Positions 1-64,000 of a stretch of DNA of 64,000 nucleotides are shown here, piece after piece. Made by a program: the position numbers and the translations under genes. A model generated the notes under the pieces. The model ran no database searches, was not told the DNA's origin, and worked only from the letters and a program-made list of their open reading frames with translations. Source of the DNA: an uncultured delta proteobacterium (lineage in GTDB: Bacteria; Desulfobacterota; Zymogenia; Zymogenales; Zymogenaceae); contig CAVTLK010000003.1 in assembly GCA_963735595.1 (NCBI GenBank), positions 1 to 64,000 of the forward strand. The letters run 5' to 3'. Numbering within the stretch: position 1 is the stretch's first letter; every line of letters begins with the position of its first letter.

Positions 1-185
1 ACGATCCCGAGACGATCGCGCTGGTTAAAAGGACCCCCACCCGTCTCAAGATCAGTCCCGAAAACGCCGAAAACCTCCGCTCGGCCGCAAAGATTGTCGT
101 GGCCGGTGTTAGAGACAGGATCCTCGCCAACTACGAGGGCAGGGATATAATGGACGAGCAGCCGGCTTTCGGCCCGGCGCCCTAA
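1..185 (+). CDS. C-terminal end of patatin-like lipoprotein (mirror of 31423-32823)
   Basis: Frame 3 reads DPETIALVKRTPTRLKISPENAENLR..., matching DPEMIARVKKTPTRLKISPENAENLR; stop TAA at 183-185. Confidence 0.85.
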   Translation, partial: DPETIALVKRTPTRLKISPENAENLRSAAKIVVAGVRDRILANYEGRDIMDEQPAFGPAP

Positions 186-296
186 TGAGGCCGGTCCTCA
201 CGTGTTGCCCGATACCGTACTGCCGGCGGCAGCTCTGCCGCCGGCAGGCGCCGCTGGATGGCCGATTTAGGGATGACGCTCCCGCGAGACGGCCTG

Positions 297-971
297 CTAC
301 GGAATCAGAACAAAGTAGTAGGTGGAAGCGGCGATCATGAACTGCCCCGCGTAATACGGTACGAGCGAGAGGCGGTTGTATTTCATCGGTAGCCGGAAGC
401 GGTTGAGGGCAAGAATCACGTCCGAGACATAGAACAGGAGGCTGCCGCCCGTAATGAGGGCCGCCGTGACGGGCGTTATCCTGGGCGAATAGAGGGTCGA
501 TACCGCCGCGGCCGCCATAAAGGAGATAATCAGGATGTAGACCCCTACCGATACCTTCATGGACCCGAGCCCGGGAAGGAGCAGCAGATAAACGGCCGTT
601 CCCAGGCCGAAGAAGAGGGCCGCGATTATCGGAAGCTGGGGGACCGTACCGGCAAAATAGACGAACGCGCCGCCATAGATTACGTGGGCAAGCAGGAACA
701 GGACGAGCCCGATCCGAAAGGGCGTGGGCCTTTCCTGAAACATCAGGGCCAGATCCCCGCCGAAAGAAAACAGGAGGCCGAGAAGAATCGCCAGCGTAAA
801 GGGAAGATACGATCCGGCGTCCGAAAGGGATAGCATACAGACGATAATCACCAGAATCGTGGAGATCGGCTTAAGGATATAGATGCCCGTTTTCTTCTTT
901 TGTATCTCGAACCAGACCAGAAGCGAAACCGAGATCACCAGCAGCGGAATAATCATAATAAATGCCTTCAT
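297..971 (-). CDS. yhhN: YhhN-family lysoplasmalogenase-like membrane protein
   Basis: Multi-TM; GLLFSFGGDLAL, FLLAH..Y, LFYVSD..LA, YYAGQ motifs. Confidence 0.85.
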   Translation of the reverse strand: MKAFIMIIPLLVISVSLLVWFEIQKKKTGIYILKPISTILVIIVCMLSLSDAGSYLPFTLAILLGLLFSFGGDLALMFQERPTPFRIGLVLFLLAHVIYGGAFVYFAGTVPQLPIIAALFFGLGTAVYLLLLPGLGSMKVSVGVYILIISFMAAAAVSTLYSPRITPVTAALITGGSLLFYVSDVILALNRFRLPMKYNRLSLVPYYAGQFMIAASTYYFVLIP

Positions 972-1113
972 ACCGTGTTCCCCCTATTACCCTATTATTA
1001 GTGCGCATATAGTATCAAAGATCAGACGAGAACTCCACCGTTTTGTTCTTTTCTAAACCGCGCGACGTATGTTATAATCCTGAATATTACAGCTATTGAA
1101 TGGAGCACCGTCA

Positions 1114-1656
1114 ATGCGAAGACTCTCTCTCGGGATATCCCTCGTAATCCTCTGTACGATACTGCTGGGCGCCGATCCCCCTCCCTTTACCCTGTACGAA
1201 AACGAGAAATTCGGTTACCGGCTGGATATCCCGGCCGGTTTTATGATGAAGGGCGACTGGGGAATGCAGACCTCATGGGTATACGTCCCCGGCGAAAAGG
1301 AAAAATTTGAGGATGTGATATTCCCGATTATCAGCGTCGTCACCTACGAAATTCCCAAGCGGTTCTCAGAGGTCACGCTTTATAATACGAAGCTGAAAAA
1401 GATTAAGGAAATGATCGCCGAAAAGGACAGTGGCTACGAAGACCTCGAAACCCTCACCGTTGAGGGCGGACATGCCCTCATGTACAAAGAGGCGGATACC
1501 GGCGACGACCAGGCCCTCAACCACTGGTACGTTAAAGTATACGGCAACGGCAGGGAGCACACGCTGGAGGTATCCGGCACCCGTCGGCAGCTCAGGGAAC
1601 GGCGGTCTGATTTTAAGCACGTCGTAGACAGCTTCCAGCTTATCCCCCAAAAGTGA
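1114..1656 (+). CDS. Exported hypothetical protein (PsbP-like fold possible)
   Basis: Signal peptide, YENEKFGYRLDIP; conserved in mirror copy 29950-30486. Confidence 0.7.
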   Translation: MRRLSLGISLVILCTILLGADPPPFTLYENEKFGYRLDIPAGFMMKGDWGMQTSWVYVPGEKEKFEDVIFPIISVVTYEIPKRFSEVTLYNTKLKKIKEMIAEKDSGYEDLETLTVEGGHALMYKEADTGDDQALNHWYVKVYGNGREHTLEVSGTRRQLRERRSDFKHVVDSFQLIPQK

Positions 1657-1726
1657 AAGCCGGCGGCGGCGGAATCGCCGCCGGTGCTTACCCTTTTTAT
1701 ATACCTACGGCAGGGAACAATCGCAT

Positions 1727-2197
1727 ATGCAGGAAGAAATTAATCAGATTATTCGTAGCGGCAGGAAAAAGAAGATCGCGCTCGTCGCCCACGACGACCG
1801 GAAGAAAGACCTCCTTCAGTGGGCCGACTTCAACCGCCTGACGCTCTCCAAACACGACCTGTTTGCCACCGGCACCACCGGCAAGCTCCTGTTTGACGAG
1901 CTGGGGCTTAAAGTCACGTCGTTTAAGAGCGGCCCGCTCGGCGGCGACGAGCAGATCGGCGCCAGCATCGTCGAGGGCAAGATCGACTTTATGATCTTTT
2001 TCTGGGACCCGATGCAGTCCCACCCGCACGACCCGGACGTGAAGGCCCTCTTGCGGATCGGCGTCCTCTACAACATCCCGATGGCCTGCAACCGCACCAC
2101 CGCCGATTTCATGATCTCATCTCCCCTCATGGACAAGGAATACGGCCGGACGATGATCGACTACGAGAAGCGGATCAAGCGGGAGATCCCGATATAG
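1727..2197 (+). CDS. mgsA: Methylglyoxal synthase
   Basis: IALVAHD..K, ATGTTG, SGPLGGD.QI, FFWDP...PHDPDVKALLR motifs. Confidence 0.95.
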   Translation: MQEEINQIIRSGRKKKIALVAHDDRKKDLLQWADFNRLTLSKHDLFATGTTGKLLFDELGLKVTSFKSGPLGGDEQIGASIVEGKIDFMIFFWDPMQSHPHDPDVKALLRIGVLYNIPMACNRTTADFMISSPLMDKEYGRTMIDYEKRIKREIPI

Positions 2198-2274
2198 CGC
2201 GTCGGGAAACGCCGCTTCTCGGAGGGCCCTGTTTTAGAAGACGGATATTCTCTACAACCCATTCCGGTTAATCA

Positions 2275-2715
2275 ATGCCTATAAACAAAATCGATACCGC
2301 CGTTGCCGCCTTTACCGAGGGCTTTTCCTGCTCCCAGGCGGTCTTTTCGGCATTCGAGGAAGAGTTGAGTCTCGACAGGGCGACTGCCCTGATGGTTTCG
2401 ACCGCCTTCGGCGGCGGTATGGCGGGCATGGGGCTGACCTGCGGGGCGGTGACGGGGGCGCTGATGGTCATCGGGGCAAAACACGGAAGGGTTGAGGCAT
2501 CCGACGATGCCGCCAAGCAGAAGACCTACGATATGAGCCGAGAGTTCATGCTGCGCTTCACCGAGCGGCACGGCTCTATTGCCTGCCGCGATCTGCTCGG
2601 CGTCGACATCTCCACGCCCCAGGGAAGGGAGCTGGCCAAAACCAAGGACCTCTTCAAGACGCTCTGCCCCCGGCTCGTTGCAGACGCCGCAGAGATCCTT
2701 GAGGAGATCATCTGA
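2275..2715 (+). CDS. C-GCAxxG-C-C family putative redox protein
   Basis: FSCSQAV, FGGGM...TCGAVTGA, SIACRDL, TLCPRLV. Confidence 0.9.
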   Translation: MPINKIDTAVAAFTEGFSCSQAVFSAFEEELSLDRATALMVSTAFGGGMAGMGLTCGAVTGALMVIGAKHGRVEASDDAAKQKTYDMSREFMLRFTERHGSIACRDLLGVDISTPQGRELAKTKDLFKTLCPRLVADAAEILEEII

Positions 2716-2731
2716 GGCGGTCAAAAAAATC

Positions 2732-2760
2732 TTGACATGACGGCCGAATTCGGTAATCAT
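2732..2760 (+). promoter_or_regulatory. Candidate sigma70 promoter of the selenium operon leader
   Basis: cTTGACAtgac is conserved in both diverged arms; the -10 element is weak and uncertain. Confidence 0.45.
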
Positions 2761-2796
2761 GCAGAAGAACTCTATTGGATACTCAATAAAACCATT

Positions 2797-2994
2797 ATGA
2801 GCAGGCGAACCTTCATAGCAATCAGATGAGGCGCGTTCACGGGGCCCGGGCGGTCCCGCAGACACGCCGTATCGTCCGCTTTCCCGGCCACGGGCTGACA
2901 CACCCCCGCGCCCTGTCCGGGAAACCGGGCCGGGGCGCACCGTGCACCACCACAGAGAAAAGACCTCCATACCGCCAACGACCGTTTGTCATAG
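2797..2994 (+). CDS. Putative leader peptide with two in-frame UGA (Sec?) codons: MSRRTFIAIR-U-GAFTGPGRSRRHAVSSAFPATG-U-...
   Basis: TGA at 2827 and 2896, same 69-nt spacing in the mirror copy. 6 of 8 changed codons up to the second TGA are synonymous. SECIS-like hairpins at 2830-2868 and 2908-2938. Confidence 0.6.
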
Positions 2995-3135
2995 CTCACC
3001 TGTTGTCATCGTGTTTTCCATCCAAACCAGTGCGGCGGCTGCAGACCGTTCCTATATAAAGGAATCAACTAATTTCGGGGGAATCCCTGCATCGGGAGAC
3101 CCCTCTATTATTTGTGCATGAAAGGAGTATAGTCT

Positions 3136-4245
3136 ATGAAACAGAAGCTTGGGTTTTTCGCATCCCGGTGGGGGATCATTGCGGTGGGCGCCCTTATCGG
3201 GATAATCGCCGTGTCCCTGCAGAAGCTGGGCAATCCCGCCAACATGGGCATCTGCATGGCCTGCTTCCTGCGGGACGTCACCGGGGCGCTGGGCCTCCAC
3301 CGCGCGGCCATGGTGCAGTACATCAGGCCCGAAATACCTGCGTTTATCCTCGGCGCATTCATCGCGGCGGTCTCGTTCGGGGAGTTCAAGTTCCGCACGG
3401 GGTCTGCCCCCATCATCCGGTTTGCCCTCGGGATGTTCGCCATGATCGGCGCCCTGATCTTCCTCGGCTGCCCCTGGCGGGCGCTCTTACGGCTTGCCGG
3501 CGGCGACTGGAACGCGATCATCGGCATCGCGGGGCTGATCGTGGGTATCACGGTAGGCGTCCTCTTCCTGAGGAAGGGCTATCCCCTCGGCATAAGCCAA
3601 CACGAAAATAACCGGCTTGCATGGCTTATTCCCCTGGCCGCGGCCATTCTCGTGCTCCTTGCCGTCTTCTATCCTTCCTTCGGCGACAAAATGGCCCTCT
3701 TCAGGAGCGTCGAGGGACCCGGTTCCAAGGCAGCTCCGATCGCTATCTCCCTCGGGGCGGGCCTGATCATTGGCTTCGTTGCCCAGCGGACGAGGTTCTG
3801 CACGATGGGCGCGATCCGGGACGTCATCCTCATGAAGGACTGGCACCTGGCCTCGGGAGTCATCGCCCTGGTGGTAGCCGCCTTCGGCGCGAACCTCATC
3901 CTGGGCCAGTTTCATCCCGGCTTTACCCTCGGCGTTGACGAGGCGGGAAAGGTCATCAGCCAGCCAGCGGCCCATACAGTCTGGTATCTTAACTTCGGCG
4001 GCATGGCTCTGGCGGGCCTTTCGTTTGCCCTTGCCGGCGGATGCCCCGGCCGGCAGATATTCTTGACCGGAGAGGGTGATGGAGACGCCGCTGTCTTCGT
4101 CCTCGGCATGCTGACCGGGGCCGCCGTTTCACATAACTTCAACGCCGCCGGCGCCGCCCCCTTCGCCGCCTGGGCGATGGGCATCGGCCTTGCGGTCGTG
4201 CTCTTGATCGGTTTTCTCTCGATCGCCAAAGGAGGCAACGCATGA
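3136..4245 (+). CDS. yedE: YedE-family selenium metabolism membrane protein
   Basis: GNPANMGIC.ACFLRD..GALGLH, QYIRPEI, GCP.R..LR.AGGD, QRTRFC..G, GGCPGRQ. Confidence 0.93.
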   Translation: MKQKLGFFASRWGIIAVGALIGIIAVSLQKLGNPANMGICMACFLRDVTGALGLHRAAMVQYIRPEIPAFILGAFIAAVSFGEFKFRTGSAPIIRFALGMFAMIGALIFLGCPWRALLRLAGGDWNAIIGIAGLIVGITVGVLFLRKGYPLGISQHENNRLAWLIPLAAAILVLLAVFYPSFGDKMALFRSVEGPGSKAAPIAISLGAGLIIGFVAQRTRFCTMGAIRDVILMKDWHLASGVIALVVAAFGANLILGQFHPGFTLGVDEAGKVISQPAAHTVWYLNFGGMALAGLSFALAGGCPGRQIFLTGEGDGDAAVFVLGMLTGAAVSHNFNAAGAAPFAAWAMGIGLAVVLLIGFLSIAKGGNA

Positions 4246-4454
4246 CGAAGACCATTGACGCGCGGGGGCTCTCCTGCCCCCAGCCGGTCATCATGACAAG
4301 GGACGCCCTCATGGCCGCAAAGAGCGGTCGTATCAGTGTCCTTGTGGATACGATGACACAGGTGTATAATGTAAGCCGCTCCGCCGAGAAGCTCGGTTGG
4401 GCCGCCGGCCACGAACAAAAGGACGACCAGTTCGTCATAACGCTCGAAAAGTAA
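4242..4454 (+). CDS. TusA/SirA (YedF-like) sulfur/selenium carrier
   Basis: IDARGLSCPQPVI motif; overlaps the yedE stop. Confidence 0.9.
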   Translation: MTKTIDARGLSCPQPVIMTRDALMAAKSGRISVLVDTMTQVYNVSRSAEKLGWAAGHEQKDDQFVITLEK

Positions 4455-4457
4455 TCA

Positions 4458-4496
4458 GGTACGGGCGGCCGTTCCCAATGGATGGCCGCCCGTACC
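4458..4496. other. Strong intergenic hairpin within the selenium operon
   Basis: ggtacgggcggcc / ggccgcccgtacc 13-bp perfect stem; no U-tract. Confidence 0.6.
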
Positions 4497-4516
4497 ATAC
4501 CCTTGTGAGACAAAAC

Positions 4517-5665
4517 ATGATCTATCTTGACAATGCCGCCACGTCGTTCCCCAAGCCCGCGACGGTCCCCGAGGCGATCGTGAACTTCATGACCCGGGTA
4601 GGGGCAAACCCCGGTCGCTCCGGCCACCGCCTCTCGGTCGAGGCCGAGCGGATCCGTTTCGGGGCGCGGGAGCGTATCGCGCGCCTCATGAACCACCCAG
4701 ATCCTCTGCGTGTGGTCTTTACCGCCAACGTCACCGCGGCCCTAAACCTTGTCCTGCTCGGGATGTTGAAACCTGGAGGCCGGGTGGTGGCCACCGGAAT
4801 GGAACATAATGCGGTCATGCGGCCGCTCCGGTTCCTCGAAGAGCGGGGCGTGACCGTGACCCTGGTCGACGCCGCGCCGGATGGGGCGATCGACCCACAA
4901 AGCATCGAGCGCGCCCTGGACAAACCCGCTCAGCTCGTCTGCACCCTGCATGCCTCAAACGTCATCGGGACGATCGTGCCGATCGGCGAAATCGCCCGCA
5001 TCTGCCGCGGCAGGGGAGTACCCTACCTGGTGGACGCCGCCCAGACGGCCGGGTGCGTCCCCATCGACCTGGGACGGGACCCCGTCGATATACTTGCATT
5101 CACCGGCCACAAGGGGCTGTTGGGCCCGACGGGGACGGGCGGGCTGGTCTTTTCCCCCGCCTTTGATGAAACGTGCATCGCCCCTCTCATCCTCGGCGGG
5201 ACGGGCAGCCGGTCGGAACAGGAATATCAGCCGGAGTTCCTCCCCGACCGTTTTGAGAGCGGCACCCCCAACATCGCCGGCATCGCGGGGCTCTCGGCGG
5301 GGCTTGACTATATCCTTGCGCGCGCTCTGGACGATATTCGCGCCCACGAGTCGGCGCTGGCCGGCCGGCTCATCGAGGGGCTCCTCGCGATAGACGGGGT
5401 AACGATATACGGCACGACCGACCCGAAACGGCGGACGGCGGCCGTTTCGTTTCGGATATCCGGCGTCGACAATGCCGTCGCGTCCCGCCTGCTGGCAGAA
5501 GAGTTTGACATCATGTGCCGGGCCGGGCTTCACTGCGCGCCCCGCGCCCATAAGACCATCGGGACGTTTCCCGAAGGAACTGTCCGCCTGAGCATCGGCC
5601 CTTTCAACACCGAGGCCGATATAGACGCGGCGCTATCGGCCGTGGCGGCGATTGCTCACAAATAA
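4517..5665 (+). CDS. Cysteine desulfurase-family (class V PLP) protein, probable selenocysteine lyase
   Basis: MIYLDNAATS.PKP, HASNV.G, DAAQTAG, FTGHKGLLGP.GTG, RAGLHCAP.AH. Confidence 0.9.
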   Translation: MIYLDNAATSFPKPATVPEAIVNFMTRVGANPGRSGHRLSVEAERIRFGARERIARLMNHPDPLRVVFTANVTAALNLVLLGMLKPGGRVVATGMEHNAVMRPLRFLEERGVTVTLVDAAPDGAIDPQSIERALDKPAQLVCTLHASNVIGTIVPIGEIARICRGRGVPYLVDAAQTAGCVPIDLGRDPVDILAFTGHKGLLGPTGTGGLVFSPAFDETCIAPLILGGTGSRSEQEYQPEFLPDRFESGTPNIAGIAGLSAGLDYILARALDDIRAHESALAGRLIEGLLAIDGVTIYGTTDPKRRTAAVSFRISGVDNAVASRLLAEEFDIMCRAGLHCAPRAHKTIGTFPEGTVRLSIGPFNTEADIDAALSAVAAIAHK

Positions 5666-5754
5666 CACGGCGGCCCGTACTGATCAGATATAGGTTTATC
5701 TTTTCACCGGTTAATGATATGATACATTCCCGCCGGGAGGCCGGACGAGTTGAT

Positions 5755-5976
5755 ATGGACGAGTATGGTGTTATACTGACCTTTTCCACCGGGCACTCCA
5801 TCAGGGCCGAAAGGGTCCTGAGCGAGGCGGGAATCGAGTTGAAGATGATCCCGGTGCCGCGCCACCTTTCCAGCGACTGCGGCGTTGCGCTGCGCATCAG
5901 GAGCCGGGATCGCCAATCCGCCCTGAAGACCCTCACAGAGAAGGGCGTGTCTTACGATCGGTATGAGCCGCTGTAA
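5755..5976 (+). CDS. DUF3343 putative Se/S carrier protein
   Basis: F.STGH.IRAE, IPVPRHLSSDCGVAL; typical yedE/selD neighbour. Confidence 0.85.
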   Translation: MDEYGVILTFSTGHSIRAERVLSEAGIELKMIPVPRHLSSDCGVALRIRSRDRQSALKTLTEKGVSYDRYEPL

Positions 5977-6024
5977 ATAGACCCCGCGTGTCTGCGGGAC
6001 ATTATTAGCCGTGTGATGGAGATT

Positions 6025-7074
6025 ATGGAAAAACAGGAAAAACTGCGGCTGACGCAGTGCGCCAAGGCGGCCGGCTGAGCCGCCAAGACGGCCCCCGGGT
6101 CGCTGGCGCAGGTCATGCGCACACTTCAAAACCTATTTCCGAAAGAGAAGTTTCCCGACCTGCTGGTCGGTATGGACGACGGAGACGACGCGGCCGTCTA
6201 TCGTCTGAACGAACACCTGGCGCTCATCTTTACGCTTGACTTTTTCACGCCGATCGTCGACGATCCCTATGATTTCGGCAGCATTGCCGCCGCTAACTCC
6301 ATGTCGGACGTCTACGCTATGGGAGGGGACGTCGCGCTGGCTCTCAATATCTGCGGTTTCCCCAGGGACATGGAGCCCGCGGTTATTGCCGAAATCCTGC
6401 GCGGCGGTGCCGACAAGGTCATCGAAGCCGGCGGGATACTCTCCGGGGGGCACACCATCAACGACGACGAACCGAAATACGGCCTTGCCGTCATCGGTTT
6501 CGTTCACCCGGAAAAGGTCCTGACCAAGCGGGGTGCCGTTCCCGACCTTCTCGTCCTCACCAAACCCCTCGGCGTGGGGATTATCACCACGGCCCTCAAG
6601 GCGGGCAAGGCCCGCATAGATCACGTGTCCGAGGCAACGGCCAGCATGCAGCGGCTCAACAAGAAAGCCTCGATTGTGTTGAGGGAGGCCGGCGCTCACG
6701 CGATGACGGATGTCACCGGGTTTGCCCTGGTCGGCCACGCCCTGGAAATCGCCGCTCACGGCAAGGTTCTCCTTCGTTTTAGGGCAGGCTCGCTCCCCTT
6801 CCTTCCGGGTGCCGTCGACTACGCGGAGCAATGGCTCTTTCCCGGCGGGACGGCCGCAAACCGGCAGGCCTACGAGCGTGACGTTCGGTTCTCTGAGGAT
6901 ATCGCCGAGGAGACCGCTCAGCTCCTCTTTACTCCCGAGACGTCGGGCGGGCTGCTTGCCGCCGTTCCCAAAAACAAGCTTGGCCAAATCAGGTCGCGGT
7001 TCGCCGAAGACGGCCGGGATATCTGGGTCGTCGGGGAAGTAGACGAAGGCCGGGGCATTGAGATAATCGGGTAA
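6025..7074 (+). CDS. selD: Selenide, water dikinase (selenoprotein; Sec at codon 18, TGA 6076-6078)
   Basis: MEKQEKLRLTQCAKAAG-U-AAK is in frame with the 6115 ORF; DDAAVY, DFFTPIVDDPYDFG.IAAAN..SDVYAMGG, TDVTGF, PETSGGLL. Confidence 0.95.
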
Positions 7075-7141
7075 ACAGCGCCCGACCTTAACGGGCCGGG
7101 TAGGATATTATTTAAATATTAGGTAAGTGAGGGAATTCAGA

Positions 7142-7414
7142 ATGGAGAATAAGGAGGCATACCGAAAGGCGGAACAGCGGGTCCGGGCGAAGATGGGCTT
7201 TTTCACCCATCTCTGCGTTTACCTCGGCATTAATCTCATCCTCTTTTTCATCAACCGGGAGACCCTTGGCCCCAACGGATACCAGTGGTTTATCTGGCCC
7301 CTCCTCGGATGGGGAATCGGTATTTTCTTCCATTTCATGGGTGTATTCGTTTTCTCCGGCGCCATCAGGGAGCGGATGATCCAGAAGGAGCTGGAGCGGC
7401 AGAACAGGAAGTGA
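7142..7414 (+). CDS. 2TM domain protein
   Basis: A..RV..K.GF..HL..Y..IN, WFIWP.LGWGIG..FH. Confidence 0.85.
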   Translation: MENKEAYRKAEQRVRAKMGFFTHLCVYLGINLILFFINRETLGPNGYQWFIWPLLGWGIGIFFHFMGVFVFSGAIRERMIQKELERQNRK

Positions 7415-7711
7415 TCGTTTCCGGCGACCGACAAATCTCTCACGCCCGGGCTATTTAGGCAGCATACGCTCCTTTCCCTCTTCCGATACGGATGACCTCA
7501 TGTCGGTCCGCGCGAAGACGATGACCGGCCATGCACGGGTTTCGTTCGTCTGCGCAGAGTCTTGCTTTCAGGCCCCATATATCATATATGGCTGGCTCGT
7601 CATACCGTCATACCCTTGCCATCCGGCTTTACATCTATGACCTTGCATCAATACGCCCGATTATGGTATACTTATGCACTAAAGATTTCACGCACCATCA
7701 AGGAGTTCTTT

Positions 7712-8245
7712 ATGAAACCCATCGGCCCGCTGATGCACGAGCATCGGCTCATCGAGAGGATGATCGCGGTGATCGGACGACGAAAGGACATCATCGCACG
7801 GGATCGGAAGGTCGATCCGGTCTTCATCGACACCGCGGTGGACTTCATCAGGACCTATGCCGACAGGACCCATCACGGCAAAGAAGAAGACATACTCTTC
7901 CGAGACCTGGCAAAAAAGAATATGAGCGTCGATCATACCCGGATCATGCAGGAGCTGTTGGACGAGCATGTCTTCGCCCGAAAGATGACCGGCGAGCTTG
8001 TCGCCGCAAAGGAAGCCTGGGTCGCGGGGAACTCCGAGAGCATTGCCGTCATCGTCGACCGGATATCGACGCTGATCGACTTCTATCCCGTACACATACG
8101 CAAGGAAGACAAGGAGTTCTTCTTCCCCATCCTCGAGTACTTCTCCATAAATGAGCAGGATACGATGCTGGCGGAGTTTTACGAATTCGACCAACGCATG
8201 ATCCATGATAAGTACCGCCTGCTGGTTGAGAGTTTCGAGAAGTGA
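7712..8245 (+). CDS. Hemerythrin/HHE cation-binding protein
   Basis: LMHEHRLI, HHGKEEDILF, EH..AR, HIRKEDKEFF; RBS aggag. Confidence 0.9.
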   Translation: MKPIGPLMHEHRLIERMIAVIGRRKDIIARDRKVDPVFIDTAVDFIRTYADRTHHGKEEDILFRDLAKKNMSVDHTRIMQELLDEHVFARKMTGELVAAKEAWVAGNSESIAVIVDRISTLIDFYPVHIRKEDKEFFFPILEYFSINEQDTMLAEFYEFDQRMIHDKYRLLVESFEK

Positions 8246-8336
8246 GAAAGCCGGCCGCCACGCTCGGTTTTGCCGGCCGCGGCCCGTATGGTAGTTTGAA
8301 AACGGTTTTGACGATACACCGGAGATAAATACATTC

Positions 8337-9969
8337 ATGGCCCCCAAGACCAAGGGTATCAAGAGCGACGCTGCGAGCATCGGAAACAACCGGGCAGCGG
8401 ACGGTCAGGATATCGGCAGTAACCCAAAAAGCACTCCCCTCGGCACGCCCGGCGATCTCGTTACCCCCGATATGAAGAAATACCAGGCGATGCTTGGCTC
8501 CAATCCCTCCTCCCGCGTATTTGCGACCCTGGCGGAGCTCTATCGCAAGCAGGGCATGTATGACGAGGCCATCGGGCTGTGCCTCAAGGGCCTCGGGCAC
8601 CACCCGGATTACCTCAGCGGCCGGGTCGTCCTGGGTCTGGCCTATTTTGACAAGGGGATGATCAGGGATGCTGCAGAAGTGCTCGAACGGGTCGTTTCAG
8701 CAAAACCGGATCACCTGATGGCCGCCAGGGCCCTCGGCGACGTCATGCTGGCGGACGGCGATAATGAGCGGGCCGAGTACTATTTCAACCATGTCCTTTC
8801 GCTTGCGCCCGACGATCAGGACGTTATCAGGAAGCTTGAATCGTTGACGAACCGGCCCGGCGCGGAAGTCCCGCCGCAGACGGCCACGGACGAAACGGCT
8901 CACGAGGCGGCAGCGCCCTTACCCGACGAGATCATCGAGGGTGAGGGCCTGGAGATTGTCGAGAGCGGCGGCCTCTCTCTGGAAGATACGGCCAACAGCC
9001 GCCACGAGAACGGAGAGACGCGCCAAGCCGCCGGCGATGTCCTTCCCGCAGACGAGGTGTCCGACATCCTCATCGAACCGGAACAGGAACACCGCCGCAG
9101 AAAGGGACCGCGCGTCCACCAGCCCGGCGTCGCGACGAAACCCGAAAGAGATGCGCCGGCGGCCGCAACCGGTCTCCCCCCTGTACCACGCTATCGAACG
9201 CCTACAAATAGGGATCGTCATTACCGATCTTGACGGCACCGTTCATTACGCCAACGGCGCCGTATCCGAAAGCCATGGCTGGGCAAAGGAAGACCCGATC
9301 GGTCGAAACATAAGTGACTTCTTTCCCCCGGGGATCTTCCAACCGATGACAATGCACGAGATCCTTGACAAGAAAAGAGCCTCTCCAAACATACCGTAAA
9401 CGTGAGGAAGGACGGCTCGGATCTTTCCCGTTCGTATAACCTTCGACATCGTTGAGGGCGAATCGAGGCCTGCCTATATCATCGTCGGTATCGACGACCC
9501 TTTCCCGGCACAAAGACGTCGACGAGGACCTGTGGCAGCTCTCCATCAAAGACGCCGAGTCAGGCCTGTCAACCGTCGCTATTTTCTCTCAAAGATCGCT
9601 GAAGAAACCAAGAGGGCGGAGAGGATTGGGTATCCGCTCTGCCTGATGGTCATTACCATCGACAACTTCAAATCGTATCAGGCGGCCGATGCCCCCCGGA
9701 AAGGTCAAGACGGTCGCCGAGATCGGAAAAATCGCGAGGCAGTCCATCAGGAAGGAGTTTGACAGCGCTTACCGCCTCACTGAGGAGGAATTCGCCGTCA
9801 TCCTGCTCACCGCCACCGACCAGAAGGCCCTCATCGTGGCGCAACGCCTGAGGGAAAAGATCACCAAGAGGTTGCCCGGAATCGAGATCGGAATCGGGAC
9901 CGCCTCCAGCAAGATCACCGGTCAATCGAAGGCCTGATAGGTGCCGCCGAAAAGGCTATCAATCGGTAA
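8337..9969 (+). CDS. TPR-PAS-degenerate GGDEF protein (frameshifted in this sequence)
   Basis: TPR repeats, then IGIVITDLDGTVHYAN (PAS), then AYRLTEEEFAVIL, spread over several frames. Confidence 0.75.
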
Positions 9970-10258
9970 CTAACGCCCCCCGGAGGGCTAAGGGAGCCAG
10001 ACCCCAAATAGGTACGATGCGCCTTCCTCCGGAATGTCGATAGGATACTCCCCCCTCCCCTCCCCCTTCCCGTCTATCCCACTCGCCCGAACAGAATACC
10101 GTTGATTTCGTTTCCGAAAAATGATATGGTTCGGTGGATAAGTAAAAGAGAAATACACACCCCCATCGGCGTCGGGGGGGGGCGAATTTCGACCACATCC
10201 GAGACTGACGACGGATATCGTGCCGCCGGTGTAGTTAGCTGAAGGGAACCAAGACAAC

Positions 10259-11450
10259 ATGAAGAAACTGAAGATAGCCCTGATTATCGATCAATTCGAC
10301 CCCCGGTCGGGCGGGGCGGAGCGGTATACCGGCAACCTGGCGGCGGGCCTCGCCCGCGAGGGCCACGAGGTGCACGTCTTCTGCCGGCACGGCCGGCCTT
10401 CCCAGAACGGCATTGCCGTACACGTGATCCCGACTATCAAGTACCCCAAGTACCTGAGGCTTCTGACGTTTGTGCGGGGCGTGAGGAAACATGTCAGGAA
10501 GGAGGATTTTGATATTATCCACGGGCTCGTGCATAATCCGGGGGGTACCAGCTGAATTCTCATACGGGCATCGTACAATTATGGTTGTGACGGGCACCGG
10601 TCCCGCGAGTCGGCGGCGGCCCTGCTCTGGGGCCGTATCGTTCGGTTCCTCTCTCCGCGCAGGCACCTCATCCTTTCCCTCCAGAGGCAGCAGTACCGCG
10701 ATCCCTGGGTCAGGCGACCACCTCCCAGTGACAAAATCAAGAACGATATCATGCGATATCATGGCGTCGAGGGCGACCGCATTGAGGTAATCGACAACGG
10801 GCTCGACATCAGGCAATTCAATCCCGGCAACCGCGCCACGTATCGGGACGCGAAAAAGTCGGCCTTACCGAAGACGAGATTATGATCCTGACGGTAACCA
10901 ACAACTACCGGCTCAAGGGGATATTTCCGGCCATACGCATGCTGCCGGCCCTCGCGCGGAGGGTAGATAAACCGTTTGCTGAAGACCCATGGCCGAGGGA
11001 CGACGCGGGCCCATACCGGGAGGAAGCCGAGTGTTTCGGATTGGGTCGTATTCATGAACTTCGTGAAGACATCACGCCGCTGTACGCCGCGGCCGATATC
11101 TTCATGCTGAGTTGACGTTTTACGATACGCGCGGCGCGAACGTAAACGTAGAAGCGATCTCCGGGCTTCCCGTGGTAACCACGAAGGACGCCGGCTCTCA
11201 CGTGTTCGTTAAATCAAGAGACATGGGATGGGTTGTCGACGATCCGCGAGACCACGAGGCCGTCGCAGAGGCCGTATCCTACGATCTCGAGAGAAGCGCG
11301 GGCAAAGGCATACGCCGTCTCCGAGAAACTATACACCCGATTTTCCTCAAGTGAGACACTAATAAGATCCAGGAGGTATATCGGCGGGTTATCTCAGGGC
11401 AACAAGGATAGGCACGCGCCGCAGTACTCGGCCGGCCTCAATATACGCGA
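10259..11450 (+). pseudogene. GT4 glycosyltransferase (WaaG-like); many indels, probably read errors; end approximate
   Basis: GGAERY..NLA..L...GHEVHV; YAAADIF; EA..SGLPVVTT. Confidence 0.7.
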
Positions 11451-11472
11451 CTCAATTACAGTCAAGGCGGCG

Positions 11473-12238
11473 ATGAAAGACAGATACTATTCCCATTTCG
11501 GTATATCTGATAACAAAAAACGAGATCCGGAGGATCGAGCGGCGTCTTACCAGCGTTGCCGGCTGGGCTGATGAGATCGTGGTGGAGGATTCCGGAAGCG
11601 ACGACGGCACCCTCGAGGTCGTCCGAAAGTTCACTCACGGTATATCACAAAGACTTCGAGGGGTTCGGGCAGCAATACACGTATGCCCATGGGTTGACGA
11701 AAAATAAATGGGTCATGTATATCGACGGAGACGAGGAAGGTCCTCCCGGCTTTCGCCGACGAAATCATCGGGCTCTTCAAGGACGGCGACCCCCAGGGCG
11801 AATGGCAGCACGCCCGAGGGAGACGTTCTATTCGGCTGATGGATCAAACACGGGGGTGGTACCCCGACCTTATCCATCGTATTCTTGCACTTGGAAGACC
11901 AGGGGACGTGGAAAAAGGGCCTGCATCCGAAGCTCCATATCAACGGGAAAAATGGAGAGGCTCGAACACCCGTTCCTCCACTACAATTACCGCGATATCT
12001 CACACCAGATCATGACGGTGGACCGCTATTCGACAATCGCCTCCAAAGAACAGGTCGATCAGGGTAAGGAGTCTCGATAGCAAGGCTGTGGCCTTCCGGG
12101 TTGTGCGAGACTATTTTCTCCGGGGAGGTTTACGAGATGCTGGGCTCTTACATCGCGGCGACGCACCGCCTACTACGTCTTCATAAAATACGCCAAGACC
12201 TGGGAGCTCGTGAGAGCGAAAAACATACTCTCGGGTAG
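11473..12238 (+). pseudogene. GT2 glycosyltransferase (KdtX/WaaE-like), indel-riddled copy
   Basis: WVMYIDGDE, LHYNYRDISH..TVDRYS; mirrors 19324-20114. Confidence 0.7.
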
Positions 12239-12662
12239 TGATCGGGAAGATCGTGGCTTGACACCGGACCCCAGACCGATCCTCCCGTACATGGAGAGCC
12301 GTCACCCGATTAGTACCGGCGAGCCGGAGTTCAGTTCCGCCCTGGCATGAATCCACTGGAACAAATGCTGCCCTAAGGAAATCCCTTTCTATCGGTTCTT
12401 CCCAATCACGCGTCGCATAGTCCCGCTGCTAACGGCTCACGTCACCATAACTATCTACCGATGTCACTTACATTAGAGACTCCACATATTATATATAACT
12501 AATTCCATTGCAGTTTCCGGACAACTATTCTAATCTATCGCGCATGATGATGAGTTCTTGCGACCATCGCGAACATCATGGCTTTTTGAGGTGTTGATTC
12601 ATTACGCGCGAATTCAACCCACCGGTTCACTACTTACAGGCCGTTAAAGGAGGCAAATCGAA

Positions 12663-14582
12663 ATGAGACCGACTAACACATTTAAGCAGCTATTCGGGAT
12701 CTATCGGAGAGTACTCCGCATACGACGGTAAAATACCCTCACGAAAATCCCCTTTTTGAAAACCCCCCGGGAATATCTTGAATCCAGGAGAGGTAAATTC
12801 CTGTACGGTGTTTTTAAGCGATTGTCCGAACGCCGGGCCATAAATAACTAAGGCCTCGATAATATAAATTATATCTGTGATGTGCCGTGTGGGCCGGGAG
12901 ATTATTCTCCTACTGGGGAAAAGAGGATACAGAGTCACTGGTGTTGATCTTTCCGATCCTATGCTTGTGGTGCATGTGAGGTGTGTGCTGATTTTGATCC
13001 ACGAAACAGAGTGATTAAAGGCGATGCCTTCTCGCTCAATGACTTCTTGCCGGAGAAAAACCCGATCTGATCGCTTCGATCAGATTCTTTTATTACTTCA
13101 AGAGAGAAAAGAGAATCGAGCTACTGAAGACCATGGCTGCGGCATCGAAAAAGTATTTGCTCGTACAGTATAAGCATCCGAGACGATAAGGGGAAGGCGG
13201 AGACTAAGAATGATTCGTGATATTGGCTTCGCCCTCCAGTCAGCAATTCTGTTCAACGAGGAAATTAGACACTCTGGAGGCCGCCGGTTTGGAATTGATC
13301 AGGATCGTGCCCATCTCGAAGTTTTCCGACAGGTCTTTGTTGCCGCGCGGAAACGCCTGCAACAGGAAAATACCTGCGGAAACGAGACGCCATACCGCGC
13401 GGCCCGACGCAGGGATGGGGCAACGGACTTCTCCCCGGTTATGCCGACGGCGCAGGCCGGCAAGCAAACCGAGCGGCTTCATCAGAGCCGGAAACGAAAA
13501 ACGGGAACATACCAAAACAGCCGAAGGGGGAATAAACAACGATGAGAAGAAGGGTATCGCCAGCACCGCCCTTCCTGTGCATTTTCCTTTTCTCTTTCGC
13601 CATCCTGTTTTCATTGTCTATGCCACGGCGTCGATCGTATACGGAGAGTCAACTGAGGATGTCCAGTTGCCGAAGTTCCTGGGAAATAAACCTGATAATA
13701 TCAAACTTGGCCTCACGGCAACCATACCGGCCCCGGCCCCTTTTCGTTCTATGTGGTCGGGACACGAAGTCTCGCCAATTTCTTTCCTTCCATATATGAA
13801 AACGGATATCCGCGACGATACTCCCGATTCGGCCTCATCCTCGGTGATTTTGTTACCAATCCAAAGCCCGAGGACTCACCACATTTTTTGATCGACTTCA
13901 CCACATGGGGTGTCCGGTCACCCTGTTTGCGGCACCCATGATATTGTCACGAAAGAAGATATCGGTCGCAAGCGCTCATTCACCTTTACGTTAAAAGACT
14001 ATGAAAATATACATATGGCCGCGATTTTTCGTTTACCTATCACGGGTGCCTGTTTATTGTTTCTCAATGATATCGGACACGACGGCCATGTTGCTTACCT
14101 CGCCGACGCCCTTTCCGCCGAGTGAAGGATACCCTCATGACCTTCGTCTTTGCCCACATCCCGCCCAATATCGTCCGCAATCAAGTGCAGGCAACGACCG
14201 CAGGGGGAGGAGCGATTTATCCCTTATTAACGAATACAACGTCGATTACGTCATCGGGGAGATTTTCATTCCTATTTTCGCTGCAAGACCTAGTTTCATT
14301 ATTTCTGGAGGCGGAATGGATAAGAGGGAGATAGGACGGAGAACAGAAAACACGTGTTTCACAGCGCGTTGAGGTAGACCCGCTGACGAAAGACGTGGCG
14401 GAACGCGCGGACGACCAAACAAACATCTTGCATATGGGAAGAAAGACCGCAATCACTCAGGTCTTTGCCTTCTTCGAAAGAAACGAGCATTGGGAGGCCC
14501 CGTTTCATCCTCGACGGCGTTATTGTCGTTTCTCCTTGGCGCGTTAGGATTCGTATTTGCGGCGCGCGCCCATAAAAGGTAA
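12663..14582 (+). pseudogene. Indel-riddled mirror of the methyltransferase + metallophosphoesterase locus
   Basis: Near-identical to the reverse complement of 16893-18878 apart from indels. Confidence 0.75.
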
Positions 14583-14959
14583 TCGCGCCGTCAATGCGGC
14601 GGAAGGGGCACGGGCACAAAGGCCCCGCGTCTCGCTGAAATATCTCGATCGGATATATCTTTAGATATTAGCTTTCCGCTGCAATTTTTCGTTCTGGAGC
14701 GGATTTTTTCACTACCCCGATCCTATTTGAATGAACTCGCGCGAAAACAGTTTTATTCAGACCCGTCTCTGTATCTTCGCTACAACAATACTATTCAAAA
14801 GACTATATTTGTGATAAAATTTCTAAGAATCTTCATGTGGAGCCCGGTCATCTAGTGAACGGCGGGTTACTCCCGCGATTGATTTTTTTATGAACCGGCC
14901 GGAAATTGATACCCTTTTCGACTGCATTCGGCCCTTTTGAGATCCTATTGGTGGTCCCA

Positions 14960-15697
14960 ATGAAAAGGATACTGTTGATGGTCCCGGATCCTCGCACAGC
15001 TTACCGATATTCTAACATCACTCGGATACGGCCTCGGCTGCATCCGGCGGAAGCGATTCCTCGCCAACGCGCCTCCCGACGCGATCCTGATGGATATCGT
15101 CATGCCCGGGCCGAACCTGACGGCATTCGGCTGGCGCGCCTGATCCATCAAGAGCTTGATATTCCGACCATCTTCCTGACGGAAGCCGGAACGCAGACGT
15201 AGTATCCAGGATCAGAGATACCGGCGCGTACGGGTATATCGAGAAACCGGTCAGCGAAGCGAGTATCTCGGGAGCGGCTATCGAAATCGCCCTGCGGCAA
15301 AGACAATCCGTCCGGAACACTGACCTCTATGAAGACCTCGTCGAGACGAGCGACTTTGTTTACGTCCTGATGGCGGGGAACATAGAAATCGACCGCGTGC
15401 CGGGCGCTCGGTGGATCTCTCGATCGGCTCAAGGGCAGGAATATTAAAGACCTGATACCATCGGCCTCGTATAGAATCGCGCAGGTTCGCGACGGCTCGA
15501 GGGAGAACGAATTTTGAGCTTGAGCTGTATGACGCCGAAAAGAACGTGAGGACCATTGAAACCCGGGAGCGGCCTAAATGGGAAAATGGGAGAATTGTTG
15601 AGGCTTACGGGATCGGGTGGGACGTAACCGAGCGAAAAAGGGCCGACAAGTTTTTCAGGAAGCGCGAGGAGCGTTACCGGATCATAACCGAAAATAT
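14960..15697 (+). pseudogene. Truncated, indel-riddled REC-PAS gene (mirror)
   Basis: Mirror of 15698-16510. Confidence 0.7.
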
Positions 15698-16510
15698 CCA
15701 GGACCCAGACGGTATCCCGCATATTTTCGGTTATGATCCGGTAACGCTCCTCGCGCTTCCTGAAAAGCTCTTCGGCCCTTTTCCGCTCGGTTACGTCCCG
15801 CCCGATCCCGTAGACCTCAACAATTCTCCCATTTTCCCATTTAGGCCGCTCCCGGGTTTCAATGGTCCTCACGTTCTTTTCGGCGTCATACAGCTCAAGC
15901 TCAAAATTGCCGATTTGTTCTCCCTCGAGCCGTCGGGCGAAGACCTCTGCGGCGATTCTATACGAGGCCGATGGTATCAGGTCTTTAATATTCCTGCCCT
16001 TGAGCCGATCGAGAGATCCACCGAGCGCCCGGCACGCGGTCGTATTCAGGAACTCTATGTTCCCCCGGCCGTCCAGGACGTAAACAAAGTCGCTGGTATT
16101 CTCGACGAGGTCTTCATAGAGGTCGGCAATCTTCCGGACGGATTGTCTTTGCCGCAGGGCGATTTCGATAGCCGCTCCGATTTCGCTTTGGCTGACCGGT
16201 TTCTCGATATACCCGTACGCGCCGGACTCTCTGATCCTGGATACGACGTCTGCGTTCCGGCTTCCCGTCAGGAAGATGGTCGGAATATCAAGCTCTTGAT
16301 GGATCAGGCGCGCCGCCCCAATGCCGTCAGGTTCGCCGGGCATGACGATATCCATCAGGATCGCGTCGGGACGCAGCGTTCGGGCGAGGTCAATCGCTTC
16401 CGCGCGCCGGATGCGGCCGAGCCGACCGTTTCATATCCGAGTGATGTTAGAATATCGGTAAGCTGTGCGAGGATCAGGGGGGAGTCGTCGACTATCAGTA
16501 TCCTTTTCAT
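15698..16510 (-). CDS. Response regulator receiver + PAS sensor, truncated at the fold-back point
   Basis: LMDIVMPG..DGI.AA, IPTIFLT, YGYIEKP; PAS ends GIGRDVTERKRAEE; the second PAS is cut at ENMRDTVWVLD. Confidence 0.85.
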
Positions 16511-16892
16511 TGGGACCACCAATAGGATCTCAAAAGGGCCGAATGCAGTCGAAAAGGGTATCGATTCCCGGCCGGTTCATAAAAAAATCAATCGCGGGAG
16601 TAACCCGCCGATTTACTAGATGACCGGGCTCCACATGAAGATTCTTAGAAATTTTATCACAAATATAGTCTTTTGAATAGTATTGTTGTAGCGAAGATAC
16701 AGACGGGTCTGAATAAAACTGTTTTCGCGCGAGTTCATTCAAATAGGATCGGGGTAGTGAAAAAATCCGCTCCAGAACAAAACGTGCCGCTGGACACGGA
16801 AGGCTAATATCTAAAGATATATCCGATGGAGCTATATTTCGGCGAGAACGCGGGCCCTTCTGTCCGTGCCCCTTCCGGCATTGACGGCGCGA

Positions 16893-18878
16893 TTACCTTT
16901 TTATGCGGCCGCGCGCCGCGAATACGAATCCTAACGCGCCAAGGAGAAACGACAATAACGCCGTCGAGGATAAAACCGGGGCCTCCCAATGCTCGTTTCT
17001 TTCGAAGAAGGCAAAGACCTGAGTGATTGCGGTCTTTCTTCCCATATGCAAGATGTTTGTTTGGTCGTCCGCGCGGTATATGCGTTCCGCCACGTCTTTC
17101 GTGAGCGGGTCTACCTGGAGAAACACGCTGTGAAACGCGTCCTTTCTGTTCTCCGTATTATCTCCCCTCTTATCCATTCCGCCTCCAGAAATAATGAAAT
17201 TCGTATTTCCGGTCTTGCAGCGAAAATAGGAATGAAAATCTGCCCCGATGACGTAATCGACGTTGTATTCGTTAATAAGGGATAGAAATCGCTCCTCCCC
17301 CTGCATCGTCCTGCACTTGATTGCGGACGATATTGTATGGGGCGGGATGTGGGCAAAGACGAAGGTCATGAGGGTATCCTTCGCTCGGCGGGAAAGGGCG
17401 TCGGCGAGGTAAGCGACGTGGCCGTCGGTGTCGATATCGTTGAGAACGATAAACAGGCACCCGTGATAGGTAAACGAAAAATCGCCGGGGCCGTACATAT
17501 TTTCATAGTCTTTTAACGTAAAGGTGAATGAGCGCTTGCGACCGATATCTTCTTTCGTGACAATATCGTGGTTGCCGCAAACAAGAAATAGGGGTGACCG
17601 GACACCCCATGTGGTGAAGTCGATCAAAAAATGCTGATGATCCTCGGGCTTTGGATTGGTAACAAAATCACCGAGGATGAGGCCGAAATCGGGAGTATCG
17701 TCGCGGATATCGTTTTCATATATGGAAGGAAAGAAATTGGCAAGCTTCGTGTCCCCGACCACATAGAACGAAAAGGGGCCGGGGCCGGTATCGGTTGCCG
17801 TGAGCAGTTTGATATTATCAGGTTTATTTCCCAGGAACTTCGGCAACTGGATATCCTCAGTTGACTCTCCGTATACGATCGACGCCGTGGCATAGACAAA
17901 TGAAAACAGGATGGCGAAAGAGAAAAGGAAAATGCACAGGGAAGAGGCGGTGCTGGCGATACCCTTCTTTCTCATCGTTGTTAGTTCCCTTCGGCTGTTT
18001 TGGTATGTTCCCCCGTTTTTCGTTTCCGGCTCTGATGAAGCCGCTCGGTTTGCTTGCCGGCCTGCGCCGTCGGCATAACCGGGGAGAAGTCCGTTGCCCG
18101 CATCCCTGCGTCGGGCCGCGCGGTATGGCGTCTCGTTTCCGCAGGTCTGTTCCTGTTGCAGGCGTTTCCGCGCGGCAACAAAGACCCTGTCGGAAGACTG
18201 CGAGATGGGCACGATCCTGATCAATTCCAAACCGGCGGCCTCCAGATCCTCTCTAATTTCCTCATTAGAACAGAATTGCTGACTGGAGGGCGAAGCCGAT
18301 CTGGCGAACATTCTTAGTCTCCGCCTTCCCCTTATCGTCTCGGTAGTCTTATACTGTACGAGCAAATACTTTTTCGATGCCGCAGCCATGGTCTTCAGTA
18401 GCTCGATTCTCTTTTCTCTCTTGAAGTAATAAAAGAATCTGATCGAAGCGATCAGATCGGGCTTTTCTCCGGCAAGAGAGTCATTGAGCGAGAAGGCATC
18501 GCCTTTAATCACTCTGTTTCGTGGATCAAAATCGGCGCACACCTCGCGTGCCGCCGCAAGCATAGGATCGGAAAGATCAACACCAGTGACTCTGTATCCT
18601 CTTTTCCCCCAGTAGGAGAATAATCTCCCCGGCCCACACGGCACATCACAGATATAATTTATATTATCGAGGCCTTCCAGCGATTTATTTATGGCCCGGC
18701 GTTCGGACAATCGCTTAAAAACACCGTACAGGAATTTACCTCTCCTGGATTCAAGATATTCCCGGGGGTTTTCAAAAAGGGGATTTTCGTGAGGGTATTT
18801 TACCGTCGTATGCGGAGTACTCTCCGATAGATCCGGAATCGCCTTCTGCCTTAAATGAGTCGGTTTAGTCGGTCTCAT
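16893..18878 (-). CDS. Class I SAM methyltransferase followed in frame by a membrane-anchored metallophosphoesterase (fusion, or two genes)
   Basis: DVPCGPGR, GVDLS..ML; then TM, VVGDT, LGDFV, GNHD, FAHIPP, DFH.Y, SGGG. Confidence 0.8.
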   Translation of the reverse strand: MRPTKPTHLRQKAIPDLSESTPHTTVKYPHENPLFENPREYLESRRGKFLYGVFKRLSERRAINKSLEGLDNINYICDVPCGPGRLFSYWGKRGYRVTGVDLSDPMLAAAREVCADFDPRNRVIKGDAFSLNDSLAGEKPDLIASIRFFYYFKREKRIELLKTMAAASKKYLLVQYKTTETIRGRRRLRMFARSASPSSQQFCSNEEIREDLEAAGLELIRIVPISQSSDRVFVAARKRLQQEQTCGNETPYRAARRRDAGNGLLPGYADGAGRQANRAASSEPETKNGGTYQNSRRELTTMRKKGIASTASSLCIFLFSFAILFSFVYATASIVYGESTEDIQLPKFLGNKPDNIKLLTATDTGPGPFSFYVVGDTKLANFFPSIYENDIRDDTPDFGLILGDFVTNPKPEDHQHFLIDFTTWGVRSPLFLVCGNHDIVTKEDIGRKRSFTFTLKDYENMYGPGDFSFTYHGCLFIVLNDIDTDGHVAYLADALSRRAKDTLMTFVFAHIPPHTISSAIKCRTMQGEERFLSLINEYNVDYVIGADFHSYFRCKTGNTNFIISGGGMDKRGDNTENRKDAFHSVFLQVDPLTKDVAERIYRADDQTNILHMGRKTAITQVFAFFERNEHWEAPVLSSTALLSFLLGALGFVFAARGRIKR

Positions 18879-19323
18879 TTCGATTTGCCTCCCTTAACGG
18901 CCTGTAGTAGTAGTGAACCGGTGGGTTGAATTCGCGCGTAATGAATCAACACCTCAAAAAGCCGGACTGATCGTCGCGATGGTCGCAAGAACTCATCATC
19001 ATGCGCGATAGATTAGAATAGTTGTCCGGAAACTGCAAATGGATTAGTTATATATAATATGTGGAGTCTCTAATGTAAGTGACATCGGTAGATAGTTATG
19101 GTGACGGTAATTGAGCCGTTAGCGGCGGGAAGCTATGCGACGCGTGATTGGGAAGAACCGATAGAAAGGGATTTCCTTAGGGCGGCGTTTCTTCCAGCAC
19201 ATTAGTGGATTCATGCCAGGGCGGAACTGAACTCCGGCTCGCCGGTACTAATCGGGTGACGGCTCTCCATGTACGGGAGGATCGGTCTGGGGTCCGGTGT
19301 CAAGCCACGATCTTTCCCGATCA

Positions 19324-20114
19324 CTACCCGAGAGTATGTTTTTTCGCTCTCACGAGCTCCCAGGTCTTGGCGTATTTGATGAAGACGTAATAGGCGGTCG
19401 TGACCGCGATGATGAAGCCCGGCATACCGTCAAGAAAACCGCCCCGGAGAAAATAGTCCCGCACAAACCGAAACGGCGGGTTAAGCAGCAGCCTTGCTAT
19501 CGAGACTCCCTTACCCTGATCGACCTGTTCTTGGAGGCGATTGTCGAATAGCGGTCCACCGTCATGATCTGGTGTGAGATGTCGCGGTAGTTATAGTGGA
19601 GAAACGGGTGTTCAAGCCGCTCGAGTTTTCCGTCGATATGCAGCTTCGGGTGCAGGCCCTTTTCCCACGTCCCCCTGGATTTTCGATAGATGCGCAGGAT
19701 ATAGGTCGGGATACCACCCCCCGTGCTTGATCCATCGGCCCAGATAGAACGTCTCCCTCGGTGCGGTATACCCGTCGGCCGGGGGGTCGCCGTCTTGAAG
19801 AGCCCGATGATCTCGTCGCGGAGCTCGGGAGAGACCTCCTCGTCTCCGTCGATATACATGACCCATTTATTTTTCGTCAGCCCATGGGCATAGGTGTATT
19901 GCTGCCCGAAACCTTCGAAGTCCCGGTGATATACCCGGTCGGTGAACTTTCGGACGACTTCGAGGGTGCCGTCGTCGCTTCCGGAATCGACCACCACGAT
20001 CTCATCGGCCCAGTCGGCAACGCTCGCGAGCGCCCGCTCGATTCTCCGGATTTCGTTTTTCGTTATGAGTATACGGAAATGGGAATTGTATTTGTCTTTT
20101 TCATGCACATTCAC
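19324..20114 (-). CDS. GT2 glycosyltransferase (frameshifted)
   Basis: ITKNE, ADEIVVVDSGSDDGT, IDGDEEVSPEL. Confidence 0.8.
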
Positions 20115-20117
20115 CCG

Positions 20118-21342
20118 TTATTGGTCGCGTACGGCAGGCCGGTCGGTATGCGGTCGGATACCTATCCTTGTTGCCCTGAGATAGACCCGGCGATATACCT
20201 CCTGAATCCTCCTGATGTTTTCGGTTGAGGAGAATCGGGTGTATAGCTTCCCGGCGACGGCGTAGGCCTTTGTTTGCGCCTCACGCGAAAAATAGTAGGA
20301 TACGGCCTCCGCCAGGGCCTCGTGGTCTCTCGGATCATCGACAACCCATCCCATGTCTCTGGATTTAACGATAACCGTGGCAGCGCCGGCATTCTTGGTC
20401 GTTACCACCGGAAGCCCGGAGGCGATTGCCTCCACGGCGACGAGCGCGAACGAATCGTAGAACGTCGGAAAAAGAAGATATCGGCCGCCGCGTACAGGGG
20501 TGCGACGTCTTCCACGTAGTTCATGAATACGACCCGGTCCGAAACACCCAGCCGCTCGGCTTCCTTCGGTAGGGGCCTGAGTCGTCTCTGCCGACGATAA
20601 GGAGCCGAAACGGTTTATCTACCCTCCTCGCGAGGGCCGGCAGCATCCGTACGGCGGGATATATCCCCTTGAGCCGGAAGTTGTTGGTTACCGTCAGGAT
20701 CAGGATCTCGTCTGTCGGCCAGGCCGAGCTTTTTTCGCGTCGACTCTCTATACCGGTCCCGGTTGTTGGGATTGAATCCGTTGGATGTCAATCCCGTTGT
20801 TGATTACCTCTATGCGGTCGCCGTCGACGCGGTGAAATCGCATCATATCGTTCTTGACTTTTCGGAGATGGGAGATAATGGCCCTGACCCCGGGATCGCG
20901 GTACTGCTGCCTCTGGAGGGAAAGGATGAGGTGCCTGCGCGGGGAGAGGAACCGGACGATACGGCCCCAGAGGAGGGCCGCCGCCGACTCGCGGGATTGG
21001 TCGTCCCCTCAATCCAGGATTGTTCGACTGCCCGTATGAGAATTCAGCACGGTTACCCCGGGATTGTATCCGAGCCCGTGGACTAATATCGAAATCGTCC
21101 TTCCTGAGATGTTTCCTGACGCCCCGCACAAACGTCAGAAGCCTCAGGTACTTGGGGTAGTTGATGGTCGGGATCAGGTGAACGACAATGCCGTTCCGGG
21201 AAGATTGGCCGCGCCGGCAGAAGACGTGTATCTCGTGGCCTTCGCGGACCAGTCCCTCGGCCAGGTTCCCGGTATACCGCTCCGCCCCGCCCATCCGGTG
21301 GTCAAATTTATCGATAATCAGGGCTATCTTCAGTTTCTTCAT
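20118..21342 (-). CDS. GT4 glycosyltransferase (frameshifted)
   Basis: GGAERY; EAIASGLPVVTT. Confidence 0.8.
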
Positions 21343-21631
21343 GTTGTCTTGGTTCCCTTCAGCTAACTACTACCGGCGGCACGATATCCGTCGTCAGTCT
21401 CGGATGTGGTCAAAATCGCCCCCCCCCCCGACGCCGATGGGGGTGTGTATTTCTCTTTTACTTATCCACCGAACCATATCATTTTTCGGAGCGAAATCAA
21501 CGGTATTTTGTTCGGGCGAGTGGGATAGACGGGAAGGGGAAGGGAGGGGGGAGTATCCTATCGACATTCCGGAGGAAGGCGCATCGTACCTATTTCGGGT
21601 CTGGCTCCCTTAGCCCTCCGGGGGGCGTTAG

Positions 21632-23274
21632 TTACCGATTGATAGCCTTTTCGGCGGCACCTATCAGGCCTTCGATGGATCGGTGATCTTTGCTGGAGGC
21701 CGTCCCGATTCTGATCTCGATTCCGGGAACCTCTTGGTGATCTTTTCCCTCAGGCGTTGCGCCACGATGAGGGCCTTTGGTCGGTGGCGGTGAGCAGGAT
21801 GACGGCGAATTCGTCGTCCGTGAGGCGGTAGGCGCTGTCAAACTCCTTCCTGATGGATTGCCTCGACGATTTTTGCCGATCTCGACGGCGACCGCTTGAC
21901 CTTTCCGGGGCCGGCATCGGCCGTCTGATACGAGTCGAAGTTGTCGATCGTAAGGACCATCAGGCACAGCGGATACCCGATCCGCTCGGCCCTCTTGACT
22001 TCTTCAGCGATCTTGAAGAGAAAATGGCGACGGTTGTACAGACCGGACTCGGCGTCTTTGATGGACGACTGCCACAGGTCCTCGTCGACGTCTTTGTGCC
22101 GGGAAAGGTCGTCCATGCCGACGATGATATAGGCAGGCTGCCTTCGATTCGTCCTCAACGACGTCATAGGTAATTCGAACGGGAAAGATCGAGCCGTCCT
22201 TCCTCACGTTTATGGTATCTTTGGCAGAGGCTCTTCTTGTCGAGGATCTCGTGCATCGTCATCGGTTGGAAGATGCCGGGGGGAAAGAAGTCACTTATGT
22301 TACGACCGATCGGGTCTTCCTTTGCCTACCCGTGGCTTTCGGATACGGCGCCGTTGACGTAGTGGACGGTACCGTCCAGATCGGTGATGACGATCCCGAT
22401 TTGGAGGCGTTCGATAGCCCGGTACAGCGGGAGGACACCGGTTGCGGCCGCCGGCGCATCTCTTTCGGGTTTCGTCGCGACGCCGGGCTCGGGGACGCGT
22501 GCGTCGCCTTTCTCGGCGGTGTTCTGTTCGGCATTGATGAGGATGTCGGACATCTCGTCGGCGGAAAGGTCGATACCGGCGACTTCGCGCGTCTCTTCCT
22601 TCTCGTGGCGGCCGGGCCCGGATGCTTCCGGAGAGAGGGCGTCGCCTCGACAATCTCCAGGCCCTCTCCCTCGATGATCTCGTCGGGTACGGGCGCGGCC
22701 GCCTCGTGAGCCGTTTCGTCCGTGGCCGTCTGCGGCGGGACTTCCGCGCCGGACCGGTTACGTCATCGGTTCAAGCTTCTTTTTAACGTCCAGATCGTCG
22801 GGCGCCAGAGCGAAAGGACCCGCTCGAAATAGTACTTGGCCCGCTGGATGTCGCCGCTCTGCAGCAGGACGTCTCCGAGGGCCTTGGCGGCCATGAGGTG
22901 ATCGGGTTTGGCGGAGACGACCCGTTCGAGCTCTTCGGCGGCTTCCCTGATCATCCCCTTATCGAAATAGGCCAGACCCAGGACGACCCGTCCGCTGAGG
23001 TAGTCGGGGTGGTGCTTGAGGCCCTTGAGACACAGCCCGATGGCCTCGTCGTACATGCCCCGCTTGCGGTAGAGCTCGCCCAGGGTCGCGAAATACGCGG
23101 GAGGTGGGATTCTCGTCAAGCATCGCCCGGTATTTCTTGATTTCCGGGGTGATGAGCTCGTCGGAGGTGCCGAGGGGAGGGCTTGGCGGGTTACGCCGTA
23201 TCCGGACCGTCCGCTGCCCGGTGTTTCCGATCCTCGCGGCGTCGGTCTTGAGACCCTTGGGTCTTGACGGCCAT
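21632..23274 (-). CDS. TPR-PAS-degenerate GGDEF protein, second copy (frameshifted)
   Basis: TPR, PAS, DAESGLYNRRHF, AYRLTDDEFAVIL. Confidence 0.75.
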
Positions 23275-23366
23275 GAATGCGCCTATCTTCGGTGTGTCGT
23301 CAAAACCGTTTTCATACTACCATACGGGCCGCTGCACGAGTCAACGCGAAGCGGCGGCCGGCTTCA

Positions 23367-23903
23367 TCATTTCTCGAAAGCTCTCGACCACCAGCCGGTA
23401 CTTATCGTGGATCATCCGTCGGTCGAATTCGTAAAACTCGGCCAGCATCGCGTCCTGCTCTTCTATGGAGAAGTACTCGAGGATCGGAAAGAAGAACTCC
23501 TTGTCTTCCTTGCGTATGTGTACGGGATAAAACTCGACCAGCGTCGATTATCCGGTCGACGATGGTGTCGATGCTCTCGGAGTTTCCCGCGATCCAGCTT
23601 CCTTGGCGGCGACCAGCTCGGCCTGTCATCTTTCGGGCAAAGACGTGCTCGTCCAGGAGCTCCTGCATGATCCGCGCGTGATCGACGCTCATCTTCTTTT
23701 TCGCCAGGTCTCGAAAGAGGATATCTTCCTCTTTGCCGTGATGGGTCCTGTCGGCGTAGGTCCTGATAAAATCGACCGCGGTATCGATGAAGACGGTATC
23801 CACCTTCCGGTCGCGTGCCATGATGTCCTTTCGTCGTCGCGATCACCGCGATCATCCGCTCGATGAGCCGGTGCTCGTGCATCAGCGGGCCGATGGGTTT
23901 CAT
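23367..23903 (-). CDS. Hemerythrin/HHE protein, second copy (frameshifted)
   Basis: Mirror of 7712-8245. Confidence 0.8.
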
Positions 23904-24203
23904 GAAAGAACTCCTTGTTGAGTGCGTGAAAGTCTTTAGTGCATAAGTATACCATAATCGGGCGTATCGATGCAAGGTAATAGGTGTAAAGCCGGATGGC
24001 AAGGGTATGACGGTATGACGAGCCAGCCATATATGATATATGGGGCCTGAAAGCAAGACTCTGCGCAGACGAACGAAACCCGTGCATGGCCGGTCATCGT
24101 CTTCGCGCGGACCGACATGAGGTCATCCGTATCGGAAGAGGGAAAGGAGCGTATGCTGCCTAAATAGCCCGGGCGTGAGAGATTTGTCGGTCGCCGGAAA
24201 CGA

Positions 24204-24476
24204 TCACTTCCTGTTCTGCCGCTCCAGCTCCTTCTGGATCATCCGCTCCCTGATGGCGCCGGAGAAAACGAATACACCCATGAAATGGAAGAAAATACCG
24301 ATTCCCCATCCGAGGAGGGGCCAGATAAACCACTGGTATCCGTTGGGGCCAAGGGTCTCCCGGTTGATGAAAAAGAGGATGAGATTAATGCCGAGGTAAA
24401 CGCAGAGATGGGTGAAAAAGCCCATCTTCGCCCGGACCCGCTGTTCCGCCTTTCGGTATGCCTCCTTATTCTCCAT
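24204..24476 (-). CDS. 2TM domain protein, second copy (identical)
   Basis: Identical translation to 7142-7414. Confidence 0.85.
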   Translation of the reverse strand: MENKEAYRKAEQRVRAKMGFFTHLCVYLGINLILFFINRETLGPNGYQWFIWPLLGWGIGIFFHFMGVFVFSGAIRERMIQKELERQNRK

Positions 24477-24543
24477 TCTGAATTCCCTCACTTACCTAAT
24501 ATTTAAATAATATCCTACCCGGCCCGTTAAGGTCGGGCGCTGT

Positions 24544-25592
24544 TTACCCGATTATCTCAATGCCCCGGCCTTCGTCTACTTCCCCGACGACCCAGACCTA
24601 TCCGGCCGTCTTCGGCGAACCGCGACCTGACCTGGCCGAGTTTGTTTTTGGGTACGGCGGAAGAAGCCCCCGACGTCTCGGGCGTGTAGAGGAGCAGTAC
24701 GGTCTCCTCTGCGATGTCCCCGGAGATCCGTACGTCACGCTCATAGGTCTGCCGGTTGGCCATCGTGCCGCCCGGAAAGAGCCACTGCTCGGCATAGTCG
24801 GCGGCCCCCGGAAGGAACGGGAGGTCGCCCGCCTGAAAGCGAAGGAGTACCCGCCGTGCGCGGCGATCTCCAGGGCGTGGCCGATCAGGGCAAATCCGGT
24901 GACATCCGTCATCGCGTGGGCTCCCGCTTCCCTCAGGACGGCCGAGGCCTGCTTGTTGAGGCGCTGCATCCAGAGTGTTGCCTCAGAAACGTGGTCTGTA
25001 CGGGCCTCCCCGGCCTTGAGCGCGGTGGTGATGATTCCAACACCGAGGGGTTTTGTGAGGACGAGGATATCCCCCGGTTTCGCGCCCTGCTTGGTCAGGA
25101 CTTTTTTTGGATGGACAAAACCGATGACGGCAAGGCCGTATTTGGGCTCGTCGTCGTTGATGGTGTGCCCGCCGGAGAGGATCCCTCCCGCCTCGATAAC
25201 CTTGTCGGCCCCGCCGCGCAGGATCTGTCCGATGACCGCGGGCTCCATATCTTTGGGAAAGCCGCAGATGTTGAGGGCCAGAACGACGTCACCACCCATA
25301 GCGTAGACGTCCGACATGGAATTGGCCGCGGCGATGCTCCCGAAGTCGTAGGGATCATCCACGATCGGTGTGAAAAAGTCGAGCGTGAAGATGAGGGCCA
25401 GGTGTTCGTTCAGACGATAAACGGCCGCGTCGTCTCCGTCGTCCATGCCGACCAGGAGATCGGGAAACTTTTCCCGGGGAAGAGGTTTGTGAGGGTGCGC
25501 ATGACCTGCGCCAGCGGCTCGGGGGCCGTCTTTGCGGCTCAGCCGGCCGCCTTGGCGCACTGTGTCAGTCGCAGTTTTTCTTGTTTTTCCAT
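24544..25592 (-). CDS. selD: SelD, second copy (Sec TGA at 25539-25541; frameshifted)
   Basis: CAKAAG-U-AAK conserved; same motifs as the first copy. Confidence 0.85.
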
Positions 25593-25636
25593 AATCTCAA
25601 GCAAGCGGTTAACCTATGCGAAAGGCGGCGACGTAT

Positions 25637-25858
25637 CTACAGCGGCTCATATCGATCAAAGGGCACGCCGTTTTCTCCGAGGGTTTTCAGGGCGATTTCC
25701 TTGTCATCATCTCCGATGCGAACCGCAACGCCGCAGTCGCTGGAAAGGTGCCTCGGGACCGAGATCAACTTCGTCTCGATCCCGGCCCTGCCAAGGACCT
25801 TTTCGGCCCTGATGGAATGCCCGGTGGAAAACGTCAGGATAACTCCGTATTCATCCAT
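25637..25858 (-). CDS. DUF3343 protein, second copy
   Basis: VPRHLSSDCGVAV. Confidence 0.85.
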   Translation of the reverse strand: MDEYGVILTFSTGHSIRAEKVLGRAGIETKLISVPRHLSSDCGVAVRIGDDDKEIALKTLGENGVPFDRYEPL

Positions 25859-25953
25859 GCTCATTTACATTAGCCTGCCGGCAGGGGTGCATCATAGCAC
25901 GATTCAATAAATTTAAAACTAAAATTAAAACTATATGTATCGGGAATACCGCC

Positions 25954-27103
25954 TCATCGTTTTTGGGCAATTGCCGCCACTGCCGAGAGCGCCGCGTCGA
26001 TATCGGCCGTGGTGTTGAAGGGCCCGATGCTCAGGCGGACGGTGCCCTCGGGAAAGGTACCGATGGTCCTATGGGCGCGGGGCGCGCAGTGGAGCCCGGC
26101 CGGCACATGATGTCAAATTCCTCGGAAAGGCGGCGCGCCGTGACGCCGTTGTCGATACCGGCAATCCGAAACGAGACCGCCGCCGTCCTTCTTTCCGGGT
26201 CCGGCCGTCCCGTAGACCGTTACCCCTTCCATCGCTTCAAGCCCATCGATGAGTCGATGGACCAGCCCCGATTCGTGGGCGCGGATCTCGGAGAGACCGC
26301 GCGTGAGGATATAGTCAAGACCGGCCGAGAGTCCCGCGATGCCGGCGATGTTGCACGTCCCGCTCTCAAAGCGATCGGGGAGAAACTCCGGCTGGTATTC
26401 CTGTTCGGACCGGCTGCCGGTTCCGCCGTATACCAAGGGACCGATGAGCTTCTCGTCGAAGGAGGGGGAAAGGACCAGCCCCCCCGTCCCCGTCGGGCCC
26501 AGGAGCCCCTTGTGGCCGGTAAAGGCCAGCATGTCGATCGGGTCTTTGCCCAGGTCGATGGGCACGCACCCGGCCGTCTGGGCGGCATCCACCAGGTAAG
26601 GGACGCCTCGGTCGCGGCAGATGCGGCTGATCTCCCGATCGGCACGACGGTCCCGATGACGTTTGAGGCGTGCAGTGTGCATACGAGCCTGGCGGGGGTA
26701 TCCAGGGTGCGGGCAACGTCTGGGGGTCAATGGTACCGTCCGATGCCGTCTCGACCAGGGTTATGGTCACGCCCGCGGCCCTCCAGGAATCTCAGCGGCC
26801 GCATGACCGAATTGTGCTCCATGCCGGTGACAACGACTCGATCGCCGGTTGCGACCATCCCAAGCAGGACAAGGTTTAACGCCGCGGTGACGTTTGCGGT
26901 AAAGACGACCCGCTGGGGATCGGCGTGGTTAAACAGGCGTCCGATCGCCTCCCGCGTACCGTAACGGATTCGCTCGGCCTCGACCGAGAGGTAATGGCCT
27001 GATCGGCCCGGATTTGCCCCCACACGGGTCATGAACCGACGATCGCTTCGGGGACCGTTTGGGGCTTGGGGAAGGACGTGGCGGCGTTGTCAAGATAGAC
27101 CAT
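25954..27103 (-). CDS. Cys/Sec desulfurase, second copy (frameshifted)
   Basis: MVYLDNAATS, FTGHKGLLGPTGTGG. Confidence 0.8.
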
Positions 27104-27166
27104 GGTTTTTTTCTCACTTGGGAATAGTACGGGCGGCCGCCCGTCGGGGCGACCGCCGAAACCCGC

Positions 27167-27378
27167 TTATTTTTCGAGCGTGATGACGAACTGATCGTCT
27201 TTTTCTTCGTGACCGGCGGTCCAGCCGAGCTTCTCCGCCGACCGGCTTACATTATACACCTGTGTCATCGTATCGACAAGGACGGTAATACGGCCGCCCT
27301 TGGCGCCTTGAGCACGTCCCTGGTCATGATGACCGGCTGAGGGCACGAGAGTCCCCGCGCGTCAATGGTCTTTGTCAT
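27167..27378 (-). CDS. TusA/YedF-like carrier, second copy (1-nt indel)
   Basis: MTKTIDARGLSCPQPVI. Confidence 0.8.
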
Positions 27379-28486
27379 GCGTTGCCTCCTTTCTCGATCG
27401 AGAGAAAACCGATCAAAAGCACGACCGCAAGGCCGATGCCCATCGCCCAGGCGGCAAAGGGGGCGGCCCCGGCCGCGTTAAAGTTGTGGGAAACGGCGGC
27501 CCCGGTCAGCATGCCGAGGACGAAGACACCGGCGTCTCCATCTCCCTCGCCCGTCAGGAATATCTGGCGTCCCGGGCATCCACCGGCCAGGGCAAACGAG
27601 AGCCCCGCCAGGATCATTCCCCCGAAGTTAAGGTACCAGACGGTGTGGGCGGCGGGCTGGTTGATGAGCTTACCCGTCTCGTCGAGGCCGAGGGTAAAGC
27701 CGGGATGAAACTGGCCGAGCAGCAGGTTTGCGCCGAAGGCGGCGACAACGAGCGCGATTACGCCGGAGGCCAGGTGCCAGTCATTCATGAGGATGACGTC
27801 GCGGATCGCGCCCATCGTGCAGAACCGGGTCCGCTGGGCGACGAATCCGATGATGAGTCCCGCACCGATCGACACGGCGATCGGCGCCGCCATCGACCCC
27901 GGACCCGCGACGCTCCTAAAGAGGGCCATGTTCTCGCCGAAGGAGGGATAGAAGACGGCAAGGATCACGAGAGCAGGCCGCCGCCAGGGGGATGAGCCAG
28001 GCCAGCCGGTTGTTTTCGTGCCGGCTCCTGCCGAGGGAATAGCCGTTCTTCAGGAAGAGAACGCCGACAGATATACCGGCAATCAGCCCCGCGATCCCGA
28101 CGATCGCGTTCCAGTCGCCGCCGGCAAGCCTCAAGAGCGCACGCCAGGGGCAGCCGAGGAAGATCAGGGCGCCGATCATGGCAAACATCCCCAGGGCGAA
28201 CCGAATGATCGGGGCCGATCCCGTGCGGAACCGAAACTCCCCGAAAGAGACCGCGGCGATAAACGCCCCGAGAAGGAGCGCCGGTATCTCGGGCCGGAGG
28301 TACTGCACCATCAGCGGCGCGGTGAAGGCCCAGTGCCCCGGCGACGTCCCGCAAAAAGCAGGCCATGCAGATACCCATGTTGGCGGGATTGCCCATCTTT
28401 TGCAGATAGACCGCGATGATCCCGATGAGGGCGCCGACAACGATGATACCCCATCGGGATGCGAAAAACCCAAGCTTCTGTTTCAT
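27375..28486 (-). CDS. yedE: YedE, second copy (frameshifted)
   Basis: Mirror of 3136-4245 across three frames. Confidence 0.85.
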
Positions 28487-28684
28487 GGTTTTTCACTCCT
28501 GTGATGAACGAATAATAGAAAGGGGTACTCCCGTAAAAGGGTTCCCCCGAACCCAGTCGATTTATTTGTTGGATTGTTGTCAATTGTCACGGCGTTTAAA
28601 AAAAGGACAAATCCGGCGACGCGGTGAAAACGATGGCGAACTCCGCCGGCGGTATACATGTTCTTTTTGTGAGGTGATGCACAG

Positions 28685-28829
28685 TGCGCCCCGTTCCGTT
28701 CTTCCCGGACGGGGCACGAGGGCGTGTCAGCCCGTGAGCGGGAAGGCGGAGGATACGGCGTGTCTGCGGGACCGCCCGGGTCCCGTGACCGCGCCTCATC
28801 TGATGGCTATGAAAGTTCGCCTACTACAT
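28685..28829 (-). other. Second copy of the double-UGA leader with SECIS-like hairpins
   Basis: TGA at 28796-28798 and 28727-28729; reads SRRTFIAIR-U-GAVTGPGRSRRHAVSSAFPLTG-U; one extra base after the ATG. Confidence 0.55.
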
Positions 28830-28903
28830 CGTCGTTTATTATTTTCCAAGATAGTGATTATGCATGATTGCCGAATTGTCATGTCAAGAGTTTTTTGACG
28901 CTC

Positions 28904-29341
28904 TCATATGATCTGGTCGAGGATATCGGCGGCGTCGGCAACGAAACGGGGACAGAGGGTCGAAAAGAGGCCCCGTTCAGATGCCTGTTCTTTGCCCTCG
29001 GGCGTGGAGATATCAACGCCCAAAAGCTCGCGGCAGGCGATAGACCCATGTCGCTCGGTGAACCGGAGCATGAATTCCCGCGATATCGTAGGTCTTTTGT
29101 TTGGCGGCATCGCCGGATGCCTCGACCTGCCGTGTTTTGCCCCGATGACCATCAGGGCCCCCGTCACGGCCCCGCAGGTCAGTCCCATGGATGCCATGCC
29201 GCCGCCGAAGGCGGTCGATATCTTCAGGGCGGTCGCCCGGTCAAGGCCCAATTCTTCGGCGAATGCCGAGAAGACCGCCTGGGAGCAGGAAAAGCCCTCG
29301 GAAAAGGCGGCAACGGCGGTATCGGTTTTGGTTCTATGCAT
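28904..29341 (-). CDS. C-GCAxxG-C-C protein, second copy
   Basis: Same Cys motifs; local compensating indels. Confidence 0.85.
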   Translation of the reverse strand: MHRTKTDTAVAAFSEGFSCSQAVFSAFAEELGLDRATALKISTAFGGGMASMGLTCGAVTGALMVIGAKHGRSRHPAMPPNKRPTISREFMLRFTERHGSIACRELLGVDISTPEGKEQASERGLFSTLCPRFVADAADILDQII

Positions 29342-29404
29342 GATCATCCGGAATTGGTTACATAGAATTTCCCGTTTATAAACAGGGCCCTCCGAGAGCG
29401 GCGT

Positions 29405-29875
29405 TTATATATCGGGATATCCCGCTTGATCCGTTTTTCAAAGTCGACCATGGTACGGTTGTACGCCTTGTCCATGAGGGGCGAGGAGATCATGAAGTCG
29501 GCGGTGGAGCGGTTGCAGGCCATCGGGACGTTATAGAGGACGCCGATCCTCAAGAGCGCCTTCACGTCCGGGTCGTGGGGATGGGACTGCATCGGGTCCC
29601 AGAAGAATATCATGAAGTCGATGTTCCCTTCCACGATATTGGCCCCGATCTGCTCGTCGCCGCCGAGCGGCCCGCTCTTAAACGACGTGACATTGAGGCC
29701 CAACTCGTCAAACAGGAGCCTGCCGGTGGTGCCGGTCGCAAAGAGCTCGTGCATCGAGAGCGTGAGCCTGTTGAAGTCGGCCCATTCAAGGAGGTCTTTT
29801 TTTCGGTCGTCGTGGGCGATGAGGGCGATCTTTTTTCTCTTGCCGATAGGCGACATGATTAATTGTTTCTTGCAT
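29405..29875 (-). CDS. mgsA: Methylglyoxal synthase, second copy (indels near ends)
   Basis: Same motifs as 1727-2197. Confidence 0.88.
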
Positions 29876-29949
29876 ATACCATTATTCCTTTTCGGGTGAG
29901 TGTGGGGGTAAGCACCAGCGGCGATTCGGAGCCGGCCCGCCTTCGGTTT

Positions 29950-30486
29950 TCAGGGGATGAGCCCGAAGCTCTCAACGACGTGTTTGAATTCGGACCGCCG
30001 TTCCCGCAGCTGCCGGCGGGTGCCGGATATTTCTACCGTATACTCCCTGCCGTTGCCGTAGACTTTGACGTACCAGTGATTGAGGGCCTGATCGTCGTCC
30101 GTATTGACTTCCTTGTACATGAGGGCGTAGCCACCCTCGACGCTCAGGGTTTCGAGGTCCTCGTAGCCGCTGTCTTTTTCGGCGATCATCTCCTGGATTT
30201 TTTTCATTTTCGTATTGTAAAGCGAGACGGCCGAGAACCGCTTGGGGACCTCATAGGCGACAACGCTGATAATCGGAAAGACCGCGTCCTCGAATTCTTC
30301 CTTTTCGCCGGGAAGATATATCCACGAGGTCTGCATACCCCAATCGCCCTGCATGACAAAACCGTCGGGAATGTCCAGCCGGTAACCGTACTTCTCGTTT
30401 TCGTAGGGAGTAAAGGGTGAAGGGTCCGATCCCATCAGGAACATACAGAGAACGATGAGGATTATCCCGATAGAGTATCTTCGCAT
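29950..30486 (-). CDS. Exported hypothetical protein, second copy
   Basis: Homologous to 1114-1656. Confidence 0.7.
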   Translation of the reverse strand: MRRYSIGIILIVLCMFLMGSDPSPFTPYENEKYGYRLDIPDGFVMQGDWGMQTSWIYLPGEKEEFEDAVFPIISVVAYEVPKRFSAVSLYNTKMKKIQEMIAEKDSGYEDLETLSVEGGYALMYKEVNTDDDQALNHWYVKVYGNGREYTVEISGTRRQLRERRSEFKHVVESFGLIP

Positions 30487-30614
30487 AGAGGGGGCTCCGT
30501 TTGATTAATAATGGAGTATCATATCATACTTTGTTTTCCTGAGAAAGGAACAAAACGGTAGCGTTTTCAATTAATTCTTGGTAGTATGTGCAGTAAACGC
30601 GGGAGGAAAACGGT

Positions 30615-31292
30615 ATGAAGATCTTTGTCATAATCATTCCATTGCTCGTGATCTCGGTATCGTTGCTGGTCAGGCTTGAGATAAAAAAACAGAAAAAGGG
30701 CATCTACAGCGCAAAGCCGATCTCAACCATCCTCGTGATCGTCACCTGTCTGCTGTCTCTTTTTGATATCGGGGCCTCGGTTCCCTTTACGCTGTCGATT
30801 CTCCTGGGCCTCCTCTTTTCGTTCGGCGGGGACATGGCCCTTATGTTTCAGGAAAGGGCCACATACTTTCGCGCGGGACTCGTACTCTTTCTCGTGGCCC
30901 ATATTGTCTACGGCGGCGCCTTTGTCTCCTTTGCCGGTTCGGTGCCCCAGTTCCCGCTGATCGCGGCCCTGTTCTTCGGCCTCGGTACGGCCATCTATCT
31001 CCTGCTGCTTCCCGGACTCGGCAAGATGAAGGTATCGGTGGGCGTGTACATTCTTATCATCTCCTTTATGGCGGCCGCGGCCGTATCGACCCTCTATTCG
31101 CCCGGACATAACGCCCAAGACGGCGATCCTCGTGACGGCGGGCAGCCTCCTCTTCTATATCTCGGACGTGATCCTTGCCCTCAATCGGTTTCGGTTCCCG
31201 ATGAAGTACAATCGGCTCTCGCTCGTACCCTATTACGCGGGGCAGTTCATGATCGCCGCTTCCACCTACTATTTTGTTCTGAGGTGGTGTAG
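30615..31292 (+). CDS. yhhN: YhhN protein, second copy (frameshift near 31105)
   Basis: N-terminal half in ORF 30615, C-terminal half in ORF 31132. Confidence 0.8.
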   Translation: MKIFVIIIPLLVISVSLLVRLEIKKQKKGIYSAKPISTILVIVTCLLSLFDIGASVPFTLSILLGLLFSFGGDMALMFQERATYFRAGLVLFLVAHIVYGGAFVSFAGSVPQFPLIAALFFGLGTAIYLLLLPGLGKMKVSVGVYILIISFMAAAAVSTLYSPGHNAQDGDPRDGGQPPLLYLGRDPCPQSVSVPDEVQSALARTLLRGAVHDRRFHLLFCSEVV

Positions 31293-31422
31293 AGCCGTCT
31301 CCGGAAGCGTCTTCCCTCAATATCGGCCATCCAGCGCGCGCCTGATCGGCGGCGGGCAGCTGCCGTCCCGGTCCGTGACCCGGGGTATGCGGGCAAGCCG
31401 CCCCGCTTCGGAAGGACCGGCC

Positions 31423-32823
31423 TCATTTATGGGCGATTTTGCTACCGGACACCGCCGAAGGCCGGTTGCCCGCCGTTGACGTCTCTTCCCTCGAAGTTCG
31501 CCAGGATCCTATCCTTGACACCGCCCACCGACAATCGTTGCCGCCGAGCCGGAGGTTTTCGGCGTTCTCCGGACTGATCTTGAGGCGGGTGGGGGTCTTT
31601 TTGACCCGTGCGATCATCTCGGGATCGTCAACCATGTAGGGCGAGATATAGACGAATCGGATGTTCTTGAAGCGGGGGTCCTGCTGAAGGAACATAATGG
31701 TCAGGTAGGTGAGGTTTTTGCCGCGATACGAGATGATCTCGCGGCTGCGCTCGATGAGGGCGGTCGGCCCGAAGCCCCTGATGGAATAGATCGAATCCTC
31801 GGGGTCCAGGTGCTGGTTGGCGTCGATGATCAGTATTAACCCCCTCACGAACCGCTTCTTCTTGGGCCGGTTATAACGATCCATGAAGAGCTGTATAAGC
31901 GTCTCCAGCCCCAGCGTATCGGAGATTCCGCCATCGTTGACGTGGATATAGGCCTCCCGCTCGGGGGTCGATCTCAATTCGTCTTTGAGCACGACGGGCC
32001 CGAATACCAACGGTACGCCGGCCGAAGCGACCACCGCCCGTGAGACGGTCATCTCACCGATGGAAAGGCCGATGTCCCGGCAGAATTTCACCCCGAGCAC
32101 GTCGGGATCATAGACAATATTACTCTTCATGATACCGGATCCGGTGCCTGCGTATCCGTTCAGGAGAGAGCGGTTGGCGAACTCCGATCGGGGCAGGGTC
32201 GTAAACAGGAATTTGGCCCCCGAATCCATCTCGGTGCCGTTGATGATAAGCGTGGGGCTGACGCCCGCCTTTTCCCGCTTATAGAGATCGTCAAACGTAC
32301 GTCCGTAATAGAAACGGTCGTCCAATTCATGCATCAAGACGATGCCCTTCTGTTCGTCGGTGAGCAGCAGACGGAACCACTCGCTGGGGCGGGAGAGCAT
32401 CCCGCCCTGGATATTTACGCACATGTCGGTCTTGAAGCTCTCGAAAAAGGCATCGTATTCGGATGTATGGGTGGTGTCCATCTCGGGCTTATTGAGGCAC
32501 CAGTAGGCTGACGATATGCTGCCACCCGAGACGCTCGATATGTAGTCGATCTCGTCGACGATGCTCCTGCCGTTGGGGAGCTTCACCTGCCGATAGAGCT
32601 CCTCCATGACGGCGGCGCTCCAGACGGCCGATCGGCTCCCGCCACCCGAGACTGCCACAGCCAGAAAGAAATCGCCTTCGTCAGCCGGGATGTGAGACTC
32701 GTCGTCGGCGCGTCGATCGTAAACGATCTCATCGTCCGCGATGGGGCTGCAACCGACCGCCCCCAGAACCATAAAAGAGATGATAAGGGCGAAAAGGAGG
32801 AGGGTAGTTCCGAACGTTTTCAT
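31423..32823 (-). CDS. Patatin-like phospholipase, lipoprotein (1 of 3)
   Basis: LGAVGC lipobox; VSGGGSRSA, SSVSGGS, ASAGVP, DGG. Confidence 0.85.
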   Translation of the reverse strand: MKTFGTTLLLFALIISFMVLGAVGCSPIADDEIVYDRRADDESHIPADEGDFFLAVAVSGGGSRSAVWSAAVMEELYRQVKLPNGRSIVDEIDYISSVSGGSISSAYWCLNKPEMDTTHTSEYDAFFESFKTDMCVNIQGGMLSRPSEWFRLLLTDEQKGIVLMHELDDRFYYGRTFDDLYKREKAGVSPTLIINGTEMDSGAKFLFTTLPRSEFANRSLLNGYAGTGSGIMKSNIVYDPDVLGVKFCRDIGLSIGEMTVSRAVVASAGVPLVFGPVVLKDELRSTPEREAYIHVNDGGISDTLGLETLIQLFMDRYNRPKKKRFVRGLILIIDANQHLDPEDSIYSIRGFGPTALIERSREIISYRGKNLTYLTIMFLQQDPRFKNIRFVYISPYMVDDPEMIARVKKTPTRLKISPENAENLRLGGNDCRWAVSRIGSWRTSREETSTAGNRPSAVSGSKIAHK

Positions 32824-32845
32824 TGTTATCAACCGCCTCGACGAC

Positions 32846-34214
32846 TCATACGTGGCCGTATCGGGTTACCGGGTATTAACGCTGCCGGGAAGATAGGCAT
32901 CGAGGATTTTATCCTTGGCCTTCCCGATACCAATCTACGGCCGCCCGGCCGAGATTATCGGCCCTGTCCGGCGTGATTTTGAAGCGGGTCGGGGTCTGCC
33001 TCGAATTTACGCGAGATATCTTCATCGTCGGCAAGATACGGAGAGATATAGACGAATGCGATGTCCTTGTATCGGGGATCAGAGCTCGTCAGGAACATGA
33101 TCGTAATGTAGGTCAACGCCTTGCCCCGAAAGAAGCTGATGTTCATCGCCCGCTCGGCAGTTTCCGCAAGCCTGAAGCCCCGTACGGAACCAATGGACTT
33201 GGCGGGGTCAATGCTGTGGTTTGAGTCGATGATGATGACCAGCCCACCGCGGTAGGCACGTCCGGGTGTATCGATGAGCCGATCGATCATCAGCTGCATG
33301 ATCGTCGCGATCCCCTGGTTGTCGTTGATTCCGCCGTCGCTGACGTGAATATAGAAATCCTCCTCAGGTGTGGAGTTTTTTTGATCCTTGAGGACAATGG
33401 GTCCCAGGAGGAGCGGGACGGAGGCGGAGGCGGCCACGCCGCGGGAGACCTCCATGTCGCCGATGGAAAGCCCGATGTCGTCACAAAAGGTGACACCCAG
33501 CAGGTCGCCGCCGAAGCGAAACTCGCACTTTCCGAACCCGGTTCGGGAAAGATCTTCGGCCACTTCCCTGGGCGTCCCGTCGAAGTCGTCCTTCGTAAGG
33601 GTGGTGAAGAGAAATTTCGCCCCGGTGTCCATGACGGTGCCGTTCATGATGAGTGTGGGGGACCACCCGTTTCTCTGGCGTTTGCCCAGCTCGTCAAACT
33701 TCCGGTTGTTGAAGTAGAGTTTGTCAAACGACTGCTTGAGGAGCAGCCCCGTCTCTTCCGAGGTCAGGAAGAACTTGTAGAAACGGAACAGGTTCTTGAC
33801 TAGGTTACCCTCTATGTTTCTGCGCATATCGGTCCGATACGTGTCGAAAAACTGGTCGTACAGGTCGGTATGCGAGGAATCGACGTTCGGCTTGTTCATG
33901 CAGTAGTAGGCCATTGAGAGGCTGCCTCCGGAGACACTGGAGATGTAGTCGATCTCATCGATGATGCTCCTGCCGTCGGGGAGTTTGACCTGTTTATATA
34001 ACTCTTCCATTACGGCGGCGGAAAATACGGCGGCGCGGCTGCCCCCGCCGGAGACCGCCACCGCAAAAAAGAAGTCGCCGTCGTTTACCGGAGTATATTG
34101 GCGCCTGACGGGGCTCGGTTGATCATAGACGAGCAGTTCGTAGTTGATGGTCGAGCAGGCAAGTGGAAACGAGAGCAGAAAAACAAACCCGCCGAGCATG
34201 AGAATCCTCTTCAT
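32846..34214 (-). CDS. Patatin-like phospholipase, lipoprotein (2 of 3; frameshift near C-terminus)
   Basis: PLAC lipobox; VSGGGSRAA, SSVSGGS, DGGINDNQG. Confidence 0.85.
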
Positions 34215-34615
34215 TGAAAACCTCCGGTGCGTTTATCAAAGGGGCCAAACTCGCCCGTGATTATATACTGTTATTGCCTCATTTCAACGCAAAACCGCCC
34301 GGGGATATACTGAAGATCCCTTGTTTTGCGGATCCTTACAACCGGGGGGGGCGATACGTGCGGTACCGTCGCCGCCACGAAAGAGCCCATGAGGGGCTGC
34401 TCGATCATACGCATTAAAAAGCGACAGAGAGACCAACGAGGTCCAATACAGAGAGGACGACCACGCGCCTAAAAGGAAACGCCGGTGTGTCTCTCGTGCA
34501 TCGCGTTTATATGTTCACGTCGGCCTGCAAGGGACGCGGGGAAATCATGCCGTACGCCTCATTATTTCCCCCTCCCGGGATCAATGAACGGGACGGGCGG
34601 TCCCCGGAGTTACGA

Positions 34616-35965
34616 CTATTTCTTCCGATCTATATAGGGCAGATAAGTATCGAGGAGTTTACCCTTCACTTTTCGTACTATGATTTCGGCCGCCCGCTCG
34701 AGGTTATCAGCCTTGTCCGGGTCGATTTTGAAACGGGTCGGGGTCTGCTGGAAGAGCGTCAATATCTCGGGGTCGTCGGCCTGGTCCGGCGAGATGTAGA
34801 CAAAGGTGACATTCTTGAAACGAGGGTCGGCGCTCATCAGGAACATGATAGTGATGTAGGTAAGGGCCTTGCTCCGTAAGATGCTGATGTTCATTGCCCG
34901 CTCGGCAGTACCCAGCACGGTGAAGCCCCTGACGGAATTTACGGAGAGGCTCGGGTCGATGGTCTGGTTGGAGTCGATAATGATAACCAGGCCGCCCTTA
35001 TACGGTCGTTCGCGGGGGGTATCGACGAACCGGTCGATGATTAGCTGCATTACCGTGGTGATTCCCTGGTTATCGCTGATTCCCCCGTCTCCGACGTGGG
35101 TGAAGAATTCGTCGCCGGGTTTGGACTGCTTCTGATTTTTCAGGACGATGGGCCCCAGCACGAGCGGCACCGAGGCGGAGGCCACCACTCCTCGGGAAAC
35201 ATCCATCTTGCCGATGGAAAGGCCGATGTCGTCACAAAAGGTGAGCCCCAGGAGATCTCCACCGAAGTGGTAATCGCTCTTGGCAAAGCCGGTTTCTGAC
35301 AGCCTCTCGACGAGGGTATGGGGCGCGGCATCGAAATCATGTGGCGTGAGGGTGGTAAAGAGGAATAACGAGCCCGTATCCAGATTCGTACCGTTGAGTA
35401 TCAGGGTTGGGCACGACCCGTTTTCCTGGCGTTTGGCGATCTCGTCAAAAGTTCGATCATGGAAATAGAACTTGTCAAAGTCTTTCTTGAGGTAGATCCC
35501 CTTCTTTTCCGAGCTGGCGAAGAATCGATACCAGCGGAAGAAGGTCTTGGGCAGGTTGCTGCCGGTGTCCCTCCTCATGTCGGCCAGATACTGGGTATAG
35601 AATTCGTCATACAGATCGGTATGAGATGAGTCGGCATTCGGCTTGTTCATACAGTAGTAGGCCATGGAAAGGCTGCCGCCGGAGACACTGGAGATGTAGT
35701 CGATCTCGTCGGTGATGCTCCGGCCGTCTGGAAGCTTGACCTGTTTATAAAGCTCTTTCAAAATTGCGGCGGAAAAGACCGCTGCGCGGCTTCCTCCCCC
35801 GGAAACCGCGACCGCGAAGATGTAATCTCCGTCGTCCGCCGGGACATATTGAGTCGTAATTGGGCTGGGTTGGTCATAGACGAGCAGGTTGTAGTTGATG
35901 GTTGAGCAGGCAAAGGGGAAAAGGAGGGACAAGGCCACAACATTCAGGATTAGCAACCGTCTCAT
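34616..35965 (-). CDS. Patatin-like phospholipase, lipoprotein (3 of 3)
   Basis: PFAC lipobox; VSGGGSRAA, SSVSGGS, DGGISDNQG. Confidence 0.87.
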   Translation of the reverse strand: MRRLLILNVVALSLLFPFACSTINYNLLVYDQPSPITTQYVPADDGDYIFAVAVSGGGSRAAVFSAAILKELYKQVKLPDGRSITDEIDYISSVSGGSLSMAYYCMNKPNADSSHTDLYDEFYTQYLADMRRDTGSNLPKTFFRWYRFFASSEKKGIYLKKDFDKFYFHDRTFDEIAKRQENGSCPTLILNGTNLDTGSLFLFTTLTPHDFDAAPHTLVERLSETGFAKSDYHFGGDLLGLTFCDDIGLSIGKMDVSRGVVASASVPLVLGPIVLKNQKQSKPGDEFFTHVGDGGISDNQGITTVMQLIIDRFVDTPRERPYKGGLVIIIDSNQTIDPSLSVNSVRGFTVLGTAERAMNISILRSKALTYITIMFLMSADPRFKNVTFVYISPDQADDPEILTLFQQTPTRFKIDPDKADNLERAAEIIVRKVKGKLLDTYLPYIDRKK

Positions 35966-36116
35966 GCAAAACCTCCCCACGCTCTTTTATTTGTATTGAT
36001 AAAAAGGGGTTATCTCTCTATAATTATACACGGTTCTTCTTATGGTTCAATCTAAAACAGCCGCGGGGAGTGCCGGTTACCCCTCGTCATGCACAATAAA
36101 CCGATAGGAGGTCGGC

Positions 36117-37475
36117 ATGTGTGATACCATCGTCGCAACGAAAGAGGCCACAAGAGACGGATCGGTCATTCTTGCCAAGAACAGCGACCGGGAGCCCAAC
36201 GAGGCCCAATACATTGAATATCACCCCGCCCGGGACTACGCCGCGGGTCAACAGCTGAAGGTCACCTATCTCACCATTGAGCAGGCCAGACAAACCCGCG
36301 CCGTTTTGCTCTCGCGCCCCTTCTGGATGTGGGGGGCTGAGATGGGGGCCAACGACGCCGGGGTCGCCATCGGAAACGAGGCGGTCTTCACGAAGCTCCC
36401 GATGAGGAAGGAAAAGATGCTCCTGGGTATGGACCTCCTGCGGCTTGCGCTGGAGCGCGCAACGGACGCCGAGCAGGCCCTCGACGTGATCACGAAGCTC
36501 CTGGCCAGGTACGGACAGGGGGGGCCGGCGGGATATGAGGACAAGCGGTTCGCTTACCATAATTCGTTCATCATCGCCGATCCTCAGGGGGCATGGGTGC
36601 TGGAGACGGCCGATCGGGAGTGGGCGGCAAAACGGATTACGGGCGTCTATTCAATCTCCAACGGGCTGACTATCGGCGGCGAATTCGACAAGGCGTCGGC
36701 AGCCCTGGTTTCGACAGCCGTAGAAAAGGGGTGGACTAAATCGAAGGCCGACTTCGAGTTTGCCCGCGACTATTCCGACTGGTTCTTTACGACATTTTCG
36801 ATGTGCCGCCCACGCGCGGCCCGCACTACCGAGGCCGTCTCGGGAAGGAGCGGGTCGGTGGACTGCCGGTCGATGATGGACCTCCTGCGCGACCACGGGG
36901 GAGAGGGGACCGCCCACGAACCGCACCGCGGCCTGTTTATGAACAAGGTCTGCATGCACGCCGCGAACGGCCTTTCCCGGGCCAGCCAGACGACCGGATC
37001 GCTGGTTTGCCGCCTCGGGGGGGATATCAACACCCACTGGATCACCGGAACGGCCGCGCCCTGCACCTCGGTCTTTAAGCCGTTCTTCTTCGAGGCGGCG
37101 CGATCGGCCGACGCGGGGCCCGAGCCGACGGGGACCTACAATGCGAAAAACCTCTGGTGGTCTCACGAGCGGCTTCACCGGGCGATCCTCATGGACTACC
37201 CGGCGCGGATGGGCGTTATGGCCGCGGAGCGGGACAAGCTCGAAGGACGGTTTATAACCGAGGGGAAAAAGACCGTGGCGGAGGCCGGCAAGCTTACCGG
37301 CGACGCGCGAAGGAGGCTGCTTTCAGCCTTTTCGGAAGAATGTTTTGCCGAGGCGTGGAAGGCCGAACGACAATGGACCGAGGCCGTGGCGAAAACACCG
37401 GTAAGAAAGCGGCCGTCAGCGCTCTTTCGGTCCTACTGGAACAAACAGAATAAGAAGGCGGGGCTGAGTCTATAG
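36117..37475 (+). CDS. Peptidase C69 (dipeptidase/secernin-like Ntn hydrolase)
   Basis: MCDT N-terminus, AKNSDREPNEAQ, WMWGAEMGAN..GVAIGNEAV; RBS aggagg. Confidence 0.9.
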   Translation: MCDTIVATKEATRDGSVILAKNSDREPNEAQYIEYHPARDYAAGQQLKVTYLTIEQARQTRAVLLSRPFWMWGAEMGANDAGVAIGNEAVFTKLPMRKEKMLLGMDLLRLALERATDAEQALDVITKLLARYGQGGPAGYEDKRFAYHNSFIIADPQGAWVLETADREWAAKRITGVYSISNGLTIGGEFDKASAALVSTAVEKGWTKSKADFEFARDYSDWFFTTFSMCRPRAARTTEAVSGRSGSVDCRSMMDLLRDHGGEGTAHEPHRGLFMNKVCMHAANGLSRASQTTGSLVCRLGGDINTHWITGTAAPCTSVFKPFFFEAARSADAGPEPTGTYNAKNLWWSHERLHRAILMDYPARMGVMAAERDKLEGRFITEGKKTVAEAGKLTGDARRRLLSAFSEECFAEAWKAERQWTEAVAKTPVRKRPSALFRSYWNKQNKKAGLSL

Positions 37476-37477
37476 CT

Positions 37478-37828
37478 CTACGATACTTCCACGTCCCGGG
37501 GCAGGACGCCCCGTTTTGAGAGCATGGCGATAACCGTGCTGACCTCGTCCGGGCTAACCTGCGTCTGACCGGCGATATCGGCGATGTTGACGCGCCCCGT
37601 TTCGCGGGCGGCTGCGAGAATAGCAGACCCGACCTTCGTGATGAGGGCCACCCGGCGCCGGCCCAGCACGATCAACACGAAGCCGGGAAGAAACAGGACG
37701 ACGCCCGCAAGCAATAGTAAACGCGCGGAATAGGGCGAGTGAAAGACCGCCACCGTGACAAGTGCCAGCACGAAACATGCTACCAGAAAGCCTCCAGCCA
37801 TTAACCGCGCCATAGGTAACCGCTCCAT
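37478..37828 (-). CDS. Small 2-TM protein with C-terminal wHTH-like region
   Basis: Two hydrophobic helices, then GRVNIADIA....VS..EV. Confidence 0.55.
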   Translation of the reverse strand: MERLPMARLMAGGFLVACFVLALVTVAVFHSPYSARLLLLAGVVLFLPGFVLIVLGRRRVALITKVGSAILAAARETGRVNIADIAGQTQVSPDEVSTVIAMLSKRGVLPRDVEVS

Positions 37829-37928
37829 ATATTGTCTATCTATCGTCCGTCGGCGTCCGTGTTTCGTCTTCGCCGGACCGCCGAGCTTCCTATCATAGCA
37901 GAAATCCCCGGACTTGACGCCAAAAAAG

Positions 37929-37974
37929 TTGACATCGTGAAATAATCGTTTCATAATATGAACCGTGGTTCTAT
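37929..37974 (+). promoter_or_regulatory. Sigma70 promoter plus candidate TetR operators
   Basis: TTGACA-17-CATAAT; palindromes tgaaa-N6-tttca (37938-37953) and gaacc-gt-ggttc (37960-37971). Confidence 0.7.
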
Positions 37975-38067
37975 TTAAGCCGGTGCGCCCGCGTATCGCG
38001 TTTTTTTTAAGCGGGGCCCGGCACATTGTCGAGATCGTCATGTGCGTCTACCAACGAGGGGCAGCAG

Positions 38068-38670
38068 ATGAGGCGCAGGGAGCGGGAAAACCTCCGCAGA
38101 AGAGATGAAATGATGGCCGCGGCCGCGCGTCTCTTCGCCGACCGCGGCTACGTGCGGACGACCATGGTCGACATCGCAAAGCGGGCGGAGTTCGCCCTCG
38201 GCACCATTTACCAGTCGTTCCGAACGAAGGAAGACGTCTACTTTTCCATCCTCAGCGAGAAGTCGGACGAGCTCATCGCGATCCTGGACCGTGAAGATCT
38301 CAAGGGGCTGTCCCCGGAGGATGCGCTGGAGCGGGCGGTCCGCATTGTGTTGGAGTTTTTCGAAAAGAACATCGATTTTTTCAGGATTTATATTACCGAT
38401 TGGGGAACGTTCGAGACCAATCTCACGGGGGATTACCGGCGTATCCTCAAGGAGAAGTACGACCGCTTTCTCGCACATTTTGCCGGTATAATACGGCAGG
38501 GAATAGCCGGGGGTGTCTTCAAGCCCTATGACGCCGTCGAGACCGCCTACGTGCTCGTGGGTATCCTATCGGCCTACATATTCCAATGGTCGGTTGAGCG
38601 GAAGGCGGCGTCGTTCGTGGAAAAGACCGAGCTGATCATGAAGCTTTTCCTGGAAGGGGCGCGGACATGA
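38068..38670 (+). CDS. TetR/AcrR transcriptional regulator
   Basis: AAARLFADRGY..TTM.DIA..AEF..GTIY..F.TKE. Confidence 0.92.
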   Translation: MRRRERENLRRRDEMMAAAARLFADRGYVRTTMVDIAKRAEFALGTIYQSFRTKEDVYFSILSEKSDELIAILDREDLKGLSPEDALERAVRIVLEFFEKNIDFFRIYITDWGTFETNLTGDYRRILKEKYDRFLAHFAGIIRQGIAGGVFKPYDAVETAYVLVGILSAYIFQWSVERKAASFVEKTELIMKLFLEGART

Positions 38671-39629
38671 TTAAGCGCTCCATCCTGCGGTTTCTGATGC
38701 TGTTCAATCCGGCGGAGCTCTGTGCCTGGTCTTTTTTCGTTTTTGTTACGCTTCTGATCATCATCTTCAATGAAAGTGCAGCCATAAGGCCCTATTTTAT
38801 TGCCAATATCTGTATTCTCCACATTATTGTCGCCGTGGCCCTCATCGTGAAAAAACGTCCGGAGCTTCGCCTCCTCGTTCACCTGCGCAACTGGTACCCG
38901 GCCTTTCTCGTGACCGTTCCCTACCGGGAGCTCTCGATACTCATCCCCCAGATTCAGCCCAGAGACATCGACGACATGCTGATACGGCTGGACTATTTTA
39001 TCTTTCACGCCCATCCGACCGTCTTCATCGAGCGCTTTGAGGTACCGGTGCTCACCGATATCTTCCAAATCGTTTACTGTTCGTATTATTTTCTCCCGAT
39101 TACGCTGGGGCTTTTCGTATACCTGCGCAGGGAGTCAAGGGATTTCATACACGTAATCTTCGCAGTCCTTTTTTCTTTCTATGTCACCTACGTCGGCTAC
39201 ATACTATTTCCCGCGGTCGGCCCACGATTCTCTCTCTATCATCTCCAGACGATGCCGCTTGTGGGATATGCCGTGACGCTTCCCATCCGGGATTATCTGA
39301 ACTGGCTTGAGCATATCATGCGCGACGCGTTCCCGAGTGGGCATACGATGCTTGCGCTGGTAGTCCTCTTCTATACCTGGCGCTATGAGAAGCGGCTGTT
39401 ATTCCTGTTTGCTCCGATCGCGCTTCTGATTATCATTTCGACGATATACCTGAGGTATCACTATGCGGTGGATGTCCTGGCCGGGATCATCCTCACCGTC
39501 CCGACTATCGTGGCCGCCGAGGTGGCCATGGACTGGTGGGAGAGAGACCCAGAAGCTCTACCGACGCTACCCGGACACCAAATTATTAAAAAGTTTATAG
39601 CGGGGACTGATTATGACACAGACAATTGA
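38667..39629 (+). CDS. PAP2/Aur1-like membrane phosphatase or phosphotransferase
   Basis: FPAVGPRF, DAFPSGHT, RYHYAVDVLAG. Confidence 0.85.
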   Translation: MIKRSILRFLMLFNPAELCAWSFFVFVTLLIIIFNESAAIRPYFIANICILHIIVAVALIVKKRPELRLLVHLRNWYPAFLVTVPYRELSILIPQIQPRDIDDMLIRLDYFIFHAHPTVFIERFEVPVLTDIFQIVYCSYYFLPITLGLFVYLRRESRDFIHVIFAVLFSFYVTYVGYILFPAVGPRFSLYHLQTMPLVGYAVTLPIRDYLNWLEHIMRDAFPSGHTMLALVVLFYTWRYEKRLLFLFAPIALLIIISTIYLRYHYAVDVLAGIILTVPTIVAAEVAMDWWERDPEALPTLPGHQIIKKFIAGTDYDTDN

Positions 39630-40737
39630 GGTAAGAACGGTAAAAACCGGTGAGGACCGAAAGCAGTTTATTTCATTTCCCTGGCAGATCTACAAGGACG
39701 ATCCTAACTGGGTGCCCCCCCTGAAGATGGACTACAAGAAGCTGCTGACTCCCGGCAAACATCCCTATTATGAGCACGGGGAGGTCGAGTTCTTCATGGT
39801 CTTTAGGAGCGGAAGGCTTGCCGGCCGGATGACCGCCCACACCAACACGCTGCACAACGAAATCCATCGGGACAAGGTCGGGTTTTTCGGCTTCTTCGAG
39901 TGCGAGGATGACCCGGCCTGCGCGAAGGCCCTCTTTGACGCCGGGGCGCAATGGCTTAAGGCCAAGGGTATGGATACGATGCGTGGGCCGGACAGCTTCT
40001 CCCAGAACGAGATAGTGGGGCTTCTGGTGGACGCCTTTGACATGCCGCCGATGTTCGACATGGCCTATAACCCCCCCTACTACGAAAAGCTGGTCGACGG
40101 GTACGGGTTTGAGCTTGCCAAGAAACTCTACGCGTACCGCTTCAACGCCAACCAGGACATGCCGGAGAAGGTCGCCCGGATTTCCGAGATGATCAAGAAG
40201 CGCAAGGGCATCGAGGTGCGTACGGTAAACTTCAAGGATTGGGACAACGAGCTGATTCGGGTCAAACGGGTCTACAACAGCGCCTGGACGCTCAACTGGG
40301 GGTTCTGCCCTATCACCGAGGCCGAGTTTCAGAAGCTGGTGCACGACCTCAAGCCGGTCGCGGTTCAGGACCTGATCTTCATGGCGTTTGTCAACGGCCA
40401 GATCGCGGGGATTTCCATCACGCTTCCCGATATAAACGTCATTATTAAAGAAATAAAGGGCAATCTCTTTCCCTTCGGGTTTATCAAGATACTTACGGGG
40501 GTGAAGAAGATCAAGACGGCCCGGGTCACGATCATGGGCGTGATCCATGAGTACCAGAAGCTGGGGCTGGACGCCGTCTTCTATCACGAGACGCTCAAGG
40601 CGGCCCGGAAGATGGGGATCGAATGGGGCGAGATGTCCTGGATACTGGAAGATAATCTCCCGATGGTCAGGGCGATAGAAAACCTCGGGGGGGAGATATA
40701 CAAAACATATAAGGTGTATGATTATAAGCTGAAGTAG
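39613..40737 (+). CDS. YghO-like tandem GNAT acyltransferase (bacterial ceramide synthase-like)
   Basis: FPWQIY.DDPNWVPPL, GFFGFFEC.DD, MRGP..FS.N..GLLV, YNPPYY, EMSWILEDN. Confidence 0.75.
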   Translation: MTQTIEVRTVKTGEDRKQFISFPWQIYKDDPNWVPPLKMDYKKLLTPGKHPYYEHGEVEFFMVFRSGRLAGRMTAHTNTLHNEIHRDKVGFFGFFECEDDPACAKALFDAGAQWLKAKGMDTMRGPDSFSQNEIVGLLVDAFDMPPMFDMAYNPPYYEKLVDGYGFELAKKLYAYRFNANQDMPEKVARISEMIKKRKGIEVRTVNFKDWDNELIRVKRVYNSAWTLNWGFCPITEAEFQKLVHDLKPVAVQDLIFMAFVNGQIAGISITLPDINVIIKEIKGNLFPFGFIKILTGVKKIKTARVTIMGVIHEYQKLGLDAVFYHETLKAARKMGIEWGEMSWILEDNLPMVRAIENLGGEIYKTYKVYDYKLK

Positions 40738-40755
40738 GTTTTGACGGAATGGAAC

Positions 40756-40790
40756 GAGAAAAAGGAACCGGATTTTTGGTTCCTTTTCTC
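40756..40790. terminator. Probable bidirectional terminator
   Basis: gagaaaaaggaacc / ggttccttttctc hairpin between convergent genes. Confidence 0.65.
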
Positions 40791-40928
40791 GTCCGGGTCG
40801 AGGTCGATACGTATAGCGGCGTGAGGGAGGAAATGCCGATTGCCCCTCATGTATATGAAGCTATTGAAGGCGGCGAACGATAGCCGGGCTATCCTCTGGT
40901 ATTTACCGATCATACCGAGTGAAGACAG

Positions 40929-41663
40929 CTACGCGAAAATTTGTTTGCCCCAGACGAGGTCGAATGTGTCAATCCTGAATTGATTAAAGACCGGGACAAA
41001 TTTCTCCACGGTTGCCTTATCGGCGGTATCTTTCAGGAAGTTTATGTTGACGGCAAACGTCGGGGTTTGTACGTAACCGCTGCCGAGGCCGAAGACCGTT
41101 TTGACATCATGCCTGGATACGAAGTCCTGCGCCGCAATAATCTTCCGGTTTCTTTTGTCTACCGTTGTTTTTGCGTCGTCAACGTAAAAGACGCCGCCCG
41201 GTTTTCCGAACGCATCGGAAACGATTTCCGAGTCTGTTCTGTCTATCCAGCTCAGGTCCAATCCGAGTTCATTGAGGAGTCGAGACATCATCGGTATCTC
41301 TTCGATAAAGGCGGACGAAACCAGTGGAATACCGACGTGTCCCTTCGATGACTTCCGGCTATTCCACGCGGAGTCGGCTCCCATAGTTCCCATCAGGGTG
41401 AGTACGAGGGTGTTGTCGCTTAAAAGATTTGAAACGTGTGCTCCTTCGGCAAGGCGCTCGACGAATTGCCTGTTTTCCAGTGGAAGTTCCCGAAAGGGGA
41501 CGGTCACGAAGGTTCGTGTGAGCACGACCGAGTCCTGGAATTCACCGTAAAGGAGGGAGTTAAAGGACTGGGCGGCTTCCTCAAGAGATCGGCTCTTCTT
41601 CAGCTGTTCGGATACCTTCTTAATTAGATTCAGTACTCCCACTGGATCGTTGATTTTTGCCAT
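40929..41663 (-). CDS. Hypothetical protein, possibly GAF-like
   Basis: Clean 244-aa ORF with RBS ggagg; LTLMGT.G....WNSR..S.GH..IPL, IPM..RLL, FYV.DA, AQDFV....VKTVFG.G. Confidence 0.7.
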   Translation of the reverse strand: MAKINDPVGVLNLIKKVSEQLKKSRSLEEAAQSFNSLLYGEFQDSVVLTRTFVTVPFRELPLENRQFVERLAEGAHVSNLLSDNTLVLTLMGTMGADSAWNSRKSSKGHVGIPLVSSAFIEEIPMMSRLLNELGLDLSWIDRTDSEIVSDAFGKPGGVFYVDDAKTTVDKRNRKIIAAQDFVSRHDVKTVFGLGSGYVQTPTFAVNINFLKDTADKATVEKFVPVFNQFRIDTFDLVWGKQIFA

Positions 41664-41742
41664 ATCATCCTCCCTCTGTATGTTACTGGCAGCTATCTCC
41701 TGGTGAATTCGAAGTGCGAAGGAGACCGCCTATTTTAAGTTA

Positions 41743-41758
41743 AGCAAGATACGTGCCA
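41743..41758 (-). promoter_or_regulatory. Sigma54 -24/-12 promoter
   Basis: TGGCAC-GTATC-TTGCT on the minus strand, 80 bp upstream of the 41663 ATG. Confidence 0.85.
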
Positions 41759-41846
41759 TTGCGGTTCAGGAATGCGTGAATAAGGCCAGTAATATCGAGT
41801 AGTTGAAATTCGCGGAAAGATACGAAAACAGGGAAAGACGAAAAAA

Positions 41847-41882
41847 CGTATAATATTTTGCAGAAGTGTAAGATATTATACG
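41847..41882. promoter_or_regulatory. Candidate enhancer-binding-protein upstream activator sites
   Basis: cgtataatat-N16-atattatacg perfect 10-bp inverted repeat, containing two TGT-N10-ACA-like boxes. Confidence 0.65.
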
Positions 41883-42043
41883 ATTACAGTTCGGACGGGG
41901 GGGTTGCTTCCATGGGCGTTGGCGGTGTTGAGCAGGTATAACTCCTCAGTGCGAGGGGAGAGCCGTCATAGGGAGCCACGGGCGAACCGACAGGTTGCCA
42001 TTATGAATCCGTCTCTGGTGTCTCCATCATGCGGTGTTATCCA

Positions 42044-42192
42044 GGGAGATCGCCACGGGGCCTTCGGCCCCTCGCAATGACAATAATAATCGTCGCCGGG
42101 GAGGCGGCATCTTTAGTAATAGCGGCCACTACGGGTGTTAAGGAAGTTCGCGGTTTTGTTTGTAGGGGCGGTATTCATGCCGTCCGACTGAC
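42044..42192. repeat. REP-like elements
   Basis: gagatcgccacggggccttcggcccctcgcaatgac hairpin and gtaggggcggtattcatgccgtcc (GTAG-type). Confidence 0.5.
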
Positions 42193-42252
42193 ACCCTACG
42201 GAGCTTGCTGCCCGGGCAGATAGTGAAGCGGCAATTTTATGTATCAGTTCCT

Positions 42253-42345
42253 CTTCGTGTCTTTGTGCCTTTGTGGTGAGCGTTCCCTCTTCCTTCCATC
42301 GTCCAATGGAAAAGGACTTCACCACGAAGGCACAAAGGCATAAAG
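42253..42345. repeat. Palindromic ~93-bp MITE/REP-like element, copy 1
   Basis: cttcgtgtctttgtgcctttgtggtga ... tcaccacgaaggcacaaaggcataaag. Confidence 0.75.
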
Positions 42346-42365
42346 AAAGTTATTTTGGATGTAAG

Positions 42366-42959
42366 CTATTCCTCTTTCTCCACCAGCCGGAAATAGCAGG
42401 TCTCATCCCCCTTTGCCATGCACGAGATTTCCCGTGCTATATACGCATCCTTACCGAAAGCCGTGTCTGCGATATACTGGATGAACCCCTCGTAGTGGGT
42501 GCACATGGACCGGTCAAAAACACAGCCCGTACAGTGCATGCAGTCAAAGCAGTCAAACTCGTCGGGTTTGCCGTCGATCTGGACGACTTTTCCCTTGCCG
42601 GAGCCGATCACAAACATCGCCAGCCCCTTGGAGAACTTCTCGCCGGCGGTAAGGCCCTCGTACTGTTCCATCAGGCGCATTTCTTCCATCACGCGCTTCA
42701 TGACGGTATATCCCGTGCGCCGCCAGATCCCGAGCGCCCCTCTATATCCGACGAGGTTTGCGATTTCGGTATAGATTTTTGCCTGTTCGGGTATTGTAAT
42801 GCAGGGGTCCCATGAATATTCGGGAGGGTTCTCGAAGACGTCAAGGAGTCCCGCGCTTCTGAAAACGATCTTGGCTCCATTCCTGCCAAGGATATCGGTT
42901 ATCCCGTCCAGCGAGGCGCGGATGGCCAGCTTCGTCGTACGTTTCTGTTGGTCTTCCAT
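42366..42959 (-). CDS. V4R (4-vinyl reductase) domain protein
   Basis: C..C, MC.HYEG, REISCMAKGDETCYF. Confidence 0.8.
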   Translation of the reverse strand: MEDQQKRTTKLAIRASLDGITDILGRNGAKIVFRSAGLLDVFENPPEYSWDPCITIPEQAKIYTEIANLVGYRGALGIWRRTGYTVMKRVMEEMRLMEQYEGLTAGEKFSKGLAMFVIGSGKGKVVQIDGKPDEFDCFDCMHCTGCVFDRSMCTHYEGFIQYIADTAFGKDAYIAREISCMAKGDETCYFRLVEKEE

Positions 42960-43034
42960 GTGGGTCCCCCGATGAGTCGTAAACTGTCTTTCCAGGGGCG
43001 GCGCATCGTGCAAGGTAGCGTGCGTTTCGATCGC

Positions 43035-43799
43035 TTACATAGAGAACTTTTCTCCCAGATACTTTTCGCGGGCCTTTTCGTCCGACGCGATGCGCCGCGG
43101 GGTGCCGTGGATGAGGATATTTCCCTCGTTGAGGATATAGGCCCTGTCGCAGATGCCTAGTGTCTCCCGCACGTTATGGTCGGTGATGATAATGCCGATG
43201 CCCCGCTTCTTGAGCGACAGTACGATATTCTGAATATCGTTGACGATAATCGGATCGATACCGGAAAAGGGCTCGTCCAGGAGAATAAAATGAGGGTTAA
43301 TTACCAGCGAACGGGTAATCTCTACCCGCCGCCTCTCCCCGCCCGATAGGGTGATTGCCTTATTATTTGCCAGGTGGGCGATCTTGAGGTCGGAAAGGAG
43401 GACGGCCAGCCGGTCTTCGCGTTCGGCGTTGCTGATTGGCAGCGTCTCGAGAATAGACATGATGTTCTCGGCAACCGTCATCTTCCTGAAGATCGACGAT
43501 TCCTGGGGGAGGTAGGTGATCCCCATGCGGGCGCGCTCGTACATCGGTAGCTCGCCGATGTCGTTGCCGTCGAGCATGATCCTGCCGGTATCGGGTTTCA
43601 CGATCCCTACTATCATGTAAAAACTCGTGGTTTTCCCGGCGCCGTTGGGCCCCAGGAGTCCGACGATCTCGCCAGAGTGGACTTCAAAATTTACGTGATC
43701 GACGACGACCCGCTTCTTGAAGGCCTTTGTCAGGCCTTCAACGGTAAGGAGATGGCCGTTTGCCGCTTTCGTTTGTGGATTTGTAGTGCGTGAGGACAT
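43035..43799 (-). CDS. lptB: LPS export ABC transporter ATPase
   Basis: GLLGPNGAGKTTSFYMIVG, YLPQE.SIFRK, LSGGERRRVEI, ITDHNVRETL. Confidence 0.96.
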   Translation of the reverse strand: MSSRTTNPQTKAANGHLLTVEGLTKAFKKRVVVDHVNFEVHSGEIVGLLGPNGAGKTTSFYMIVGIVKPDTGRIMLDGNDIGELPMYERARMGITYLPQESSIFRKMTVAENIMSILETLPISNAEREDRLAVLLSDLKIAHLANNKAITLSGGERRRVEITRSLVINPHFILLDEPFSGIDPIIVNDIQNIVLSLKKRGIGIIITDHNVRETLGICDRAYILNEGNILIHGTPRRIASDEKAREKYLGEKFSM

Positions 43800-43956
43800 A
43801 GTTAATACCGGTTGTTATGCATAAACAATATTCGGGTGGACTCCGCTATCGGCGGTTTACGGGGAAACCCGTACGCATCGGCGTTTCCCGGAGGTGCGGT
43901 CCCATAACAAAGACGACGGCCGTCTTCCGCGGAAAAGAGCGGGACAGCCGAAACGC

Positions 43957-45003
43957 CTAAAACTCCTCCTGGGGGTAGATTGTCAGGTGGGCGCGGTTGG
44001 TGTCCGAACTCGTTACCACGCTCCGGTTTTCGTCAAGGAGGTAGACGATCTTATCGCCCTTTACCATATCGTCGCCCCGCCAGATAACAGGATTCCTTAC
44101 CAGTGTCAGTACGTTCTTGGTGTAGTCAAAGGTCATGAGGCCCGCCGTTGCCTTGATGTCGGCCTGGGTAAGACGCGCGCCGCCCTCGGCGGCGATCCGG
44201 CTAATCTTGCTGAGCTTGCCGGCGATCGAGTCCATGTAAATGGTAATAGTCGAGGCGGTGAGCCTGGCGTTCTTATAGGTAGCGACGGCCCCACCGGTAT
44301 AACGGAAGTACCCGCCCTTTCCGCTGGCTATGAAGCTACCCGACGTGATATGGACGGGGGCATCCATCCCGCCGATATCGGTGAAGCCCATTTTGTCTCC
44401 CCGGACGGACGGTGCGGAGGACCCTTCTCCGATGAGCGTGGTCGCGATATCGGATACGATTAAGAGCTCTTCGGTATCCATACTAAATTTGAGTCCCTTG
44501 CCCGTGAAATCGGCCTTGGACCCGGTGACGGTGATGAGGTCGTCGGTGGAGATTTCGTTGCGATCTGCGTTGAACAAGAGGGTATCGGCCGTCATAACAT
44601 AATCGGTGGCGGCCTTAATCTCTACATTGTCAGAAATGACGATATCCTTGGTGTCGGTATTGAGTACGCCGTTCTTGCCGGTGACGATGATCTCGTACTG
44701 ATCCTGGTAGATAAACTTGACGCGGATATCGGAAAATTCGGTTCTTGATTCATCCTTGAAAAACCGTGCCTGCCCCGATTCGATTTCGTAGAGGATCTTG
44801 CCTCCCTCAGACTCGGTGTATTTGAGCTTATCGGCCTCTATGCTCGGGGGCGCGGACTCGGAAACGGTCGTGGTCTCCTCCTCTTTTTCTTCCGCTTCTT
44901 TGAGCTTCCGAGAAGAAATGAAGAGAGATACAACAATCCCGGCAACGATCAGGATGATCAGGATTCCGAGGACGAGTCTTGTTTTTTTCATATTCATCAA
45001 TAT
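43957..45003 (-). CDS. LptC-LptA fusion protein
   Basis: N-terminal TM + LptC-like region + OstA/LptA-like region (PVHITS ... LVRNPVIWRGDDMVKGDKIVY); lies between kdsC and lptB. Confidence 0.8.
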   Translation of the reverse strand: MLMNMKKTRLVLGILIILIVAGIVVSLFISSRKLKEAEEKEEETTTVSESAPPSIEADKLKYTESEGGKILYEIESGQARFFKDESRTEFSDIRVKFIYQDQYEIIVTGKNGVLNTDTKDIVISDNVEIKAATDYVMTADTLLFNADRNEISTDDLITVTGSKADFTGKGLKFSMDTEELLIVSDIATTLIGEGSSAPSVRGDKMGFTDIGGMDAPVHITSGSFIASGKGGYFRYTGGAVATYKNARLTASTITIYMDSIAGKLSKISRIAAEGGARLTQADIKATAGLMTFDYTKNVLTLVRNPVIWRGDDMVKGDKIVYLLDENRSVVTSSDTNRAHLTIYPQEEF

Positions 45004-45063
45004 GCCCACAATAACAACGGGATGGAATTTCCTTATACCATGAGGCCGGCGATAAGTAAAGCC

Positions 45064-45597
45064 TTATTTATACCGCTGTATGATCTCGGCCCACGCGTCC
45101 TTAGCCTTGAGGATGAACTCGCACAGCTCCCTGACGGCGCCCCGGCCTCCTTCGAGATCGGTGATGATGTGGGCGCATTCGATGACCTCGCTGACGGCGT
45201 CCGAAGGGGCCGCGGCAAGGCCCGCCATGTTCATGGCGGGGATATCGATCAGGTCATCTCCCATGAAGGCGGCCTCGTCCGGCCATACGCCGGTTTCCTT
45301 GAGAAGGATCCCCATTACTTCCGCCTTGTTAAGGGCGCTCTGCCGGATGTACTGGATGCCAAGCTCCTTGCCCCGGTATTCCACGACCTTTGAGCTCCTC
45401 CCGGTAATGATGGCCGACTGAATCCCCGCACGCATAAGCATCTTGATTCCGTGGCCGTCCCGGACATTGAAGTTCTTCGATTCGGTCCCGTTTTCGTCAA
45501 GTATGATGGAGCCGTCCGTCATGACGCCGTCCACGTCAAAAACAACAAGTTTTATCTTCTTCGCGCGCTCGTACGCGTCTTCCGATTGTATCTTCAT
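45064..45597 (-). CDS. kdsC: KDO 8-phosphate phosphatase
   Basis: FDVDGVMTDG, FNVRDGHGI, GDDLID, GGRGAVRE. Confidence 0.95.
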   Translation of the reverse strand: MKIQSEDAYERAKKIKLVVFDVDGVMTDGSIILDENGTESKNFNVRDGHGIKMLMRAGIQSAIITGRSSKVVEYRGKELGIQYIRQSALNKAEVMGILLKETGVWPDEAAFMGDDLIDIPAMNMAGLAAAPSDAVSEVIECAHIITDLEGGRGAVRELCEFILKAKDAWAEIIQRYK

Positions 45598-45660
45598 GTA
45601 TCTCCCTTTCCCTGTACAATATATATACCGATCCGGTTTTTAAAGAACGCCGGCCGGCGT

Positions 45661-47205
45661 CTATTTCGGGGCGGCCCCGGATCGGTTCTTCACCGTTTCA
45701 AACATATCCTTACCCGCGAGCAATTGCGCGGTCAGGGGCATGGCCCCGCGGGCCGCATCGGCCATGGCCGCGGCAAGCCGCCTGATATCCCACTGGGCGG
45801 TCGTATCCATCCTGAGCCGGGCGACGTGGTAGAGCTCCCGGAGGTTGGTAAAGACCAGCACCCGGCGCCGGTGGGCGTTGGTAAGAACGTAGGGGGCGGC
45901 GCGCGGGTTCTCCCGCCGGACCGTTTCGTAGAGCGCCTCAGATTTATCCGTCGCCCGTTTGAAGATATCGGTCAGGCCGGCCTCCGTAATGGACGGGGGG
46001 ACTTCGACCCCGAGGCCGGTGTCGTAGTCCTGGGCGACGATGGTGGCCATGCGGTGCCGCTTGAGCTGGGCGAAGTTAGAGGCGGAGACGACCGCCTCGT
46101 AGGTGAGCGTGATCAGCTCGAACTCTCTGAGCACCCGGTCGTAGGACTCCAGGTGGGAGAACGCCGTGCCGATAAGCAGCTCCTTCCGGCGATCGGTCAG
46201 ATTCTTTACCGTGCTCATACACGAATCGAAATCGCGATTGCCGCGGGCAAACAGGAGGGCGGCGGCCAGACGTTCGTCGGCGTCGGGGGTGTAATCGATC
46301 AACTTCAGGGCGACGGCATCGCCGCCGGCCGTATCGGCGCGCCCGATGATGTCCCCGGCGATACCGGCGATCTCACCGGGCGTCCGGGTGTCGTAGGGGG
46401 TGGGATCGGTATGACGTATGACGGACGGGGCGTGGGGGAAGACCGCCTCGAAGATGAGGCGCGAGAGATCCCTGACCTCGGAGAGGGGGTGGGCGGCCAG
46501 CCTCCGGACGGTCATCTCGATGACGCGGCTGTTTGCGGTCATCCCCATCTGGGAGAGGGCCGCCAGCGGCATGACGTAGCGGGCGTCTTCCTTGGCGTAT
46601 CTCTCGACCACGCTTCTGCCCTTCGGGTCCGACCAGAGGTCGGGATACTTCTTTTTCATGAGGGGCAGCAGCCCCTCGTTCAGCGACGCGTAGGACGCGT
46701 TGAGAAACGAGACGAGCCCGGCCGTCTGTTCGGATAGTCCCACTGCGGCGATCTCTTCGGGGACGAGATAATCGCCGTGGAGGGTGATGTAGCGCTGTGA
46801 CTTTTCGGTATACGAGGCAAGCCTCGTGCGCTGAAGTTCTTCGATGGCCAGCCGGGAAACGCCGATGATATCCAGGTTGAATACGGCGTGCTCGGCGATC
46901 GACGAGTGCCCCATGCCGAAGATGATGGCCTGGTTGGAGCGCCGGGACCGCAGTATCTCGCGGGCGGCGTCCCGGCGAATCTCGTCCACCGGGCGGGGGT
47001 CCCGGCTGATACGGGCGTACCCGGCGGACAGGGTCTCGGGCGTCAGGTCTTCCGATTGCGAGAATTCGGTAAGAAAGGCCTTCAGCTCGTCCGTGAGGGC
47101 CGTGCCCTCGTCGCGAGCCGTATCCCGAATGGATTGCGCCCGCCGCCGATAATCGGCCAGCCTCTCGATATCAATGTTCATGCCGGACAGGATTACTCTC
47201 ATCAT
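45661..47205 (-). CDS. thyX: FAD-dependent thymidylate synthase, two-domain form
   Basis: GH.SIAEHA, SYTEKSQRY, EDARY, RHR, NLREL, AQWDIR. Confidence 0.85.
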   Translation of the reverse strand: MMRVILSGMNIDIERLADYRRRAQSIRDTARDEGTALTDELKAFLTEFSQSEDLTPETLSAGYARISRDPRPVDEIRRDAAREILRSRRSNQAIIFGMGHSSIAEHAVFNLDIIGVSRLAIEELQRTRLASYTEKSQRYITLHGDYLVPEEIAAVGLSEQTAGLVSFLNASYASLNEGLLPLMKKKYPDLWSDPKGRSVVERYAKEDARYVMPLAALSQMGMTANSRVIEMTVRRLAAHPLSEVRDLSRLIFEAVFPHAPSVIRHTDPTPYDTRTPGEIAGIAGDIIGRADTAGGDAVALKLIDYTPDADERLAAALLFARGNRDFDSCMSTVKNLTDRRKELLIGTAFSHLESYDRVLREFELITLTYEAVVSASNFAQLKRHRMATIVAQDYDTGLGVEVPPSITEAGLTDIFKRATDKSEALYETVRRENPRAAPYVLTNAHRRRVLVFTNLRELYHVARLRMDTTAQWDIRRLAAAMADAARGAMPLTAQLLAGKDMFETVKNRSGAAPK

Positions 47206-47242
47206 GGCTTTCCGTAAATCATTACAATCGTTTCTTGCGCGG

Positions 47243-48045
47243 TCAGCATAACGACGCCGAACATCCCGATTATCGGGATGGAGCCGAGTGAGGGCGGCTG
47301 CCGAAAAGACGGACCAGTTCGTCGAAAAATCTCCCTTCGAGAAACGTCCTGAGGCCGAGCGCCAGGGTGTAGAGCCGTTCGTCGGTCAGGACGACGGCCG
47401 CCAGCAGGAAGTCGGAATAGGCCGCGATGAACGTGAAGGCAAAGACGGCCGACAGCATCGGCAGCGACATCGGCAGTACGATCCACAGTAGACAGCGAGC
47501 GGCCCGGCGCCGTCGAGGTAGGCCGCCTGTTCCAGCGAAGGCGAGATTGTATCATAGAATCCTTTGAGAATCCAGGTCGCAAAGGGAACGGCCCCGCCCA
47601 GGTAGACGAGGACCAGCGCGCCGTGGGTATCCAGTATCCTGAGAAACTGGAGAATCTTGTAGATCGCCACGAGCGACATCACCGCCGGGAAAGAGCTGGA
47701 CCAGAAAGAGGCCCGAGGCGATTGCCGAGCGCCCGAGAAAACGATAGCGGGACAGGGTCCAGGCGGCAAGCGATGTGATCACTACCGCAATCAACGCCGT
47801 GGATGAGGCCACGATCATGGAGTTGCCCACCCATGGAGAAAATCCGTCTCCCGAAAGAGGATCCGGTAGTTGTCGAGGGTCAACCCGGTCGGGAGGATAT
47901 TTCCGGCATAAAGCTCGCCCGCCGCTCGAAAAAGAGACCGATACGATAAAGAGGATCGGGGCCGCCGAGATCAGGGCAAGGACCGAGACAAACAGGCCCG
48001 TCCGCCGGCCTTTCCCACCGCTTCGGAGATCCGTCCCAACCGCAT
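47243..48045 (-). pseudogene. Sugar ABC permease (MalG-like), frameshifted; bounds approximate
   Basis: LKGFYDTISPSLEQAAYLDGA (EAA loop). Confidence 0.7.
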
Positions 48046-48955
48046 CAGAAGGTCTCCTCCCGCTTCTTACCGAGACCGGCGCATGGCGACAATCGTGATA
48101 TGCCCCAATGGCCGCAAAGACCACGACGGCGTAGGCCGCGGCCAGGCCGTATCGACGGCTCATCAGGGTCAGCTTGAATATGTATGAGATGATGATGTCG
48201 GTAGCGCCCGCGCCCCCGATTGCCCCGGGGTAGGCCGGGCCGCCCGACGTCAGGAGGTAGATGGCCGTGAAATTATTGAACGAAGCTGTAAATCCGAGGA
48301 CCAGCACCGGGATCATGCGGCGGGTCACCAGCGGGAGCGTCAGGTAGAAGAATGATCGAAACGGTCCCGCGCCGTCGAGCCGCGCCGCATCGAATATGCC
48401 CGTCGGAAGGCTCTCTATAATACTTGAGGCGCTCACCGTCATGAAGGGGATCGCCAGCCACACGCTCACGATGAGCACCGAAATCCTGGCGGCGACCGGA
48501 TCGATGAGCCAGGGGATCTTCACGATTCCGAGAGCCCCGAGCAGGCCGTTGACCGCCCCGAAGTGGTAGTTGAACAGGCCCTTCCAGATGAGGATCGTGA
48601 CGAAGGCGGGCACTACCCAGGGCAGGACGATCAGCGGCCGGGCGGCGGCGGACAAGCCGTCGGGGCGATGCGGCGAGCATCTGCGCTGCGGCGACGCCCG
48701 ACCACGAAAGGGACCAGTATGCACGACAGGGAGTAGACGATGTTCCATACGAAGAGCCGGGTGAAGTCGGAGACGGGGCTCGTAAAGAGGTTGACGTAGT
48801 TGGCCGCACCCACGAAACGGTAGTCGTGATAATGAAAGAGGCTCATGTCCGTGGTGGAGAGGTACACGTTATAGAGGATCGGGATGATCGACAGCAGCAT
48901 GACGAGCATGTAGCGTCGGGACGACCGCCGCCGCGATGAAGGGCCGGTTCTTCAT
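48040..48955 (-). pseudogene. Sugar ABC permease (MalF-like), frameshifted
   Basis: LPWVVPAF..ILIW, IFDAARLDGA, FNNF..IYLLT.GGP. Confidence 0.75.
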
Positions 48956-48959
48956 TGCC

Positions 48960-50200
48960 TCATCTCCCGGATAACCGGCCGAAAGACGATCCTGCATGTC
49001 CGCAGAGGGCCTCGCGGGGCGAGACGGCGTGCCTGATAGCGCCGTCTCGGCCGCGCCCGATGTCGCATCCCAGATCAGGTCGCCCTCCGGGACGTTCGGA
49101 AAGGGATAGGAATCCGAGGCGATGGAAAGGGCGGTGCGCAGGTAGGGCACCGCGGCAAAATCCTCGTCCCGGTACACGCCCGGGTCGGCCATTACGAGGG
49201 TCCGTCCCCGAAAGCTCAAAGAAACGTCTGAGGTTTTCCGGCGGCAGGAGAAACGATGATAAATCGCTCGGCCCTGCCGGGATTATTCGCGTAGGCGCTG
49301 ACGCCCAGGCCCATCAGGGTGGACAGCGGCCTGCCGCGCCTGCCGTCCGCAAAGGGGGGCAGCTCATGGTAGCCGACCTCGATACCCAGTTGTTTCCAGT
49401 GGGAGTATGAGGTAGGTCCCGTAGACGGTCATGGCCAGCCGCCCCCTGGAAAAGAGGTCGGTAATAATCGGATAGGTGATGCCGATGGGGATAAGCCGAC
49501 GGCTGCAGCGTCAGGTCGGTCAACAGCGTCAAGGGCCTCGACGCCCCCCGGGCGTGCAGAGGCCGAGGTCGGCGGTGTCGATCCCGGCGAGCCCCGCGTC
49601 TCCCTAAAGATGTATGCGCCGCGGGCGTCATAAAAGGGAAACGTGAAGTAGAAGTTCGTGGGATCGGTCAGGAATCCGTAGGTATCGGCCGTGCCCGTCG
49701 CCGTCGGTGTCGGCCGTCATGCGCCCCGCCTCGTCAAAGAGCTCCTCCCAGGTTTTCGGCACCCGCTTGACGAGCTTTTCGTTGACCACCAGCCCGTAGG
49801 ACTCGACCGTCAGGGGGACGCCCATGAGAACACCGCGATAACGATAGGCCGTCGACCAGGGGGAGGGGATAGCGGGCCAGCAGCCCGGAAAAACGATCCA
49901 GGGGCGCCAGGAGCCCCATGAGGGACAGCGTCCCCACGGAGGTGTGGGAGATGCTCACGACGTCCGGCCCCTTTCCCGCGGGGGCGGCAAGCTCCAGCTT
50001 CGTGGTGATCTCAAAGAGGCCGATCTCGAACGATGCGGACGGCTATCCCGGTTTCGCGCTCGAAACGGTCGGCACTGTCTCTGAGCGCGCCGTATCTCGT
50101 CCGTGCTCATCGCCGCCCATACGGTGAGGCTCGTATCGCCGCGGCGGACGACCGGCAGCACGGGCAGAAAGAATAGACAGATGACGGCAGAAATGGCGGC
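48960..50200 (-). pseudogene. Sugar ABC substrate-binding protein (MalE-like), heavily frameshifted
   Basis: Fragments PAGKGPDVV, GVPLTVESYGLVVN, PKTWEEL, PNVPE...IW. Confidence 0.6.
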
Positions 50201-50331
50201 GATATATCTTTCATCGATAAAGCGGGTACGTCCGCCCGATAAATCTCCGATATACGCCGTTAGTGTATGTCAGGGCGCGGGCGGGGTCAAGGATATTTTT
50301 GGCGGGTACGGGCGGGGCCGTTGCGGGACGT

Positions 50332-50369
50332 AAAAAGCCGCCTTTCGTTGCATGAGCATGAAAGGCGGC
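50332..50369 (-). terminator. Rho-independent terminator
   Basis: gccgcctttc / gaaaggcggc stem followed by T5 on the minus strand. Confidence 0.65.
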
Positions 50370-50389
50370 CGTGTTAATTGGGCAACAGG

Positions 50390-51192
50390 CCCTCTCACGC
50401 GATCCGGGGCGAGAGTCGAAAACGGGCGGCGCTTCTCATACTCACGCGCCGCTCCAGGGCTTTAGCCGCCCGCCCGTCCGCTTCTGCGAGTCGCCGACGG
50501 CCGCCGTCAGGATGACGACCGGCCAGGATCAACAGAAAGACGAGGAGCCAGCGGAGAGTGCCCTCCACCTGGCCGAAGACCTTCATCGTCGGGCCCGGCC
50601 GGATTGCCGATCGAGGTCGCCGTACCGGTACTGCAGCTGTAAAACTTCGCCGATATTCCCCCGACCAGCGCCGCGAGGATAAACGAAAATTTGATGATCC
50701 GCGATAGTCGGTGCGGTCAGAGGATCGCGGACGTACCGTCAGATAGCACGGTATCGAGGTCCCGGAACACCACGGCCGACAGCGCCACGCCCACCAGGAT
50801 GCAAATAACCAGGCCCGAGGCCGTAGACGATCAGGATCGTCTGCATCAGCTGCCCTTCTTACGGAACGAATAGGCCAGAAGGAATACCGACAGGATCACC
50901 AGGAGCGTCCACAGGAGCCGGAATCCCATCGCCTCCCACTGGTTCATGAGGCTCCAGATCCTGATGAGCCGGTCGGTCTTGGCCTCGTCCGGGTAGCGGC
51001 CGACATGGCCCCGGAAAGCGACGGCAAGCATGACGACCGTATAGACGAGCCGGGACCAGAACCTCTGAACCGCCGCCTCCGGGAACATCGTTTTGAGGAG
51101 AGAGCCAGGCCCGATTTAAGGAGAAGGGCGATAACGATCGCCGAAGACGGCCGCAACACCCACCCCGATCAGATAAATGCAAGAATGTCCAT
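50390..51192 (-). other. One or two small hypothetical membrane-protein genes, frameshifted
   Basis: Hydrophobic ORF fragments (50846-51088 and others); no family recognised. Confidence 0.35.
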
Positions 51193-51195
51193 CTG

Positions 51196-51402
51196 CTAAT
51201 CCTTAAGATCGTTAAATATTTTTTTGCTCTCCGAAAACGAGATGCCGAGCGCCGTAAGGACTTTTCGCTTCGTCTCCATCCTGCAGCTTTTTCCCTTTTC
51301 GATACGGTCGATAGTCAGGACACTGACGCCCGCTTTTCGAGCCAGCTCCGATTTTGAGAGGAGCATCTGTTCCCGTATGGCGGTCAATGTATTCTTTGAC
51401 AT
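51196..51402 (-). CDS. Small XRE/Cro HTH protein
   Basis: IRE..LLSKSELARKAGVS.LTIDRIEKG..CRMETKRK. Confidence 0.85.
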   Translation of the reverse strand: MSKNTLTAIREQMLLSKSELARKAGVSVLTIDRIEKGKSCRMETKRKVLTALGISFSESKKIFNDLKD

Positions 51403-51441
51403 GGAAAACCCAACTGTTTTCTGATATGGCACCGAAACGGG

Positions 51442-51850
51442 TTAGTATTCGACGACCGGGGGCAGCTGTTTCGCGTGGGCTACCCATTTCTCAACGTCCT
51501 TTACCGAGGGGAGCTTTCTCACGAGCTTTTTCTTCTCGTTTATCTCCTTGATCTTCTGCCAGAGGGCGTCCGGCTTTCTGTTTCTGAGTTCCTTGACGGT
51601 ATCGACGCCCGCTTCTTCCAGAAGGTCGGAGTACTCCTCGCCCACTCCCTTGATTCGGAAGAGGTCGGCCAGGTTCACCCATTCGAGGATGAGTTTATGG
51701 CCGATGCCGGTCTTGTCTTCCAACTCCTTCCTTCCCTTGGCCGTCTTGCCGCGTTCGAGGAGCCTCGCGGTGGTCTTGATGCCGACAGCCGCCCAGTTTC
51801 TTCTTATACGCGTCTCCGATGCCCTCAATGTCCTTAATAGAAGGTGCCAT
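51442..51850 (-). CDS. DUF4332 protein (indel near N-terminus)
   Basis: DIEGIG; WVNLADLFRIKGVGEEYSDLLEEAGVDTVKEL..R. Confidence 0.85.
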
Positions 51851-52048
51851 GGTAACTCCTTACAAAAAATGGTTTTGTTAACATAAATAATATATGAAAT
51901 TATTTTAATATGCTATAAAAGTCAAGCAATTTTAGCGCATAATAGCTATTTTATATAGACTCCGCCCCCGTTTGGCCCCAGACGGCCGCCTTTTGTCTCA
52001 GTAGTGAAACCGGGAGCGTCACGCGGACATAAATATGGTTATTTTTTC

Positions 52049-52103
52049 TTGACTTTGCCGGCCTGGTTCGGTAGAGTATTAGCGTTACTATTAGAGTAGT
52101 AAC
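52049..52103 (+). promoter_or_regulatory. Promoter and palindromic operator of the ornithine operon
   Basis: TTGACT-17-TAGAGT followed by gttacta-ttagag-tagtaac (52084-52103). Confidence 0.65.
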
Positions 52104-52217
52104 AATAGATCGGCAGACCGATGAAAAAGGATATCCGATCGCGCGGAGGACGTTGGAGGGGATTTTTCTCGTAATTATCCGATACATGCCTAACAGGGTA
52201 TATACAGGGAGGCAGCC

Positions 52218-53265
52218 ATGAGACAGCCGGTAAAAATCGTCGTATGGGGAACGGGCCAGATGGGCACCGGGATCATAAAACTCGTCTTGCAGAAAGACGG
52301 GGATGGAACTGGCGGGAGTTATCTCCGCCCGAAAGGAGCGGGAGGGGATGGACGTGAGCGGCGTCATCGGCGCAGACAAGCCGATAGGCCTCACGGTATC
52401 CACCGACGCGGCCCGGTTACTTGCCGCGGTCAAGCCGGACGTCGTCCTGCACGCCACCTCGTCCAGGGTCGTGGATGCATTCGGTGAGCTGGAGACCGCG
52501 CTGGGCGCCGGTGCCAACGTCATCTCGATCGCCGAAGAGATGAGCTATCCGCGCTACGGGTCGCCGGATCTGACCGACAAGCTTGCGGCGACGGCAAAGC
52601 AGAACAAGGTCTCGATCCTGGGGACGGGCATCAACCCCGGCTTTGTCCTTGATCTGTTGGTCATCGCTTTGACCGGCGTCTGCTTCCGGGTTGATTCCAT
52701 CACGGCCCGCCGCGTCAACGACCTGTCTCCCTATGGGCCGTCGGTCCTCAGGACCCAGGGCGTGGGGATTACCCCCGAGGCGTTCCATGAGGGCGTGGCG
52801 GACGGTTCGGTGGTGGGACACTTCGGTTTTCCGGAATCGATCAGCATGATCGCCGGGAGCCTGGGCTGGGAGATTGAGCGCATCGAGCAGACCCGGGAGC
52901 CCATAGTAAGCCAGGTCGAGCGTAAAACCCCGTTTGTCACCATAACCCCCGGGCTCACCGCGGGCTGCAAGCACACCGGCATCGGCTACATGAAGGGAAA
53001 GCCCGTCATCACCCTCATCCATCCCCAGCAGGTGCACCCCCACCTGGCAGACGTAACCACCGGCGATTATATCGAGATCACGGGCAACCCAAACGTTTCA
53101 TTTTCCGGTTCTCCGGAGATCCCCGGCGGAATCGGGACCGAGGCGCTGGCAGTCAACATGATACCGCAGATAGTCAACGCGGCCCCCGGCCTCTATACGA
53201 TGGCCGAACTCCCGGTTCCCGCGGCGATCATGGGAGACGCCAGGAAGCTGATCGGAGGAAATTAG
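52218..53265 (+). CDS. ord: 2,4-diaminopentanoate dehydrogenase (+1 indel in G-run near 52300)
   Basis: WGTGQMG, NVISIAEEM.YP, LGTGINPGFVLD, R.NDLSP.G, GH.GFPESI, EIPGGIGT. Confidence 0.9.
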
Positions 53266-53267
53266 CA

Positions 53268-53588
53268 ATGGCCGATATCGTCATAAAGGGGCAGTGGGTC
53301 GAGGTCTATCGGGTCGTCCTTACACCCGGCGAGCGCGCCCCACAGGTCCCGGACGACACGAAACAGGTGCCCCTCGAGATGCGGGTCAAGGGATTCCTGG
53401 AAAAAGACGCTCAGATCGGTGATGAGGTCGTCGTCACGACGGCCGCCGGCAGGACCGTCGCGGGAAAACTCACGGCGGTCAACCCCGCCTACACCCATGG
53501 ATTCGGGGAACCGATCGCCGAGTTGATCGGCATCGGTCGCCAGGTGCGCGGCATTATCGCAGACCAAAAAGATCGAAAGAAGGGGTAG
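53268..53588 (+). CDS. ortA: 2-amino-4-oxopentanoate thiolase alpha subunit
   Basis: GERAPQVPDDTK.VPLEMRVKGFL, NPAYTHGFG. Confidence 0.93.
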   Translation: MADIVIKGQWVEVYRVVLTPGERAPQVPDDTKQVPLEMRVKGFLEKDAQIGDEVVVTTAAGRTVAGKLTAVNPAYTHGFGEPIAELIGIGRQVRGIIADQKDRKKG

Positions 53589-53593
53589 GAACT

Positions 53594-54997
53594 ATGGAGC
53601 ATACGGGATACGCCGAGGTCATGGCGCGTAAACCGGAGATCATGAAACGGTCGGTGGGTATCGACTACGATCGTTTTACGACCGGCGCGCTCTCGTTCGA
53701 TTACGAGGCGATGATGACCGGGACCGGCTATACCATCGACGAGGTCGCCCGGATCCAGGCCGAAACGGCCGTCGGCAATACGCCGATGGTGGAGCTTACC
53801 AATCTCACACGGCTTGTCCGTGAGGTCTCCGGACCGGGGATGGGCGCCCGGATCTTCGTCAAAGACGAGGCCCAGAACCCCTCCGGCTCTTTCAAGGATC
53901 GGCGAGCATCCATCTCCATATTCGAGGCCAAGAAGAAAGGTTACCCCGGGGTATCGGCCGCCACCTCCGGGAACTACGGCGCCGCCGTCGCCTCACAGGC
54001 GGCAAAGCGGGGTCTTGGCTGCATCATCGTCCAGGAGGCCTTCGATTCACGGGGCATCTCCCAGCCCGAGATCGCCGAAAAGACCCGGGCGTGCGAGGCC
54101 TACGGGGCCGAGGTAATCCGGCTCTCGGTCGGGCCGGAGCTCTTCTACGTATTCCTGTTGATCCTTGCCGAGACCGGGTATTTCAACGCCTCCCTTTACA
54201 CCCCCTTTTCGGTCCTCGGTATCGAGACGCTCGGCTTTGAGGTCGCCCGCGAGATCAAGGCGCGCGAAGGGCGGTTCCCCGACGTGGTCATCGCGACTCA
54301 CGCCGGCGGCGGCAACGTCACCGGCACGGGCCGGGGCCTTGCCAAGGCGGGTGCCGGCGATACGATGCTCGTGGCCGCCAGCGTTGACCTCTCGGGCCTG
54401 CACATGGCCTCCGATACCGACTTCAACCGCAAATCTTTCACCACGGGCCATACCGGTTTCGGCATCCCCTTTGCGACGTGGCCGGACCGGGCCGACGTGC
54501 CGAGGAACGCCGCCCGCCCCCTGCGCTATCTGGACCGCTTTGTGACGGTGACCCAGGGGGAGGTCTTCTACATTACCCAATGCCTGGCGGAGCTGGAGGG
54601 GATGGAGCGGGGGCCGGCCGGTAATACCTCGCTGACGGCGGCGTTTGCCGTCGCCCGGACGCTGCCGAAAGACAGGATCATTGTCGTCCAGGAGACCGAA
54701 TATACCGGGGCCGGAAAACACCCCTACGCCCAGCTCAATCTTGCCCGGGCGATGGGGGTCGATGTCCGCCGGGGCGACCCGAAACAGAACGTGCCCGGAA
54801 AGGCCATCGTCATTCCCGAGGAGCCGTCACAGATTGCGGTGGTGGACGTCGATCTCGACCGGCTGCGCCGGTCGTACCTCAAGAACGCGAAAGAGGGCCT
54901 TGGGCCGGGCAAAGAAATCACCGGTACCGACATCGCCTTTTTGGCCGCCGATACGAAAACGACCGAGGCCTACGTACGCGAGGCGATGGGCATCTAA
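53594..54997 (+). CDS. ortB: 2-amino-4-oxopentanoate thiolase beta subunit (PLP)
   Basis: KDEA.NPSGSFKDRRA, ATSGNYGAAVASQAA, KSFTTGHTGFG, QETEYTGAGKH. Confidence 0.93.
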   Translation: MEHTGYAEVMARKPEIMKRSVGIDYDRFTTGALSFDYEAMMTGTGYTIDEVARIQAETAVGNTPMVELTNLTRLVREVSGPGMGARIFVKDEAQNPSGSFKDRRASISIFEAKKKGYPGVSAATSGNYGAAVASQAAKRGLGCIIVQEAFDSRGISQPEIAEKTRACEAYGAEVIRLSVGPELFYVFLLILAETGYFNASLYTPFSVLGIETLGFEVAREIKAREGRFPDVVIATHAGGGNVTGTGRGLAKAGAGDTMLVAASVDLSGLHMASDTDFNRKSFTTGHTGFGIPFATWPDRADVPRNAARPLRYLDRFVTVTQGEVFYITQCLAELEGMERGPAGNTSLTAAFAVARTLPKDRIIVVQETEYTGAGKHPYAQLNLARAMGVDVRRGDPKQNVPGKAIVIPEEPSQIAVVDVDLDRLRRSYLKNAKEGLGPGKEITGTDIAFLAADTKTTEAYVREAMGI

Positions 54998-55020
54998 CTA
55001 TATATCCGTTACCTTGGTGC

Positions 55021-55114
55021 CTTTTTGCCTTTGTGTCTTTGTGGTGATGTCTTCTTCCTGTCGGACAATGGAAAGAACGGGAGAAGCTCACCACAAAGGC
55101 ACAAAGACACGAAG
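55021..55114. repeat. Palindromic MITE/REP-like element, copy 2
   Basis: gcctttgtgtctttgtggtga ... tcaccacaaaggcacaaagacacgaag; shares a caatggaaa core with copy 1. Confidence 0.75.
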
Positions 55115-55215
55115 AGAAAGATTACGGATATTTGATCGAACACGGGAAGTATGGCCCATTAGTTTATGAAACGGCCCATTTTCTATCAATAACTGCGTAA
55201 AGTAGGATATTCGTC

Positions 55216-55557
55216 ATGGAACAGTCGGACACGTATCAAGGGAGGCGGCGGCACCTGGCTAAGCTCTCCGATAACGAGCTGAAAGACTATTTCTGGGAGC
55301 TTATCGGCAAAATCATGGAGCCCATCGTCGAGGAGGCCCGGACCCACACCTCGCCATCCATAGAGCGCTCGGTGCTCTTACGCATGGGCTTTTCGAGCAT
55401 CGAGGCCAAGGCGCTCGTCACCATGATCACCGAGCGGGGGCTCCTGGGTCACGGGGCGGGAAACCTCGTCCTGCGAGTCGCCAGGAAGAACGACCTTGCC
55501 ATCAGGGACGCGGGCTGTGCCCTTATCGACGGTAAAAACTGGGATGACGTGAAATGA
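55216..55557 (+). CDS. oraS: D-ornithine 4,5-aminomutase alpha subunit
   Basis: RR.HL..LSD.EL...FW, HTSPSIERSVLLRMGFSSIEAK, GLLGHGAG. Confidence 0.93.
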   Translation: MEQSDTYQGRRRHLAKLSDNELKDYFWELIGKIMEPIVEEARTHTSPSIERSVLLRMGFSSIEAKALVTMITERGLLGHGAGNLVLRVARKNDLAIRDAGCALIDGKNWDDVK

Positions 55558-57746
55558 AGCCGCTTGACCCTAAAAAGAAAATCGACCTTGCCGAGATCCT
55601 CGCCGACCTCGAGAGCTACCGGCCCCGGCGCACGGGGTGGACGTGGCGGGAGAAGGTCCCCGACCAGGAGATCGGACCCTTCGTCTATAAAAATACCACA
55701 AAAAGCCTCACGAACTCCGTCCCGCTTCCCTCGGCCCACTATTTCGGCGGTATCGATCCCCAGTGTGATTTCGCGGTGACAACCGAGATCGCCTCGGGGC
55801 GGTTCGAGGACGACATCCGCCGGATGCGCATGGCCGCCTGGCACGGGGCCGACCACATCATGGTCATCCGCACGACGGGGCAATCCCATTACGACGGACT
55901 GATCGAGGGGACTCCCGAGGGAGTGGGGGGCGTCCCCATTACCAGGAAACAGGTCAGGGCTACCAGGAAGGCGTTAGACGCCATCGAGGACGAGGTGGGC
56001 CGGCCCATAAACTTCCATTCCTACGTGAGCGGGGTGGCCGGCCCGGAGATCGCCGTCCTCTTCGCCGAGGAAGGGGTCAACGGCGCACATCAGGACCCGC
56101 AGTATAACGTCCTCTACCGCAACATCAACATGCACCGCTCGTTCGTGGACGCGGCATGCGCGAAGAAGATCATGGCCGATGCCCGTATCCTGCAGATAGA
56201 CGGGGCGCACAACGCCAACGCCACCGCACGTGAGGCATGGAAGGTCACGCCGGAGCTCCTCGTGCAGCACGGTATTAACTCGGCCTTTTCGCTGGCCGTG
56301 GGAATGGAAAAAGAACTGGTCGCGCTTTCCACCGTCCCCCCCACCGCGCCCCCGGCCCCGAAGCTGGCCCTCGATCTCCCGTACGCCATGGCGCTCCGCG
56401 ACTTTTTCTCGGGGTTCAGGATGCGCGCCCAGCAGAACACCCGCTACATGGAGGCCGATACCGCAGAGGCCACGATCACCCACGTGCTGGATACCCTCAT
56501 CTCCCGGCTGACCTCTGCGGACATACAGAGCACCATCACCCCCGACGAGGGGAGGAACGTCCCCTGGCACTATAACAACATCCTCGGCGTCAATACGGCG
56601 CGCCAGACCCTCATGGGAATCGACGGGCTGGCCGACCTGGTCGAGATGAAGAAGGAAGGGACGCTGCCCGCGCGGGTGAGAGAGATTAAGGAGCGGGCGG
56701 TGCTGTTTCTCGAAGAGATCGTCCGCATGGGCGGTTACTTCGCCGCCGTTGAAAAGGGGTCCTTCGTTGACTCCGGGTATTTTCCCGAGCGCCATTGCGA
56801 CGGTATCGCCCGGGACCCGGCGGGCGGGGTGGCCGCGGGAACCATCGTCAGGCGGGAAGCCGACTACCTGGCGCCGGTCTGCAGCCACTTTGGCTACAAT
56901 AGCGTGCCGTCGGGTGTAGGCAAGGCGTGCGAAACGATCTCGGGCTGCACGCTCTGCAAGCCGGAGAAGATCGTATACGTCGACGAGCTGGACGAAAAGG
57001 ACAACGTAGAGAACCGCCGCCGCGCCGCGCGCCCGGCTGCCGGGGACGATCTCATCCGTCCCGAGGTGGAGTGGGCGGGAGACGGCATCGTGGTCGTGAC
57101 GATCTTCGTGCCGGAGCCCCCCGACGTGGCCGAGGCCGCGGCCCTGGTCATGGCCGGGAAGATGGGCCTTTCGGTCCCCGAGGTAATCTCGCGGAGGCTC
57201 ATCCATCCCGCCGAAGGGAGCCTCTTCGAGATAAAGGGGAGACTCGATATTGCCGTGAAGCGGGATGACCTGGTCATCCCGGTTAAGGAGGTCCTCATCC
57301 CTGAGGATGAAATCGCCGCGTTCGTTCGGGAGAAAAAGCTCTCGCTGGTGGCGGCTACCGTCGGAGAGGATGAACACTCTGTGGGGATGCGCGAGATCAT
57401 CGACATCAAACACGGCGGGGTTGAAAAATACGGCTTTGTCTGTCACTATCTGGGCACGTCGGTTCCGATCAACAAGGTGCTGGACGCCGCGCAGGAGACC
57501 GGCTCCTCGGTTGTGCTCATCTCCACGATTATCACCCATAACGACATACACCGCGTCAACATGAAGCGACTTTCCGATCTCGCGATTGAGCGGGGTATCA
57601 GGGACCGGCTGATCCTGATCGCCGGGGGGACACAGGTCACCGACGAGGCGGCCACGGCCTCGGGCCTGGACGCGGGTTTCGGCAGGGGAACGAAAGGGCA
57701 CCACGTGGCGAGCTTCGTCGTGAAGCGGATGAGAAAAGAAAAATAG
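55554..57746 (+). CDS. oraE: D-ornithine 4,5-aminomutase beta subunit (AdoCbl + PLP)
   Basis: EIASGRFEDDIRRMRMAAWHGADHIMVIRT; EDEHSVG.REIIDIKHGG. Confidence 0.95.
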   Translation: MKPLDPKKKIDLAEILADLESYRPRRTGWTWREKVPDQEIGPFVYKNTTKSLTNSVPLPSAHYFGGIDPQCDFAVTTEIASGRFEDDIRRMRMAAWHGADHIMVIRTTGQSHYDGLIEGTPEGVGGVPITRKQVRATRKALDAIEDEVGRPINFHSYVSGVAGPEIAVLFAEEGVNGAHQDPQYNVLYRNINMHRSFVDAACAKKIMADARILQIDGAHNANATAREAWKVTPELLVQHGINSAFSLAVGMEKELVALSTVPPTAPPAPKLALDLPYAMALRDFFSGFRMRAQQNTRYMEADTAEATITHVLDTLISRLTSADIQSTITPDEGRNVPWHYNNILGVNTARQTLMGIDGLADLVEMKKEGTLPARVREIKERAVLFLEEIVRMGGYFAAVEKGSFVDSGYFPERHCDGIARDPAGGVAAGTIVRREADYLAPVCSHFGYNSVPSGVGKACETISGCTLCKPEKIVYVDELDEKDNVENRRRAARPAAGDDLIRPEVEWAGDGIVVVTIFVPEPPDVAEAAALVMAGKMGLSVPEVISRRLIHPAEGSLFEIKGRLDIAVKRDDLVIPVKEVLIPEDEIAAFVREKKLSLVAATVGEDEHSVGMREIIDIKHGGVEKYGFVCHYLGTSVPINKVLDAAQETGSSVVLISTIITHNDIHRVNMKRLSDLAIERGIRDRLILIAGGTQVTDEAATASGLDAGFGRGTKGHHVASFVVKRMRKEK

Positions 57747-57824
57747 GCGTGCGCGGCGAACTCAACGCGCGGGCGCCGCGTGGTCGCCGTGCGGACGACC
57801 GAGAGTCAGGTGACGGACGTCGCT

Positions 57825-59168
57825 ATGAAATCCCCCGACATCCTCGTGGCAGAGATTGGCAGCACCATCACCAAGCTCTCGGCGTTTGCCGATATCAATA
57901 CGGACCGCCCCGCCTTCCTCGGCCAGGGGATCGCGCTCACGAGCGTTTCCGAGGGGGACGTGACGATCGGGCTCGGGCGTGCCGCCGGGGACCTGCAGGC
58001 GCGCTTCGCCGTAAAGACGGGCGAGCTTGGGAAGGACGTCGAGTTTCTCGCGGTCTCTTCGGCGGCCGGCGGGCTCAGGATGACCGTCCACGGGCTGACG
58101 CGCGATATGACGCTCAAGGCCGCGCGGGAGGCGTCCCTCGGGGCGGGGGCGGTGGTCGTCTTCACGACGGCCGGCGCCATTACCGAAAATGACCTCTCCC
58201 AGATTGAGGCCCACGCCCCCCGCCTCATACTGCTGTCCGGCGGGGTGGACTACGGTGAGCGGGATATCATCGTCAACAACGCCCGTATGCTGGCCTCGAT
58301 AGGTGACCTTAAAGTACCGGTCATCTACGCGGGCAACGTGGCGACAAAGGACGAAGTCGCCGCGATATTCAGAGAAGCGGGGGTTGATCTTTTCGTGACC
58401 GAAAACGTCTACCCCGGCATCGACGAGCTCAACGTGGGGCCGACCCGTTCAATCATCCAGGAGGTATTTGCCCGGCATATCGTCACGGCGCCGGGCATGG
58501 AGCGGATAAAGGAGATGGCGGGGGGGCCGGTGATCCCCACGCCGGGAGCGGTGCTTTCGGCGGCCGAACTCCTCTACGGCAGGATCGGCGATCTCATGGT
58601 GGTCGATGTCGGCGGGGCGACAACCGACGTTCATTCGGTTACGGAGGGGTCCGAGAAATTCGCCGCCATGAGCGTATCGCCGGAGCCGCTGGCCAAGCGT
58701 ACCGTGGAGGGTGATCTGGGCGTCTATATCAACGCGCGGCATGTCATCGAACAATCGCGCGGGGTCATAGGCGATGCCGCAGATGTCGCGCCGCTGCCCG
58801 AAACCGATCCCGAGAGGGAGCGCGTCCGCACGCTAACGCGGTGGGCGGTTGATCTTTCTGTCTGGCGTCACGCGGGGGGAGTGAAGGTGACCTACGGTGC
58901 CTACGGTAAGAGCGAGATCGTTGAGGGGAGGGACCTCACGCGGGTGGGCCGGCTCATCGGGACCGGCGGCGCACTGACGAGGCTGCCGGGCGGGGCCGAG
59001 ATCCTCAAAACAATCCGGCGCGACCCGCACAAACGAAAGCTCCTGCCGCCGGCCGAGGCCCGTGTCTGCATCGACGCGGACTACATTATGGCCTCGGCGG
59101 GGGTAATGGGCGAGCGATACCCGGACGCTGCGGTGTCTCTGCTGATGGCAAGCGCGGGGCTGAGCTGA
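57825..59168 (+). CDS. GlmL/MutL-like aminomutase reactivase
   Basis: LVAEIGST.T, SSAAGGLRM.V.GL, DVGGATTDVHSV, KRTVEGDLG. Confidence 0.88.
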   Translation: MKSPDILVAEIGSTITKLSAFADINTDRPAFLGQGIALTSVSEGDVTIGLGRAAGDLQARFAVKTGELGKDVEFLAVSSAAGGLRMTVHGLTRDMTLKAAREASLGAGAVVVFTTAGAITENDLSQIEAHAPRLILLSGGVDYGERDIIVNNARMLASIGDLKVPVIYAGNVATKDEVAAIFREAGVDLFVTENVYPGIDELNVGPTRSIIQEVFARHIVTAPGMERIKEMAGGPVIPTPGAVLSAAELLYGRIGDLMVVDVGGATTDVHSVTEGSEKFAAMSVSPEPLAKRTVEGDLGVYINARHVIEQSRGVIGDAADVAPLPETDPERERVRTLTRWAVDLSVWRHAGGVKVTYGAYGKSEIVEGRDLTRVGRLIGTGGALTRLPGGAEILKTIRRDPHKRKLLPPAEARVCIDADYIMASAGVMGERYPDAAVSLLMASAGLS

Positions 59169-59170
59169 CC

Positions 59171-61183
59171 ATGTCCGGACCATACGTCACCATAGATCTC
59201 GAGAAGATCCAGGATAACGCCCGGGTCGTCACGGATCTCTGCCGGAACAGCGGCATCGAGGTCACCGGCGTCACCAAGGTAACCTGCGGGATGCCGACGG
59301 TGGCGCGCGCCATGCTTGCCGGCGGGGTGACGAGCATCGGGGAATCGCGGATGGAAAACATCCGCCGACTCAAGGTCAGCGGAGTAAACGCCCCGGTCAT
59401 GCTCCTTCGGATTCCCCCATTGTCGGCCGTGGACGAGATTGTAACCTCGGTAGATATCAGCCTCAACTCCGAGCTTTCGATCATCACGGCCCTCTCGGAG
59501 GCGGCCGCGCGCAGGGGGATCGTCCACGATATCATCCTGATGGTCGATCTGGGTGACCTGAGGGAGGGGATCTGGCCCGACGACCTGATCCCGATCGTAT
59601 CGGAGGCAGTGAAGCTTTCCGGCGTTCGCATCGTCGGCCTGGGGACAAACCTTTCGTGCTACGGCGGGATCATCCCCACGTGCACGAACATGGAGATGCT
59701 GGTCTATTATGCCGACGAGATCGAGAAAAGGTTCGGGATTACGCTGCGCTACCTCTCGGGCGGAAACTCCAGCTCGCTGTCGCTGATTGCCGGGGGGGCA
59801 ATGCCCGCCCGGATCAACCACGTTCGCATCGGTGAGGGGATTCTCCTGGGCAGGGAGACGGTCGAGCGGCAGCCGTGGCCGGGGACGTCCCAGGATGCCT
59901 TCGTGCTCAAGGCGGAGGTCATCGAGCTCAAGGAAAAGCCGTCGATCCCCATCGGCGAGCGGGGCCAGGATGCCTTCGGCGGTAAACCGGCATTCGGTAA
60001 CGGGGCATCCGGGCACCTGGAGGGCGCCCGGAGAGAAATGGTGCGGGCCATCCTCAACGTCGGCCGGGAGGACATCGTGCTGGAGGGGATTGAGCCGATC
60101 GACGGGCGGCTATCCATCCTGGGGGCTTCAAGCGACCATTTGATCCTCGACGTGACAAAGGCGGCAGGCGCCGTCGCATTGGGTGGGGAGCTCGAATTTC
60201 TCATGAACTACGGGGCGCTTCTTGCCGCCATGACCTCGTCCTACGTGGAAAAGAGGCCGATTATGAGAGCCGAGGATACGAAGAGTATGAGGGGGGTGGC
60301 GCTCATCGGAGTGCCGAGTTGGGTGGGGGCGCTGGAGCCGGGCACGGACGCCGCCCCGCGGGCGATGAGGGAGACGGACCTGGCCGGGAAGCTCATGTCC
60401 CTCGGGCTTGGCGTCGAAGACCGGGGCGACGTTCCGGTCAGCGGGTCGATACGGGGGGACGACTACGATCAAAATACCCGGGAAGTGGCCGACGTCGCGG
60501 CGGCAACCGCCGATCTCGTCGTGCGTGCACTCGCGGACGACCTGGTGCCCCTCGTCCTCGGTGGCGACCACAGCGCGGCGCTGGGGGTCCTGGCGGGGCT
60601 CTCGCGGGCGCTGTCTCCCTTCGGCCTGATCTGGTTTGACGCGCACGGCGATTCTATCGTCCCCGACCGGACGGGTGACATACGGATCAGCCGGATGATA
60701 CTGGGAGTCGCGCTGGGGTACGGCGATGAGCACCTTCGAATGCCGGGAAGCCCGACGCCCCTGCTTTCACCCGAGAATATCGCGATCGTGGGTCTACGGG
60801 ACGTGACCCAGGACGAATCGAGGCTCCTGACGGAATCGGGGGTTACGATCTTCACCATGGAGGATATCGACGCCCTCGGGATCAAAGAGGTCGTCTACCG
60901 ATCGCTGAGGGTCGCGGGAACCGCAACGCGCGGGATTCACGTCAGCTTCGATGTCGATGTAGTTGACGTCCAGACAGCGCCGGGTGTAAACCAGCCGGTC
61001 ATGGGTGGCATCACCTACCGGGAAACCCACCTGGCCATGGAACTCCTGGCACAGTCCGGGCTGATGCGCTCCATGGACGTGACGGGGATAAATATGGAAG
61101 CCGACCCCGAGGGCAAGACGGCGCACGTGGCAGCGGAGTTCATCCTCTCGGCCTTCGGGAAAAAGATATTGGGGAGATCATGA
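59171..61183 (+). CDS. Ornithine racemase (Orr-like) fused to an arginase-family domain
   Basis: N-terminal GVTK, MVDLGDLREG, GTNLSCYGG, SGGNSS, GASSDHL, YG.LL..MTS.YV; C-terminal GGDHS, DAHGD, GLRD, SFDVD, GGITYRE. Confidence 0.88.
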   Translation: MSGPYVTIDLEKIQDNARVVTDLCRNSGIEVTGVTKVTCGMPTVARAMLAGGVTSIGESRMENIRRLKVSGVNAPVMLLRIPPLSAVDEIVTSVDISLNSELSIITALSEAAARRGIVHDIILMVDLGDLREGIWPDDLIPIVSEAVKLSGVRIVGLGTNLSCYGGIIPTCTNMEMLVYYADEIEKRFGITLRYLSGGNSSSLSLIAGGAMPARINHVRIGEGILLGRETVERQPWPGTSQDAFVLKAEVIELKEKPSIPIGERGQDAFGGKPAFGNGASGHLEGARREMVRAILNVGREDIVLEGIEPIDGRLSILGASSDHLILDVTKAAGAVALGGELEFLMNYGALLAAMTSSYVEKRPIMRAEDTKSMRGVALIGVPSWVGALEPGTDAAPRAMRETDLAGKLMSLGLGVEDRGDVPVSGSIRGDDYDQNTREVADVAAATADLVVRALADDLVPLVLGGDHSAALGVLAGLSRALSPFGLIWFDAHGDSIVPDRTGDIRISRMILGVALGYGDEHLRMPGSPTPLLSPENIAIVGLRDVTQDESRLLTESGVTIFTMEDIDALGIKEVVYRSLRVAGTATRGIHVSFDVDVVDVQTAPGVNQPVMGGITYRETHLAMELLAQSGLMRSMDVTGINMEADPEGKTAHVAAEFILSAFGKKILGRS

Positions 61184-62026
61184 TAAAGCCCGTCGATGAT
61201 ACGATTGTCTATCTTGAACAGCTCGGGCTGACGCAGTACGAGGCAAAGGTCTACCTCGCGCTGCTTTCAGAACATCCCGCGACCGCCTATACCATATCCC
61301 GGCGGTCGGGAGTCCCCCACTCCCCGGGTATACGAGGTGGCACGCCGCCTGATGGCCAAGGGGTACGTCGTATGTCAGAATACGAATCCTGACCGCTTCT
61401 CTCCGCTGTCTCCGCGGGAGCTGGTCGATCGGCTGGCCGGCGAGCACGAGCGAATGGTTGAGGGGCTCAAACAGCGGCTGGCCACGATCCCCTTCCAGTC
61501 CGACTTTGACCCGGTCTGGAACATCGGCGACCGGGCCGGGGCGCTGGAAAAGGCGCGGGAGATCATCGGCGAGGCACAGCGTAAGATCTATATCGGCGTC
61601 TGGGACGAGGAACTGGAGGAACTGGTCGACGATCTGAGGCGGGCGCACGCGCGGGGGGTGGAGATCGTCTTTCTTATCTATGGGAAATCGGCGGTGGATT
61701 TCGGGCACGCCTTTTACCACGATACGCGCGCGATCAAGGAAACCACACACCTGGGCAGAAACGTCGATATCGTCGCCGATTCGGCGGCGGCCGTCAGCGG
61801 GTGGCTCGGGTCCGGGGCGGACAACGGCGGGGTCAGGGAGGCCGGCGATACGAGATATTTCTCCTGCCAGGTATTCTGGACAAAGAACCGGGGGCTTATC
61901 AACGTCATCGAAGGGTATATCATACACGACTTTTATCTCGCCGAGATATTCGGCGCATTCAGAAAGGAAATAGAGGGGGTGTTCGGCGCCAATATGAAGG
62001 CGCTGCGGGATAAGTACCACGGCTAA
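61180..62026 (+). CDS. TrmB-family transcriptional regulator (+1 indel in C-run near 61323)
   Basis: LEQLGLTQYEAKVYLALL...TAY.IS..SGVP; continues in ORF 61337. Confidence 0.85.
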
Positions 62027-62044
62027 CCACGAGAGGAGTCGATC

Positions 62045-63208
62045 ATGGCACAACAAAAAGAACAGTTAACCTTCTTAGAGGCGGCCTCCACCGTCGCCGG
62101 ATACGGGATCGGCGCGGGGATTATGGCCGTTCCGTATCTTGCCGTCCGCAGCGGCGTTGGGCCGCTAATCGGCATCATGGTGGTGGCCTATTGTATCAGT
62201 ATCCTTTTTCACCTGATGCTGGTGGACATGACACTCCGGGACGGCGGCAAGACCCAGCTCATGGAGATACTGGCCAAGTACCTGTTTGCCGGCAAGGCCG
62301 GCGCGGTCTTTACCTGGGTATTCTTCGTCCTGATCGTCTTCGCCTTCTTCGGGACCCTGATCACCTACCTCGTGGGCGGGGGGGAGGTCCTCAACAGCAC
62401 GTTCGGCCTCCCGCTTGTACCGGGCTTTATTATCACCTACCTGCTGGCGGCGGTGGTCGTCTTCTTCGGGCTGAAGGCGGTGGGAGTCGTAGAGAAGTTT
62501 TCGATCATCGGGATTGCGATCGTGGTGATTACGCTCCTGGTCCTCTCGCTGTTTCGGCCGTTCCACCTGGATCTCTTTACCGCCGGGGCGGGAGTCAAAG
62601 AGGCGCTGGCGCTTTACGGCATGGTGATGTTCTCGTTCTACTCGATGTTCTCGGTCCCCCAGGCGGTCAAGGGGCTCTCGGACCGGCCGAGGCTTGCGCC
62701 CTGGGCCGTGGTGACCGGAATCGGGATCACCTTTGTAACAGTCCTGCTTATCTCTCTGGCGGCGATGGGGGTTTCGGAATCTGTTACGTCCAACGCCATC
62801 GTCGGCTGGGCGGACGCCATCGGGCCGTGGGCGAAATACCTCGGGAGCATATTCATCGTCCTGGCCTTTCTCACGAGCTTCTGGTCCATCTCGTTAGCTT
62901 TGGCGGACGTGCTCAGGGAGCGGCTGGGATGGAATGACAAACTCTGCTGGCTCCTGGCTACGCTCCCCTGCCTGTTGATATCGTTTTTCAAACTGCAGAA
63001 CTTCCTCGAATATTTGAGGCTGACAGGCGGGGTGATCGGGATATTGCTGGTGGTCATCATGATCCCCGCGTATCTTTCAGTCAAAAAGAAGGGGGCGGTC
63101 AAGAAGCCGGCCTGGAGCCTCGGCTTCTTCGGGAAAAGCGCTTTTTTGTGGATCGTGCTGATCGGTTTTCTGCTGATGGCGGTCGGCTCGGCGGTTCCCA
63201 TTAAGTAA
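62045..63208 (+). CDS. Amino acid permease (aromatic amino acid transporter/APC-like)
   Basis: About 11 TM; G..IGAGI.A.PY; basic amino acid substrate inferred from context. Confidence 0.8.
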   Translation: MAQQKEQLTFLEAASTVAGYGIGAGIMAVPYLAVRSGVGPLIGIMVVAYCISILFHLMLVDMTLRDGGKTQLMEILAKYLFAGKAGAVFTWVFFVLIVFAFFGTLITYLVGGGEVLNSTFGLPLVPGFIITYLLAAVVVFFGLKAVGVVEKFSIIGIAIVVITLLVLSLFRPFHLDLFTAGAGVKEALALYGMVMFSFYSMFSVPQAVKGLSDRPRLAPWAVVTGIGITFVTVLLISLAAMGVSESVTSNAIVGWADAIGPWAKYLGSIFIVLAFLTSFWSISLALADVLRERLGWNDKLCWLLATLPCLLISFFKLQNFLEYLRLTGGVIGILLVVIMIPAYLSVKKKGAVKKPAWSLGFFGKSAFLWIVLIGFLLMAVGSAVPIK

Positions 63209-63228
63209 CTATCACGAAAGGAACGATA

Positions 63229-64000
63229 ATGAAAAAGAAGGTCATCATCCTGGGCGCGGCGGGCAGGGATTTTCACAATTTTAACGTCAGGTTCCGGGAT
63301 AATGAGAAGTACGAAGTCGTGGCCTTCACGGCCACGCAGATACCCAACATCGAGGGGAGGGTCTACCCGCCGGAGCTTTCCGGACGGCTCTACCCTAAGG
63401 GGATCCCGATCTTTGCCGAGGACGAGCTTGAGCGGCTCATCGAGCGGTTCACGGTTGACGCGGCGGTCTTCTCCTATTCGGATGTCACCCACAACCACGT
63501 GATGCACCTGGGCTCCCGGATCGTCGCGTCCCGGGCGGATTTTCTGCTGCTGTCGGCCCAGAGCACGATGATCAAATCGACCAAGCCGGTCATCGCGGTG
63601 ACGGCCATACGCACCGGCAGCGGCAAGAGCCAGACCACGCGCAAGGTCTGCCAGACCCTTCGGGAGATGGGAAAGCGGGTCGTGGCGGTGCGCCACCCCA
63701 TGCCCTACGGCGACCTGAAGAAACAGATCGTCCAGCGTTTCGGCGACTATAAGGATTTCGACATCCACGGCGTCACCATCGAGGAGCGGGAGGAATACGA
63801 ACCGCTGGTCGAGATGGGCATTGTTGTCTACGCGGGCGTCGACTATGAAAAGATCCTGAGGGCCGCGGAGAAAGAGGCCGACGTCGTCATCTGGGACGGC
63901 GGCAATAACGACACCTCGTTTTTCGCGCCGGACCTCTCTATCGTGGTGTTTGACCCGCACCGCGCCGGCCACGAGCTCCTCTATCATCCCGGCGAGGTCA
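63229..64000 (+). CDS. COG2403 P-loop protein (cDPG synthetase-like / arginine synthetase ArcE-like), runs off the window
   Basis: Own translation, absent from the ORF track: MKKKVIILGAAGRDFHNFN..., AFTATQIPNI, RTGSGKSQT, RHPMPYGDL, TIEEREEYE, WDGGNND. Confidence 0.88.
   Translation, partial: MKKKVIILGAAGRDFHNFNVRFRDNEKYEVVAFTATQIPNIEGRVYPPELSGRLYPKGIPIFAEDELERLIERFTVDAAVFSYSDVTHNHVMHLGSRIVASRADFLLLSAQSTMIKSTKPVIAVTAIRTGSGKSQTTRKVCQTLREMGKRVVAVRHPMPYGDLKKQIVQRFGDYKDFDIHGVTIEEREEYEPLVEMGIVVYAGVDYEKILRAAEKEADVVIWDGGNNDTSFFAPDLSIVVFDPHRAGHELLYHPGEV

Follow-up and report, generated by a model that had tools for sequence, protein, structure and literature searches.

The window (the whole stretch of DNA that was analysed, 64,000 nucleotides) makes up the first part of contig C3 in an assembly of 3.6 Mb. 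Near its left end, a run of genes from yedE to selD is headed by a short leader ORF with an in-frame UGA and a SECIS-type hairpin. The host genome encodes selA, selB and tRNA-Sec. The features of the locus are as follows.

2732..2760, + strand: predicted sigma-70-type promoter (TTGACA-17-AATCAT), 10 of 12 consensus matches, about 36 nt 5' of the leader ATG
2797..2898, + strand: leader ORF (uORF1), comprising 10 codons, UGA, 22 codons and a TGA stop
2827..2829, + strand: sensing UGA, the predicted selenocysteine codon; TGA stands 15 nt before the hairpin core in 9 of 9 loci and 3 of 3 places of the own genome
2830..2869, + strand: SECIS-type hairpin 1, upper stem 2840-2846/2852-2858, loop 2847-2851 (CGGGC)
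2875..2895, + strand: segment 1, the 3' half of the leader ORF, which can pair with 2910-2930 and thereby open hairpin 2
2896..2898, + strand: second TGA, most likely an ordinary leader stop (TGA 17, TAG 13 and TAA 4 among 34 homologues)
2908..2938, + strand: hairpin 2, predicted to hide the GGGG Shine-Dalgarno-like run (2932-2935) of ORF2
2942..3121, + strand: relay ORF2, 59 codons from a GTG, without sequence conservation, its end at the Shine-Dalgarno of yedE
3077..3113, + strand: bulged GC hairpin with a weak U-rich tail, terminator-like, inside ORF2 and kept in the genus
3136..4245, + strand: yedE, putative selenium transporter (TIGR04112 above cut-off)
4242..4454, + strand: TusA/SirA-like sulfur or selenium carrier, 70 aa (Pfam TusA)
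4517..5665, + strand: cysteine desulfurase / selenocysteine lyase family (TIGR01977 above cut-off, SclA model below)
5755..5976, + strand: DUF3343-type Se/S carrier (Pfam PF11823)
6025..7074, + strand: selD, which has its own in-frame UGA (6076), followed by a hairpin
28727..28829, - strand: mirror leader, almost the same sequence as in the relative G001

The gene after yedE had been called yedF in a sequence-only reading of this DNA, but it encodes a TusA-only protein that scores under the YedF cut-off. The TTGACA of the predicted promoter likewise stands upstream of the leader in G001, G003 and G008. Just 5' of the promoter ends a gene (2275-2715) of the C-GCAxxG-C-C family, which includes selenoprotein members; this copy is without an in-frame UGA. 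Elsewhere in the window (31423-35980, - strand) lie three tandem diverged paralogues, and the one tested has a patatin-like domain.

The mirror copy belongs to a fold-back, in which bases 1-15703 recur reversed at 15715-31628 with 85% identity, the identity between the arms ranging from ~70% to 100%. The differences between the arms are biological, because they concentrate at third codon positions in five or more genes; the mirror-arm genes also carry frameshifts. In yhhN, the next gene, mgsA, yedE, the tusA stretch and the desulfurase gene, the mirror arm is 95-96% identical to G001, as against 77-83% for the first arm. Most likely, then, the mirror arm comes from a sibling species whose sequence the assembly joined into a chimeric fold-back at the contig end. 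A duplication within the genome is unlikely, the mirror arm being far closer to G001. The mirror can thus serve for comparison between species but not between copies in one genome, and the genes duplicated here should not count as paralogues.

Comparison with this second species bore out the synonymous bias reported previously. Up to the second TGA, 6 codons differed synonymously, 2 non-synonymously and 1 with a gap (binomial P ~0.004 at a neutral share of 0.25). Of the synonymous pairs, however, AGC/AGT would not be a real change, since G001 reads ATG-TGT in frame and the extra base after the mirror's ATG therefore probably arose in assembly; two others keep RNA pairs and so are not pure coding evidence. 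The flanks were indeed less conserved than the leader (identity 0.89): the promoter stretch had 0.71 and the sequence after the leader 0.57.

The leader ORF, its UGA and hairpin 1

ATG 2797, TGA 2827-2829, TGA 2896-2898 and TAG 2992-2994 lie in one common frame, as noted before, and the suspicion of a weak Shine-Dalgarno was well placed, as the leader ORF was found to be without any. We compared metagenome leaders and family members (39 sequences, 34 distinct); many are close kin, so that the counts overstate independence. An ATG or GTG was found in frame 9-15 codons 5' of the UGA in 30 of 34 homologues, and in 0 of 34 in each other frame. The next in-frame stop followed 19-27 codons after the UGA in all 34, as against 16 and 1 in the other frames, a count that is partly circular because the homologue set was picked by eye. 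When the hairpin core was searched without the TGA, a TGA was present 15 nt upstream in 12 of 12 cases (9 position-selected loci and 3 in the own genome).

Both hairpins fold as described in the sequence-only reading, hairpin 1 with its loop CGGGC 17 nt after the UGA. This hairpin has a 5-nt loop, a 7-bp stem, a G at loop position 2 and a folding energy of -11.7 kcal/mol. As given in the available part of the source, the bacterial SECIS consensus has a loop of 3-9 nt, an upper stem of 4-16 bp, a G in the first two loop positions, a distance of 16-37 nt from the UGA and an MFE of at most -7.5 (PMC13188914), and hairpin 1 falls within all four SECIS criteria stated there. It thus equals the SECIS of selenoprotein genes in loop, stem, loop G, UGA distance and energy as that part of PMC13188914 gives them, but it sits in a 33-codon ORF without a conserved peptide; for this reason the decoding event, not the peptide product, looks like the point of the leader ORF. 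In the rows compared, 24 of the 33 available (23 distinct), all 7 stem pairs hold throughout (100% paired). Two-sided changes were found in two outer pairs of the 7, both outside the search pattern; the inner pairs are fixed by that pattern, and the changes run mostly along one lineage split. The search of Rfam that had been called for found no known riboswitch or cis-element in the window (0 matches at gathering score), and in 2650-3200 there was one chance hit (E 8.8).

To place these results against chance, we used a detector consisting of an ATG, 4-25 codons, a test codon and a hairpin with a G early in its loop. The yedE set held 170 loci, of which 165 match yedE, 154 are distinct and 148 have 450 nt upstream. 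With TGA as the test codon, 32 of 148 upstream regions matched; with TAA, TAG, TGC, TGT, TGG, CGA, AGA, GGA, TCA and TTA, there were 4, 1, 3, 4, 4, 7, 5, 2, 1 and 4 matches of 148, respectively, and 30 shuffles gave 2-11. Since controls and shuffles also match, some of the 32 are chance matches. A looser detector separated less (TGA 35, controls 3-14). Among 728 long ORFs from the own genome, a set that includes non-genes, 27 matched the first detector. No detector leader was found in 116 of the 148 loci. The matches include Anaerolineae and a Fibrobacterota member, and there were none (0/4) in the yedE genomes without selA, which are four only (G052, G269, G119 and G149).

A DNA pattern matched in 9 of 401 genomes of the phylum, and the control matches were 0. 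Upstream of yedE in G001, G006, G007, G008 and G009, we found an ATG, 10-14 codons, an in-frame TGA and the same hairpin. The element is present in G004 with UGA-GAU, and in G003 with the start one base out of frame, in an assembly whose yedE is frameshifted too. In G002 (L220), from which yedE and tusA are absent at this place, the leader lies directly before the desulfurase gene. The leader pattern was not matched in G005. We also observed that the leader ATG of the G008 locus lies a few bases past a predicted -10 box upstream of yedE, and this leader ORF may be leaderless. The own genome has a second leader of the same design (G000:C5:557511; L229:1501), which precedes a full-length yedF and ends in TAA; its relay ORF (see below) overlaps the yedF ATG, and it has counterparts in G002 and G003. 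When the hairpin 1 DNA pattern was applied to metagenomes without regard to context, it returned 41 stretches, 30 with the leader layout by eye and 11 without. The gene after these leaders was yedE in 14, tusA/yedF in 3, mauE-like or its remains in 11 (a call Pfam-checked on one locus) and a BcrAD-type activase in 1, and 1 ended at a contig edge.

On these comparisons, the leader is a real, conserved UGA/SECIS element, within the family and in other phyla, and we regard a selenocysteine-decoding ORF with a regulatory role as very likely. The sequence-only reading had proposed a selenocysteine-sensing leader with two UGAs and two SECIS elements. Its sensing part stands, by the in-frame start, the invariant first UGA, the covarying hairpin at a fixed distance, the enrichment and the presence of selA, selB and tRNA-Sec; its two-UGA, two-SECIS part does not, for this family.

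A probable relay ORF and a candidate RNA switch

ORF2 went unremarked in the earlier reading. Its GTG 2942 follows the 3' arm of hairpin 2 with the GGGG run, and ATG replaces this GTG in G003, in L203 and in contigs from three of four sequencing runs. The identity of ORF2 within the genus is 0.55-0.57, and its product has no NCBIfam match. Taking as a relay ORF one that starts 107-139 nt past the UGA and has its stop between -20 and +5 relative to the ATG of the following gene, we found relay ORFs in 14 of 19 loci, compared with ~2.0 expected (summed shuffle chance), and none in L003, L177, L006, L206 and L228. A stricter test on a different locus set gave 11 of 17. The relay ORF after the G002 leader was wholly different, yet it too overlaps the ATG of the following gene.

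In the mauE group, the start equivalent to that of ORF2 is mauE's own start. The leader was observed to head a mauE-like gene with a TTG start in nine loci (L176, L193, L194, L195, L197, L202, L207, L208 and L215), and in some metagenome loci truncated remains of mauE separate the leader from yedE, which suggests that relay ORFs may be worn-down mauE genes. Since these remains are all there is, and no mauE turned up ahead of yedE in any of the 148 loci, the mauE-first loci are candidate selenium operons only. In L214, a gene for a BcrAD/BadFG-type activase comes after the leader and may belong to the selenium regulon too.

The start of ORF2 is linked to the leader ORF by a candidate RNA switch. 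The duplex of segment 1 has -32.2 kcal/mol (z -3.2) and 96% of its cells are paired in the 5 genus sequences; it shows one two-sided change, which is not significant (104 of 500 shuffles reach as many, with 5 sequences). For hairpin 2, 91% of cells are paired in the sequences of the genus, and covariation is weak. When a ribosome was modelled as a mask at codons +14 or +16, the cost of opening the ORF2 start rose by at least 3 kcal/mol in 12 of 25 loci and fell by as much in none; in 13 of the 25 there was no such rise. In the window, opening this start costs ~12 kcal/mol even when unmasked, so that it is not evident that the on state is open at equilibrium.

Neither a terminator scan nor folding found a canonical intrinsic terminator in the leader of the window, and the scan did not pick up the hairpin at 3077..3113. 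In terminator-type leaders of other lineages, the 3' half of the ORF pairs with a terminator arm in 4 of 5, and a terminator was switched by the ribosome mask in only 2 of 39 leaders at equilibrium. Stretches of C over G were also seen downstream of the leader, as a raw observation, and a Rho-type output was considered.

From these elements, we propose the following mechanism. A short ORF bears one UGA and a SECIS-type hairpin, as the sequence indicates. By the known mechanism of SelB, the UGA would be decoded when Sec-tRNA is present and the ribosome would go on to cover the 3' half of the ORF up to the stop, whereas it would stall or be released at the UGA when Sec-tRNA is absent. In the folding model, a 3' half left uncovered invades hairpin 2 by pairing, so that the ORF2 start is loosened, while a ribosome on the 3' half lets hairpin 2 form and the start be hidden. 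Translation of ORF2 would then bring ribosomes to the yedE start, and may also block the terminator-like hairpin or Rho. The net effect would be that the genes for selenium uptake and activation are on at low selenium and lowered at high selenium.

Thus, the ribosome probably gauges the cell's selenocysteine supply on the leader and sets the selenium genes through the RNA switch and the relay ORF. For the reading as a whole, a ribosome-mediated attenuator that senses selenocysteine supply, with the operon on at low selenium and down at high selenium, we estimate a probability of roughly 0.6. Taken singly, the relay ORF is likely to be the output of the leader, and the models lean, somewhat less strongly, towards the on-at-low-selenium direction, which is favoured by a logic shared between the masking results and the terminator-type leaders, namely that read-through takes away the opening strand. 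Whether the UGA/SECIS leaders before yedE and yedF form a natural regulon, in which each gauges Sec-tRNA and passes the decision through a sequence-free relay ORF coupled to the first gene, we consider an even bet.

The opposite sign is the alternative that survives best, although it is unlikely. Here read-through would bring the ribosome to the stop and open the next start, so that the operon, including the selenoprotein SelD, would be on with selenium. A mask at the stop lowered the opening cost by at least 3 kcal/mol in 9 of 25 loci, mostly of the mauE type, which fits this sign, and the stop region of mauE-type leaders pairs with the Shine-Dalgarno and start of the next gene. In the window's own genus, however, the same mask raised the cost by 8-10 kcal/mol in 4 of 4 members, and the terminator-type leaders likewise indicate off at high selenium.

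Other readings of the leader

The nearest selenium precedent is the 5' UTR of E. coli selAB, where a SECIS-like hairpin 3 nt from the Shine-Dalgarno acts by binding, according to the available part of the source (PMC13449736). In both cases a SECIS-like hairpin and SelB-Sec-tRNA are tied to selenium genes; unlike at the window's leader, that part of PMC13449736 mentions no leader ORF or UGA decoding. By this precedent, SelB-GTP-Sec-tRNA could bind hairpin 1 and act on the RNA, with the UGA as an ordinary stop. We consider such an operator without decoding improbable, because hairpin 1 lies ~90 nt from the nearest regulated start, compared with 3 nt in E. coli, because an in-frame start and a fixed UGA are conserved, and because the frame behind the UGA stays open for 20-26 codons in every homologue (34 of 34).

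About as improbable is decoding of both UGAs as selenocysteine, which would give a two-step sensor and a 65-codon peptide. Hairpin 2 (stem 2908-2920/2925-2938, loop GAAA, 22 nt after the second TGA) formally passes loose bacterial SECIS criteria, with its loop 22 nt away and a G first, and the TGA is retained there in 5 of 5 sequences of the genus. In related genomes, where the conservation of the TGAs was to be checked, the first UGA is kept but the second is not: half of the homologues (17 of 34) have TAG or TAA there, and TAA stands at its place in the paralogue leader of the own genome. Further, the frame and length behind the second TGA differ within the genus. An independent contig covers 2778-2973 without gaps, so that this difference is unlikely to be an error of the window's assembly. 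An in-frame UGA and a downstream frame that are both conserved, as would be expected behind a SECIS, were therefore not found for hairpin 2, and the claim that both UGAs sense, each with its own SECIS, was abandoned for the Zymogenaceae leaders; hairpin 2 is better explained as a cover of the ORF2 start. Judging from the alignments, the leader ORF most likely just ends at the second TGA. Four leaders of other lineages (L109, L127, L130 and L054) are very short, reading M-x(4)-UGA-x-TGA; each has a strong Shine-Dalgarno and is followed by a single hairpin, and they may be true two-UGA sensors.

A small selenoprotein with a function of its own, such as a selenium carrier or store that is co-transcribed and not a regulator, is very improbable. 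Some third-position excess exists 5' of the UGA in one lineage (4, 6 and 14 extra states by codon position); between genera, however, only the residues spelled by the hairpin are kept, frameshifts close to the ORF end are tolerated with the stop position unchanged, and the leader peptide has no NCBIfam match. Chance or an assembly artefact is hardly credible, even though this GC-rich genome has many UGAs followed by a G-loop hairpin (572 under loose filters) and the assembly has indels and a fold-back, since the leader recurs in independent assemblies of four family genera and in other lineages and control codons and shuffles gave far lower counts.

Known attenuators and selenium control

In the leader-peptide attenuators trpL, hisL and pheL, decoding hinges on charged tRNA, and the RNA chooses between exclusive 1:2 and 2:3 pairings. 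The proposed attenuator resembles these in having a short leader ORF whose decoding would depend on a charged tRNA, placed before supply genes for that amino acid, and the pairings of the modelled switch would likewise exclude one another; the short ORF with the sensed codon is present in the window, its translation being predicted. It differs from them in that a single recoded UGA with a SECIS replaces a run of sense codons, that the alternative to decoding may be release instead of stalling, and that no canonical terminator follows the leader in this family; an intrinsic terminator opposed to an antiterminator overlapping the leader ORF was not found in the window. In the translational attenuators ermC, cat and cmlA, the position of a ribosome on the leader opens or hides a downstream ribosome-binding site, and the signal is an antibiotic. 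Control of a downstream ribosome-binding site by the leader ribosome would be shared with these systems, whereas the signal here would be Sec-tRNA supply, and the hidden start would be that of a non-conserved relay ORF ending at the first real gene.

A UGA/SECIS leader was not described in the literature searched, as far as the available parts of PMC8124441, PMC5322559, PMC13188914, PMC13449736 and PMC13582414, among others, go; supplements could list such ORFs. The words 'leader' and 'attenuat' are absent from a 2026 review, the available part of PMC3428693 holds nothing relevant to such a leader, and a two-ORF translational relay was not found in the sources searched, in so far as these were available.

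How bacteria fit selenium uptake and activation to their need is an open question. The available part of PMC5322559 describes the bacterial selenium regulatory network as not clear and offers a LysR protein as the sole candidate. If the proposed mechanism is true, the leader would sense Sec-tRNA directly, by recoding of its UGA, and leader-peptide attenuation would extend to a recoded amino acid. The leader motif would mark genes of the selenium regulon, namely yedE, yedF, the mauE-like gene and the activase gene, and the sign of the response would also reveal whether YedE imports or exports selenium.
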